Below are positions 1 to 59,817 of a stretch of 59,817 bases of DNA, in pieces. The translations under genes were made by a program, and so were the position numbers. Source of the DNA: a virus (Duplodnaviria > Caudoviricetes); IMG/VR virus record IMGVR_UViG_3300005805_009709, positions 1 through 59,817 of that record; one strand, given 5' to 3'. The notes below the pieces were generated by a model that worked only from the letters and a program-made list of their open reading frames with translations, was not told where the DNA came from and ran no database searches. How positions within the stretch are numbered: position 1 is the stretch's first letter; each line of letters opens with the position of its first letter.

Positions 1-21
1 GGTAATTATTAGATTTAATTT

Positions 22-79
22 AAGAAATTAAGAATTAATTTAAAATTAACTTAAATCAAGTTAAAAGAAATTAAGAATT
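22..79. repeat. 15-bp direct repeat AAGAAATTAAGAATT (22-36 and 65-79) in a very AT-rich intergenic tract
   Basis: Exact copies read directly; positions 1-90 are almost all A/T. Confidence 0.7.
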
Positions 80-103
80 TTAGAAATTGGAGTGTGAGAA
101 TTT

Positions 104-2059
104 ATGGAAAGTTTCAATTTGAAAAATGAAATCTTTGGCGCAGGCCCGCTGGTTCTAGACCCAACAGCCCAAATCATCTTTGTTGCCGATCTTTTTGTTG
201 ATGAATATGTCGGCGGGGCCGAGTTGACCTCGGAAGCCATTATCTCAGAATCTCCATTCAAAGTGATGAAACTAAAATCCAACCAAGTGACGATGGAGCT
301 GCTGCAACAAGGAGTCGGGAAATATTGGATCTTTGGAAACTTTGCTGCATTAAATCCGCAATTAATCCCCAGCATCGTGGGGAACCTGAAATACTCCGTC
401 CTCGAATATGATTACAAGTACTGTCGTTATCGTTCTCCAGAAAAACATGAAGCAACCACAAAGACACCATGCGATTGCCACAACCAGATGAACGGTAAAC
501 TAATCTCTGCTTTTTACCATGGTGCGGATTCCATGTGGTGGATGTCAGAAGGGCAAAAGAAGCATTACACAGACCTGTTCCCGTTTTTATCTGAAAAATC
601 CAGCATTGTCTTATCAAGTGTATTTTCAAAGAATACTCTAGGGACAATTAAAGCCCTCAGAGAAGGCATCAAGAACTCAGGTGAGGACCGTAAAGGATGG
701 ATTGTCCTTGGCAGTGAGTCATGGGTCAAAGGTTTCGACGACGCCAAGAAATGGTGCGAAGAAAACAACAAAGAAACTGAAGTGTTATGGAATGTTCCTT
801 ATGAGACCACTTTAGCAAAACTAGCAGTCTCAAAAGGCTTTGTGTATCTTCCTAAAGGAAAAGACACCTGTCCTCGCATGGTGATCGAGGCAAAGCTTCT
901 TGGATGCGAACTTCACCTCAATGATAATGTTCAACATAAAGATGAAGAGTGGTTCGTCACTGATAACCTCGAATCGATTGAAGAATACCTGTACTCTGCT
1001 CCAATTCTTTTTTGGAATGGAATACGAGCAGCTATGGACTACAGACCAACCATCAGTGGTTACACTACAACATACAACTGTGTAAAGCAGAACTATCCAT
1101 TCATGGAGTCAATCAAATCTATGCTTGGATTTTGTGATGAAGTCTGTATCGTCGATGGTGGTTCGACAGATGGTACGATGGAAGCTCTTAAAGAACTAGC
1201 TGATAAAGACTCTAGAGTAAAAATCAAATTAATCGAAAGAGATTGGACCCATCCAAGGTTCGCAATATTCGATGGCGCACAAAAGGCTGAGGCACGCTCC
1301 ATGTGCATAGGTGACTTCTTGTGGCAGATGGACAGTGACGAAATTGTCCACGAAAATGATTATCAAAAGATAACAGACCTTACAAAGAAATTCCCCAAAG
1401 GCGTAGATCTTCTCGCCTTACCTGTGATTGAGTATTGGGGTTCTTCTGAAAAAGTTCGTGCCGACATCAATCCATGGAAGTGGAGGCTGAGTCGAAATAA
1501 CAAGAACATCACGCATGGTATTCCAAAGCAGCACCGTAGAATCGATGAAGAAGGCCGGCTATATTCTGCTGGTTCTGATGGATGCGATTACATCTTTGCT
1601 GACAGCTTTGAGCCTGTTCCATTTATTTCTTTTTATACTAAAGAAGTCGACACGGCAAGACAGCACGCACTCAATGGAAATAAAGATGCGCTAGCAGCAT
1701 ACGAAAATTGGCTAAATAATGCGACGGCAGGTCTACCTGGAGTCCACCATTACTCTTGGTATGACATCGAGAGAAAGATCCACACATACAAGAACTACTG
1801 GTCGAAGCATTGGACCGCACTCTTCAACCAAGTCCAAGACGACACTGCGGAGAACAACAAGTTCTTCGGACGTCCCTGGTCAGAGGTGACGGATGAAGAT
1901 ATCAAGGACCTTGCGACAAAGATGAAGAACGAACTTGGTGGATGGATCTTCCATTCCCTTGTCGACTTCTCTCGTCCGACCCCCTGGGTAAAACTCCAAG
2001 CCGGTAGCCCGACGATCATGAACGATTGGACCAGCAAAGTAGAGAACAAGGACCGATGA
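104..2059 (+). CDS. Two-domain glycosyltransferase (GT-B/GT4-like N-terminal domain fused to a GT2 domain)
   Basis: GGAE start motif and FVYLP..DTCPRMVIEAKLLGC (GT4-like); then IVDGGSTDGT and WQMDSDE (GT2 DxD); GGAG upstream. Confidence 0.8.
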   Translation: MESFNLKNEIFGAGPLVLDPTAQIIFVADLFVDEYVGGAELTSEAIISESPFKVMKLKSNQVTMELLQQGVGKYWIFGNFAALNPQLIPSIVGNLKYSVLEYDYKYCRYRSPEKHEATTKTPCDCHNQMNGKLISAFYHGADSMWWMSEGQKKHYTDLFPFLSEKSSIVLSSVFSKNTLGTIKALREGIKNSGEDRKGWIVLGSESWVKGFDDAKKWCEENNKETEVLWNVPYETTLAKLAVSKGFVYLPKGKDTCPRMVIEAKLLGCELHLNDNVQHKDEEWFVTDNLESIEEYLYSAPILFWNGIRAAMDYRPTISGYTTTYNCVKQNYPFMESIKSMLGFCDEVCIVDGGSTDGTMEALKELADKDSRVKIKLIERDWTHPRFAIFDGAQKAEARSMCIGDFLWQMDSDEIVHENDYQKITDLTKKFPKGVDLLALPVIEYWGSSEKVRADINPWKWRLSRNNKNITHGIPKQHRRIDEEGRLYSAGSDGCDYIFADSFEPVPFISFYTKEVDTARQHALNGNKDALAAYENWLNNATAGLPGVHHYSWYDIERKIHTYKNYWSKHWTALFNQVQDDTAENNKFFGRPWSEVTDEDIKDLATKMKNELGGWIFHSLVDFSRPTPWVKLQAGSPTIMNDWTSKVENKDR

Positions 2060-2793
2060 AGAATCGTTTCGTCTTTGTCACTCCGTACTACAATGCGGAA
2101 GAAGATATCGCGAAGACACTCCATTCGATGATGGCCCAGAGCTATGACGATTGGAGGGCGATACTCATCAATGACATGTCCACGGATCGAGGCCCAGATA
2201 TTGTCAAGAAAATAGTCGATGGTTCCATCCACCGAGATAAGTTCACATTAGTAGACAGGACTGAGAAACACGGCGAGGTACGTAACACTCTAGTCTCACT
2301 TGAGTCTATCGAAGATGACGAGGTTGTATGTCGCCTCGACGGTGGAGACTGGTTATTAGAAAACGACCTCTTATGGATCATGAATGAAACATACAAAGAT
2401 CCGACTCAGGCAGTCGCTTGGACCGCGCATCGTTGGAGTTATACTCCACGAAATATTTCAGGACCTCTCAACCTACAACCCGGTCAAACTGTTTACCAAC
2501 ACCCTTGGGTATCAAGTCATCTCAAGACTTTTAGAGCAGGTCAATTACGAAAAGTTCCAAAAGCGAACTTCTTTGCCGATGATGGTCAGTATATCATGAT
2601 TGCGTGCGATCAGGCGATATTTTTACCGATGATGCATCTATCTCATCTCGAAGGAAAGAAGTTGAATTTTGTTCCAGTTGTTGGTTACCACTACAATATC
2701 GATTTGAGCGATAAAAATCTTTTTACGTCACAGCGGTCCATCAATCAAAAGGTATCAGCTGAGACGATACGCGAAAGAGGATTCTTAGAGTGA
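2056..2793 (+). CDS. Glycosyltransferase family 2
   Basis: FVTPYYNAE, INDMSTD, RLDGGDWL; ATGA overlap with the upstream stop. Confidence 0.85.
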   Translation: MKNRFVFVTPYYNAEEDIAKTLHSMMAQSYDDWRAILINDMSTDRGPDIVKKIVDGSIHRDKFTLVDRTEKHGEVRNTLVSLESIEDDEVVCRLDGGDWLLENDLLWIMNETYKDPTQAVAWTAHRWSYTPRNISGPLNLQPGQTVYQHPWVSSHLKTFRAGQLRKVPKANFFADDGQYIMIACDQAIFLPMMHLSHLEGKKLNFVPVVGYHYNIDLSDKNLFTSQRSINQKVSAETIRERGFLE

Positions 2794-3683
2794 AGATCCT
2801 ATTAGACAACGTCAACATCAATTCTTCTTCAGGTCCAAATTCTTTTGGTAAACGTCTAGTTTTAGAGCTCCAAAAAAAAGGACATGAATTATCAGCGCGC
2901 GAAGAAAAACCCGATGTTCAACTCTCTTTTATTATGACGCAACACAAAAGAGCCAACCTGGCGCTCCGGTTGGATGGAATTTATTTCAATTCGAAACAAG
3001 ATTGGAAAAATCTAAACGCACCCATTAAAAAAACTTTTGATTTGGCAGACCTCGTTATTTACCAGTCCAGCTTCAATAAAACTTTGTCTGAAACATACTT
3101 TGGCGCAGCAAAAAAATCAGTGATAATCAATAATGGAACTTGCTTGGACTCCGTCGCCAAAATTGATTCTATGAAGCATGAATTTCTCGATAAATTTTCT
3201 GAAATCTGGTGCTGCGCTTCATCTTGGCGTCCGCATAAGAGATTAAAAGACAATATCAACTATTTTTTAGAAGTTGCTCCTGAAAGCGCTTGTTTAGTTG
3301 TTGCAGGAGAAAATCCTGACTATAGAATACAACACCCAAGAATTCTTTTTGCAGGTCAGCTATCATGGGAACAATGCATTGCACTTTATAAGCGCTCAAA
3401 AGTTTTTATTCATCTAGCATTTTTAGATCATTGTCCAAACGTGGTTGTTGATGCCCGAGCAGCGGGATGCGAATTAATCGTTGCTTCAAGTGGAGGAACA
3501 AAAGAAATAGCAGGAATCAATGCGACAATAGTTGAAGATTTAAATTGGGATATGCGTCCATTGGATCTCTATTCGCCTCCGCCATTGAATTTTTCTAACA
3601 CGCGAAAGAATGAGATTGACAGCACAATCGATATTGTCGACATAAGTCAAAGATACATTGAAGCGCTAGAATCTATTTTATGA
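2790..3683 (+). CDS. Glycosyltransferase family 4
   Basis: SGPNSF, WRPHKR, DHCPNVVVDARAAGC..SSGGTKEI. Confidence 0.8.
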   Translation: MKILLDNVNINSSSGPNSFGKRLVLELQKKGHELSAREEKPDVQLSFIMTQHKRANLALRLDGIYFNSKQDWKNLNAPIKKTFDLADLVIYQSSFNKTLSETYFGAAKKSVIINNGTCLDSVAKIDSMKHEFLDKFSEIWCCASSWRPHKRLKDNINYFLEVAPESACLVVAGENPDYRIQHPRILFAGQLSWEQCIALYKRSKVFIHLAFLDHCPNVVVDARAAGCELIVASSGGTKEIAGINATIVEDLNWDMRPLDLYSPPPLNFSNTRKNEIDSTIDIVDISQRYIEALESIL

Positions 3684-4618
3684 AAGTTTTAATCACCGGT
3701 GGCGCAGGGTTCATAGGAGGAACTGCTGTAAGACATTTTGTCGACGTAGGAGATCAAGTTCTTAATATTGATAAGCTGACTTATGCAGGTAAAGAAGAAA
3801 ACACGACAGTCTCTCCATTTATTAAATTAGACATTTGTGAAACTAAAAAAGTTTTAAACATAGTAGAAGAATATAAACCTGATTTTATAGTTCACTTTGC
3901 AGCGGAAACCCATGTAGACAAGTCCATAGCTAATTGCTCGGATTTTATTCGCACCAATGTCGAAGGAACAGCGTCAATTCTTGATGCATGTAGAAAAACA
4001 AGAACAAAACTTTGTCATATTTCGACGGACGAAGTTTACGGACCCGTGACCACAAAACCATTCACTGAAGACGATCGTTTAAATCCAACAAATCCATATT
4101 CTTCTACAAAAGCCGCAGCTGATATGCTGGTTCAATCTTATAGAAACACTTATGGGATAGATTACATTATCGTCCGGCCGTCTAACAATTACGGACCAAG
4201 ACAGCATGAAGAAAAGTTCATACCAAAACTTTTAGATTGCATTAAAAACAAAAAAGAATTTCCTCTTTATGGAGCTGGTGACCAAGAAAGAGAGTGGACA
4301 TATGTAAAAGACACAGTGAAAAGAATTAGAAGTCTTTTAATTTGCCATAAAACAGAGTGGAACTCAATCTATAATCTTGGTTCTGGAATAACTAAGACGA
4401 ACGTCAATTCGGCACAGTGCGTTATTTCTTTGTATAATGAAGTGTATGATTCTAATATCTCATTAAATGAAGTAGTAAGAACTACCACAGACCGCCCCGG
4501 CCATGATAAAAAATATTGGATTTCTTCTGAAAAGATCAACAACATGCTTGGAAGTAACTACACAAAGTTTGATGCAGGTGTTAGAGAAATCTTGAGGACT
4601 TATGAAAAACATTCATGA
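3680..4618 (+). CDS. rfbB: dTDP-glucose 4,6-dehydratase
   Basis: TGGAGFIG, DKLTYAG, HFAAETHVDKSI, STDEVYG, PYSSTK, NNYGPRQH, DRPGHD. Confidence 0.9.
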   Translation: MKVLITGGAGFIGGTAVRHFVDVGDQVLNIDKLTYAGKEENTTVSPFIKLDICETKKVLNIVEEYKPDFIVHFAAETHVDKSIANCSDFIRTNVEGTASILDACRKTRTKLCHISTDEVYGPVTTKPFTEDDRLNPTNPYSSTKAAADMLVQSYRNTYGIDYIIVRPSNNYGPRQHEEKFIPKLLDCIKNKKEFPLYGAGDQEREWTYVKDTVKRIRSLLICHKTEWNSIYNLGSGITKTNVNSAQCVISLYNEVYDSNISLNEVVRTTTDRPGHDKKYWISSEKINNMLGSNYTKFDAGVREILRTYEKHS

Positions 4619-4958
4619 TTCAGTTAGTAAATTATTGACCACAAAGCTTGAAAAATACAAGAATGAAAAACTTAATACAGCAACTTGTGTCGCGATCTAT
4701 CAAGACATTTTTGAGACTTTTGTCGATGTTTTTCAAGAGTCAAAGATTGAAATAAGCAATGAGGCAATGAACATGATTTGCCAAATGTACTATGACGCAG
4801 TAGCAATCAACGGGAATCAAGAATTGGATCCAAACATCTTTTCCCAAAGAGCTAGTGTTAAAAACATAGAAACAAAAGAGCTAGCAATGCTTGGAAGTCT
4901 TTTTTCTAATACTCCATTTGCTCCACCTTTTATTTTTGAAGTAAAAAGAAGATCATAA
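4602..4958 (+). CDS. Hypothetical protein
   Basis: 118-aa ORF tightly packed between neighbours; no motif recognised. Confidence 0.6.
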   Translation: MKNIHDSVSKLLTTKLEKYKNEKLNTATCVAIYQDIFETFVDVFQESKIEISNEAMNMICQMYYDAVAINGNQELDPNIFSQRASVKNIETKELAMLGSLFSNTPFAPPFIFEVKRRS

Positions 4959-5290
4959 TGAAAAGAGTAGAAAAAGGTTGGGGTTATGAGCTATGGATTC
5001 ACAATGACGAAAAGTATTGTGGAAAACTTCTCTTTTTTAAAGCAGGAAAAAAGTGTAGTTTACACTTTCATAAGTTAAAGCATGAAACTTTTTACGTACA
5101 ATCAGGTAAGCTGAAGTGTACTTTTATAGATGGAGATGAGGTAGAACGCACGACCTTATCTGTCGGTGATACAAAAGAAATCTATCCAGGGTTGATTCAC
5201 CAAATGGAGGCTCTTGAAGACACTACGATGTTTGAATTTTCAACTCAACACTTTGATGAAGATAGCTATCGAATAGAAAAAGGTGATTAA
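4958..5290 (+). CDS. Cupin-domain sugar isomerase-like protein
   Basis: KGWGYE, SLHFHKLKHETFYV, later H: cupin metal motif. Confidence 0.8.
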   Translation: MKRVEKGWGYELWIHNDEKYCGKLLFFKAGKKCSLHFHKLKHETFYVQSGKLKCTFIDGDEVERTTLSVGDTKEIYPGLIHQMEALEDTTMFEFSTQHFDEDSYRIEKGD

Positions 5291-6120
5291 TGGGTCTTGG
5301 TGGACACTTAACATGGACTGCAGTCGCCGAAGAGATAAAAAAGAGAGTTGGCGATATAAAATTCATACCAGTAGAACAACACGGAAATTTATTGAAGTTT
5401 GTTGATAGCGAAATATTCAAACATAACAAAAACTTCTTGAGTGCGTTCCAACCAGCGGATTCAGCATTTCCCTTAATTCTTAACAACCCAGCTGCAAATT
5501 ATTGTAAAAAAGACACGCAAGAAAAAGCCTACCATAGAACAGACGCACACATAATAGAACAGTGCTGCGAAGTTTATGGAATAAAAAATCCAGCTTTAAG
5601 ATGTTATCTCAATTTCACAAATCAAGAAAATGCCGAAATCCAAAATATCATTGATTTGAATATTGGTCAAAAAGATTTCATAACGATTGAGCCATACTCA
5701 AAAGATAACTACACAGTAAATCGTGTGTACAGCTTTGAAAAATGGCAAGCCATCGTTGATGAGTTGAGCAAAGATTTTTTGTTTGTTCAAGTCGGCAACG
5801 CAGGAAAAACTTTAAAAAACACAATAGACCTAACTGGAAAAACTTCTTTTCTGCAGGCTGTCGGTATTATCGGTAAGTCAAGGCTTTTTATGAGTGCAGA
5901 AGGTGGCCTGGTTCACGCTGCGACAGCTGTAGACACGAAAAGTTTAGTCATAATAACTGGTTATCAATCTGAAAAGATGGTCGCATATCCGCAAAATATA
6001 AATGTGAATATTTCTAATCACGGCCCCTGCGGTTTGAAGAAACTATGTTTTGATTGTCAACTTGATGTTGAAAAGCATGATTGGAAAGACATTGTAAAAA
6101 AAGTGAGAGAGAATCTATGA
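5290..6120 (+). CDS. Glycosyltransferase family 9 (heptosyltransferase-like)
   Basis: MGLGG start, DLTGKTS, EGGLVHAATA, C-terminal PC..C..C. Confidence 0.75.
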   Translation: MGLGGHLTWTAVAEEIKKRVGDIKFIPVEQHGNLLKFVDSEIFKHNKNFLSAFQPADSAFPLILNNPAANYCKKDTQEKAYHRTDAHIIEQCCEVYGIKNPALRCYLNFTNQENAEIQNIIDLNIGQKDFITIEPYSKDNYTVNRVYSFEKWQAIVDELSKDFLFVQVGNAGKTLKNTIDLTGKTSFLQAVGIIGKSRLFMSAEGGLVHAATAVDTKSLVIITGYQSEKMVAYPQNINVNISNHGPCGLKKLCFDCQLDVEKHDWKDIVKKVRENL

Positions 6121-6536
6121 CACCAGTTGTATTCACCAACGGATGTTTTGACATCCTCCACGTTGGTCACATCAATTTATTAAGAGAGTGTAGAAAACTT
6201 GCAGGTAATACTGGAAAAGTTATTGTAGGCTTGAATAGCGATTCAAGTGTAAAAAAGTTGAAAGGTCCAAACCGGCCGGTAAATAATGAAAAATCTAGAA
6301 AATTTATTTTGGAATCGCTTAAATACGTCGATGAAGTAATCATCTTTGAAGAAGACGATCCAGAAGCCCTACTATCAAAATTAAAACCTGACTTTCTTGT
6401 AAAAGGAGGAGATTACACAGTCGAACAAATAATTGGAAAACAATACGCTAAAAAAGTTGTAGTATTTCCGTATGTCGATGGACACTCCACAACAAGCACA
6501 ATTGAAAAATTCTCAAAAAGTATTAGTCATCGGTGA
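6117..6536 (+). CDS. D-glycero-D-manno-heptose 1-phosphate adenylyltransferase (RfaE/HldE domain II, HldC-like)
   Basis: FTNGCFDILHVGH, GLNSDSSVKKLKGPNRP, VKGGDY, STT; ATGA overlap. Confidence 0.9.
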   Translation: MTPVVFTNGCFDILHVGHINLLRECRKLAGNTGKVIVGLNSDSSVKKLKGPNRPVNNEKSRKFILESLKYVDEVIIFEEDDPEALLSKLKPDFLVKGGDYTVEQIIGKQYAKKVVVFPYVDGHSTTSTIEKFSKSISHR

Positions 6537-7263
6537 TAGTTGCGAAGATGTATACCATTATGGGACATGCGAAAGATTAAGTCCTGAAGCTCCCATTCCT
6601 GTTCTAAACTTGAAAAGAACAGAATCAAGACCTGGTATGTGTTTAAACGTCGCTAAAAATCTTGAAGGTTTAGGATTAAACGTCGATGTTATTACACAAA
6701 AACAGAAGATTAAAAAACATCGATATGTTGAAGAAAAGCGATTAGTTCATTTACTGAGAGTTGATGACGAAAGAAATGAGCTTGATCAAATTAATGTGAG
6801 CGATATAATCAGGCTTTTAGAAATTAATGATTATGATGCGATTGTAATATCTGATTATGATAAAGGATTTCTGCCATTTTCTTCCTGCTCCGAGTTGATC
6901 AAGCTTATTCGAAAGCTACCTGTCTTTGTAGATAGCAAAAAGAAAGACTTATCTTGTTTTGAAAATTGTGTCATCAAAATTAATAAACAAGAAAAAGAAA
7001 GTGTGAAACAGCTTCCACAATATGCTGAGTTAATCGTGACGCTAGGCGAAAATGGTGCGATATGGAGAGGATCAAATTACCCGACTAGCAAATCAGAGCT
7101 TCATGATGTCTGTGGCGCAGGAGATACATTTTTAGCTGGACTCACATTTGAGTATCTTCAATCGTACGACTTACAAAAAGCAATCACTTTTGCAAACCGC
7201 TGTGCAAGTATATCAATTAATCATTTTGGAACATTCGTGCTTGATAAAAAAGATGTCCTCTAA
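6502..7263 (+). CDS. Heptose 7-phosphate kinase (RfaE/HldE domain I, HldA-like, PfkB family)
   Basis: VLVIGD, RLSPEAPIPV, ISDYDKG, DVCGAGDTF; start uncertain (TTG 6502 or upstream ATG). Confidence 0.85.
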   Translation: MKNSQKVLVIGDSCEDVYHYGTCERLSPEAPIPVLNLKRTESRPGMCLNVAKNLEGLGLNVDVITQKQKIKKHRYVEEKRLVHLLRVDDERNELDQINVSDIIRLLEINDYDAIVISDYDKGFLPFSSCSELIKLIRKLPVFVDSKKKDLSCFENCVIKINKQEKESVKQLPQYAELIVTLGENGAIWRGSNYPTSKSELHDVCGAGDTFLAGLTFEYLQSYDLQKAITFANRCASISINHFGTFVLDKKDVL

Positions 7264-7322
7264 ATTTTACCCGTAGAACAATTAAGAATTATTGAATATT
7301 AATAACTGGAAAAGAGAAAAAC

Positions 7323-8024
7323 ATGCGTAAAACAAACATCAAAGATAAATTACAAGAGCTCGACTACCCAGTAGAAAATTTATCATTAGGCGACTTTGAC
7401 GCGATCGGAGAATTTACGGCAAAGAAGCATAGAGATCCTTCGAATAATCTCTACAAAAAAGTTGGTTGTTTTTATCGCCCCAATTATGAAAGAGGCTTGC
7501 TAATCTACTCTTTGATTAGAAAATACAAAATTCAATCATACCTTGAAATTGGTTTTGGTAGAGGGTATTCAGCATTTTGTGCAGCCAAGGCGATGGAAGA
7601 AGATGGAATAGCAGGAAAAATCACTACAATCGATCCCAATTTTGATAAAAATCACCTACAGAATCTTTCAAAAATTTTTCCTAAAAGCTGGTTTGAAAAA
7701 ATTGAATTCATCCAATCTAAATCTGAAGACGCTGTTCCAACTTTGAGCAACTTTGATATGATCTATATTGATGGAGATCATACTTACGACGCAGTAAAAA
7801 GAGATTGGGAGCTCTGCAAAGATAAATGGAACAAAATCGTGCTATTTGATGATTACCATCTTCCTTCTAAGGAGGAAGATAAAAATATTAGCTGCGCAAA
7901 AGTCATTGATCAAATTGAAGATTCATCAAAAGAGCTCATTATAATGGATCGTAGAATATTTTTCGATGATCGTAGAATGACCGATGAAGAAATTGATTAT
8001 GGACAGGTAATCATTACCAAATGA
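7323..8024 (+). CDS. Class I SAM-dependent methyltransferase (Methyltransf_24-like)
   Basis: LEIGFGRGYS, IYIDGDHTY, LFDDY. Confidence 0.85.
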   Translation: MRKTNIKDKLQELDYPVENLSLGDFDAIGEFTAKKHRDPSNNLYKKVGCFYRPNYERGLLIYSLIRKYKIQSYLEIGFGRGYSAFCAAKAMEEDGIAGKITTIDPNFDKNHLQNLSKIFPKSWFEKIEFIQSKSEDAVPTLSNFDMIYIDGDHTYDAVKRDWELCKDKWNKIVLFDDYHLPSKEEDKNISCAKVIDQIEDSSKELIIMDRRIFFDDRRMTDEEIDYGQVIITK

Positions 8025-8698
8025 AATCGTACGAAAATTTCTATAAAAATGGCTTTGAGATCTTTGATTTTGACGCCACGGAAATACAGGAGGCTTTGAA
8101 GGAAATATTAGAAAACCGTCTGAAGCCAGGGTTTACTCTGCAACAGAAATATTCAAGCACGATTGACCTGCGCCCCAGTGTCATAGATTATTCAATATCA
8201 TTCATAGAAGTTCTTAAAAAAAACAACATTAAGTCTTTTTTAAGAAACAGAACATTAAGAGATTTAACTCTATACCATGTGCAAGCACGGGTTGCTGACT
8301 CAGCAGTTAGCTACATGGATTGGCACAGAGATACGTACTATGACTTAGGAAATAAGATTGGAATGACTCCACCTGGATATAAAATCATTTTTTATCCAAA
8401 TTTTAGACCAATAGAAGAGCCACGCTTGAATCTTGCAGTAGGCTCTCATAGGCTTATGCTTGACAATAGAAAAGAGGATCTAAAGCTTGTAGAACGAATG
8501 CCAAAAGCAACGATTATGACGAGCAATTCAAAAGCGGTATTGTTCGATACTTCAGTGCTTCATGCGGTAATACCAGATCAGCCAAACGTGCCTTCAATAC
8601 GGTTAATTTATTCTTTTATTTCTAAAGAACAATTAGTAGACACCAACTCAGGTGAGCTTCATTCTAGAACGTCTAAACTGTATGAGGATTTAATTTGA
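8021..8698 (+). CDS. 2OG-Fe(II) dioxygenase, PhyH-like
   Basis: WHRD, GSH, LFDTSVLHA, distal R. Confidence 0.7.
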   Translation: MKSYENFYKNGFEIFDFDATEIQEALKEILENRLKPGFTLQQKYSSTIDLRPSVIDYSISFIEVLKKNNIKSFLRNRTLRDLTLYHVQARVADSAVSYMDWHRDTYYDLGNKIGMTPPGYKIIFYPNFRPIEEPRLNLAVGSHRLMLDNRKEDLKLVERMPKATIMTSNSKAVLFDTSVLHAVIPDQPNVPSIRLIYSFISKEQLVDTNSGELHSRTSKLYEDLI

Positions 8699-9711
8699 AA
8701 ATCGGCGTAATAGGCTGCGGAAAGAGATTCATAAATGTCTACTTTCAAATTATCAAGTCACTAGGGCATGAGATTTTTCTTTGGAATAGAAGCTTAAAAA
8801 AATCAACAGCATTTTGCGAAGAAACAGGATGCTTCTTAGTGAATGATTTAAAAGATTTTTTAAACGTACAACCTGATCTGTTACTGTGCTTTGTTCCTCC
8901 TGCTGCACAACTAGAAATAATAACAAAACTGCCTGACTTGAACTGCAAAATTTTATTAGAAACTCCTGCATCAGATCCAAAGATTATGTCTTTGAAGAAA
9001 GATATAGGAGTATTAGAACAGTGGCCGTATCTCCCGCTAGAACAGTTCAAAGAAATAATTTATTCTTCAAATTTGATTGATAGACCATACATGGTTTTTA
9101 ATGATGGAAGATCTTTCGATTATCATGCCATGGCCCAGCTAAGAACATATACGCGACATCCAGTACCATCTGTTTCTAAAGGAACTGTGAAAAGCTATAG
9201 AAACCCAGGCGTCTTAGATTCTAATGAAAAATTGAACAGCACACCGCACGAGTGGACAATTGGTCAACTCGATATGTCTGATGGTAGCGTTCTAATGTAC
9301 AGTTTTTCTTACAATTGCAAAAGCCTTTTAACAATACCGATTCAATTCTTAAGAGCCTATTCTTCTAATGGCGCAATAACAACGGGTAGAATGAAAGAAA
9401 TTGGAAATGATTATGAAATTATCGATATTCGCTATGTCGACCCAGAGTCACAAAAACCAATCATCTATGACGTCGTAGTAGAGAAAAATGAAAAAACAAT
9501 TCGCTCATTGAAAATTAAAGAAAAAAACATTGAATGGAAAAATCCATTTGCCCACCTTGAATTTGATGATCAGCAAACCGCAATAGCAACCATAATAGAG
9601 AATGGTATAAAAGGAATTTTTTATTCATACAAAAATGCGTATGTTGATTATATTTGTGTCAACGCAATAAAGCAATCGGGTTATACACAACAAGCCGTTA
9701 GATTCTCATGA
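8695..9711 (+). CDS. NAD(P)-dependent oxidoreductase, Gfo/Idh/MocA-like
   Basis: KIGVIGCG Rossmann motif; LLETP (variant of EKP). Confidence 0.65.
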   Translation: MKIGVIGCGKRFINVYFQIIKSLGHEIFLWNRSLKKSTAFCEETGCFLVNDLKDFLNVQPDLLLCFVPPAAQLEIITKLPDLNCKILLETPASDPKIMSLKKDIGVLEQWPYLPLEQFKEIIYSSNLIDRPYMVFNDGRSFDYHAMAQLRTYTRHPVPSVSKGTVKSYRNPGVLDSNEKLNSTPHEWTIGQLDMSDGSVLMYSFSYNCKSLLTIPIQFLRAYSSNGAITTGRMKEIGNDYEIIDIRYVDPESQKPIIYDVVVEKNEKTIRSLKIKEKNIEWKNPFAHLEFDDQQTAIATIIENGIKGIFYSYKNAYVDYICVNAIKQSGYTQQAVRFS

Positions 9712-10628
9712 AGATATATTTCAATCGTCGACCAGTTCCAGGACCATGGGGTGGTGGATCTAAAATACTCTCATCAATAATAGAAAAATGTTTTTCAGCG
9801 GGCCATCAAATTTTTTTTGAAGAACAACTTTTGGCTGTTGAAAATTTAGATATTTTATTCTGCATTGATCCTCGACCAAATCCTGCAGTTTCATTCGAGC
9901 ATTTATTGCAATACAAACAAAAGCACTCAAGCTGTAAGCTTATTCAAAGAGTTGGAGATTTAGGCACACACGGTAAACCTGAGCTATTGGAGTTAGTGAA
10001 AAAAACTACGCAGTTTGCTGACGTTTTAATTTTTCCAAGCTCTTGGGCAAAAAATTATTTAGGGTCGAATAAACCAAGCGTTGTTATTCATAATGCACCA
10101 CTTAAAAAGTTTGTTAACAAAAGAACAACGAAAAATGATAGAGCTCCGCTGTCTATCGTTTCGCATCATTGGTCTAATAATTCGATGAAAGGTTTTGAAA
10201 TTTACAAAGCTCTAGATAACTTTTGTGCGTATCGACCGAAAGAATTTAAATTCACTTTCATAGGAAGAAAACCTGACAATATTTCTTTACAAAACTATAT
10301 TCCGCCGCTCGACTCGGATGGGTTAGTAAATGAATTGCCAAAACATGACGTTTATATTACAGCTTCGAAACTTGAAGCTGGTGCTAACCATGTCCTTGAA
10401 GCGATGGCAGTAGGTTTACCGGTATTGTATCATGTTTTAGGTGGCAGCATTAATGAGTATTGCGAAAAGTATGGAATGCCCTACACAGACCCACAAGAGC
10501 TTTTTGAAATTCTATCCAATAGAAAAAATGAAATAATTACGTTATCGAATTCAATTGACTGGAATAAAACTTCAGAAGACATGGCAAAAGAGTATGTAGA
10601 ATTATTTGAGAAGATTTATGAAAATTAA
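9708..10628 (+). CDS. Glycosyltransferase family 4
   Basis: PWGGG, KG, EAGANHVLEAMAVGLPV. Confidence 0.85.
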   Translation: MKIYFNRRPVPGPWGGGSKILSSIIEKCFSAGHQIFFEEQLLAVENLDILFCIDPRPNPAVSFEHLLQYKQKHSSCKLIQRVGDLGTHGKPELLELVKKTTQFADVLIFPSSWAKNYLGSNKPSVVIHNAPLKKFVNKRTTKNDRAPLSIVSHHWSNNSMKGFEIYKALDNFCAYRPKEFKFTFIGRKPDNISLQNYIPPLDSDGLVNELPKHDVYITASKLEAGANHVLEAMAVGLPVLYHVLGGSINEYCEKYGMPYTDPQELFEILSNRKNEIITLSNSIDWNKTSEDMAKEYVELFEKIYEN

Positions 10629-11322
10629 CATTAGCATCGATGATGTTTCTCCTCATCCATTATCTTCAACAAAAGTTTTAGATAGATGCTTTGAACTGCT
10701 TGAATTTTTCCCTGAAATTAAATTTTCACTATTTGTCCCAGTCGCATACTGGAGAACAGTGAAGCCCGGTATCGCAACCAAGCAACCTTTAATACTCTCA
10801 CAATTTCCAGATTTTTGTAGAACAATAAAAGAACTTCCTTCTTCAAATTTTGAAATTTGTTATCATGGACTGTTTCATGGTATTCCGGGCAAAAGCGACA
10901 ATGACGAATTTCAATACTTAACCGAGGAGCAAGCACTTGATAAATTCTTGAATATGTTTGAGGTTGTTAAACATTCAAATTTAGAAGATGTTTTCAAGCC
11001 CATTTTTAGGCCACCGGCGTGGCGTATGTCACCTGCTGCCATACATGCGGCAAAGAAAGCTGGAATTAGAACACTAGCTCTTTCTCCAAAAGATTATGCT
11101 AAAGCGATATATCAAGGCGCCGAAAACGAGTTTCCTAATGTCGTTTACTACAATTGTAATCCACCGTTTGATCCCTTAGCGGCTTTTTCTAACACAGAAA
11201 TTGTTTATCATGCTTGTGAATGGGATAAGAATTATTTCAACGAACAACTTTCTGTTCAGTTATTAGAGTGGCTTAAACAACAAAAAGATTTAAATTTTGA
11301 ATTTATAGAAAATTTAGCATAG
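10618..11322 (+). CDS. Polysaccharide deacetylase-like (CE4/DUF2334) protein
   Basis: SIDDV, EICYHGLFH, FRPPAW. Confidence 0.75.
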   Translation: MKINISIDDVSPHPLSSTKVLDRCFELLEFFPEIKFSLFVPVAYWRTVKPGIATKQPLILSQFPDFCRTIKELPSSNFEICYHGLFHGIPGKSDNDEFQYLTEEQALDKFLNMFEVVKHSNLEDVFKPIFRPPAWRMSPAAIHAAKKAGIRTLALSPKDYAKAIYQGAENEFPNVVYYNCNPPFDPLAAFSNTEIVYHACEWDKNYFNEQLSVQLLEWLKQQKDLNFEFIENLA

Positions 11323-11359
11323 TATATTGTACTTTTAAGACACTCGTGGGACGCCTTCA

Positions 11360-12100
11360 ATGAAAAATATTACGGTTTTAACTCAATCATACCATCAACC
11401 AGAATTGTTAGAAATTTTAGTTAAATCATTCGAAAAATACAAAATTGGAGAAGTGCCCGTGTCATACGTAATTGTCGAAGGTTCGGCAGATACTTCTTAT
11501 ATTGATCGTATAAAAAGCTTGTCTAAAGACATTTTGTGGCTCAATAATGAGGCAGCTGATGAAAAGAATCCTGTGAATGGAGCTTCCATTGCTAATGGAA
11601 GAAACATTGAATTTGGTAAAAAGTTTGTAAAAACTGATTGGGTTTTCGTTTGTCACAATGATGTCGCGGCGACATCACAAAATTTCTTTAGAGCTTTTTT
11701 GAATTTTTCACAAAAGAATGATTTAATCTCGATGTGTAAAGATAACGCAAGAATTAATGCGTGCCATATATCTGGATTGTTCGTCAAAAACGAAATTCTT
11801 CAAGAGGTAGACTGTATGCCTGCTTTGCCTGAATTAGACGTTGGTGATAGATTAACACAATACTGCCGCGAAAATGGAAAAAATTACATTAGCTTACCAA
11901 ATTCTCACAATGATAAAACAGTTTTGCAATCCGTAACAGGCATGTGGCGTGATTTAGGAGATGACTGTGGAGTTGATCGTTGCGTCATCGATGGTGAGGT
12001 AATTTTCACTCACTTAGGCAGAGGTACTCCTAAGAGCTTGAACGCTTATTCAAAACAAGGAAAAATCTCTTACCAAAGCTGGTTAGAGCTTCACCAATGA
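11360..12100 (+). CDS. Putative GT-A fold (GT2-like) glycosyltransferase
   Basis: VFVCHND variant of DxD, DVG, late HLGRG. Confidence 0.6.
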   Translation: MKNITVLTQSYHQPELLEILVKSFEKYKIGEVPVSYVIVEGSADTSYIDRIKSLSKDILWLNNEAADEKNPVNGASIANGRNIEFGKKFVKTDWVFVCHNDVAATSQNFFRAFLNFSQKNDLISMCKDNARINACHISGLFVKNEILQEVDCMPALPELDVGDRLTQYCRENGKNYISLPNSHNDKTVLQSVTGMWRDLGDDCGVDRCVIDGEVIFTHLGRGTPKSLNAYSKQGKISYQSWLELHQ

Positions 12101-12107
12101 GTCAAAA

Positions 12108-13109
12108 ATGAAAACTATTTTAGTAACAGGAATTGCTGGATTAATAGGTTCAAGATTTTCTAAGTGGGTTCTTGAAAATACAGACTACCATGTTGTCGGG
12201 ATAGATGATTTATCTGGTGGTTACATTGAAAACGTAGATGATAGATCTACTTTCTACAACATAGATTTATCGACATCTCAAAGAGAAATTTATGAAATTT
12301 TTGAAAAACATCGCATTGAAATAATTTATCACTTCGCAGCGTACGCAGCAGAAGGTCTTAGCCCTTTCATCAGAAAATTTAATTATGAAAATAACCTGAT
12401 AAGCTCAACGAATCTAATTAACGCGGCGATCAAGTATGGCACCCGAAGGTTCGTATTCACCAGCTCAATGGCAGTTTATGGTGATAAAAACCAAGCTCCA
12501 TTCAGCGAAAATTTAACACCTAGCCCAATTGATCCTTATGGTATTGCAAAATATGCCGTAGAACTAGATTTGAAATGTGCCCATGAACAGCATGGTTTAG
12601 AATATACAATCGTAAGGCCTCACAACGTTTATGGTATAGGTCAAAATATTTGGGACAAATATAGAAATGTTCTAGGCATATGGATGTATCAATTAATGAA
12701 TGATATTCAACCTTCTATATTCGGTGACGGTTTACAGAAAAGATCTTTTAGCTACATCGATGATAGTTTACGACCTCTGTGGACTGCTTCGCAGAACGAT
12801 AAATGTGTTGGTGAAATTATTAATTTAGGTGGAATAAAAGAAACTAGTATTATTGAAGCGTATCAGGTTCTTGCAAAAGTAACAAAGACAAACGTACAAC
12901 CTAAATTTTTAGAACCAAGACATGAAGCAAAATATGCTTGGTCAACTTGGGAAAAATCAAAAGAGCTATTAGATTTTGAGCATAAAATAGATCTTGAAGA
13001 AGGTTTGACAAAAATGTGGGATTGGGCTCGAGAACAACCCATGAAAACTAGAAGAGTTTGGGAAAAGTATGAGATAGAAAATGGTCTATATGAATATTGG
13101 AAAAAGTAA
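12108..13109 (+). CDS. NAD-dependent epimerase/dehydratase (extended SDR)
   Basis: TGIAGLIG, DDLSGG, SSMAVYG, PYGIAK, RPHNVYG. Confidence 0.9.
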   Translation: MKTILVTGIAGLIGSRFSKWVLENTDYHVVGIDDLSGGYIENVDDRSTFYNIDLSTSQREIYEIFEKHRIEIIYHFAAYAAEGLSPFIRKFNYENNLISSTNLINAAIKYGTRRFVFTSSMAVYGDKNQAPFSENLTPSPIDPYGIAKYAVELDLKCAHEQHGLEYTIVRPHNVYGIGQNIWDKYRNVLGIWMYQLMNDIQPSIFGDGLQKRSFSYIDDSLRPLWTASQNDKCVGEIINLGGIKETSIIEAYQVLAKVTKTNVQPKFLEPRHEAKYAWSTWEKSKELLDFEHKIDLEEGLTKMWDWAREQPMKTRRVWEKYEIENGLYEYWKK

Positions 13110-13115
13110 TGCTTC

Positions 13116-13745
13116 ATGGGTAAATCAGATCAATTCATATTTCCTGAGTATTTGAAGCTTATAAGCGATATAAAAGCTGAGTCAATCGCGCTCCTCGGGT
13201 TTTCACAAGAAAATGATTTCACCAGATCTATTAATGCAAAAACAAAAAAATTTTTTGATGTCAGCTTAGGCAATTGGGACATCAACTCAGACTGGTCTCT
13301 CAATCAAAAATTTGATTTGATCATTAGTACACGCTGTCCTTATTTTTCAAAAGATCCAAAAACGTTTATTGCAAAGTGTAAAGAACATCTAACGCAAGGA
13401 GGGCATGCTCTCATCGACTGGGGACTAGGTGATCACTGGAGATTTAAAAACTACAAAGTAGGCTGGCTGCGCCATGGTGAGCTTGAGTTTGCTTATAAAC
13501 CAAGCAATTTTTTGCATTCCTGTTATTGGCATGATGATTTACTAAGTGACCCCAATGTGATATCATTTTGGAATTGTGTTGTAAAAAATCCAGAACTTGG
13601 ATACACACAGCAAGATGATTTGAAAGAAGTCATAAAAAAAGAAGTTCAGCACTTAATAAGCTATGACGTCAAAAAAATAAAAACAGTTTTTCTTTGGCCT
13701 GAACGTCCACAGCTTTATATCATTACTTTGATAGAAAATCAATGA
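13116..13745 (+). CDS. Putative methyltransferase-fold protein
   Basis: FDLII and L..GG..LID strand pattern, but motif I is degenerate. Confidence 0.4.
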   Translation: MGKSDQFIFPEYLKLISDIKAESIALLGFSQENDFTRSINAKTKKFFDVSLGNWDINSDWSLNQKFDLIISTRCPYFSKDPKTFIAKCKEHLTQGGHALIDWGLGDHWRFKNYKVGWLRHGELEFAYKPSNFLHSCYWHDDLLSDPNVISFWNCVVKNPELGYTQQDDLKEVIKKEVQHLISYDVKKIKTVFLWPERPQLYIITLIENQ

Positions 13746-14884
13746 AAAAAATTGCGATATTTTTAGGAGATTTCTTTTGGAGCAGCGTTCCGTATGATGG
13801 AATTAGGTTATTGAAAGAACTACAACAAGAGCAGAATTTACATGTAGATCTTTTAATGTTCGAACAAGATATCAGGTTGAACAAAGTATTCTCTGGCACC
13901 GAAAAATATTACTTCAATCCTGAAGTTTTCAAACTAGAAAAAAACTTGAGAACTATAAAAAGCTGGAATGATCTTTATCTTGCTTCAGGCGATTATTCTT
14001 TGATTCTTACATCTACTCACATCGCACCAAAAACAAGATATCCGCAAGATCTAAGAGCGAATAAAAGATGCCCAATCGCAGCTTGGGATATTGGTGGAAC
14101 TGATATCATCACTAATGCAACACACTTTGCTGATGCATATTTTGTCAAAGCTCCCATATGGAAGCGATGGTTACGATTAGAAAAAGGAATAGATGAAAGA
14201 AATATATGGGTCACAGGTTCACCGCACTATGACAGTTATTTCTTAGAAAACTATGGGTTAAGTGAAAAAGAAAAGTTTCATAAAAAGTATGATTTAAAAA
14301 AGGAAAAAACTATTTTAATCTGCCCCTCGAACCCAGGCTCTCATGTTGCCCAGTTTGAGCAGAACATGTCAGAATTAGAAAAGCTCATTGAATTTTCAAA
14401 AGAACTCAATGCAAATTTATTAGTAAAAACTTATCCGCACGATTACATGTTTTATGAAAAAGAAAAACAGTATTCGGGAATTTATAAAAGAATCTATAAA
14501 AACAAGCCACACTATGAGTTTTTAATAGAAAAATTTCCGGAATTAAAAATCATAGAGAGTCAAGATCACCACAATGCCGTAATGTTTTGTGACGCACTGT
14601 TCAATATGTCAGGATCCAGCATTTCTTGGGAAACACACTTTTCAAAGACTCGAAGTTATTCAATGAACTACAAAGATAAGCCATACTACGGTGCAGTTTC
14701 TTATCTAAAACATGCGAAATTACCTGACGAATTATACAACACTAATATTGACAAAATAACTGATCTAACGTTGAACAACAAAGAAAAAAATGAGGACAAT
14801 GAATACATTGTCACCTTGGATTCTTGTAAAGAAATAAAAAAGAAAATTAAAGATTGCTGCATATTGTTAAAGAAAGATAGCTAA
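13742..14884 (+). CDS. GT-B fold transferase (capsule/CMP-sugar or CDP-polyol transferase-like)
   Basis: IWVTGSPHYD, ILICPS, LLVKTYPHD, SSISWE. Confidence 0.55.
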   Translation: MKKIAIFLGDFFWSSVPYDGIRLLKELQQEQNLHVDLLMFEQDIRLNKVFSGTEKYYFNPEVFKLEKNLRTIKSWNDLYLASGDYSLILTSTHIAPKTRYPQDLRANKRCPIAAWDIGGTDIITNATHFADAYFVKAPIWKRWLRLEKGIDERNIWVTGSPHYDSYFLENYGLSEKEKFHKKYDLKKEKTILICPSNPGSHVAQFEQNMSELEKLIEFSKELNANLLVKTYPHDYMFYEKEKQYSGIYKRIYKNKPHYEFLIEKFPELKIIESQDHHNAVMFCDALFNMSGSSISWETHFSKTRSYSMNYKDKPYYGAVSYLKHAKLPDELYNTNIDKITDLTLNNKEKNEDNEYIVTLDSCKEIKKKIKDCCILLKKDS

Positions 14885-15826
14885 ATGAAAACTAAAGTAA
14901 TTTGCATTACTCCGCTAGATCATATTCCTACAGTCTTGAATCGTCTTCACGAGATTTGTGATGTTACATATCTGCCTAACATTAGCAAAGACGAGTTAAG
15001 AAATTTATTGTTGAAAACTAACTATAACGCGATTTTTACGAACCCTAATAAGCAAAATTTCAAATTAGATTTTGCGCTTTTGAATAACACAACTATTAAA
15101 CTAATCAATACTGCTTCAACAGGCACGAACCATATTAACTTTGATGATTGCAAAAAACTAGATATAGAAGTTTATTCATTAACCAAGGATTATGAACTAA
15201 TAAGAAAACTTCCATCTACAGCTGAATTAGCTTTTGGGTTGGCTTTATCTTTAATGAGAAAAATTCCACAGTCTTTTGATGATGTAAAGCGCGGAAATTG
15301 GAATTACGAACCGTATGTCGGAAGGCAACTAGCTGGATTAACGGCTGGTATCATCGGGTACGGAAGGCTTGGTACATTTATGGCACGGTATTGTCATGCG
15401 TTCGGAATGAAAGTACTGGTGAATGATCCTTTAAAAAATGTTTTTGAATACGATCAGGTTTCTAAAGAAGAAATTTATGAAAGGTGCGATTTAATATCGC
15501 TGCATGTCCACGTTAGTCCAGACACCCATGAAATGATAGATGAAAATGCAGTGAATAGAATGTTGAAAAAACCTTATATCATAAACACTTCTCGAGGAGA
15601 AATTGTGAATGAAACGCAAATAGCGAGAGCAATTAAGGAAGGAAAAATATCAGGTTACGGAGCTGACGTCATAGTTGACGAATTTTCTGAAAGTGTCGAA
15701 AATAGTGAGCTTATAAAACTTTCGAAAAAAGGATATAATGTTCTTATCACGCCACATATTGGTGGGATGTCCATAGAAGGGCAAGAAAGAGCGTATCTGT
15801 ACGCCGTAGAAAAATTCAAAAACTAA
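14885..15826 (+). CDS. D-isomer-specific 2-hydroxyacid dehydrogenase (SerA-like)
   Basis: STAELA, GIIGYGRLG, INTSRG, TPHIGG. Confidence 0.9.
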   Translation: MKTKVICITPLDHIPTVLNRLHEICDVTYLPNISKDELRNLLLKTNYNAIFTNPNKQNFKLDFALLNNTTIKLINTASTGTNHINFDDCKKLDIEVYSLTKDYELIRKLPSTAELAFGLALSLMRKIPQSFDDVKRGNWNYEPYVGRQLAGLTAGIIGYGRLGTFMARYCHAFGMKVLVNDPLKNVFEYDQVSKEEIYERCDLISLHVHVSPDTHEMIDENAVNRMLKKPYIINTSRGEIVNETQIARAIKEGKISGYGADVIVDEFSESVENSELIKLSKKGYNVLITPHIGGMSIEGQERAYLYAVEKFKN

Positions 15827-15836
15827 TGGTGATAAA

Positions 15837-16400
15837 ATGGAAATCAACGCGCTTGTAATAATTCCAGCAAAAGCTGATTCGACTAGGTTACCTGGCAAAA
15901 ATAAGAGAGTTATCGCAGGAAAAACTCTTCTTGAGCATGCGATACAATATGCTAAAAACTCGAAGCTAGCTTCAAAAATTGTCGTCTCTACAGAAGACAA
16001 AGAGACTAAAGAAATAGCTGAATCGCATGGCGTACAAGTTGTTGGTCGTGACATGGAGTACATGGGAGAAAGAGAAGTTGCTGATGTATACGTTAAGATC
16101 TTTAACGATCTGAATGATTTAAGTTATACACATGTTGTAGGTGTCCAGCCTGATCACCCAGACCGTTCTATTCCATTAGACGAGATGTTACAATATGCTG
16201 TGAAAAACAAGTATGATGATCTTTTCACAGTAAATCAAGATGGTTCTAGAAATGGTTCAATCAGAATTACAAAGGCTCAGCATGTCGCATCGGGCCTCAT
16301 GAGTAGAAGAGTTGGATCAATGCTAGATGCTTGTACGAACATCCATAGTGAACAAGACCTATTGAACGCCGAGCGCAACATTCTTAATAGAAAAGATTGA
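15837..16400 (+). CDS. Short divergent CMP-ulosonate synthetase (NeuA/KdsB-type cytidylyltransferase)
   Basis: IIPAKADSTRLPGKN, VSTED, VQPDHPDR. Confidence 0.75.
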   Translation: MEINALVIIPAKADSTRLPGKNKRVIAGKTLLEHAIQYAKNSKLASKIVVSTEDKETKEIAESHGVQVVGRDMEYMGEREVADVYVKIFNDLNDLSYTHVVGVQPDHPDRSIPLDEMLQYAVKNKYDDLFTVNQDGSRNGSIRITKAQHVASGLMSRRVGSMLDACTNIHSEQDLLNAERNILNRKD

Positions 16401-16404
16401 TTGT

Positions 16405-17217
16405 ATGAACAACGACTATATCGACTCCTTGAAAAAACAAGGAAAGTTAAACATATCGATCGATAAAAGCAAAAAGTTTACTTGGGAATACACCAAGATC
16501 GCCGGTCCATGCTCTGTTGAAGGTCCAAGCATTACTGAAATTGCAAAAAAAATTAAAAACATAGGAGCTAACGCTTTTAGGGCTGGGGCTTATAAACCCT
16601 GCACGTTTCCTGTTCTAAAAGAAACTAATGGGTGGAAAGAAGGCTTGAGAAAAGAAGGCCTATCTCTTTTAAAGCAAGTCAAGAAAGAAACGGGTCTACC
16701 TATCGTAACTGAAGTCATGGACGCGAGTATGATAGATGAGATTTCAGAAGTGGCCGACGTGTTACAAGTTGGCACTAGAAATTTTCAGAATTATTCTTTG
16801 TTAGATGCCTTAGGAAGAATTAATAAACCTATTCTCCTGAAAAGAGGAACATGGGGAACCATTGATGAAATATTAGGGTCTTGTGAAAGAATTTTAGTTG
16901 GAGGAAACGATAAGTTAGCCATTTGCTTGCGTGGTGTCGTCGGCGCTCCAAGCTACAGACATGTGTTTCCTACAGTTAGATGGGCTCCTGACTTGATGAT
17001 GATCCCGGCCCTTAAAGAATTCACAAACATACCAATCATATATGATCCAAGTCACTCAACTGGGTATCGCAAATTCGTAAAACCTATTTCAAAAGCGGCG
17101 ATGGCCGCAGGAGCGGATGGGTTAATAATCGAATGTCATCCAGAGCCAGATAAATCTATCAGTGATGCAGCACAAGCAATAAATTATGATACATTAAGTG
17201 AGATTTTCAATGGATGA
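16405..17217 (+). CDS. Type I-beta DAHP synthase-like PEP aldolase, catalytic barrel only, KPRT motif changed to KPCT
   Basis: IAGPCSVE, RAGAYKPCT, QVGTRNFQN, LKRG, DPSH, IECHPEP..SD. Confidence 0.85.
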   Translation: MNNDYIDSLKKQGKLNISIDKSKKFTWEYTKIAGPCSVEGPSITEIAKKIKNIGANAFRAGAYKPCTFPVLKETNGWKEGLRKEGLSLLKQVKKETGLPIVTEVMDASMIDEISEVADVLQVGTRNFQNYSLLDALGRINKPILLKRGTWGTIDEILGSCERILVGGNDKLAICLRGVVGAPSYRHVFPTVRWAPDLMMIPALKEFTNIPIIYDPSHSTGYRKFVKPISKAAMAAGADGLIIECHPEPDKSISDAAQAINYDTLSEIFNG

Positions 17218-18004
17218 TAGCTTATACGAAAAATTCAAAAATGACAGAATCATCATTGCAGGCCCGTGCGTACTTGAAGATTATGATAAAGCATTAACAT
17301 TCGCAAACTTTGCCAGTAGTGTCTGCGAAAAATACGGATTCACTTATGTATTCAAAGCGTCTTTTGATAAAGCTAATAGAACGTCGATTAATTCATATCG
17401 AGGCACGGGCATTGAAAAAGGGATAGAGATATTCAAAGCGCTTAGTGAAAGTTTCTATACGTTGACTGATTTCCATACACCTGAACAAGCAGATTTAATT
17501 GCAGATCATGTCGATATAATCCAAATACCTGCTTTCTTATGTAGGCAAACTGACATGTTGGTTGCTGCAGCTAAAACAGGTAAAATTGTTAATATCAAAA
17601 AATTTCAAATGCTTGCTGGAAAAGACATGCTCAGGCCAATAGAAAAAGTCTTAAGCGCCAACAACGATAAAATAACCCTAACTGAGCGAGGCACACTAAT
17701 CCCTTATGGAAATCTAATTCTTGATTTGAAGAATATTGTAGACATGCTCGGGTTTGGATTTCCTGTCGTTATGGACTGCACGCATACATGCCAAACTCTA
17801 CACCCAAATCAAGAAAAGACTTCAGGTAGAATTGAAATGGCTCCTATATATGCCCAGGCTGCGGCCATCTGTGGAGTTAAAAGTTTTTTTGCAGAAATTT
17901 ATGACGATCCTCGATGCGCCAAGTCTGATGCCGAGACATCATTAACTTTTGAAAAGTTTGAAGATCTGACTCATAAAATCGACAAAACCATGAAGGCAGT
18001 ATGA
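17210..18004 (+). CDS. kdsA: Kdo-8-phosphate synthase
   Basis: IAGPCVLE, KASFDKANRTS, QIPAFLCRQTD, TERG. Confidence 0.9.
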   Translation: MDDSLYEKFKNDRIIIAGPCVLEDYDKALTFANFASSVCEKYGFTYVFKASFDKANRTSINSYRGTGIEKGIEIFKALSESFYTLTDFHTPEQADLIADHVDIIQIPAFLCRQTDMLVAAAKTGKIVNIKKFQMLAGKDMLRPIEKVLSANNDKITLTERGTLIPYGNLILDLKNIVDMLGFGFPVVMDCTHTCQTLHPNQEKTSGRIEMAPIYAQAAAICGVKSFFAEIYDDPRCAKSDAETSLTFEKFEDLTHKIDKTMKAV

Positions 18005-18693
18005 ACAACAAAGAATATGTCATCAGTAAGATTAAAGAATCTGTGGTAAATGATGCGCCGTGGAAACATGTAGTGATAAAAGATTTCATGCCTCCATCTT
18101 TATATGAAGGCATGAAAAATGAAATAACGCCGTATGAAGCCAGTCCTTGCTTAAAAAACGTGAATACGAGAGCATACCACATTTATGTTAACGATTCAGT
18201 CGGCGTATATCCCAACACACCATACCTGAAAGAATATTATGACATCTTATCAGATGAAAGTGTTTTGAATGAGGTTTTGAAAAAATTAGAATTAACGTCT
18301 CAGCCTTTACCTAAAGATTTTTACAGCGAAGTTAATTTCATAACACAAGATTGGATTTATGATGAAGTGCACCCTGATAGAAGTGATAAGTTAATCACTA
18401 TGATTCATTATCTTGCGGATGAAGGCGATGATGAATCGTTGGGTACCTTTCTGTATACGCCACATGTAGATGGTAAAAACTTACGAGTCTTTGAAGATAT
18501 GGTTAGCTCTACTCCGTATGTGGGAAATTGCTTTTTGATGTTTGCGCCACAAGACACAAAAGAATGTAGAACGAATCATTGCATGGGCAATAATTCTAAG
18601 AAAACTTTTATTAGAAAATCTATTCAAGCTTTCTGGATCAAGGAAAAAGCTGACTGGACTAAAGACAAGCAAAGTGGAAGAATACGTTTATGA
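18001..18693 (+). CDS. 2OG-Fe(II) oxygenase-like protein
   Basis: PWKHVVIKDF, HPD..H facial triad, R-x-S. Confidence 0.65.
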   Translation: MNNKEYVISKIKESVVNDAPWKHVVIKDFMPPSLYEGMKNEITPYEASPCLKNVNTRAYHIYVNDSVGVYPNTPYLKEYYDILSDESVLNEVLKKLELTSQPLPKDFYSEVNFITQDWIYDEVHPDRSDKLITMIHYLADEGDDESLGTFLYTPHVDGKNLRVFEDMVSSTPYVGNCFLMFAPQDTKECRTNHCMGNNSKKTFIRKSIQAFWIKEKADWTKDKQSGRIRL

Positions 18694-19445
18694 AATTACC
18701 CTTTAGTTTTGGCGATAAGACCATAAATTTCTGCGCGGATGAAGATTTTGGTTATGAACCAATGAAGAAACGTCTTGAAGCATATCTTCAAGATGAGCCT
18801 TACACGATTGATTGGATAAAATCATTTAAGCCAAAATCTGTATTTTGGGATATCGGCGCCAATGTCGGCGGATTTTCTTTTATCGCAGCAATGTGCCATG
18901 ATGACATAAAGGTTTTTTCTTTTGAACCAAATTTCATGAACTCGCACAACCAATTAAAGACCTGCAAAGAAAATGACATAAAGAATGTCTTTCCCCTGAA
19001 TGTTGCGATTAATCACAGAAATGAAATTAACTTTTTTTATTATGATCAAGTTATAAATGGATCAAAAGGAACATTTAGCGACAAATTAAAAGATCAACTT
19101 GCAAAATCTGATTATGGAAACCCGTTCAAGCGAGGAATAAAGCATCAAGTTTCTATATTAGGCGTTTCATTAGATAGTTTGGTTTATGACTTCGGGTTGA
19201 ATAAGCCAAATTACATAAAAATCGATGTCGATGGTAATGAACTTTTAGTTATCGAAGGCGCGAAAAAATTACTCAATGAGTCTGAAGTAAAACAAATTTT
19301 CATAGAAATAGATGATAAGATTTACCCCAATAAAGAAATTGAAAATTTCATGAGTGGTTACCCATACAAGATAGAGAAACACTTGCAGGTAGGTACACCA
19401 GAAAAACCACTACGAATGATGCTATACACAAAAAATGATTCTTGA
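18690..19445 (+). CDS. FkbM family methyltransferase
   Basis: WDIGANVG, FEP, IKIDVDGNE. Confidence 0.9.
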   Translation: MKLPFSFGDKTINFCADEDFGYEPMKKRLEAYLQDEPYTIDWIKSFKPKSVFWDIGANVGGFSFIAAMCHDDIKVFSFEPNFMNSHNQLKTCKENDIKNVFPLNVAINHRNEINFFYYDQVINGSKGTFSDKLKDQLAKSDYGNPFKRGIKHQVSILGVSLDSLVYDFGLNKPNYIKIDVDGNELLVIEGAKKLLNESEVKQIFIEIDDKIYPNKEIENFMSGYPYKIEKHLQVGTPEKPLRMMLYTKNDS

Positions 19446-19480
19446 CTCGATAATGTTGTATAAATTCAACGAGTATTCGC

Positions 19481-20476
19481 ATGAGCAAGAGCATTAAATT
19501 CACGAGCATTCATACTGAAAATAAAAGAATGCTTCTTAAGAGTGAGATGGAAAAAATCACGCTTAAAATTCATCAATTATTTAAGCCGGGAGAAAAACAG
19601 ACTGCATGCCCATGCTGCCATAGTGAATTACTCGTTTCGTACGTAGAAAAGTTTGGATATAACATTGATCGCTGCGAGGCATGTCAACACTTATTCACTA
19701 ATCCTTTTCCAACCAAAGATGCGTTAACCTACTTTTACAATAGTGAATTTAAAGATTTTGAAAATCAATTTTTCATCGATTCTTTTGAGAATAGAATCCC
19801 TATTTTCAAACAGAGAATTAAACTTCTGAAAAACTCAGGCGTAGGGTCAAAAATTCTAGACGTCGGCTCTGCCGTGGGTATATTCATAGAGGCAAATCGA
19901 AGAACAGGTAAAAAGCTAACGATCGATGCATGCGACATTAGTGCGAATGCTTGTGCATACTTGAAAAAAAAATTTCCAAACACCACTATTTTCAATCATG
20001 ACATTTCAGATTTACCCGAGGGTGAATATGACGCAGTGACGCTATGGGATACATTAGAACACATACCTGACCCCAAAGAGTTATTGGCTGGTGTGAAACG
20101 TCAGTTAAGGTCGGGTGGACATTTTATCTTCAGCACACCCAATACTCATAGCTTTGAATGGGAAATCATGGGCAAAGAACATGTGCAGCTATTACCACCG
20201 GGGCATGTCAACCTCTATAATACAAAGAACATAAGTACACTGTTAAATCAGTGTGGTTTTTCTGTCGAGGGCATCCACACGCTGAATCCTTCTTTAGATT
20301 TGACGTATATAAAAAATGTTTTTAGCGTCGATGAAAACTTAGAAACGATGTACTCTAGAGCCGCGAACAAACTATTGGAGCTCATTCTTTCAAAAGAAAA
20401 CTTTCCAGCTTTAGAAAAAGCTCTTCGCAAGCAGCTATACGCAGGAAACATGATCGTCATATCAAGGCTTAGTTGA
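19481..20476 (+). CDS. Class I SAM methyltransferase with N-terminal Zn ribbon
   Basis: CPCC..CEAC, LDVGSAVG, WDTLEHIPDP, STPN. Confidence 0.85.
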   Translation: MSKSIKFTSIHTENKRMLLKSEMEKITLKIHQLFKPGEKQTACPCCHSELLVSYVEKFGYNIDRCEACQHLFTNPFPTKDALTYFYNSEFKDFENQFFIDSFENRIPIFKQRIKLLKNSGVGSKILDVGSAVGIFIEANRRTGKKLTIDACDISANACAYLKKKFPNTTIFNHDISDLPEGEYDAVTLWDTLEHIPDPKELLAGVKRQLRSGGHFIFSTPNTHSFEWEIMGKEHVQLLPPGHVNLYNTKNISTLLNQCGFSVEGIHTLNPSLDLTYIKNVFSVDENLETMYSRAANKLLELILSKENFPALEKALRKQLYAGNMIVISRLS

Positions 20477-20486
20477 ACGTTGCGTC

Positions 20487-21194
20487 ATGGAAATTATAGA
20501 AGATAAAAAAGTAATAGTAATTGGAAATAGCCCTTCCATTCTATTAAAAGAAAATGGTGAATTTATAGATTCACATGACATCGTGATTAGAGTTAATCAC
20601 TGTCCAACAGATGGTTATGAGAAATTTATAGGTAAAAAAATTGATATTTGGGCTACGACGAAAATATCTCTATATAAAGACAGATTCATCCCACGCGACT
20701 TTGATAAACTATCACAAATTTGGCACCGCACAGAAAAAACTAAAAGAGTGTCAGGCTTGTTGCCTAAAAGTGAAATAAAAAATTTCGTAATGTACAAAAC
20801 ACAACGGTTTAAAGAATCTTTTGGCCACCTTCTTAATATTAGTGAAGAAAATCGATCCCCCGATCGCAGATGGTGTCTGAAAGACACCGATCAAGAACCA
20901 TGCACAGGCTTATTGACAATCTTAACCAGCACTTTGTTCTACAAGACCGTGAATATTCTTGGGTTCACTTTTTACACTGAGCAAAAAGACAATCAAGTTT
21001 TAGGATATTATCGCAAAGATCAGCTCGATAAAAATGGAATTCACGCTGAAGACAAATTTTGGGAAGATGCGAAAAAAAATGGTTTCACAAGCGCAAAAGT
21101 TGGAGATATAAAAAAGAAAATAATCAGTGACTTAGTGGACACACATCGCGTAAAGCTAATAAATGAAGAAGAACTAAAAGGACTGCAATTATGA
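20487..21194 (+). CDS. GT29 sialyltransferase-like protein
   Basis: Sialylmotif L (VIGNSPSIL..NGEFIDSHDIVIRVN), motif S (PCTG..GF), VS-like H..E. Confidence 0.75.
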   Translation: MEIIEDKKVIVIGNSPSILLKENGEFIDSHDIVIRVNHCPTDGYEKFIGKKIDIWATTKISLYKDRFIPRDFDKLSQIWHRTEKTKRVSGLLPKSEIKNFVMYKTQRFKESFGHLLNISEENRSPDRRWCLKDTDQEPCTGLLTILTSTLFYKTVNILGFTFYTEQKDNQVLGYYRKDQLDKNGIHAEDKFWEDAKKNGFTSAKVGDIKKKIISDLVDTHRVKLINEEELKGLQL

Positions 21195-21538
21195 AAATAC
21201 AAGGAAAGATCTGGGGTAAAACTCAAGAAATTTTTAAAAACGCAAACTTTGAATTGCATAGAATTGAAGCAAAGAAAGGTGGGTTTTCTTCTGTTCATAA
21301 GCATGCCTACAAGTTCAATGCGTTTTATGTCGAAAAAGGCTCAATAAAAATCACGATCTATGAGAATGATTATGACTTAGTAGATGAGACGATTGTCTCT
21401 ACGAATGAATTAACGGTAGTGAAGCCAGGTAACTATCATAAGTTTGAAGCGCTAGAAGACACCATCTGTTATGAAATTTATTGGGTCGAATTAAACCATC
21501 AAGATATAGAAAGAAAAAACGTTGGTGGCATTCAATAA
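21191..21538 (+). CDS. Cupin-domain protein
   Basis: KIWG, SVHKH..KFNAFYV, YHKF. Confidence 0.75.
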   Translation: MKIQGKIWGKTQEIFKNANFELHRIEAKKGGFSSVHKHAYKFNAFYVEKGSIKITIYENDYDLVDETIVSTNELTVVKPGNYHKFEALEDTICYEIYWVELNHQDIERKNVGGIQ

Positions 21539-22247
21539 AACAGCAATAGGAGTAATCCCAGCCCGTCTACACTCCACCCGATTTCCAAGAAAAATATTGG
21601 CTGATATAAATGGTAAGCCAATGGTGATTCATACTGCACAGCAGGCAGCAAAAGCCACTCTTTTGGAGAGAATAATCATAGCAATTGATGATATAGAAAC
21701 CTATGCTATATTAGAAGATTTTAATTTTGAACTTGTAATGACGTCTAAACAACATCTATCAGGCACTGATAGGATCGCCGAGGCTGTTAATAAATTGAGT
21801 GATGCCGAAATTATCATTAACATACAAGCTGATGAGCCATTTGTTGACCCTAAAGCTATAGATTCTCTTGTTGAATCATTCAACCAGCCCAGTGTTCATA
21901 TTTCTACATTAGTAAACAAACACATCACTAAAGAAATTCTAAAAGATAAAAATGTCGTTAAAGCAATTTTGGATGATAACCATTGGGCAGTTGATTTTAA
22001 AAGAATTCTAGAAACGAATGCTCCAAATGAACCAATTTATAAGCATATGGGCATTTATGGTTACACTCAAGATGCCTTAATGAAATTTGTTTCGATTCCG
22101 CAATCTGAAAGAGAAAAACAAAGAAATCTAGAACAAATGCGTGCGTTGGATAATAATATCCAGATAAAAGCAGTCATCACAGAATTAGACAGTTTTTCAA
22201 TCGACACAGAAGAAGATTATTACGCAGCAAAGAGAGCTTTCACATGA
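21525..22247 (+). CDS. kdsB: CMP-Kdo synthetase
   Basis: IPARLHSTRFPRK, SGTDR, NIQADEP, HMGIYGY, LEQMRAL, IDTEED. Confidence 0.9.
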   Translation: MAFNKTAIGVIPARLHSTRFPRKILADINGKPMVIHTAQQAAKATLLERIIIAIDDIETYAILEDFNFELVMTSKQHLSGTDRIAEAVNKLSDAEIIINIQADEPFVDPKAIDSLVESFNQPSVHISTLVNKHITKEILKDKNVVKAILDDNHWAVDFKRILETNAPNEPIYKHMGIYGYTQDALMKFVSIPQSEREKQRNLEQMRALDNNIQIKAVITELDSFSIDTEEDYYAAKRAFT

Positions 22248-23107
22248 AAGAAGGAATGAAAAAAAATATAGAAAGAAAGCAGCCATCGATTAATGATGTT
22301 GTTGTAATGAATGGTGTTCCCTTATTCAGTTTTATAGAATTGAACATCAACGAAATTTGCAATAGGGTTTGTGCGTTCTGTCCACGCAGTGAGCCAGATG
22401 TATATCCTAATCAAAACATCCACATGGATTTAGAGATTGCTGAAACAATTTCAAAACAGCTGCAAGAAATTAACTTTAAAGGTATTGTCAACATCAGCGG
22501 AACTGGTGAACCTTTACTCACAAAATATATTGTTGACATAGTAAAGCTATTTGGAAGCAAAGGTATACATGTCGAGATAGTAACGAATGGAGATGTTTTG
22601 ACGAAAAAGAACGGTAAAGCTTTGATAAAAGATCTTTATAAAGCAGGTCTTTGCCAATTCGTAGTCAGCATGTATGACGGTCCTGAGCAAATAGAATATT
22701 TTACTAACTTATTTTCAGATTGTGGTATTGAAAATTCTCTATATACGTTAAGAGATCGTTGGTATGATGAATCAGAAGAGTATGGTCTACTCTACACAAA
22801 CAGAGCAGGTTACATAAAAAATAGCTTAAAAAAGTTTAAAGATTCACCTTGCTATTATCCACATTATTCTATGTACATAGATTGGAACGGAGACGTCTTG
22901 CTGTGTTGTCAAGACATGTATAATCGAACCGCTAAGTTTGGTAATGTTAAAGAAAAAAGCATGTTAGAAATTTGGACAGATCCAAGATTGATCGAATACA
23001 GAAACAAACTTGCGAATGGTGATAGGTCTTTATCACCCTGTAATGGATGCAACGCAAATGGTAAAATATTTGGCCAAAATCATGCGAACATGTGGGTCTT
23101 AAAATGA
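22244..23107 (+). CDS. Radical SAM protein with SPASM/twitch domain
   Basis: CNRVCAFC, GEP, C-terminal PC..CC..C..C. Confidence 0.85.
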   Translation: MKEGMKKNIERKQPSINDVVVMNGVPLFSFIELNINEICNRVCAFCPRSEPDVYPNQNIHMDLEIAETISKQLQEINFKGIVNISGTGEPLLTKYIVDIVKLFGSKGIHVEIVTNGDVLTKKNGKALIKDLYKAGLCQFVVSMYDGPEQIEYFTNLFSDCGIENSLYTLRDRWYDESEEYGLLYTNRAGYIKNSLKKFKDSPCYYPHYSMYIDWNGDVLLCCQDMYNRTAKFGNVKEKSMLEIWTDPRLIEYRNKLANGDRSLSPCNGCNANGKIFGQNHANMWVLK

Positions 23108-24231
23108 TAGTAAAAAAAGCTTACGGTTGCTATATCGAAGATGAAGCTGGTAATCGATTGATTGATACGTCAATGGGTTCTGGAGCTCAAATAATTGGGC
23201 ATGGAAATATATTAGCAAAAAAAGCAAGCAAAAAAATTAAGAATGGAACGATTTATTCAATCCCCAATGTTCATACAGAAAAAGTTAGCCATCTTTTAAA
23301 GCAACACATTAATCCTACTCTTCATGAAGATTATATTTTCTGTAGCACAGGTACTGAAGCCAACATGCGCGCTTGTAGATTGGCAAGAGCGTTTACAGGT
23401 AGAGATATTATCGGTCGCTTTCATGGCGGTTGGCATGGTGGACTTGATGGATTTTTGGCGGAGCATCCCGATAGCAAAGGCATACCTCAAAGTGTAAATG
23501 ATCTAACAAGGGTTTTGCCCTATAACGATGAAGAGTGCTTCGAAAAAATCACCACTGACTTTGCTGCGGTAATAATAGAACCAGTACAAGGCTCTAATCC
23601 TCGGCATGATGTTAAAGACTTTTTACAAAAGCTAAGAAAGCGCTGTAATGAAACTGGAACTTTGTTGATTCTTGACGAAGTAATGACAGGTTTTAGACTA
23701 TCAAAAACAGGCGGCGCTGGGCTTTTTGATGTTACACCTGATATTGTCACGTATGGTAAAGTTTTGGGCGGCGGCTTTCCTATTGGAGCCTTAGGCGGAA
23801 AAACTGAAATCATGCAAACTAAAAATGTTTTCTATGGCGGCACCTTCTCAGCCAATCCCCTGAGCATGTATACGGCCAAATTGATTCTCAAGACAATCGT
23901 TGCACAAGAATTGATCCAGTATGATAAACTAAACTCTGCCGGCGAAAATTTTAGAGATACGCTCAACGAGTATTTTACACGCGAAAATAAACCATTAAGA
24001 GTTATGGGTTGCGGACCTCTTAATAGAATTATTTTCACGGATAAATTCATCAAAAATAGAAAAGAAAGAGACGAATTAGAAAGCCAAAATCAAAACATTT
24101 TTTATGATAGTTTGAAAAACAATGGTGTTTTTGTGAATGGTAATAGGCTCTTTCATTTTTCGATGTGCCATACAAAAGATGTAGTAGATGAAATAATCGA
24201 AAAAATAAAAACAACAAGCTCTAAATTTTAG
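23104..24231 (+). CDS. Class III PLP aminotransferase (HemL/GSA aminomutase-like)
   Basis: STGTEANM, GGWHG, IIEPVQG, DEVMTGFR, YGKVLGGG, GGTFSANP. Confidence 0.85.
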   Translation: MIVKKAYGCYIEDEAGNRLIDTSMGSGAQIIGHGNILAKKASKKIKNGTIYSIPNVHTEKVSHLLKQHINPTLHEDYIFCSTGTEANMRACRLARAFTGRDIIGRFHGGWHGGLDGFLAEHPDSKGIPQSVNDLTRVLPYNDEECFEKITTDFAAVIIEPVQGSNPRHDVKDFLQKLRKRCNETGTLLILDEVMTGFRLSKTGGAGLFDVTPDIVTYGKVLGGGFPIGALGGKTEIMQTKNVFYGGTFSANPLSMYTAKLILKTIVAQELIQYDKLNSAGENFRDTLNEYFTRENKPLRVMGCGPLNRIIFTDKFIKNRKERDELESQNQNIFYDSLKNNGVFVNGNRLFHFSMCHTKDVVDEIIEKIKTTSSKF

Positions 24232-24244
24232 TAATATAGAAAGC

Positions 24245-24904
24245 ATGAACAAAAGCTATATCTTCAAAGAAAATAATGAAGAAATTGAATTTGTAGGCGA
24301 CTTTGATGGGCTGTATGCTGAGCAAGAAGATCCTTGGCATCAATCAGGAAATTCTGGAGACATAAAAGATTATTACTTTTATGCGAGAAAAAAGCTAGGA
24401 TTGCAATTAAAAGAAATCCATCCAAAGACTCTATTAGAAGTTGGCTGCGGATTAGGCTATACTACGAAACTCATACAACAAGACGTACCAGACTGTCGTG
24501 TTGAAGGTATGGATATCAGCGGTGTTGCTATAGAAAAAGCGAGAAAGCTGTTTCCAGAATTGGCTTTTTCAAAAGGCAGCATCGCCGATGCCACGCTGCG
24601 CTTACAGCGTAAGTATGAAGTGATTATTTTGAACCAACTACTCTGGTATGTGCTAGGATCTCTTGATGTTGTTTTCAACAATTGTTTTAATCACTTAACT
24701 GACGATGGTCAATTAATCATTAGTCAAGCGTTTTTTAAATCAGGACAGAAATATGGGAAAAATATCTGCGATGGTTTTGATGGATTATTATTCTATTTGA
24801 AAAATAATACTAAAGATGTTTTTGAGATAGAATATTATGAACACAACGCTACTAAAAAGCTATTACACGACGACGGGTTGTTTGTTCTGAGGAAAACCAA
24901 GTGA
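24245..24904 (+). CDS. Class I SAM methyltransferase
   Basis: EDPW, LEVGCGLG, GMDIS. Confidence 0.85.
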   Translation: MNKSYIFKENNEEIEFVGDFDGLYAEQEDPWHQSGNSGDIKDYYFYARKKLGLQLKEIHPKTLLEVGCGLGYTTKLIQQDVPDCRVEGMDISGVAIEKARKLFPELAFSKGSIADATLRLQRKYEVIILNQLLWYVLGSLDVVFNNCFNHLTDDGQLIISQAFFKSGQKYGKNICDGFDGLLFYLKNNTKDVFEIEYYEHNATKKLLHDDGLFVLRKTK

Positions 24905-25542
24905 AAGTTTCAGCTATCATTCGATATAGAAATGAAGAAGAATGGATCGGACATGCGATACAGAGCTTCATTGATTTTTTTCCTGATGGCGAAATAATTG
25001 TGATTGACAACAATTCAACTGACGCGTCGTCCGACATAATCAAATTATTCGATAGGCATGATATCAAAAAGCTTGACATCAAAGATTACACCCCCGGTAG
25101 GTCTTTGAATTTAGGCGCTGAACATGCAAAATATGACACTATTCTTGTACAGTCAGCTCATACCGTCATAAAAAAAATTGATTATGAGAATCTAGAAAAA
25201 AATATCACTAAACACGCCGCTGTTTTTGGTAATCAAACACCAATCTATCTGGGTAAGAGAATTACGAAAAGATACATCTGGTCACATTTTAAAGACAACG
25301 TCCAAATTGAAAATTTCTTTTCAGAGTCAGAAAACAGGCAATTCTTGCATAACGCGTTCTGTTTTTATCAAAAGGATGTTTTGCTAAAAAACAAATTCGA
25401 TGAAAAGCTTCATGGGAAAGAAGACAGATATTGGGCGGCGGAGATCGTAAAGAAGGGGTACACATACCTCTATGACTCTGTAAACTTGTCCAGTTATCAT
25501 TACTACACCAAGAATGGTGCAACGTGGAAAGGTCTTGGTTGA
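24901..25542 (+). CDS. Glycosyltransferase family 2
   Basis: IIRYRNEE, VIDNNSTD, SAH, KEDRYW. Confidence 0.8.
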   Translation: MKVSAIIRYRNEEEWIGHAIQSFIDFFPDGEIIVIDNNSTDASSDIIKLFDRHDIKKLDIKDYTPGRSLNLGAEHAKYDTILVQSAHTVIKKIDYENLEKNITKHAAVFGNQTPIYLGKRITKRYIWSHFKDNVQIENFFSESENRQFLHNAFCFYQKDVLLKNKFDEKLHGKEDRYWAAEIVKKGYTYLYDSVNLSSYHYYTKNGATWKGLG

Positions 25543-25543
25543 T

Positions 25544-25849
25544 ATGATAATTTATGTCGATATTGATGAAACGATCTGTTGCACACCTGAGAATAGAGAT
25601 TACTCTAATTCAGCACCAATAAAAGAGAACATCGAGAAAATTAACTCACTTTATGATAAAGGTCACACAATCGTTTATTGGACTGCCCGAGGTTCAGTAA
25701 CAAAAATAGATTGGAGTGAAATCACAAAGAAACAATTCAAAGAATGGGGTGTTAAATTTCATGAATTAAAGTTTGGCAAACCAAACTATGATTTGTTTAT
25801 TTGTGACAAAGCTATTAACACTTTAGATTTTTTTAAATCCCAAATTTAA
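25544..25849 (+). CDS. Small HAD-superfamily phosphatase (capsule-biosynthesis type)
   Basis: VDIDETIC, WTAR, GKP, ICDKA. Confidence 0.8.
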   Translation: MIIYVDIDETICCTPENRDYSNSAPIKENIEKINSLYDKGHTIVYWTARGSVTKIDWSEITKKQFKEWGVKFHELKFGKPNYDLFICDKAINTLDFFKSQI

Positions 25850-25850
25850 T

Positions 25851-26768
25851 ATGAAAAACATTGCTGTAATTGGTCAAGGTTTCGTTGGTGGTTCATTAAC
25901 AACTGTTTTTGCTGAAAGAGGCTTTGATGTGTATGCTTATGACAAAGCAGGTAAATACGCACAAGGCGCCCAACCATCTGCCGGTGGCAAGTTTCCAGAA
26001 TCCATCAAAGATTTAATCTTAAATAATGAGAATGGTAAAACTTCAAAGGTTTATTTTGTCTGCCTTCCTACACCTATGCAAGATGATGGCTCCGCCGATC
26101 TTTCTATTGTAGAAGGCGCGCTAAAAGAGCTAGCATCTATACCAGGAGAAAGAATTGCCGTCATTAAATCAACGGTTCCACCTGGGTCTACTGAAAAGTG
26201 GAACATGATGTTTGCTGAAACAGGATTGAGAATTATTTTCAACCCTGAGTTTTTAACAGAGAGAACCGCGGTCGATGACATGCGCAATCAAAACCGGATT
26301 ATCCTTGGTGGTCCTCGCCCATGGATCAATGTTGTAAAACAAATTTTTGGTACAGCATTCCCAAGCGCAAAGTTAATCAAAACCTCTTCAACAACCGCTG
26401 AAATGGTCAAGTATTTGACAAACAATTTTCTCACTGTTAAAGTTGCTTTTGCGAATGAAATGCTACAAATCTGTAGCGCGCTCGACAAAAATGGATTAAA
26501 TGTCGATTATGATAAAGTAGTTGAATATGCAACGTTCGATTCTAGGATTGGTACAAGTCACTGGAATGTACCTGGCCCTGATGGTAAACTTGGATTCGGC
26601 GGCAGTTGTTTTCCTAAAGATATTAACGCGATGATTTGTGTCGCCCAGTCCATGGATGTTGATCCAAAAGTTTTGAAGGCGGCATGGCAAAAGAATTTAG
26701 AAGTTCGTCCTGAGAGAGATTGGGAAAAGCTTATCGGTCGCGCAATTTCTAAAAAATCAGATGATTGA
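25851..26768 (+). CDS. UDP-glucose/GDP-mannose dehydrogenase family protein lacking the C-terminal domain
   Basis: IGQGFVG, CLPTP, KSTVPPG, NPEFL, GFGGSCFPKD. Confidence 0.85.
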   Translation: MKNIAVIGQGFVGGSLTTVFAERGFDVYAYDKAGKYAQGAQPSAGGKFPESIKDLILNNENGKTSKVYFVCLPTPMQDDGSADLSIVEGALKELASIPGERIAVIKSTVPPGSTEKWNMMFAETGLRIIFNPEFLTERTAVDDMRNQNRIILGGPRPWINVVKQIFGTAFPSAKLIKTSSTTAEMVKYLTNNFLTVKVAFANEMLQICSALDKNGLNVDYDKVVEYATFDSRIGTSHWNVPGPDGKLGFGGSCFPKDINAMICVAQSMDVDPKVLKAAWQKNLEVRPERDWEKLIGRAISKKSDD

Positions 26769-26800
26769 ACTAGTCTATGGAAGAGTAATACTATCTTGCA

Positions 26801-27619
26801 ATGCAAGAAGAGAAAATATCTTTTGAGTTATTACCTACAGGAAAAGCACATGTCTCATTCTCCGAAGTAAAACTTTGGAAAGAATGTTCTTATAGACATC
26901 ACCTTGTACACATTAAAAAGGTTGATCTATCCAAGCCATCACCAATACTAGATTTTGGTACTGCGATCCACGCTTCATGCGAGCAGTATCTGCTATCTCG
27001 TGTGATGAATCCAGAAATAGCCTATGAACACATGGATAAAGCGTGGGCTGCGAACGAAGGAAATTCAGATTTTACGCCTGCGTCTCTCGCAAAAGCGAAA
27101 ACAGAAGCCACAGTAATTTTAGCCGAAGTACCAAAGTTCATGGATACGACATTTCCAGATTGGGAAGTTGTCGATGCAGAGCATCAACTTTATGAAGCTG
27201 TAGAAAAACATCCTCATGCATTCAAAGGTTTTATTGATGGTGTCATTAAAGCAAAAGGAAAGAAGGGAGAAACCCTCTATTGGATTCTAGACTGGAAAAC
27301 GACAGCTCGTGGCTGGTTTCGTGAAAAAAGATCCGACGATATGGTCAAGGCACAGCTGGCTCTTTACAAAAACTATTGGTGTCAGAAGAACCCGACGGTC
27401 CCATTTAAGAATGTGCGGTGTGGATTCGTTCTGTTAAAGAAATCAGCAAAGCCTGGAGAACATTGCGAGTTATTCTCTGTTTCATTAGGAGAAGTTCCAA
27501 TTCAAAGATCTCTAAAAGTCGTCAATAACATGTTGACTTCTGTAAAGCGTGGTATTGCATTGAAAAATCGTGATGCTTGCACATGGTGCGAATATAAAGG
27601 CACTGAGCATTGTACCTGA
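26801..27619 (+). CDS. PD-(D/E)XK nuclease, Cas4/AddB-like with a 1+3 Cys pattern
   Basis: SFS..C, GTAIH, GFID, ILDWKT, QLALY, C-terminal CTWC..C. Confidence 0.85.
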   Translation: MQEEKISFELLPTGKAHVSFSEVKLWKECSYRHHLVHIKKVDLSKPSPILDFGTAIHASCEQYLLSRVMNPEIAYEHMDKAWAANEGNSDFTPASLAKAKTEATVILAEVPKFMDTTFPDWEVVDAEHQLYEAVEKHPHAFKGFIDGVIKAKGKKGETLYWILDWKTTARGWFREKRSDDMVKAQLALYKNYWCQKNPTVPFKNVRCGFVLLKKSAKPGEHCELFSVSLGEVPIQRSLKVVNNMLTSVKRGIALKNRDACTWCEYKGTEHCT

Positions 27620-27661
27620 AAAAGATTACAAACTCAAAAAAATTGTTACGATAGGACGGTA

Positions 27662-28912
27662 ATGGAAAACAAAAAAACTATCTTAATGCTCAGTGATCAT
27701 CCGCTATCGACTTCCGGAGTCGGTACACAAGCGCGATGGTTGATTCATGGACTCACTGGCACCGGGAAATATAGCTTTAGATGTTTCGGTGGCGCTGTTC
27801 GTCATGATGATTACAACACCACTGTTGTCAATCAGGACTTCATCATCAAACCGACCAATGGATTTGGTGATAGAAATCTTCTTCGACAGACATTGGTACA
27901 ACTACAACCTGATGCATTAATGCTTTTCACAGACCCTCGATTTTTTATTTGGGTCTGGGAAATGGCGGACGAGATTAGGCAAATTTGTCCTATCGTTTAT
28001 TGGCACCTTTGGGATAATGAACCGTGGCCCGAATTTAATAGAGTACTCTATGAGTCTACAGATCTAATCAATTGTATCAATTGGCCGACGTACCAAATGG
28101 TCAAAGAAAGATTCCCAGAGCGCACGAACTACATTCCTCATGCGGTGCCTAAAGACTTATATAAACCACTACCAGACGAAGACGTTAAAAAGTTCAAGAA
28201 GAAATTGCTCGGTGAAGACAAAATGGACCATTTCGTGGTTGGGTATGTCTCGCGTAATGCTCGTCGCAAGATGCCAAGTGATATTGTCGTGTCTTGGAAG
28301 ATGTTTCTTGATGAATTAGAAAAGAAGCACGGACACCGCAAGGCGACACTAGTTATGCACACTGAACCACTCGATCCAGAAGGTCCAAATTTATATCACG
28401 TAATTGAAGCAATGCGTGTTGAACAAAATGTTCTATTCTCAAAGAGTAGAATTAACTTCGATGAGATGTCTCTTCTCTATAATATGTTCGACACAATCGT
28501 GAACCGTAGTTGTAATGAGGGTTTTGGATTGCCAACTCTTGAATCAATGATGTGTGGTAAACCAATCATTGCGATCAAGACAGGCGGGTTGACAAGACAA
28601 GTTGAAAACATCGAGACGGGAGAGCAATACGGTATCGGCCTCGAACCAGAAGTTAAATGTCTTGTAGGCAACCAAATGGTACCTTACATCTACGAAGACT
28701 TTATTTCTCACCAAACTCTCGCTGACTCATTCATGAAAATGTATGAGATGGGCCCTGAGAAAAGAAAAGAACTAGGCATGAAAGCAATGGCTCACGCTCA
28801 TAAAGATTATGATCTTGAAAGAATGGTCAATGATTGGGACAAGACCCTGTCAGATAAAATAAATGAGTGGAAATCTAACAAACCCCGCCAGTGGTCGCAT
28901 ACGGAGATTTGA
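27662..28912 (+). CDS. Glycosyltransferase family 4
   Basis: SGVG, SRNARRK, NEGFGLPTLESMMCGKP. Confidence 0.9.
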   Translation: MENKKTILMLSDHPLSTSGVGTQARWLIHGLTGTGKYSFRCFGGAVRHDDYNTTVVNQDFIIKPTNGFGDRNLLRQTLVQLQPDALMLFTDPRFFIWVWEMADEIRQICPIVYWHLWDNEPWPEFNRVLYESTDLINCINWPTYQMVKERFPERTNYIPHAVPKDLYKPLPDEDVKKFKKKLLGEDKMDHFVVGYVSRNARRKMPSDIVVSWKMFLDELEKKHGHRKATLVMHTEPLDPEGPNLYHVIEAMRVEQNVLFSKSRINFDEMSLLYNMFDTIVNRSCNEGFGLPTLESMMCGKPIIAIKTGGLTRQVENIETGEQYGIGLEPEVKCLVGNQMVPYIYEDFISHQTLADSFMKMYEMGPEKRKELGMKAMAHAHKDYDLERMVNDWDKTLSDKINEWKSNKPRQWSHTEI

Positions 28913-28914
28913 AC

Positions 28915-30093
28915 ATGAAAAAAGTAGTAGTTCGTGGACCAGCGATGACACAATCCGGATATGGAGTCCATTGCAGACAAATCGTTGCGTGGTTGTTTTC
29001 TAAACCTGACCTTGAAGTAAAATTTCAGGCGCTACCATGGGGAGAAACACCCTGGATATTAGATAAAAATGCCTATGGTGGTTTAATCGATAGAATAGCG
29101 AAAAGTACTGTCGACCTCACTGTACAACAGGAACAAAAGTACGACATTTCTTTTCAGCTACAATTGCCGAATGAATGGGATCCTTCTATCGCAAAATTCA
29201 ACGTTGGCATGACTGCAGGGGTTGAGACAGACGTGTGTAATCCACAATGGATTGACGCGTGCAATCGAATGAACATGATAATCGTGCCATCTACGCATGT
29301 CGCGGAAGTCCTAAAAAGAAGCGGAAAGCTAACAGCACCAATCATTGTCGTGCCAGAATCTTTCTGTGACGCAATTTTAGAAGAGCCTACTCAAGAGAAA
29401 CTGGACTCAATGCCTAAGTTTTCTACCGACTTTAACTTCCTCATTTTTGGACAGATCACAGGTGATAACCCAATGAATGATAGGAAGAACACATTCTTTG
29501 CTATCAAGTGGCTTTGTGAAGTCTTCAAGGATGACAAGGACGTGGGGATCGTAGTGAAGACGAACCTTGGTAGAAATACACTTATCGACCGCAATCGAAC
29601 AATTTCAATAATGAATACTTTGATTCGTGAGTGTCGAAAAGGTGAATTTCCTAAGGTTCACTTATTACATGGTGACATGTCAGAAGAGGACATTGCCACA
29701 CTCTATAAGCATAAACAGATAAAAGCTTTGGTGTCTCTCACAAGAGGCGAAGGATATGGTTTACCGATTTTAGAAGCGGCCGCATCGGGATTGCCTGTCG
29801 TCGCTACAGGATGGTCTGGACATCTTGATTTTCTTAATCATGGAAAATTCATTAATATCTCGTATAACTTGAAAGAGATTCACCAATCAAGAGTTGATGG
29901 AAAAATCTTCATACCTACAGCTAAATGGGCTGAAGTCATAGAGGAAGATTTTAAGAGAAAGATAGCTAAGTTTAAGAACAGCTCTTCTATCCCAAGAGAA
30001 TGGGCGCAAGATCTTTCAAAGACTATAAAAGAAAAGTATTCTTCTTCAGCAGTTTTTAAGATTTATGATGAAGCTTTGAAAGAAGTCATATGA
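28915..30093 (+). CDS. Glycosyltransferase family 4
   Basis: SGYG, DRKN, RGEGYGLPILEAAASGLP, WSGHLDF. Confidence 0.9.
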   Translation: MKKVVVRGPAMTQSGYGVHCRQIVAWLFSKPDLEVKFQALPWGETPWILDKNAYGGLIDRIAKSTVDLTVQQEQKYDISFQLQLPNEWDPSIAKFNVGMTAGVETDVCNPQWIDACNRMNMIIVPSTHVAEVLKRSGKLTAPIIVVPESFCDAILEEPTQEKLDSMPKFSTDFNFLIFGQITGDNPMNDRKNTFFAIKWLCEVFKDDKDVGIVVKTNLGRNTLIDRNRTISIMNTLIRECRKGEFPKVHLLHGDMSEEDIATLYKHKQIKALVSLTRGEGYGLPILEAAASGLPVVATGWSGHLDFLNHGKFINISYNLKEIHQSRVDGKIFIPTAKWAEVIEEDFKRKIAKFKNSSSIPREWAQDLSKTIKEKYSSSAVFKIYDEALKEVI

Positions 30094-30392
30094 TTATTTC
30101 CCTTGTTCTTTTGTCATTGTTTTCTATTGGACTCAGCGCCGCCTTGTTTTATAGCGTTAAGAAAAACTTAGAACTCATCGAAGCTCTAGAGGAAACATCG
30201 GAACAAATCGAACAATCGATCGAATTATTGGATTATTATTACAAAAGGTTAGACAAAAAACTGAAACTAGAAGTGTTCTCTGATGACCCGACGATAAAAG
30301 AGTTAGTTGATGACATGAAACAATCCAGAAAAGCCGTGTCTATTATCATAAAACAACTTACAGGCGACGAAACACCAGAAGAAACTGAATAA
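30090..30392 (+). CDS. Membrane-anchored coiled-coil hypothetical protein
   Basis: Hydrophobic N-terminal helix followed by an acidic heptad region. Confidence 0.6.
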   Translation: MIISLVLLSLFSIGLSAALFYSVKKNLELIEALEETSEQIEQSIELLDYYYKRLDKKLKLEVFSDDPTIKELVDDMKQSRKAVSIIIKQLTGDETPEETE

Positions 30393-30409
30393 CTTAGAAA
30401 GATCGCACG

Positions 30410-31255
30410 ATGGTAAAAAAGAAAACAAAGGAACCTGTTCGAAAGGTTAAATCTCAAAAGGCTAAGCCTAAAAAAGCCAAGCCTCAAGAAGAAATTAAAC
30501 CTCAGGAGGTTGAAACACCAAAAGCAGAGGAAGAAAAAGCAGAAGTAAAAACAAAGAAGAAGACAACTGATCCTCTTAAGCTGTATTTTAATTCTGATAC
30601 CCAACGTGCGATCGTCGATTTTCAATCAGCGAAAACTAAAAAAGAAAGAGACCAACTATATGTAAAAGAGATCATGCCAGCTTTCGAAAAGCTGGTAGAA
30701 AATCTCATCAACATCCACAAGTTCGCAGGCCTCTATGACTCATATGACGATTTAAAGAATGATTGTGTCAACTTCCTCTTTGAGACTATCGGTAAATTCG
30801 ACGCCTCCCGTGGAACCAATGCGTTCTCTTACTTCAATGTCGTTGCGAAGAATTGGTTGATCATCAAGACCAAACAAAAGTCTCAAAAGACAAAAAAGAA
30901 TATTTCGTTAGATGACCCAAGCATGTTATCAGCTCATGAAAAAAACATTGTTGATGAGCATTGCACGCTCTTACCTCAAGACATTATTTTAGAGTCTGCG
31001 AAATCAGCTGAAACAATAACTGCAGTGCTGTATGAAATTCGTGAGAAGGCGCGTACAGAAAATGAACTGGTCTGTATCAATTCCATCATAACAATATTCG
31101 AGAATATAGATGAAATAGACCTCCTCAATAAAAACGCGATTTTACTCTACATGCGTGAGCTATCAGGATTAAGCCCAAAACAGCTGACCACGACAATGCA
31201 GGCGATCAAAAAGCACTATCGAAAGATAAAAATAGAACAGCGTGATGAGATGTGA
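30410..31255 (+). CDS. Phage late sigma factor-like protein (gp55-like) with K/E/P-rich N-terminus
   Basis: LYF, DLKNDC, KFD..RGTNAFSYFNVVAKN (sigma region 2-like); sits upstream of the virion genes. Confidence 0.65.
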   Translation: MVKKKTKEPVRKVKSQKAKPKKAKPQEEIKPQEVETPKAEEEKAEVKTKKKTTDPLKLYFNSDTQRAIVDFQSAKTKKERDQLYVKEIMPAFEKLVENLINIHKFAGLYDSYDDLKNDCVNFLFETIGKFDASRGTNAFSYFNVVAKNWLIIKTKQKSQKTKKNISLDDPSMLSAHEKNIVDEHCTLLPQDIILESAKSAETITAVLYEIREKARTENELVCINSIITIFENIDEIDLLNKNAILLYMRELSGLSPKQLTTTMQAIKKHYRKIKIEQRDEM

Positions 31256-31262
31256 GGCCGGT

Positions 31263-31619
31263 ATGCAAACAACACTTGAAGATTCTGAACTAAAATTAGA
31301 AGAAAAAGTAAAAGATTTTTCCAGTCTCTTAAATCAGATCGAAGGTCTTTCTGATAAAAAGAAAAAATTATGGAAGGAAATATACGAAAACGCTATCTAT
31401 GATAGGCAGAATGCGTATACCCTTTTCTCAAAGTTAGTTAAAATTGTAGAAGATAAAAGTACAGAACATGCAGTGCATGGAAAAACTATGGCTACTTACA
31501 TTGAAAAAATGAGCAAAGCCAATGATCAACTCATTAGATTAGCAGAGTTAGTCGCCAAAGCTGAAAAATCAAATGATGAAATTGATCCTGACGAAATGTT
31601 TAAGAGAATAAATAGTTAA
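31263..31619 (+). CDS. Helical hypothetical protein
   Basis: Coiled-coil-like ORF between sigma and baseplate genes. Confidence 0.6.
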   Translation: MQTTLEDSELKLEEKVKDFSSLLNQIEGLSDKKKKLWKEIYENAIYDRQNAYTLFSKLVKIVEDKSTEHAVHGKTMATYIEKMSKANDQLIRLAELVAKAEKSNDEIDPDEMFKRINS

Positions 31620-31625
31620 AGCAAC

Positions 31626-33185
31626 ATGCCAACATTCTACGGACGTCGAAAAAATAAAGATTTTGCAAGCTTTGCAGAAGCTCAGAAAAACATACTTGCA
31701 GAAATTGATGCATTTATTGATGAACAGCGTCCGACGTTCAAAAGAATGGTTATTTTAGATGTAATCTCAGATCCACAAAAAATAGATAGCAATAGAATTA
31801 CATATTGGCAAGATGTTTTAGGCGTTTCTAACACACAGTATGTCTCGTACCTACCGAGAAATGCTGTAGTGGCGCAGTTCGTTTTAGATGGTATCAAGAG
31901 TGTATCATCTCCCATGTTCGCATTCCCATTTTTCCCTTCACACTTAGCGTTACCATGCAAGCCCGGAGAAATTGTCTGGAGCATGGTTGAAAATCCGGGT
32001 GCTGGTATTAAAGATATGGCATGGTGGATCTGTAAAGTTCAAGGACTTAATTTTGTTGATGACACAAACCATAGTCACTTCCCAAATTCTTTAAATCCAT
32101 CTTTTATCCCAGGCTTGTCTAAGAAATTTCTTGGAACTAATGAAGATAAACCATTATATCGCATGTACAATGGCAAAATTTTTATAGATAATGATGGAAA
32201 ACCCAGATTTGTACCAAAATCGCAGATTATACCCGGCACAAAAGATGACGTTTTCGAACAATTAGTTACAAAAACAGAAGCATCAAAAATGATGCAGTAT
32301 GAGTCTATTCCTCGCTTTAGAAAACGCCCCGGTGATATCGCGCTCGAAGGAAGCAATAATACATTAATCGTTCTAGGGACAGATAGAACAAAAGCCATTG
32401 CAGACTATAGCGGGATGGGTCGTCCGTACCAATACCCCGAAATCAATGAAAAAAATGAGCCTACCCCTGAGTTCAATAACTTTCCCAAGTGGCCAGTTGA
32501 TGATTACTTTGGAAAAGCTGGCTCCATTGACTTGGTTGCCGGTCGTGGTACACTACCTGAAACTGGTGGTCAAAGTGTTGCGACTAAAAGAGCATTAGAA
32601 GGTGAAGTCGATTCCGAAGGATTTAAAAAAGAGCTTGGGAAATATGAGACTGAGTTGAGTCCACAAGAAGGAGACCCAGATTTAATAAACGATAGAAGTA
32701 GAGTTTTAATTTCTCAGCGCACGGCGGTTGATAAAAATTTTGGACTCGCTGCATATCAAGAACGATTCAACATACAAGACAATTCTTGGAATTCTGCTGT
32801 CGTCATAAAATCTGACAAAGTTCGTATAATTGCAAGATCTGATATCTCATTAATAGTAACAGACAATGATCCAACTCCCCGTTATGATGCAAGCTCAGGT
32901 GATACATCTGAATTTTTTGCCAAAGACAACATTGATCAAAAGCGTTGGGCATCAATAACAATAAAAGCCAATGGTGATATTGTTTTTACTCCTTCAGAAA
33001 AAGGCTATATCAAGCTTGGAGATGATACTGCTGATAAAGCAATACTTTGCACGGATATCACGCTAGATCCAGATGGTATGGGTGGAGAAGTTAAAGCTGC
33101 GCCAATTTTTACAACAGGCAACAAGCAGGTTGGAACAGGAAAAGCTGGGCAAGGAACATTCGCTAAAAAAGTTCTTGTTAAATAA
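31626..33185 (+). CDS. Baseplate hub/spike-like (gp5-like) protein
   Basis: N-terminal OB-like P..P.PGE.V; GDIALEGSNNTLIVLG; IKSDKVRIIAR beta-repeat; lies upstream of gp25. Confidence 0.55.
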   Translation: MPTFYGRRKNKDFASFAEAQKNILAEIDAFIDEQRPTFKRMVILDVISDPQKIDSNRITYWQDVLGVSNTQYVSYLPRNAVVAQFVLDGIKSVSSPMFAFPFFPSHLALPCKPGEIVWSMVENPGAGIKDMAWWICKVQGLNFVDDTNHSHFPNSLNPSFIPGLSKKFLGTNEDKPLYRMYNGKIFIDNDGKPRFVPKSQIIPGTKDDVFEQLVTKTEASKMMQYESIPRFRKRPGDIALEGSNNTLIVLGTDRTKAIADYSGMGRPYQYPEINEKNEPTPEFNNFPKWPVDDYFGKAGSIDLVAGRGTLPETGGQSVATKRALEGEVDSEGFKKELGKYETELSPQEGDPDLINDRSRVLISQRTAVDKNFGLAAYQERFNIQDNSWNSAVVIKSDKVRIIARSDISLIVTDNDPTPRYDASSGDTSEFFAKDNIDQKRWASITIKANGDIVFTPSEKGYIKLGDDTADKAILCTDITLDPDGMGGEVKAAPIFTTGNKQVGTGKAGQGTFAKKVLVK

Positions 33186-33197
33186 TGAGAAAACCAT

Positions 33198-34958
33198 ATG
33201 GGTATTTTAGAAGATTTTGGTCTATTGAATCCAGATGGCACGATTACCGATGCCTTTAGAGCTAGAGCAATTGAAATTTATTCGGAGAACAGTCCATCGG
33301 CGCAAGGTCAAGACTTAAATGATACAGAAAGATATGGAGATTGGCAAGCGCAACTATTAGATGGGACTCTTGGTTCGTCATGTAAAACTTTAGATATCGA
33401 AGCACCGGTCTCAACTATACCTGTTTTTGATCCATCTTATGTTGCAGCAAAATTAGAGATTGAAGAACCTCCATTAGATTTAGCATCGATTATTGCGTCC
33501 TTTGCAGCACCCCAAGCGGCGATACCAGCTTTGTTAAATGTGAAGCCTGATGATATCCCTGAAGTCGTGCAAAAATTACCTGACTTAGTTGAACCCCCGC
33601 CAGCACTACCGACTCCTGTCTATCCAGAAGCTGAAGTTCTTCCCACTACAGAACAACCATCCTGGGGTGGTGATGGCGTGCCAAACTATCCAAGCCAAGA
33701 AGGATTTAATCTCGCGTTCATCTCTACACTTCCTGCAGCGCAAGCTCAACTTGATGTCATAACCAAAGATCCGACGTGGTGGGCGACATTTACTCCTGAT
33801 AAGCTATTTGATACAGCGAAACAAGTTTTAGAAGCCAATGTTGAGCCTGTCACACAACCGGCAACAAGCAATACTGATGATTATAACGCTGAAAAAAAAG
33901 TTGTGATACAATTAGCTTCTGAAGCCATGGCAGCCCGAACCGTCGCAACTACTGTTGGAGCTACAAAGCTTTTAAAAGAGCTTGGAAAAATAAAAGGTTA
34001 TCTTGCCGTAAGTGTTGAAGAACAACCATCAGATGGCGAAGCTCTAAAAAACAACCTATATCGACTTAAGTCTAATGAAAAAAACATGGTTGTGTTATTC
34101 CCAAATCGCAATATGTCATATGGAGATCATCTTGCGCTAGAAACGATCTATGCTCTTGCAGATCACATGTACCAAGACAAAAGCTATAAAAAATCTCCAG
34201 ATGAGGATCCTGTGACACTGGAGATTGGAAATATCACAGGTAATGCATACCTCAGCCCATTTGGTAAAAAAACAGGTCCAAAAGGAGTTGGATGGAGAAT
34301 TAACCCATGGTCTCCAGGCGGCCACGGAGGTATGAGTTTTGATATGGCATATCCAATGCGAGACGAGAATGGTAATTGGATGTCTGGATTGTTCACAAAT
34401 GAAGCTGGCAATGAAATTCAAGAATTCAAACCACCTTCGCCATACAAGTGTGGACCCGGTGGTGACGCATCAACGCCATATTATCTAAAAACACAAAACC
34501 AACAAACACTTCCGCATGATTTTCCTGCGATGTATGAGATGGGTAGATGGTTGTACCACGAGTGGTTTATTGGATTGATTAAGCAAGGTCGTCTACTTCC
34601 ATGGCCTGGGCTTGAAAAAGCTGCGAAACTTCTTCCATACCAGTTCATCCTTGTAGGAAATATCATATATAAAAAGTTGAATGCATGGGGTATCAAAAAC
34701 ATAGGAACAAATTGGAATACGGCTCATGTACCGTTATATAACGCCGTGGGATGGACTTGTATACGAATGTTCGTTCCAGAAGATAACCATGAAGATCACA
34801 TGCACGCTGTAGGATGTAGAACAACAATCGAGACTTCACTTCCTCCAAGCGAAAAGATTGTTTATCGTGTGCGTCCCCAATATGATACAGATAAAGGATA
34901 TCGGGGTAAAGAAGTGAAAAAAGACTTTGGTTCCGGAAAAGAGACTGTTTTCGTCTAA
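33198..34958 (+). CDS. Baseplate-region protein with acidic/Pro-rich N-terminal half and putative MepA-like (LAS) peptidase domain
   Basis: YG..LA, EIGNIT, GH....FD, HEDHMH. Confidence 0.45.
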   Translation: MGILEDFGLLNPDGTITDAFRARAIEIYSENSPSAQGQDLNDTERYGDWQAQLLDGTLGSSCKTLDIEAPVSTIPVFDPSYVAAKLEIEEPPLDLASIIASFAAPQAAIPALLNVKPDDIPEVVQKLPDLVEPPPALPTPVYPEAEVLPTTEQPSWGGDGVPNYPSQEGFNLAFISTLPAAQAQLDVITKDPTWWATFTPDKLFDTAKQVLEANVEPVTQPATSNTDDYNAEKKVVIQLASEAMAARTVATTVGATKLLKELGKIKGYLAVSVEEQPSDGEALKNNLYRLKSNEKNMVVLFPNRNMSYGDHLALETIYALADHMYQDKSYKKSPDEDPVTLEIGNITGNAYLSPFGKKTGPKGVGWRINPWSPGGHGGMSFDMAYPMRDENGNWMSGLFTNEAGNEIQEFKPPSPYKCGPGGDASTPYYLKTQNQQTLPHDFPAMYEMGRWLYHEWFIGLIKQGRLLPWPGLEKAAKLLPYQFILVGNIIYKKLNAWGIKNIGTNWNTAHVPLYNAVGWTCIRMFVPEDNHEDHMHAVGCRTTIETSLPPSEKIVYRVRPQYDTDKGYRGKEVKKDFGSGKETVFV

Positions 34959-35011
34959 AATTAAGAATAAAATAATGGTCGATAGTTGAATCAAAAGCTT
35001 ATTTATCAGCA

Positions 35012-35479
35012 ATGGCGACCATAAATTTCAAGAGCGTTGGACAAACCCAACAAGAAATTGTCGACTCCACAGTTACGGTCGCCAATTTACCTATTGGGAT
35101 TAAAACCCCATTAAGAATTGCAGGTTCTGATGGTCTACTTGAGATGCACTATAATCTCGAAGATCAGATTGCCGACAATCTAAGAAATCTACTTTTGACA
35201 AACTGGGGCGAAAGATTAGGCCAGTATTACTTTGGAGCTAATTTAAAACCCCTTACAACAGAATTTGTTTCTCAAGAAAACTTTGATAATGAGGCGGTCG
35301 TTAGGATAAAGGCAGCTGTCGAGCGCTGGTTGCCCTTCGTTGACTTGATTGAATTTTCATCAAGTGTGAATCGATTGGAAAACAAAAATACGGCAATCAT
35401 TAACATTACAATAAGTTATAGTGTACCTGTCATCGATGTTCCTGAGAAAAAATTGCAAATAACGTTATACGTACTCTAG
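35012..35479 (+). CDS. Baseplate wedge subunit, gp25-like
   Basis: QIADNLRNLLLTNWGER..FGANL, WLPFV. Confidence 0.85.
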   Translation: MATINFKSVGQTQQEIVDSTVTVANLPIGIKTPLRIAGSDGLLEMHYNLEDQIADNLRNLLLTNWGERLGQYYFGANLKPLTTEFVSQENFDNEAVVRIKAAVERWLPFVDLIEFSSSVNRLENKNTAIINITISYSVPVIDVPEKKLQITLYVL

Positions 35480-35496
35480 CTTAAAGTTGGCATAAA

Positions 35497-37353
35497 ATGG
35501 CTACAGATCCTAAGAAAAACCTCACAAGTGTTAGACAGCGTAGATATCTCGCTAGAGATTTTGATTCATTTAGAACAGTTCTCTTAGACTACGCACGCCA
35601 ATATTATCCGGATCAGATACAAGATTTTTCTGAAGCTTCAGTTGGCGGCCTTTTTCTAGACATGGCAGCTTACGTTGGTGATAACCTGTCTTTCTATCTT
35701 GACCATTTGTATGGCGAACTAAATTATGAGACCGCAGTTGAGAATTCTAGCATCGAAAGAGCTCTCATTAACGCTGGAATCCCTATTACTGGTGCTGCTC
35801 CGGCAACTGTTCCGGTTGTGGTGTATATAGAAGTACCTGTTGCCACTGCGGGTGATGAATCCCCAAACATCAATCTTTTGCCTGTTATTCAAAAAAATAC
35901 AGAGTTTTCTTCCGACAACAGCGTGACGTTCGTGTTATTAGAAGACATCGAGTTTGCTTATGATCCAAACGAAGACGGCAATTATATCTTAAATCCAGCC
36001 GTCGAAAAAAAAATTGGAAGAGTTAGATCTGATGGAAAAGTATTAACATATCTTTTAGCGTTAAGTGGCTTATGCATATCGGGTCAAGAAGCGACGGAAA
36101 CATTTTCAATAGGATCCTTCACACCATTCAGAACGATCACGCTTCTACAAAGCAATATTTCAGAAATAGTAAGAGTCACGGATAGCTTAGGAAATGAATA
36201 TTACGAAGTAGGCGCACTATCGCACGACGTAGTCTATCAAAATGTAATAAATTCTTCCACGGATAGTGATTTAGTTAAAGATGCTCTGCGTGTAGTTCCA
36301 GCGCCATATAGATTCACAAAGTCAGTTTCTTTAACTGGCAGAACAACCACGCTGACTTTCGGTGGCGGAAATGCTAGCACGATGGCAGATGATATTATTC
36401 CTGATCCATCTGACTTTGCGATCGCATTCCCGTATTCAAGAACATTTTCTCGATTGCCAGTAAATCCAGAAAAACTATTAACAACCAACACACTAGGGAT
36501 TGCCTCCGAAAATACAAGCCTATCAATCACATACAGATATGGTGGTGGATTAAACCACAATGTAGCCCCAGGCACGATTAGATCTATTTCCAATTTAATA
36601 ATTTCTTTTCCAAGGAATCCAACCGTCGGTGATATCTCTACCATTAGATCGACTATAGAAGTCAACAATACAATTCGTGCTACAGGTGGTGAAGATCCAT
36701 TGACTACGGACGAGCTAGTAGCTCTTATCCCTGCGGTTAAAAATTCTCAAGAAAGAATTGTTACCAAAGAAGATCTCCTAGCAAGAGTTTATACGATGCC
36801 TTCAAACTTTGGGCGTGTATTTCGAGCAGCAGTTCTACCTAACTCAAACAATCCGCTGGCTGCGCAGCTGTATATCATTTCAAGAGACGTAGACAATAAA
36901 CTAATCGTTTCACCTGATAGCCTTAAGCTAAATGTCAAAAAATATCTAGACACGTACAGAATGGTATCTGATGCCATCGATATTCTTGATGCCCAGGTAA
37001 TCAACCTCCAGTTAAAATTCACTGTAGTTCTTGACCCTTCTTTGAATCGAACAAACGTGTTATCAGAGATTCTGCAAAAGCTACAAGATAAGTTTGCGGT
37101 ACAAAATCTCTACATCAACCAACCAATAGTAATATCAGATGTCGTTAATGAAATCTTCACAGTGCAAGGTGTCATAAGCGTAGACAACGTACAATTTACT
37201 AATATCTTCGGAACAGTCAACAATAGAGAGTATAGCAATGTCACACACGACATAAAGGCTTATACAAGACGACAGTTAATATTCCCACCAACGGGTGGTA
37301 TTTTTGAAATACGATATCCTGAAGTTGATATCATAGCAAAAGTGGTGAGCTAA
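35497..37353 (+). CDS. Baseplate wedge protein, gp6/baseplate J-like
   Basis: ARDFDSFR, MAAYVGDNLSFYLD, ATGGED, QERIVTKED. Confidence 0.85.
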   Translation: MATDPKKNLTSVRQRRYLARDFDSFRTVLLDYARQYYPDQIQDFSEASVGGLFLDMAAYVGDNLSFYLDHLYGELNYETAVENSSIERALINAGIPITGAAPATVPVVVYIEVPVATAGDESPNINLLPVIQKNTEFSSDNSVTFVLLEDIEFAYDPNEDGNYILNPAVEKKIGRVRSDGKVLTYLLALSGLCISGQEATETFSIGSFTPFRTITLLQSNISEIVRVTDSLGNEYYEVGALSHDVVYQNVINSSTDSDLVKDALRVVPAPYRFTKSVSLTGRTTTLTFGGGNASTMADDIIPDPSDFAIAFPYSRTFSRLPVNPEKLLTTNTLGIASENTSLSITYRYGGGLNHNVAPGTIRSISNLIISFPRNPTVGDISTIRSTIEVNNTIRATGGEDPLTTDELVALIPAVKNSQERIVTKEDLLARVYTMPSNFGRVFRAAVLPNSNNPLAAQLYIISRDVDNKLIVSPDSLKLNVKKYLDTYRMVSDAIDILDAQVINLQLKFTVVLDPSLNRTNVLSEILQKLQDKFAVQNLYINQPIVISDVVNEIFTVQGVISVDNVQFTNIFGTVNNREYSNVTHDIKAYTRRQLIFPPTGGIFEIRYPEVDIIAKVVS

Positions 37354-38867
37354 TGTTTCGCATACTAAAAGCAGATAAAGACACTTACATCACGAACAAG
37401 TACATCGATGGTGTTCGCGCTGTTAGCGGAAACGTCGGCCTTGGTGGCTCACTCGACTTATTTAAGCTATATGGTATTACTCTTAGTGGTAGTGGAAGAG
37501 TACCTCAAACAGAGCTTTCTCGAATTTTAATACACTTTGATTTGGATCCTTTAAGAAATTTGGTAACTGCCAATAAGATCGATATTGCGCATAGCAGCTT
37601 CAAGTGCTTTTTAAACCTAAAAGACGTTTATGGTGGACAACCAACACCAAGTAATTTCACAGTTGATATTTTTCCGTTGTCTGCTTCTTTCTCAGAAGGC
37701 CTTGGAAAAGATATCGCATATTATGCCGATAAAGACAAAGCAAACTTTTTATCAGCATCTTCTGACGCACTCTGGATTGGAGAAGGTTGTACTCAAGGAG
37801 GCGGGGCAACGGAAGTTTGCGACTATATTACCAGCTCGTTAACTGTAACAAACACCAAAGTTTCTCAAACATTTATCACGGGCGAAGAAGACCTGCTAGT
37901 CGATGTAACAAGTGTTGTTTCTGCAACAATTAAAGGTGATCTTCCCGATTCAGGATTTAGAATAACCTTCACCAGCACGATTGAAAATGATTCTAAAACT
38001 TACTTCGTCAAACGTTTCGCCAGCCGACAAGCCTACGATGAGAGCAAGCGTCCACAGATATTAGTTAAGTTTGATGATTCAATACTTGATGATACATCGA
38101 ACTTATATCTCGATTCACCCGTTTCAGCAAGTTTATTTCTATACAACTATGTTAATGGTCAGTTAACAAACTTGCTATCAGCAAGCTCACAAGTCACTGG
38201 TCTGAATAACTTGTTGTTAGAATTAAAAACAGAAGCTTCGGGCGTTGGTGCATACTCATTATTTTTCACGGGCTCACAACACAAATATGGAGCAAATTTT
38301 GCGACAGGAATTTATTCTGCATCAGTCACTTTGCCTCTTAGCAATGCTAACTTAAAAGAAAGCTACTTGCAAACAGGGTCAATAAAGTTCACTCCAATAT
38401 GGAGCTCGTTAGATAAAACAGTAGCGTATATTACAGGGTCCTCCATAACTGCTTACGCGCCTGAGAGAATTACAAAAAGACTAAACCCAAGGCGCTACAT
38501 AGTTAGCGTCATTGGTATAAGCACAGAATATTCTGAAGCAGAAGATGTCACGATGCGTGTGAATATCTTTGATCAAAATAGTCCAATCATCATCGCGAAA
38601 AGATTACCTGTTGAATTGCCTGGCGTCGTTTTAAGAAACGCTCATTTCGCTATTAGGAATGCTGCGACTAATGTTTATGCTATTCCCTTTGACACGACGA
38701 ATAATTCAACGAAATTATCGAGCGATTCTAGCGGCATGTATTTCAACTTTAGCACTGCCGCACTTACGTCGTTAAACTCTTATGTTATTGACGTAATGAT
38801 TAACGTTGATGGTCAAGAGCAAAAATACCTGAATGCATCGCCTGCATTTAGAATAATCAAGATTTAA
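37353..38867 (+). CDS. Virion structural protein (DNRLRE-like beta domain)
   Basis: KDTYI, SRILIHFD, RPQILVKFDD; baseplate operon context. Confidence 0.55.
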   Translation: MFRILKADKDTYITNKYIDGVRAVSGNVGLGGSLDLFKLYGITLSGSGRVPQTELSRILIHFDLDPLRNLVTANKIDIAHSSFKCFLNLKDVYGGQPTPSNFTVDIFPLSASFSEGLGKDIAYYADKDKANFLSASSDALWIGEGCTQGGGATEVCDYITSSLTVTNTKVSQTFITGEEDLLVDVTSVVSATIKGDLPDSGFRITFTSTIENDSKTYFVKRFASRQAYDESKRPQILVKFDDSILDDTSNLYLDSPVSASLFLYNYVNGQLTNLLSASSQVTGLNNLLLELKTEASGVGAYSLFFTGSQHKYGANFATGIYSASVTLPLSNANLKESYLQTGSIKFTPIWSSLDKTVAYITGSSITAYAPERITKRLNPRRYIVSVIGISTEYSEAEDVTMRVNIFDQNSPIIIAKRLPVELPGVVLRNAHFAIRNAATNVYAIPFDTTNNSTKLSSDSSGMYFNFSTAALTSLNSYVIDVMINVDGQEQKYLNASPAFRIIKI

Positions 38868-38876
38868 TAACACGCT

Positions 38877-41800
38877 ATGTCAACCAAGAATAATTCACCT
38901 TACATTCCTTCGTTCTTGAAAGCGGCGTTAAGCGACACGCGTCCCGCACAGTTGACTTTTCTTGATCTTGTTGACACCAATATTAAAAGCACTTCATCTT
39001 TCAAGTATGAGCCTCTTGATTATCCTTTAAAAAACACGCAACAACTTAACCTTGATTGGTCTTTGTTCGAAAACCACACATTCTTTCAATCCGCTGAAGT
39101 AAAAACCAACGTTGCATTTGATCAAATCATTAATGGATATCCATTTGATGGAACGAAAAAGGAAGTAGAAGCTTTCTTTGATAAAATAGGAGGTTTTGAA
39201 AAATGGGTCTTCGATCAACTTCCAAAATTTAGCGGACAACTACACTTTTCAGGGACGCAGCTGGGTGAAACTCCGTCCAATGGATTCAACGCTGAGTTAG
39301 GTACTTGGATCTCAGTAATTGATTCAGCAGGTGCGCTGTACCCAGATATTTCTAAGAACAAAAGCGGAGAATCGGTTTTAAACCCGCCAGTAGATAAATC
39401 ACTTACTATTGAAATGCAATTGTACTTGCCTGTTTCATCGAGCGGAAGACAAGTAATTCTACAAAAACTTTCTTCTGATAAAACAGAAGGATTTACACTA
39501 CATCTTGAACCATCAACTTCGACTGAAGTTAAAGGCGTTTTTAGTATCGTTTCAGGCGCAGTTCAAAATCATGTTTCAACAACTTTAGAAAAAGGAAAGT
39601 TTAATCATGTTTGTGTCTCTTTAAACAGAGAAACAGGCTTAGATTTTCTACAGTTTTTTAGAAACGAAATTCTGGATGCAGAGAGTGAAAAGAAAGACAT
39701 CAGCGCCTTTAGCTCAACTTCAAATCTTTTAATTGGATCGGGATCTTCATTCTATATTACAGGTGCACTAGTTTCCCCAGAGCAAACGCTTAGTGGAACG
39801 ATAGATGAATTAAGAATATTCCATTCTTATAGAACAATTTCGCAGCAACAAGCATACGCAAATAAAGGCATGTATGCAACAGACCCTTTGAAGCTTTATT
39901 ATCGCTTTAATGAACCATCTTCATCTTTATCTTCGGTCGCAAGTGATGATGTGAACCGTATAGTTCTTGATAGCTCAGGCAATGCTTTACACGCCTTAAT
40001 CAATAATTTTTCAGTATCTCTAAGAGAGTCAGCAAAAGCTGATATTCTAAATCCAATTGTAAATGAAAGACCCGAATTTACAACTATTCTTTTTCCTTAT
40101 AACCCCGATGTCGTCAGCTTAAATAATGAGCTGTTAACTTCAGCAAGCATTTACGACCAGGCAAATCCAAATTTAATCACAAAGCTTATCCCCCGACATT
40201 ATCTTCGAGAAGGCGCATTTGAAGAAGGATTCGCAAACACAGCTGTTGAAGGAACCATAGGAGATTCTTATGGTGGACAAGGGATACCTGGACAAGGTCA
40301 ACTCGGCTCAGCCCAAGTCATGTTAACATTCCTCTATATCTGGGCAAAGTTTTTTGATGAAATCAAGATGCTCGTTGACGCATTCAAGACTTTGCGAACT
40401 GTTGATTACAACTTGAATGATACAATACCAAACAACTTTTTGAATGATTTTATCAGATATTATGGCGTGTACTTACCTCCAATGTTTAATTCAGCAAACA
40501 TACAGCAATATGTTGAAGGAGAAGACATCAACGAGATAAGCGTAAATGATGTTACAATACGCGACGTACAGGCAAAGCTCTTGAGAAGAGTGTTGATCAA
40601 TATGCCTGATATTCTAAGATCAAAAGGAACGCAACACAGCATTCGTTCTTTCTTGAGATCATTGGGTATCGATCCTGATAATAGCTTGAGAATTAGAGAA
40701 TTCGGTGGACCATCTTTGCGACAGTTTGGAACTAGTAGAGAGGTAAAAACTGATGTGGCTGCGGTAGTAAATTTTCACACCGCATCTTTAGTTATGACTC
40801 CATTTTTATCAGCATCAAGAGTAGAACCAGGTTATCCACCTCCATCAGGGTCATTCGTACTAAACTCTCAAAACAAGATTATTGGAACTACTGCCCCAAC
40901 AGATGGATTATTGACGTCAGGCTCATGGACATTCGAAGGTTCTTACAAATTTACAATAGAAGATATAGCTCAAGCAACGGGTCCACAATCGTTAGTAAGA
41001 TTTGAAACGACGGGTTCTGCGACAACCGCTCAGCAAGGTGTTATTGCGAACTTGATTTTCTCAGGTTCTGTATTACAAGCGTTCTTCAGACCCGGAATGG
41101 ACACCAGCTCTCCTACGTTAAATCTCTTTTTATCTGCAAATTTATATGATGGTAATCGCTGGAATGTTTCTTTCGGCTGTTATCGCAATGATTCAATAGA
41201 TAGCGATGTCTCATCTTCTTACTTCCTCCGTGCAGCAACTCAAAACGCAGGTGACATCACAGAAAGTTATGTAACTTCTTCATTTTTCTTTGAAACTCCC
41301 AGCGGCGAAAAGAATGCATTTAGATTATTGGACGCAACGTACAACGCATCAGGATCAAGATTATCGATAGGCAATGATTCAAACATACCAGCTGGAGGTT
41401 TGGGATATCGTTATTTAAATAGTACATTAGATGTTGATGACCTCGCAAGAACAGCTGAATTTGTTGGACATGTCAACAACGTAAGATTTTGGTCTAAGGG
41501 CTTGACAGAAGAAGAATGGAAAGAGCACGTTAGAAATTACAAGTCATTTGGCGTAGAAAACCCTTTAACAAACTACAACTATGTTACGAATAAGACAGGC
41601 TCTTTTGAAAAATTGAGACTCAGCATTTTTGAAAAGCAAACTACGCTCACTGCGTCGGCTGCGGGAGCAATACAGTTCTTAGATTTTAGCGAAAATTTAT
41701 TCCACGCCAGTGGAACGGGATTCCCTGCAACGGGTAGCGCAATCACTACTGACCTGATTTCATACAGTTATATCTCGCCTTATTTTGATGAATATTCAAC

Positions 41801-42338
41801 AAGCGAAAAAATTAGAGTCAGGGGATTTGAAAACGAAGAGTATCTGGCCAATACGCCATGGGCTACAGAGGCCCCTGTGTATGAAACTCCGCCAGGAGAA
41901 GTTCCATTGGATGATCCTCGATTATCCATCGAGTTTTCTTTAGTAGACGCTTTAAACAGAGATATCGTCAACATGTTCTCGAGTTTAGATGAGATGGCAA
42001 ATGCGATCGCAAGCCCTGAGCTTGCATTTTCTCCTGACTATCCCGATCTAGAAAAGCTTCGAGACGTGTATTTTAATCGTATTTCTGAAAAACTAAATTT
42101 CAAAAGCTTTTTTGAATTCTATCGCTGGTTCGATCTTTCAATTAGCACTTTTATTGAGCAATTGGTTCCTCGAAAGACTCGCTTCAAAGGAACTAATTTT
42201 ACCGTCGAATCTCATATGCTAGAACGCCATAAAATCGAATACCAATCTAGCGAGATATACCTTGGTGATACCAACAGAAATAGAATTAGAGACACTTTAT
42301 TAGTCCAGCAAGTCGTAGGAACTTTAAGCAAATATTGA
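38877..42338 (+). CDS. Large baseplate wedge/tail protein with LamG-like domains (gp7-like)
   Basis: SGTIDELRIF, LYYRFNE, NMPDILRSKGT..SIRSFLRSLGI, IESHMLER-like C-terminus. Confidence 0.65.
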   Translation: MSTKNNSPYIPSFLKAALSDTRPAQLTFLDLVDTNIKSTSSFKYEPLDYPLKNTQQLNLDWSLFENHTFFQSAEVKTNVAFDQIINGYPFDGTKKEVEAFFDKIGGFEKWVFDQLPKFSGQLHFSGTQLGETPSNGFNAELGTWISVIDSAGALYPDISKNKSGESVLNPPVDKSLTIEMQLYLPVSSSGRQVILQKLSSDKTEGFTLHLEPSTSTEVKGVFSIVSGAVQNHVSTTLEKGKFNHVCVSLNRETGLDFLQFFRNEILDAESEKKDISAFSSTSNLLIGSGSSFYITGALVSPEQTLSGTIDELRIFHSYRTISQQQAYANKGMYATDPLKLYYRFNEPSSSLSSVASDDVNRIVLDSSGNALHALINNFSVSLRESAKADILNPIVNERPEFTTILFPYNPDVVSLNNELLTSASIYDQANPNLITKLIPRHYLREGAFEEGFANTAVEGTIGDSYGGQGIPGQGQLGSAQVMLTFLYIWAKFFDEIKMLVDAFKTLRTVDYNLNDTIPNNFLNDFIRYYGVYLPPMFNSANIQQYVEGEDINEISVNDVTIRDVQAKLLRRVLINMPDILRSKGTQHSIRSFLRSLGIDPDNSLRIREFGGPSLRQFGTSREVKTDVAAVVNFHTASLVMTPFLSASRVEPGYPPPSGSFVLNSQNKIIGTTAPTDGLLTSGSWTFEGSYKFTIEDIAQATGPQSLVRFETTGSATTAQQGVIANLIFSGSVLQAFFRPGMDTSSPTLNLFLSANLYDGNRWNVSFGCYRNDSIDSDVSSSYFLRAATQNAGDITESYVTSSFFFETPSGEKNAFRLLDATYNASGSRLSIGNDSNIPAGGLGYRYLNSTLDVDDLARTAEFVGHVNNVRFWSKGLTEEEWKEHVRNYKSFGVENPLTNYNYVTNKTGSFEKLRLSIFEKQTTLTASAAGAIQFLDFSENLFHASGTGFPATGSAITTDLISYSYISPYFDEYSTSEKIRVRGFENEEYLANTPWATEAPVYETPPGEVPLDDPRLSIEFSLVDALNRDIVNMFSSLDEMANAIASPELAFSPDYPDLEKLRDVYFNRISEKLNFKSFFEFYRWFDLSISTFIEQLVPRKTRFKGTNFTVESHMLERHKIEYQSSEIYLGDTNRNRIRDTLLVQQVVGTLSKY

Positions 42339-42348
42339 GTGATGGTTT

Positions 42349-43302
42349 ATGGATATATTTTTTAGAAATTTTTTCTCGACAATCGAGCAATACGAAGCGA
42401 CCATAAAGACCGCATTCGACGAAGGACCTGTTGTCATAAGAACGGCCGCTGGGACGAACACTTCAAGCATAAACACTTCAGAAATTGATCGATTTAGACA
42501 AGGCGTTGAAATAACACAAAACAAACACACGTTAGGACTAGTAAAGATATATGCAGGTACGCCTGGTCATATTGTCAAGCCAATAAGCTATGGTGTGAGC
42601 GATTATGATATCATCACGACTGGTTCATTCCATGAAGTTGATTACTTTGACCCAGCAGAATATCTTCGAGCGCAACAAAATTCTTTAACGGCAAGTGTAA
42701 CATTTCCGATTATAGCCGGTGATAACGATACGACCAGCAATTACGATTTTAATGGAATAATAGAGCCTCTTTCAATCCGCGCAGTCGCTTCATTCTTTTC
42801 TATTGAGTTTCCTTTTGAAGCTCACGCGGCGAGGGGCACACTTATGGGTGGCAACGTAGAAGATTTCAAGCTTTCAACAGAGCAAGTTTTAACTATCGAC
42901 TATGTTCCGACTAAGCTCGTGCCAATCAAAAATTTAGCGACAGGATCCATAGAAGGTAACCGCGCTTTCGAAAATAAAGCTTGGTTCTTGGACTCATCTA
43001 TAAGTCTATTGTCAAGTTCTCAAGCTTCGACCACGACAGACATACCTACGCTCGGTGCGGGCCGGATAAATCCAGACTTAAACGTGATTCTTCCATTCAA
43101 TGATACAAGAAAATATTTGAATGCTCTAGGAATAACGACCATCACGCACGGTGCTGATATGGTCAATGTTTTCAGTACAATGACAGGGTCAAATGAAAAT
43201 TATGTTCCACCTGGTAAAAAATCGGCTACAACCGGCTTCGTATATGATAATATAGGATACGCAGGGACGGATTCAATCGCATTCGGAGGCATGACATATT
43301 GA
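42349..43302 (+). CDS. Putative virion protein
   Basis: Operon context; Ser/Thr/Gly-rich; C-terminal GTDSIAFGG. Confidence 0.55.
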   Translation: MDIFFRNFFSTIEQYEATIKTAFDEGPVVIRTAAGTNTSSINTSEIDRFRQGVEITQNKHTLGLVKIYAGTPGHIVKPISYGVSDYDIITTGSFHEVDYFDPAEYLRAQQNSLTASVTFPIIAGDNDTTSNYDFNGIIEPLSIRAVASFFSIEFPFEAHAARGTLMGGNVEDFKLSTEQVLTIDYVPTKLVPIKNLATGSIEGNRAFENKAWFLDSSISLLSSSQASTTTDIPTLGAGRINPDLNVILPFNDTRKYLNALGITTITHGADMVNVFSTMTGSNENYVPPGKKSATTGFVYDNIGYAGTDSIAFGGMTY

Positions 43303-43303
43303 T

Positions 43304-46246
43304 ATGGCTACGAGTAAAGCATTAAGAGCAGCGCCTCCTAAAATTTTGGATAACTACGTCACATCCATTAAGCGATTATATGGCGGTCCTGATACTGTGC
43401 CCGATGAGTTATTTTTAACTAAAGGAACTATTCTAATTCCAGGTTCGGCCGCTGGTGCAGGTAATTCTGTTCTCACGACACCTATCGGATTTAACGTTGA
43501 ATTAAACGGTAAAACCTACAAAGAATTTTCAGTATCAGACGCAGGATGGATGTTTCTTCGCGACCCAGCAGGCGGCAGCACAGGCATGGGTGGTGGAAGC
43601 TGGTTTTATTATGATGTCATCTATAATCCTGCAGCTCCACCGAATCAAGCTATTGAGACTTCTAATGAATTTATTTTACCGAACTTTAGCTATGACCATA
43701 TCCTTCTTGCGCCGTGGTTTGGAACAGACTTGACACAACTCGCAACCACGGTTGATCAGATAGAAATAGCTTACTCACTCACAAGTGCAGATAAAGAAAA
43801 CATTGCACAGGGTGGAGACACAAGAAAATTTCCCTATAATCTTGTCGATAATGGTGTGAGATGCTTGAATGGTGTTGATTCTGAAAAAGGAAGATATCTT
43901 CTCGTAAGATGGTCGATGGCTTCTAACTATTACACTTACAAATTCAAATTTGAAGTTGCTATCTATGAGAATGGATTAATTGAATATAGATACTGGCCAT
44001 TAGAAACACTAGCACCTTCTTCTGCTAGCACTCCTTTAATAGAGGTCACCGTCGGAGGATTCTGGTCCGGTCCAAGTACCGGCGCAAATAAATTTAGAGA
44101 TTTTTCGACGCTTTTAGATTATCGAAAGATTGATAGGTCGATATCTTCTCTTGGTGGTGCGGTATACGATACAAGCTTTACAGAAGCAAAGACAAGTGCA
44201 TATAGAAGTGCGCCATATGCTGTCAAAGTATCTGCGACTAATTGGCCAAAAAATGGCGCTGTGATAACTCTAGCGCCTCCAGTTAATCCCGCAAAATTCT
44301 TACCAAAGAAACTAACACCCATTATTTCTTCTAATAAAGAGATTGTTAGAAGCCCAGGACTGTTTGATGATAGAAGATCAATCAGCTTTAAAACAGGATC
44401 GTTGATCAATCTTCCATCTAATCTTCCATCTCGCCTATTTGGTGATACAGGAGATATGAATGTTTCTATTCAACAACTTCTTTTTACGAGTGGAAGCATT
44501 GTTGTGACAGGTAGCGTCAATAAAGTAGTCTTTGACTCGCAGCTCCAGCAATTAGAAGCTTTAGATAACTTGAAACAATCTGCCGATTTTTCATTCAATG
44601 AAGCGCAAAAAAACTATGATTCGACTTCAAAAGTCACGGAATTTTACGCGACTGGTTCTTCAATTTCTTTTTTCGGTGAAGGATTTACAGCTCCACTTAA
44701 ATCAAAAACACAATTTCAAATTTCTTTACCGGTAACTAAGCAAACTACTCTGCCTTCATTGACATCTTCAATCTACTATTATGATAGCAGTTTTAGTCAG
44801 TGGATGAAAAAAGCCTCAGAATTTAGCAATAACATAAAAACTAAAACTTTAACTTCAAATTATGTGGAAGGAGATTATGACGATTATTACACTTATAGAG
44901 TTACAGAAACGGCAATTGGATTTGACGCGGTAGGAAGAAAAGTTGTTTCTGGAACTATTCCCGCCTCATTTCAATCAACCTCAAGACAGTCTGACATCTC
45001 AATTGGAGGAATTTTCAACGCGCCATACCCTTCTAGACTTAGCACAAGTGGTGTGGAAATAGCCATGGATTCTATTGAAAAAAGCGTGAAATCTCAGTCG
45101 ACAGCAATAAACAAAAAATATCTAAATTCCATCACAGAAAATTCGGCTTTTTGCCCGGACGTTTCACAAAAGTTCGACTTACCGATTGATTATCCATTTT
45201 TGATAGAAAAAGTGATAGTGGAAATTCCTCTATATATTTCCGGAGCCTGGTTCAATGATATCACAACATGCAATAAGGCTTTTGGTGATGTCGGCCAAGC
45301 AGCAGGTCTTACATCTGGAAGCATTGACTTTGGAGGACCGGGTCTCACGTTCTCACTAATGTGTGGTAGAGAAAATGGTAGCTTCTGTTTTCTAGATCTC
45401 ATTGCTTCTGGAACCATCACACATGTTAACGATAATACAGGTAGCGTCACGCTTTATAAAAATTCCGGAATGAACAATTACGTTTTAAGGCCTGTTGGCT
45501 TTAAAGCATTTTCCAATCCATCTACAGTAATTTCAGGAACAAATAATATTTTCAATTCGAAAGTTAAATTGGAGCTCGAAGCATCCATTGCTGGTGGGTT
45601 AACTCTAGCAAGAAATGATCGATCAGTTCATCCGGGCGCAGAGGGTCCTTCTAGCTTTGTTTCATTCATTAGTGATAATAGAAATGCTTGCATCAACTTG
45701 TTAACATCACCTCTCTTACCATCTGAAGGTGGCGCAGCTTTCAACGATTATGATGCAAAAGTTGCATATGACACATATGCAAATAGAGCGCCCCGCGTCT
45801 ACCTACAACAAGTCAGTCCGCTTCCTCGAGGTTCAACAGGTTTCGAATTTAATGGAAATTCTATTCTGGGTGGGAACGTCGCGTATTTTAATTTAACTCC
45901 ATTCGTTAACAATCCACTTTATTATTCTTCTAGTGGATCCCTATCGGCGGAATTAAAATCAAAAATTGATACAGCGGATTTTACTTTTGAAGCGATATCC
46001 ATTTATTCTTTTGTCAACTCTCGCCCTGCACCGTACCTAGTTTTTCCAGGTGATAAGTTAACGATAGCGTTTTCAAAAACGAGGCCTGTTTCGTATAAAA
46101 TGTATGGTAATAATCCTTTCGGCGTTTGGGATTACACTTCTTATGATTTGACGGGTAGCCATGGCACGGTTATGTTAAACACCGGGTCGATAGATATCAC
46201 TGTGTACGGTAGTTATGTTCGAGAAGGAATGGAGTATCATCCATGA
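43304..46246 (+). CDS. Putative large virion/tail protein
   Basis: Ser/Thr-rich beta protein; N-terminal PIGF..NGKTY..FEVAIYENG.IEYRY domain. Confidence 0.55.
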   Translation: MATSKALRAAPPKILDNYVTSIKRLYGGPDTVPDELFLTKGTILIPGSAAGAGNSVLTTPIGFNVELNGKTYKEFSVSDAGWMFLRDPAGGSTGMGGGSWFYYDVIYNPAAPPNQAIETSNEFILPNFSYDHILLAPWFGTDLTQLATTVDQIEIAYSLTSADKENIAQGGDTRKFPYNLVDNGVRCLNGVDSEKGRYLLVRWSMASNYYTYKFKFEVAIYENGLIEYRYWPLETLAPSSASTPLIEVTVGGFWSGPSTGANKFRDFSTLLDYRKIDRSISSLGGAVYDTSFTEAKTSAYRSAPYAVKVSATNWPKNGAVITLAPPVNPAKFLPKKLTPIISSNKEIVRSPGLFDDRRSISFKTGSLINLPSNLPSRLFGDTGDMNVSIQQLLFTSGSIVVTGSVNKVVFDSQLQQLEALDNLKQSADFSFNEAQKNYDSTSKVTEFYATGSSISFFGEGFTAPLKSKTQFQISLPVTKQTTLPSLTSSIYYYDSSFSQWMKKASEFSNNIKTKTLTSNYVEGDYDDYYTYRVTETAIGFDAVGRKVVSGTIPASFQSTSRQSDISIGGIFNAPYPSRLSTSGVEIAMDSIEKSVKSQSTAINKKYLNSITENSAFCPDVSQKFDLPIDYPFLIEKVIVEIPLYISGAWFNDITTCNKAFGDVGQAAGLTSGSIDFGGPGLTFSLMCGRENGSFCFLDLIASGTITHVNDNTGSVTLYKNSGMNNYVLRPVGFKAFSNPSTVISGTNNIFNSKVKLELEASIAGGLTLARNDRSVHPGAEGPSSFVSFISDNRNACINLLTSPLLPSEGGAAFNDYDAKVAYDTYANRAPRVYLQQVSPLPRGSTGFEFNGNSILGGNVAYFNLTPFVNNPLYYSSSGSLSAELKSKIDTADFTFEAISIYSFVNSRPAPYLVFPGDKLTIAFSKTRPVSYKMYGNNPFGVWDYTSYDLTGSHGTVMLNTGSIDITVYGSYVREGMEYHP

Positions 46247-47577
46247 AATGGGATAATACAGACGCAATTTTCAGCACAATCGGCAACTATCCTATAGTCG
46301 ATCAATTCGACGTGTTGTATTCAAACTTACAGACTGGCACAACTTACGACAATTACATTACAGGTGCATTATTAAAATCAATATCCGTTAGCGGAAGCAC
46401 TGGAGAAAGAGGACTTGCATTCAACAAATTAGCCGTTTCTCAAACAGCTTTACCCGACACAGGCGCATTGACATCTACTGACGATCCTTTTCAAAGCTAT
46501 AAATTACAACCATGGAGAGAAAGAGCTGGTCTCATTAGAAATTTAAGAATTTTTTCTAACTCAGAAAGATTCTACGATTCTCTAGCACCAAACTTGAATG
46601 ATATGGTAACTCTTACAGGCGGCCGACTTTATCGTTCGCCCTTTAGTGGAATTGTTTTTACGTTTGGAAACGATGTGACTATTGGATCCTTCACGTCCTA
46701 TAGCTCGATAGGCTTCGTTGAGTCGTTTCCATTTGAACCTCTTTATTCCACAGTAAATCGCCAAGAAAGAGTATCTAAGCGCTTTACTACCGATGTCGAT
46801 TCTTCGGGAAATTCGCTCACCCGAATTTTTGTCACGACAAATCTCATAGTTAGAGATCTTACTCGATTTTTAGACGCTACAATAAATTCTTTTACTGATG
46901 GAGGATTTTGGACGAAGTATGTTTCCTCAACATCCAATAGACCGATAGAAGGACCTGCTGAAGAAGATTTATCAAAGATTCTGTTTGGGTTTGGTGATGG
47001 AAGAACACAGACACCAACACCATTCGATACATACTCACAGCCTCCTCGCAAATATTTACCGATGTATAGAAAGCTGGGTGAAGGATCCAGCTATAAAATA
47101 TTAGTTTCTCCAATAATTCGTGGATGGAAATATGGATTGATTGATGGTAATCCTCACTACACAAGTTGTGTCTTTAGAAGAGATAGATATGGTCAATTCA
47201 GAGACATGCTTGAGCAACGTTTGATCTCTACTTCTTATACGGATACAAGAAATTCCCCAACTAAATACTTTGGAAGCTTTGAAGAACCAAGCATGCCATC
47301 GACAGTTGATTCAGAAAACTCTATAAAAGAAGGCACAATTACACGTCCACTTGAAGTTAAGTTTTTACGACAAGCAGTCGTCGATAACAAGCAACAATAT
47401 TTTACTGAATCTCCTGTAAATACGTGGTCTTCAAACCTTAGTTTATACGCTACTTCTTCTCTACCATTTTTCGATGGTGTCAATAGAAATAGAAGCGAAA
47501 TAACAACACCACCAAACAGCTATTTCGTGACTAACTATCTTGATATCACGGGTAATTCGACAGTAAACATTGGATAA
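46243..47577 (+). CDS. Putative virion protein
   Basis: Operon context; RGWKYG, FRRDRYGQFRDMLEQR. Confidence 0.55.
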   Translation: MKWDNTDAIFSTIGNYPIVDQFDVLYSNLQTGTTYDNYITGALLKSISVSGSTGERGLAFNKLAVSQTALPDTGALTSTDDPFQSYKLQPWRERAGLIRNLRIFSNSERFYDSLAPNLNDMVTLTGGRLYRSPFSGIVFTFGNDVTIGSFTSYSSIGFVESFPFEPLYSTVNRQERVSKRFTTDVDSSGNSLTRIFVTTNLIVRDLTRFLDATINSFTDGGFWTKYVSSTSNRPIEGPAEEDLSKILFGFGDGRTQTPTPFDTYSQPPRKYLPMYRKLGEGSSYKILVSPIIRGWKYGLIDGNPHYTSCVFRRDRYGQFRDMLEQRLISTSYTDTRNSPTKYFGSFEEPSMPSTVDSENSIKEGTITRPLEVKFLRQAVVDNKQQYFTESPVNTWSSNLSLYATSSLPFFDGVNRNRSEITTPPNSYFVTNYLDITGNSTVNIG

Positions 47578-47580
47578 CAT

Positions 47581-50124
47581 ATGTTAAAGCCTACTGTAAC
47601 CCAAGCTTCTGAAAGTGGACTTATTGCAGTAACAAATAAGAACACGAAAAAAATTGAGAGGATAGCTTCACTCGCGGATTTGCAAATTGGATTACCCGAT
47701 CTATCCGCAAAATTACAGCTGTTCGGAGATTTAATCTTGAAAGCTTCCAGCGTAACTTTGGATGGTGGTGTAACATACACAACTCCAAAAAACACAAATT
47801 GCATAAACATTTTTTATTCAGGTATAGGCTCTGGCGCCATAACAATAAAACTACCAGAAAAAAAGACAACTGGTCAAATAGCAATTATTAAAGATGCATC
47901 GGGCGATGCAAGCACTATTAATTTGACCCTTTCGACGAGTGATAATACTACGATCGATGGCGCATCGACGCAGACAATTTCGACAGATTATGAAGCAAAA
48001 ATTTTGCTCTGGAATGGCACAGAATGGATAACGATCGCGTCTAATTCAGGTGGAGGAAGCGGTGCACCAACAAACGCGCAATATGTAACTTTAGCCACCA
48101 ATGGAACTTTGACAGATGAACGAGTTCTTACTGCAGGAACCGGTATCTCAATTGTGGATGGTGGGGCTGGTAGCACGGTAACAATTTCAACGACCGGTGC
48201 TGGTAGTGGTGACGTCGTGGGTCCCGCAAGCGCTACAGATAATGCGGTTGTCAGATTCGACTTAACAACAGGCAAGTTAATACAAAACTCGGGTGTGTTG
48301 ATTGATGATTCAAACAATACAACGATCCCAGGTGATCTCGCTGTGAATGGTCCAACCAGCGCTGATATCACAACTACAACAACGACGGCAACAGTTTTTA
48401 ACAGCACAGCTACAACACTAAACATAGGTGGCGCAGCGACAGCAATTACACTTGGTGATTCTACAACTGCGACCACAACGGTCCGCGGTGGAACATTAGT
48501 AGGTAATGCTACGACTCAAAACATTTTCAATACAACTGCTACGACAGTAAATGCCTTTGGTGCTGCGACAGCGATTACTCTTGGTGCTACCCCCACAGCG
48601 ACTACGACAATTCGAGGTGGCACGCTAGTTGGAGATCAAACTACTCAAAATCTATTCAATACAGTCGCTACAACACTCAATATAGGTGGTGGCTCGACGG
48701 CCGCTGTCAATATCGGAAATTCTTCAGCGACAAACACGGTCAGCGGTAAGACAAAATTTCCGCAAGGTTTGTCAGGTTCACTCACAAAGCTAGACGATGG
48801 AACTTCATATTTAATTGCAGGTGAACGTGTAACAATCACATCTGCATCCAACGGTGCAGTTACAATTAATTCGACGGGAGCCGATGCAGCTGCATCCTAT
48901 GTCGTGATATCTGCAACGGGTTCTTTAGCCAATGAAAGAGTTCTCACTGCAGGCTCAGGTATCTCAATTCTTGATAATGGTGCTGGAAATTCCGTAACAA
49001 TTTCGGCCACAGGTGGAGTCCCTGGAGGTTCCGATAGTGAAGTTCAGTTCAACGATAGCGGGACCTTTAACGGAGATCTAGGGTTAAGATACAATAGAAT
49101 TACAGACACTCTTATCGGCGTAAATCTTATTTTATCTGGCGACTTGACAGTTAATGGAACCACAACTACTATCAATACAAACAACCTTGAAGTTAAAGAT
49201 AGTTTAATTGGGCTGGGCTTTGCATCAGGCTCTGTCGCACAAACCGACGGTGATCGTGGTATTATTATGTCGCGCCAGGGTGGTTCAGGTAACAGAACAT
49301 TTTATTGGAGCAATAGTCTCAATGAATTTGCTGTTGTCGCTTCGACAACACCTCCTGCAAGCTCTTCAATCTCAGTAAATTTCTATACTGACTTCCACGC
49401 CGCCAATATCCAAGGTGATATTGTTTCTTCTAGCCTCGGGTTCTCTGGTTCTCACACAAGATTAATCGATGGAACATCAGCATTTATCGCAGGAAGTAAT
49501 ATAACGATAACTTCTGCATCTAATGGCGCAGTAACAATCGCAGCGACGAGTGGAGGAGGGACTCCTGCGGGTAATGATACAGAAATTCAATTCAACGACG
49601 CAGGTTCTTTTGGTTCCTCTGCAAATCTAACGTACAATAGTACATCAAATCAACTTACAGTAACAGGTTCTTTTGTTGCGTCAGGAAGCGTAAATCTATA
49701 TACTAGTGGAGCTCCAGGTGTTGGAATAAAAGCCCACTCAGGTTATACAGGCTCTGATTCAAGAACAATCACTGGAGCTGTTACTACGACCGACGCCACC
49801 ACTACAACAATCGCGACAATTACAGGTAGCGCCGGCGGACCTGGTACGACTTATTGGGTTGAAGCTTTTTTTACAGCGCACAATGGAACGAATAACTTTG
49901 GTGCCGCGCAACGAGTTGCATGTTTTTACATCAACGCCTCCGGAAATAGCATGAATCAACAAGGTTCGACCCAGACACCGATAAACATTGGTCAATTTCC
50001 GACTTGGGGAGCAAATCTTACAACTCAGGGCGCCAGCATTATTGCGACAGTTACAGGTCAGGGTTCCACAACAATCGATTGGGCTTGCACAGTTAGGTAT
50101 CAAGCCGTTTCAAGCAGCCTCTAA
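47581..50124 (+). CDS. Tail fibre-like protein with internal repeats
   Basis: Thr/Gly-rich; ERVLTAG x2, VQFND/IQFND x2, TATT..IGG x3, GDLTVNGTTTTINT. Confidence 0.75.
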   Translation: MLKPTVTQASESGLIAVTNKNTKKIERIASLADLQIGLPDLSAKLQLFGDLILKASSVTLDGGVTYTTPKNTNCINIFYSGIGSGAITIKLPEKKTTGQIAIIKDASGDASTINLTLSTSDNTTIDGASTQTISTDYEAKILLWNGTEWITIASNSGGGSGAPTNAQYVTLATNGTLTDERVLTAGTGISIVDGGAGSTVTISTTGAGSGDVVGPASATDNAVVRFDLTTGKLIQNSGVLIDDSNNTTIPGDLAVNGPTSADITTTTTTATVFNSTATTLNIGGAATAITLGDSTTATTTVRGGTLVGNATTQNIFNTTATTVNAFGAATAITLGATPTATTTIRGGTLVGDQTTQNLFNTVATTLNIGGGSTAAVNIGNSSATNTVSGKTKFPQGLSGSLTKLDDGTSYLIAGERVTITSASNGAVTINSTGADAAASYVVISATGSLANERVLTAGSGISILDNGAGNSVTISATGGVPGGSDSEVQFNDSGTFNGDLGLRYNRITDTLIGVNLILSGDLTVNGTTTTINTNNLEVKDSLIGLGFASGSVAQTDGDRGIIMSRQGGSGNRTFYWSNSLNEFAVVASTTPPASSSISVNFYTDFHAANIQGDIVSSSLGFSGSHTRLIDGTSAFIAGSNITITSASNGAVTIAATSGGGTPAGNDTEIQFNDAGSFGSSANLTYNSTSNQLTVTGSFVASGSVNLYTSGAPGVGIKAHSGYTGSDSRTITGAVTTTDATTTTIATITGSAGGPGTTYWVEAFFTAHNGTNNFGAAQRVACFYINASGNSMNQQGSTQTPINIGQFPTWGANLTTQGASIIATVTGQGSTTIDWACTVRYQAVSSSL

Positions 50125-50621
50125 TGTAGATCTTCTGGATTAATTTCCTGAGGTGCATCTTCGTATCCAGCCTTCGCAGCGAATAGTTCCTCAATGTTGA
50201 ACTTATGCTTCGACTTTTTCGTCAATCGAACACACTTGACATCTTCATTGTTGCGACTCTTGAATGGAATAAATTCTTCGATGGTCCATCCGCTGTGTAT
50301 TCCAATGATTTCGTTTTTTCTTAACGCATATGATTTGATGTTCTTCGCTATCCTGACCTGGTCGATTCTCAAAACTTCATTTCCTTCTGTGATAAACTCA
50401 CAGCCCATCCACTCGACCTCCATCGTCTCACCATGTCGAAGATATATCATCGTACCTAAGTTTGGATCTAATCTTGCTTCTTTCTGTAGATCTGGGTCGT
50501 GATACCAAACGTACAACGCTTCTGGAGTATCGAACACAGGGATTCTTTTTCCATTGGACCCCTTGTTCACGGTAATCCGTATCTTTTTCACGTAGGTACC
50601 TCGTTGCCCCATGCGTCCCAT
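50121..50621 (-). CDS. Hypothetical protein
   Basis: 166-aa ORF co-directional with the methylase; start uncertain. Confidence 0.55.
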   Translation of the reverse strand: MGRMGQRGTYVKKIRITVNKGSNGKRIPVFDTPEALYVWYHDPDLQKEARLDPNLGTMIYLRHGETMEVEWMGCEFITEGNEVLRIDQVRIAKNIKSYALRKNEIIGIHSGWTIEEFIPFKSRNNEDVKCVRLTKKSKHKFNIEELFAAKAGYEDAPQEINPEDLH

Positions 50622-51172
50622 CCATCGATGGACTCACGAGAAAATAGCTCAACTCGCTTCAAATCTCCCAAGAGGTCTGTGATGTTCTTTCTAAATTCAG
50701 CGGGTTTACGTGAATGAATGTTTCCGGGTCGCGCCGCGAGGACCACGTTCGGCATCGCCTCAGTCAGCAGAGGATAAGCTCGTCCTTCGCGCAACGTCGA
50801 CGCGACAAGAAGATATTCTGCGGTAGGCTTTGTGAAAGAAGGTCGAATACCCTGCCCGTGGATTATCTTTCCAGCATTGTTCGTTTTTACCCAGACCTGA
50901 AAGACGCCTCGATAGTGTAGTCCCCAATCCTCAATTAACTTACAAGTTTCTGCCATCTTAGAAGAGGTAGTCCAACAAAAGAGAATAGACTTCTTCGCCA
51001 TGATGGAACGAATCGGCAACGCCTTCAACTCTTCATATGACATCATGGAATAGTGCTTACCAGCAGCCTGGTCCTTATTCGGGTCGCCATAGTACTTCCA
51101 CGGCGGGTCGGCAAGGACGACTTGATAATCCTTTCCAACAAGTTCCGAAAAGCTCGCTGTTCGCAATTCCAT
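50588..51172 (-). CDS. MT-A70 family N6-adenine methyltransferase
   Basis: ADPPW, LFCWTT, WG..Y..WVK, HSRKP, ELFSR, WGNE. Confidence 0.9.
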   Translation of the reverse strand: MELRTASFSELVGKDYQVVLADPPWKYYGDPNKDQAAGKHYSMMSYEELKALPIRSIMAKKSILFCWTTSSKMAETCKLIEDWGLHYRGVFQVWVKTNNAGKIIHGQGIRPSFTKPTAEYLLVASTLREGRAYPLLTEAMPNVVLAARPGNIHSRKPAEFRKNITDLLGDLKRVELFSRESIDGWDAWGNEVPT

Positions 51173-51217
51173 GTGACGAATTGTATAACCTAATAAAAAA
51201 ACATAAACATAAAATGT

Positions 51218-51598
51218 CTATAAAGGCTTTAGGTTATTCGTCAATTGATTAATCAAAGATTCTTCGTTAGGCCCGAGCGCCACACAGAGGATGGTTCTTT
51301 CTTCTGCCTTTGGGTCGTCGGAAGAGAAGATAGAATGCACAGTGATTCCTTTGAGCTCAGCTTGAAAAGCAATGTCATCTAAAGCCGATTGCGAATCTAT
51401 CGTCAAAACGATGGGAGAAGAAGATCGAAGCCAATCAGCTTCTTCGTTGGATAGCTTTACGTACAGCTCATCTCTTCGGGAAGCTTCATTATTTTCAATG
51501 ATAAACTTTACGGATGCTTTCGCAGCCAATGAGGCGACCCGGCTCTTGCTCAGTTTGAGGTCTTTTCTTACGATTATCGCCTGTTTTATGTTTTGCAT
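51218..51598 (-). CDS. Peptidyl-tRNA hydrolase PTH2-like protein, degenerate active site
   Basis: KQAIIVRKDL, CVALGP, LTNNLKPL. Confidence 0.7.
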   Translation of the reverse strand: MQNIKQAIIVRKDLKLSKSRVASLAAKASVKFIIENNEASRRDELYVKLSNEEADWLRSSSPIVLTIDSQSALDDIAFQAELKGITVHSIFSSDDPKAEERTILCVALGPNEESLINQLTNNLKPL

Positions 51599-51627
51599 GC
51601 GATGATAAGATTTCCTCTTTGTAATTC

Positions 51628-59817: not shown

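Follow-up and report, generated by a model that had tools for sequence, protein, structure and literature searches.

A phage-borne gene cassette predicted to make a CMP-activated 3-deoxy-2-ulosonic acid sugar with a relative of type I-beta DAHP synthase

The window analysed here, a 59,817-nucleotide fragment from an uncultured marine phage, contains a glycan cluster of 30 kb. The four open reading frames picked out by an initial annotation of this DNA, encoding a GT-B protein, a 2-hydroxyacid dehydrogenase, a divergent cytidylyltransferase and a homologue of type I-beta DAHP synthase, all lie on the plus strand where it had placed them and are separated by 0, 10 and 4 nt (Table 1). The cluster also encodes KdsA, KdsB, a GT29-like protein and a small GT2 glycosyltransferase, none of which that annotation mentioned. 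The kdsA gene overlaps the 3' end of the DAHP synthase homologue by 20 nt, and its product scores 288 bits against NF003543 (cut-off 242).

Table 1. Genes of the predicted cassette and of the surrounding glycan cluster
Feature	Coordinates	Strand	Remarks
GT-B-fold protein, accessory	13742-14884	+	380 aa; Pfam Epimerase_2, predicted structure
D-isomer 2-hydroxyacid dehydrogenase	14885-15826	+	PF02826; constant partner of KPCT synthase
Short KdsB/NeuA-family cytidylyltransferase, predicted CMP-ulosonate synthetase	15837-16400	+	187 aa; PF02348 (CTP_transf_3)
KPCT-type DAHP-synthase I-beta homologue, predicted PEP-dependent 3-deoxy-2-ulosonate synthase, aldose other than E4P	16405-17217	+	270 aa; PF00793
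True KDO8P synthase KdsA, separate Kdo branch	17198-18004	+	KANRT motif; NF003543
2OG-Fe(II) oxygenase-like protein	18001-18693	+	ESM Atlas structure match
FkbM-family methyltransferase	18690-19445	+	PF05050 1.4e-16; TIGR01444 84.5 bits
GT29 (sialyltransferase-family) protein, candidate CMP-acid-sugar transferase	20487-21194	+	PF00777 2.2e-16
True CMP-Kdo synthetase KdsB	21522-22247	+	NF003952 248 bits vs cut-off 193
Small GT2 glycosyltransferase, cassette's usual fourth gene	24901-25542	+	PF00535 9e-16

The fourth gene of the run encodes a member of the DAHP_synth_1 family (PF00793, E = 9.9e-51, residues 32-266), and its best PDB matches (E = 3e-55 to 8e-52) are unregulated type I-beta DAHP synthases from A. 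pernix (1VS1), P. furiosus (1ZCO/4C1K) and T. maritima (1RZM). The protein carries the motifs GPC (C36), KPCT (C66), GTRN (R125), LKRG (K146, R147), LRG (R176) and DPSH (H217), together with E243 and D254. The metal ligands C36, H217, E243 and D254 and the PEP-binding residues K64, R125, K146 and R176 match their counterparts in the alignment with 1VS1 and 1ZCO, and none of them varies across the KPCT family. Like the 1VS1- and 1ZCO-type enzymes, the protein is a bare (beta/alpha)8 core, and no regulatory domain was found in it; the retained ligands and the lack of such a domain were both correctly recognised in the initial annotation. By its sequence, the synthase appears to descend from type I-beta DAHP synthase. 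Two other identities were rejected: as a KdsA the protein scores 100.3 bits against NF003543 (cut-off 242) and lacks KANRS, and as a NeuB it scores 25.4 bits against PF03102, a match overlapped by PF00793 at 172.6 bits, and has no SAF domain.

The synthase differs from type I-beta DAHP synthases at a series of positions that are fixed within its own family. In those enzymes the Arg of the KPR(T/S) motif binds the phosphate of erythrose-4-phosphate (E4P); here the motif reads KPCT. The loop that follows exceeds its counterpart in 1VS1 and 1ZCO by six residues; its greater length had been noted initially. A second six-residue insert, located after LRG, carries the invariant Y184-R185-H186, and the exchange of R for C66 is accompanied by those of E for L175 (ERG to LRG) and of the first R of GRR for Y221 (GYR); this second insert and these last two exchanges were absent from the initial annotation. 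W77, W150 and W193 are likewise invariant among KPCT synthases. The fixed Arg-to-Cys replacement, the two conserved loop inserts and the other family-specific changes would fit an altered aldose site. Of 131 relatives, a set that takes in fragments of 84-178 aa, 128 have KPCT, one reads KPIS and two lack a pattern match, and since the motif is fixed to this extent, a sequencing error as the source of the Cys is ruled out. KPRT or KPRS, for comparison, occurs in 129 of the best 150 representatives. On the tree the synthase falls within a clade of 8 rows (SH-type support 99) that is nested in an Arg-less group of 14 rows (support 87-88).

A nearly invariant gene order (dehydrogenase, short cytidylyltransferase, KPCT synthase, small GT2) runs through the 94 related loci. 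In each of the 57 loci with sufficient flank the dehydrogenase gene precedes the synthase gene by no more than 2.6 kb, a cytidylyltransferase domain is found upstream in 87 of 87 loci and directly adjacent in 73 of these, and a GT2 homologue follows immediately downstream in 66 of 79; in the window the GT2 gene is displaced 7.7 kb downstream. The phylogeny and gene neighbourhood of KPCT variants, put forward initially as a check, yield a supported clade and a conserved arrangement. The run of four genes as first described holds for the dehydrogenase, cytidylyltransferase and synthase, which are constant, but not for the GT-B protein, which has a homologue in 3 of the 94 loci and in whose stead the small GT2 is the constant partner. 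A conserved phage backbone may account for part of the adjacency of synthase and GT2: in a related phage locus (L039), a cytidylyltransferase-NeuB-SAF fusion takes the slot of the cassette and is followed by the same GT2 and the same downstream genes. Gene fusions link the same functions. Two relatives (P0318 and P0319, 65% and 61% identity) are natural cytidylyltransferase-synthase fusions, both with KPCT; cytidylyltransferase-dehydrogenase fusions occur in three loci (L005, L094, L115), and a GT2-cytidylyltransferase fusion adjoins the synthase in another (L006). A further 118 longer relatives were listed. KPRT or KPRS is the motif in 116 of them, and aromatic-pathway domains (prephenate dehydratase, ACT, chorismate mutase or prephenate dehydrogenase) are attached to most, whereas the partners of the KPCT synthase are a cytidylyltransferase and glycosyltransferases. 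These arrangements support a role for the KPCT synthase as the sugar-forming step of a glycan pathway rather than as a shikimate enzyme, with its product probably passing to the adjacent cytidylyltransferase.

The same evidence bears on the view that the gene is an ordinary DAHP synthase, an auxiliary gene with which the phage boosts aromatic amino acids, its place in the glycan cluster being accidental and the Cys tolerated. Membership in PF00793 with all catalytic residues present would agree with this, as would the name of the matching PHROGs phage family (phrog_5045, 5e-26). However, the protein scores below the curated cut-offs for DAHP synthases (236.4 bits versus 267.75 for TIGR01361; 268.1 versus 335 for NF006421, PRK08673), the whole clade lacks the motif Arg, synteny with the cytidylyltransferase and glycosyltransferases is fixed, fusion with the former occurs, and a Pfam scan of the 59 open reading frames of the window revealed no shikimate or aromatic-pathway gene, in agreement with the initial annotation. 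We regard this explanation as highly improbable.

The short cytidylyltransferase matches CTP_transf_3 (PF02348, E = 2e-20) over its N-terminal 133 residues only, corresponding to profile positions 2-126 of 217. It falls below every NCBIfam KdsB/PseF cut-off (best, the KdsB model, 56.9 bits versus 255) and lacks about 45 residues found in KdsB. A CTP-binding P-loop of the IPAKxDSTRLPGK type, IPAKADSTRLPGK, is present at residue 9 and QPDHPD, an xQxDxP motif, at residue 104, and both align with the KdsB structures 3TQD and 3DUV. Eleven of the 13 longer matches are fusions with NeuB-SAF whose cytidylyltransferase half is 38-46% identical to this protein. We predict that the protein is a CMP-ulosonate synthetase; the proposed formation of a CMP-ketoside from CTP and a 2-keto-3-deoxy acid draws its support only from the proteins that join such a domain to the KPCT synthase or to NeuB. 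The dehydrogenase (E = 2.3e-44 to its Pfam family) lies below all NCBIfam cut-offs, the top model being PGDH at 147 bits versus 454. Its GYGRLG, NTSRG, DVIVDE and TPHIGG segments (positions 158, 234, 261 and 289) align with 3KB6 and 1WWK, and in this motif alignment the catalytic Arg, Glu and His are intact. We know of no CMP-ulosonate pathway that has a place for a D-2-hydroxyacid dehydrogenase.

We consider it likely, with a probability of roughly 0.7, that the dehydrogenase, cytidylyltransferase and synthase genes together with the displaced GT2 gene make up a phage-borne cassette, the product of which is an undescribed CMP-activated 3-deoxy-2-ulosonic acid sugar; no description of such a cassette was found in the literature searched. 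The chemistry, substrate, CMP product and transferase proposed here are read from sequence features, synteny and gene fusions. Most likely, a re-tooled copy of the first enzyme of the shikimate pathway produces a sugar resembling Kdo or sialic acid, which is activated with CMP before its attachment to a glycan. Because the metal and PEP sites are intact, condensation of PEP with an aldehyde is most likely retained; the aldose pocket is rebuilt, which makes E4P an improbable substrate. A sugar without a phosphate would be more likely, although we infer this lack with caution, because R185 and H186, invariant in the second insert, could restore a site for an anion. The short cytidylyltransferase would then convert the product to a CMP-sugar, a glycosyltransferase would link it to the glycan (candidates are the small GT2, the GT29-like enzyme and, in this window, also the GT-B protein), and the dehydrogenase would perform a coupled redox step. 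The original proposal of a different aldose, leading to an ulosonate that is CMP-activated and transferred, is to this extent sustained by the synteny, the two KPCT fusions and the altered aldose site. Several points count against this reading. The cytidylyltransferase requires an anomeric centre, and this would be lost if a 2-oxoacid reductase were to act on the free ulosonate; the cytidylyltransferase is short and scores below its cut-offs; the cassette has no phosphatase, should the substrate be phosphorylated; and no GT2 enzyme is known that uses CMP-sugars.

In the proposed pathway the KPCT synthase would replace NeuB in a logic of the sialic-acid type. The NeuB/NeuA pathways (Neu5Ac, Leg, Pse, Kdn) likewise proceed from a PEP-dependent synthase through CTP-dependent activation to a transferase, the order cytidylyltransferase then synthase is that of the cytidylyltransferase-NeuB-SAF fusions, and GT29-like homologues are often near the cassette (36 of 94 loci by BLAST, 46 of 94 by clustering). 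In contrast to those pathways, the synthase is not a NeuB and the constant dehydrogenase has no NeuB/NeuA counterpart. The Kdo pathway (KdsD, KdsA, KdsC, KdsB) draws its synthase from the same aldolase superfamily and its cytidylyltransferase from the same KdsB family, and kdsA and kdsB are in the same cluster, but the cassette has no isomerase and a kdsA-like gene is found with it in just 12 of the 94 loci. Because true kdsA and kdsB share the cluster, and a true NeuB adjoins the cassette in one locus (L044; partial copies in L064 and L093), the product is probably neither Kdo nor that of the L044-type NeuB. A hexose-derived, sialic-acid-like product is weakly favoured by the cytidylyltransferase-NeuB relatives, by the GT29-like neighbours and by four loci whose upstream genes include a true UDP-GlcNAc 2-epimerase together with SDR and GFO genes.

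The initial annotation had instead favoured a C7 ulosonate, possibly Dha-like, made from PEP and a C4 aldose (erythrose, threose, their phosphates or a tetruronate) and then CMP-activated. The enzyme does descend from the E4P-using I-beta branch and not from KdsA or NeuB, and it keeps the Lys-Pro of its motif; moreover, the distal alpha-hydroxy-acid end of an ulosaric sugar would be a natural substrate for the dehydrogenase, and a UDP-glucose-dehydrogenase-like gene is a frequent neighbour (12 of 94 loci). Yet the C7 and Dha-like parts have nothing specific behind them, because no test result indicates a tetrose or tetruronate. The Arg-to-Cys change and longer loops would suggest a larger pocket, and the NeuB-fused relatives and 2-epimerase loci point elsewhere. 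In Dha itself the C6 oxygen would be in the pyranose ring, and therefore no free alpha-hydroxyl would remain for the dehydrogenase. We judge this reading unlikely. Two papers present Dha as an acidic sugar of the 3-deoxy-2-ulosonic type with unknown synthase and activated form (PMC12168206, PMC3355719), and the first, a 2025 review, agrees with the earlier statement that its biosynthesis is unresolved and names plant GT29-like proteins as candidate Kdo/Dha transferases. Dha systems belong to plants and algae and the present one to a phage. In a related version, to which we also give a small chance, the CMP-activated product would be a dicarboxylic (ulosaric) acid sugar, either Dha-like or a longer one derived from a uronic-acid-type aldose; the carboxylate would occupy the former phosphate site of E4P, and the dehydrogenase would act on the distal alpha-hydroxy-acid end. 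If true, this version would give a Dha-class sugar its first enzymatic route as well as its first activated form.

A further explanation, quite unlikely in our view, dispenses with a glycosyl donor: the 2-oxo acid would be reduced to a 3-deoxy-aldonic acid, linked to CDP or CMP, and either incorporated into a teichoic-acid-like phosphodiester polymer or used as an aglycone by the GT2. The dehydrogenase would then act directly on the 2-oxo acid, and the cytidylyltransferase-dehydrogenase fusions would fit, as would the resemblance of the GT-B protein to TagF-type CDP-glycerol phosphotransferases. Pfam gives this protein a weak match to Epimerase_2 alone (E = 0.003), but the ESM Atlas model of the exact protein has a GT-B fold, its TM-scores are 0.72 with an Epimerase_2 cluster and 0.70 with a Glyphos_transf cluster of the TagF type, and its nearest named feature cluster is a putative CDP-glycerol glycerophosphotransferase (0.97). 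Compared with the true Epimerase_2 proteins of two loci (L094, L027), it shows no profile similarity (hhalign probability 0.5%). The protein may be a transferase of the TagF/KpsS/polysialyltransferase kind or else an enzyme resembling 2-epimerases, and is probably accessory; its rarity among the loci speaks against the aldonic acid, as do the common GT29-like neighbours, the kinship of the cytidylyltransferase with KdsB and NeuA and of its closest fused forms with NeuB, a maker of ulosonic acids, and the loss of the phosphate-binding Arg, given that a CDP-alcohol needs a terminal phosphate.

Downstream of kdsA, the oxygenase-like protein has no Pfam match; its Atlas model has TM-scores of 0.71-0.78 to 2OG-FeII_Oxy_3 clusters, homologues occur in 8 of the 94 loci, and its gene opens a recurrent oxygenase-FkbM-GT29 block.

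The initial annotation had described four open reading frames between positions 13742 and 17217, and all four were confirmed at the positions given, separated by 0, 10 and 4 nt. The last encodes the synthase, a DAHP_synth_1 protein whose closest relatives of known structure, 1VS1, 1ZCO/4C1K and 1RZM, are all unregulated I-beta enzymes. It keeps GPC (C36), the motif lysine K64, GTRN (R125), KRG (K146, R147), RG (R176), DPSH (H217), E243 and D254, its KPR(T/S) motif reads KPCT, and the loop behind this motif exceeds that of 1VS1 and 1ZCO by 6 residues. The arginine of this motif in DAHP synthase binds the phosphate of erythrose 4-phosphate (E4P). A second 6-residue insert follows the RG motif and bears the invariant residues Y184-R185-H186, ERG is changed to LRG and GRR to GYR, and W77, W150 and W193 are invariant across the family. 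The protein scores below both NCBIfam cut-offs for I-beta DAHP synthases and far below that for KdsA. Because charged side chains have given way to others (Arg to Cys, Glu to Leu and Arg to Tyr) and Trp and Tyr have been gained, residue comparison suggests a less charged, sugar-stacking pocket, and hence that the aldose may be non-phosphorylated, although R185 and H186 of the second insert could provide an anion site. The Pyrococcus furiosus enzyme reportedly shows substrate ambiguity.

Features of the glycan region, of the remainder of the window and of three related loci. Coordinates refer to the window unless a locus is named.
Feature	Coordinates	Strand	Remarks
GT9-like heptosyltransferase, small cytidylyltransferase-like nucleotidyltransferase, PfkB kinase	5290-7263	+	Heptose-branch genes; trio resembles a split HldE
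GT-B protein	13742-14884	+	First of the four ORFs
Dehydrogenase	14885-15826	+	NAD site intact; Arg/Glu/His set of the family present
Short cytidylyltransferase	15837-16400	+	187 aa; KdsB/NeuA family; CTP loop and QPDHPD motif
Synthase	16405-17217	+	DAHP_synth_1, E 9.9e-51; KPCT
kdsA, true KDO8P synthase	17198-18004	+	KANRT; 288 bits against a cut-off of 242; overlaps synthase end by 20 nt
2OG-Fe(II)-oxygenase-like protein adjoining FkbM methyltransferase	18001-19445	+	Oxygenase: no Pfam match, Atlas model
GT29-like gene	20487-21194	+	PF00777, 2.2e-16; sialyltransferase family
Cupin	21191-21538	+	115 aa; overlaps kdsB start
True kdsB	21522-22247	+	
Radical-SAM/SPASM enzyme overlapping class-III aminotransferase	22244-24231	+	Pair recurs, whole or in part, downstream of the cassette in several loci
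Small GT2	24901-25542	+	
UDP-glucose/GDP-mannose dehydrogenase-family protein	25851-26768	+	Only 305 aa; N-terminal and central domains matched, C-terminal domain without match; homologues in 12/94 loci
MT-A70 methyltransferase, PTH2 peptidyl-tRNA hydrolase, NADAR domain protein, ATP-dependent DNA ligase, sigma-70-like factor	50121-57227	-	
L005, cellular-type cassette variant	4213-8846		Cytidylyltransferase-dehydrogenase fusion
L094, cellular-type cassette variant	308-7454		Cytidylyltransferase-dehydrogenase fusion; preceded by true UDP-GlcNAc 2-epimerase and SDR
L039, region of the cytidylyltransferase-NeuB-SAF fusion	1571-9972		Genes flanking the fusion encode two B12-binding radical-SAM enzymes, two PLOD-type GT domains and a sulfotransferase

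The possibility that the cysteine is a sequencing error is ruled out, because KPCT is fixed in the family, being present in 128 of 131 relatives. Marine metagenomes are rich in close relatives: of 7,999 candidates that were scored, 7,997 matched at E <= 0.001, and the best 120 listed are 76-100% identical. The gene is common in ocean metagenomes, with a relative encoded on 443 of 494 candidate stretches of the JGI contig collection. Among the best 150 representatives of a library clustered at 50% identity, the motif reads KPRT in 111, KPRS in 18 and KPCT in 5, and the rest show a handful of other variants, among them KPLT, KPAT and KPST. Trees were built with FastTree (152 rows) and with IQ-TREE from 62 rows, namely all 14 rows lacking the arginine, 4 KPST/KPTT rows, 43 KPRT/KPRS rows (38 random draws and 5 added by hand) and a KdsA outgroup. 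The clade of the window comprises 8 rows and has a support of 99 in both. All 14 KPCT, KPLT and KPAT rows lie on one side of a branch with a support of 87-88, which is suggestive, not strong, evidence for a single grouping of the proteins that lack the arginine. Candidatus Scalindua and Nanoarchaeota are among the source names in this wider group.

The long-loop KPCT clade is mostly viral and is represented by 12 IMG/VR loci (63-84% identity), one of which belongs to a 172.9-kb record with a rated completeness of 90%. Scans of cellular genome collections, which covered close relatives only, placed it on four contigs, labelled Nitrosopelagicus, Bacteroidetes, Pelagibacteraceae and Elusimicrobia. 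Of 401 genomes in the family of the Pelagibacteraceae-labelled genome (L005), that genome alone has the long-loop type. Across the 301 genomes of the phylum of the Elusimicrobia-labelled genome (L006), only that genome matches above 50% identity; 69 others matched at E <= 1e-55, all of them 49% identical or less.

The synthase is embedded in a conserved cassette, as revealed by gene order in 94 loci (2 genome contigs, 12 viral and 80 metagenomic). A dehydrogenase homologue lies within 2.6 kb upstream of the synthase in all 57 loci with enough flank. For the short cytidylyltransferase, 81 of 87 loci have a homologue no more than 1.3 kb upstream of the synthase, and in 73 the two genes are immediate neighbours. 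The six remaining loci carry an upstream cytidylyltransferase too: two have it overlapping an early start call, another two have it as a fusion with a dehydrogenase, and in the last two it stands 1.4 kb upstream, beyond a B12-radical-SAM gene. Directly downstream of the synthase, a homologue of the small GT2 is found in 66 of 79 loci. In nine of the 13 exceptions its place is taken, as in the window, by kdsA and/or an oxygenase-FkbM-GT29 block, so that the GT2 of the window stands displaced by 7.7 kb by the kdsA-to-methyltransferase block; the others have an aminotransferase and a second cytidylyltransferase (three loci) or a methyltransferase and GT29 (one locus). When the criteria are applied strictly, 36 of the 50 loci that are flanked on either side hold the complete set of three partners. 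In its usual extended form the cassette runs dehydrogenase, cytidylyltransferase, synthase, GT2, O-methyltransferase, GT29 and SDR. Of the 94 loci, 36 by BLAST and 46 by clustering carry GT29-like genes, 12 carry kdsA and 3 the GT-B gene. GT29 homologues often stand two genes behind the small GT2. The oxygenase-FkbM pair of the window suggests hydroxylation of a sugar followed by O-methylation, and bacterial fusions of such proteins are listed in the Atlas.

Gene fusions join the same partners. Two proteins of 504 and 484 aa (P0318 and P0319) unite a short cytidylyltransferase and a KPCT synthase in the order of the two window genes, and are 65% and 61% identical, respectively, to the synthase of the window. 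The 118 other longer relatives listed are all 51% identical or less, and 116 of them read KPRT or KPRS; most carry a prephenate dehydratase, ACT, chorismate mutase, prephenate dehydrogenase or ferredoxin-like DAHPS N-domain. In three loci (L005, L094 and L115) a cytidylyltransferase is fused to a dehydrogenase, and behind this fusion come an MR_MLE (acid-sugar-dehydratase-like) gene, another dehydrogenase gene and the KPCT synthase; in L006 a GT2-cytidylyltransferase fusion adjoins the KPCT synthase. The short cytidylyltransferase is without about 45 residues found in the window's own KdsB. Eleven of its 13 longer relatives are cytidylyltransferase-NeuB-SAF fusions (38-46% identity), with which it has the QPDHPDR and CTNIH motifs in common. 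Furthermore, in the phage locus L039 such a NeuB fusion lies upstream of homologues of the window genes at 24901, 25851, 26801, 27662 and 28891, and there it takes the slot that is filled elsewhere by the KPCT cassette.

The cytidylyltransferase very likely uses the product of the synthase as its substrate, and the KPCT enzyme holds the position of NeuB in sialic-acid-type pathways. The initial annotation had proposed a new pathway to a CMP-activated acid sugar, built on a re-tooled DAHP synthase. In kind this proposal was right; its specifics, a seven-carbon and possibly Dha-like product, are unsupported. Passages of two reviews (PMC12168206, 2025; PMC3355719, 2012) state that the synthesis and the activated form of Dha are unknown.

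The product should differ from both Kdo and the NeuB product, because kdsA (12/94 loci) or a true NeuB can adjoin the synthase. A true NeuB stands beside the cassette at full length in L044 and in part in L064 and L093. In the window, kdsA, kdsB and the GT29-like gene had gone unreported in the initial annotation. The presence of true kdsA and kdsB in the cluster indicates an ordinary Kdo branch that can do without the KPCT enzyme. This phage-borne branch (17198-18004 and 21191-22247) has neither a KdsD isomerase nor a KdsC phosphatase in the window; the cupin might be an isomerase. The cassette product may have nine or seven carbons. The kinship of the cytidylyltransferase with NeuB partners, the GT29 neighbours and the 2-epimerase loci, four in which a true UDP-GlcNAc 2-epimerase (cluster 34) lies upstream together with SDR and GFO genes, count for a nine-carbon, hexose-derived product, and the only point for a seven-carbon product is descent from an E4P enzyme.

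The D-2-hydroxyacid dehydrogenase family acts at the carbon adjoining a carboxylate. Since action on the free ulosonate would remove the keto group needed for CMP activation, the dehydrogenase may instead act on a distal alpha-hydroxy-acid end, as in a dicarboxylic sugar, on a precursor or on a substituent. The one aldehyde that such an enzyme can make is glyoxylate, from glycolate. Glyoxylate was rejected as the acceptor on chemical grounds, as 4-hydroxy-2-oxoglutarate cannot form the ketose ring for CMP activation. The GT-B protein has a GT-B fold in its Atlas model, and AlphaFold2 with a 3-row alignment gave a mean pLDDT of 43.9, which is too low for a structure search. Its profile, set by hhalign against those of the true Epimerase_2 proteins in L094 and L027, showed no kinship to a NeuC-like 2-epimerase (probability 0.5%). 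The protein may be either a transferase or an epimerase.

The CMP-activated acid sugars known so far are all products of KdsA- or NeuB-type synthases. In the openly accessible literature we found no DAHP-synthase-type enzyme in an ulosonic-acid or phage glycan pathway. Here it appears that a third branch of the aldolase superfamily, from the shikimate pathway, has been recruited for glycan synthesis. Databases annotate such genes as DAHP synthase, which would wrongly assign a shikimate step to phages and to organisms such as Nanoarchaeota and Scalindua. Once identified, the sugar would be a new building block for microbial and viral glycobiology, as well as a test case for rewired aldose specificity in this enzyme family.

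The IMG/VR virus record of 59,817 bases has a CheckV completeness of 17%. A single plus-strand glycan-gene cluster fills bases 1-30,000 and contains GT2, GT4, GT9 and GT29 transferases, SDR epimerases, methyltransferases, heptose-branch genes, kdsA and kdsB. Bases 30,000-59,800 encode a gp25-like baseplate protein, a baseplate wedge subunit, very long tail-type ORFs, a DNA ligase, a sigma-70-like factor and a lysin. By megablast, the glycan region 13742-22247 had no match among cultured and deposited phages, and the 15 phage-database records that tblastn matched to the synthase, most of them fragments lacking annotation, do not exceed 41% identity. The wedge protein shares about 30% identity with its counterparts in Flavobacterium phages, a Microcystis phage and an uncultured phage of 484 kb. 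This Flavobacterium-phage-like baseplate protein, together with the single-cell genome labelled Bacteroidetes (L004), hints at a Bacteroidota host. In L004, the cassette lies on a 44.6-kb contig that also bears a 1016-aa ORF, and its synthase is 77% identical to that of the window.
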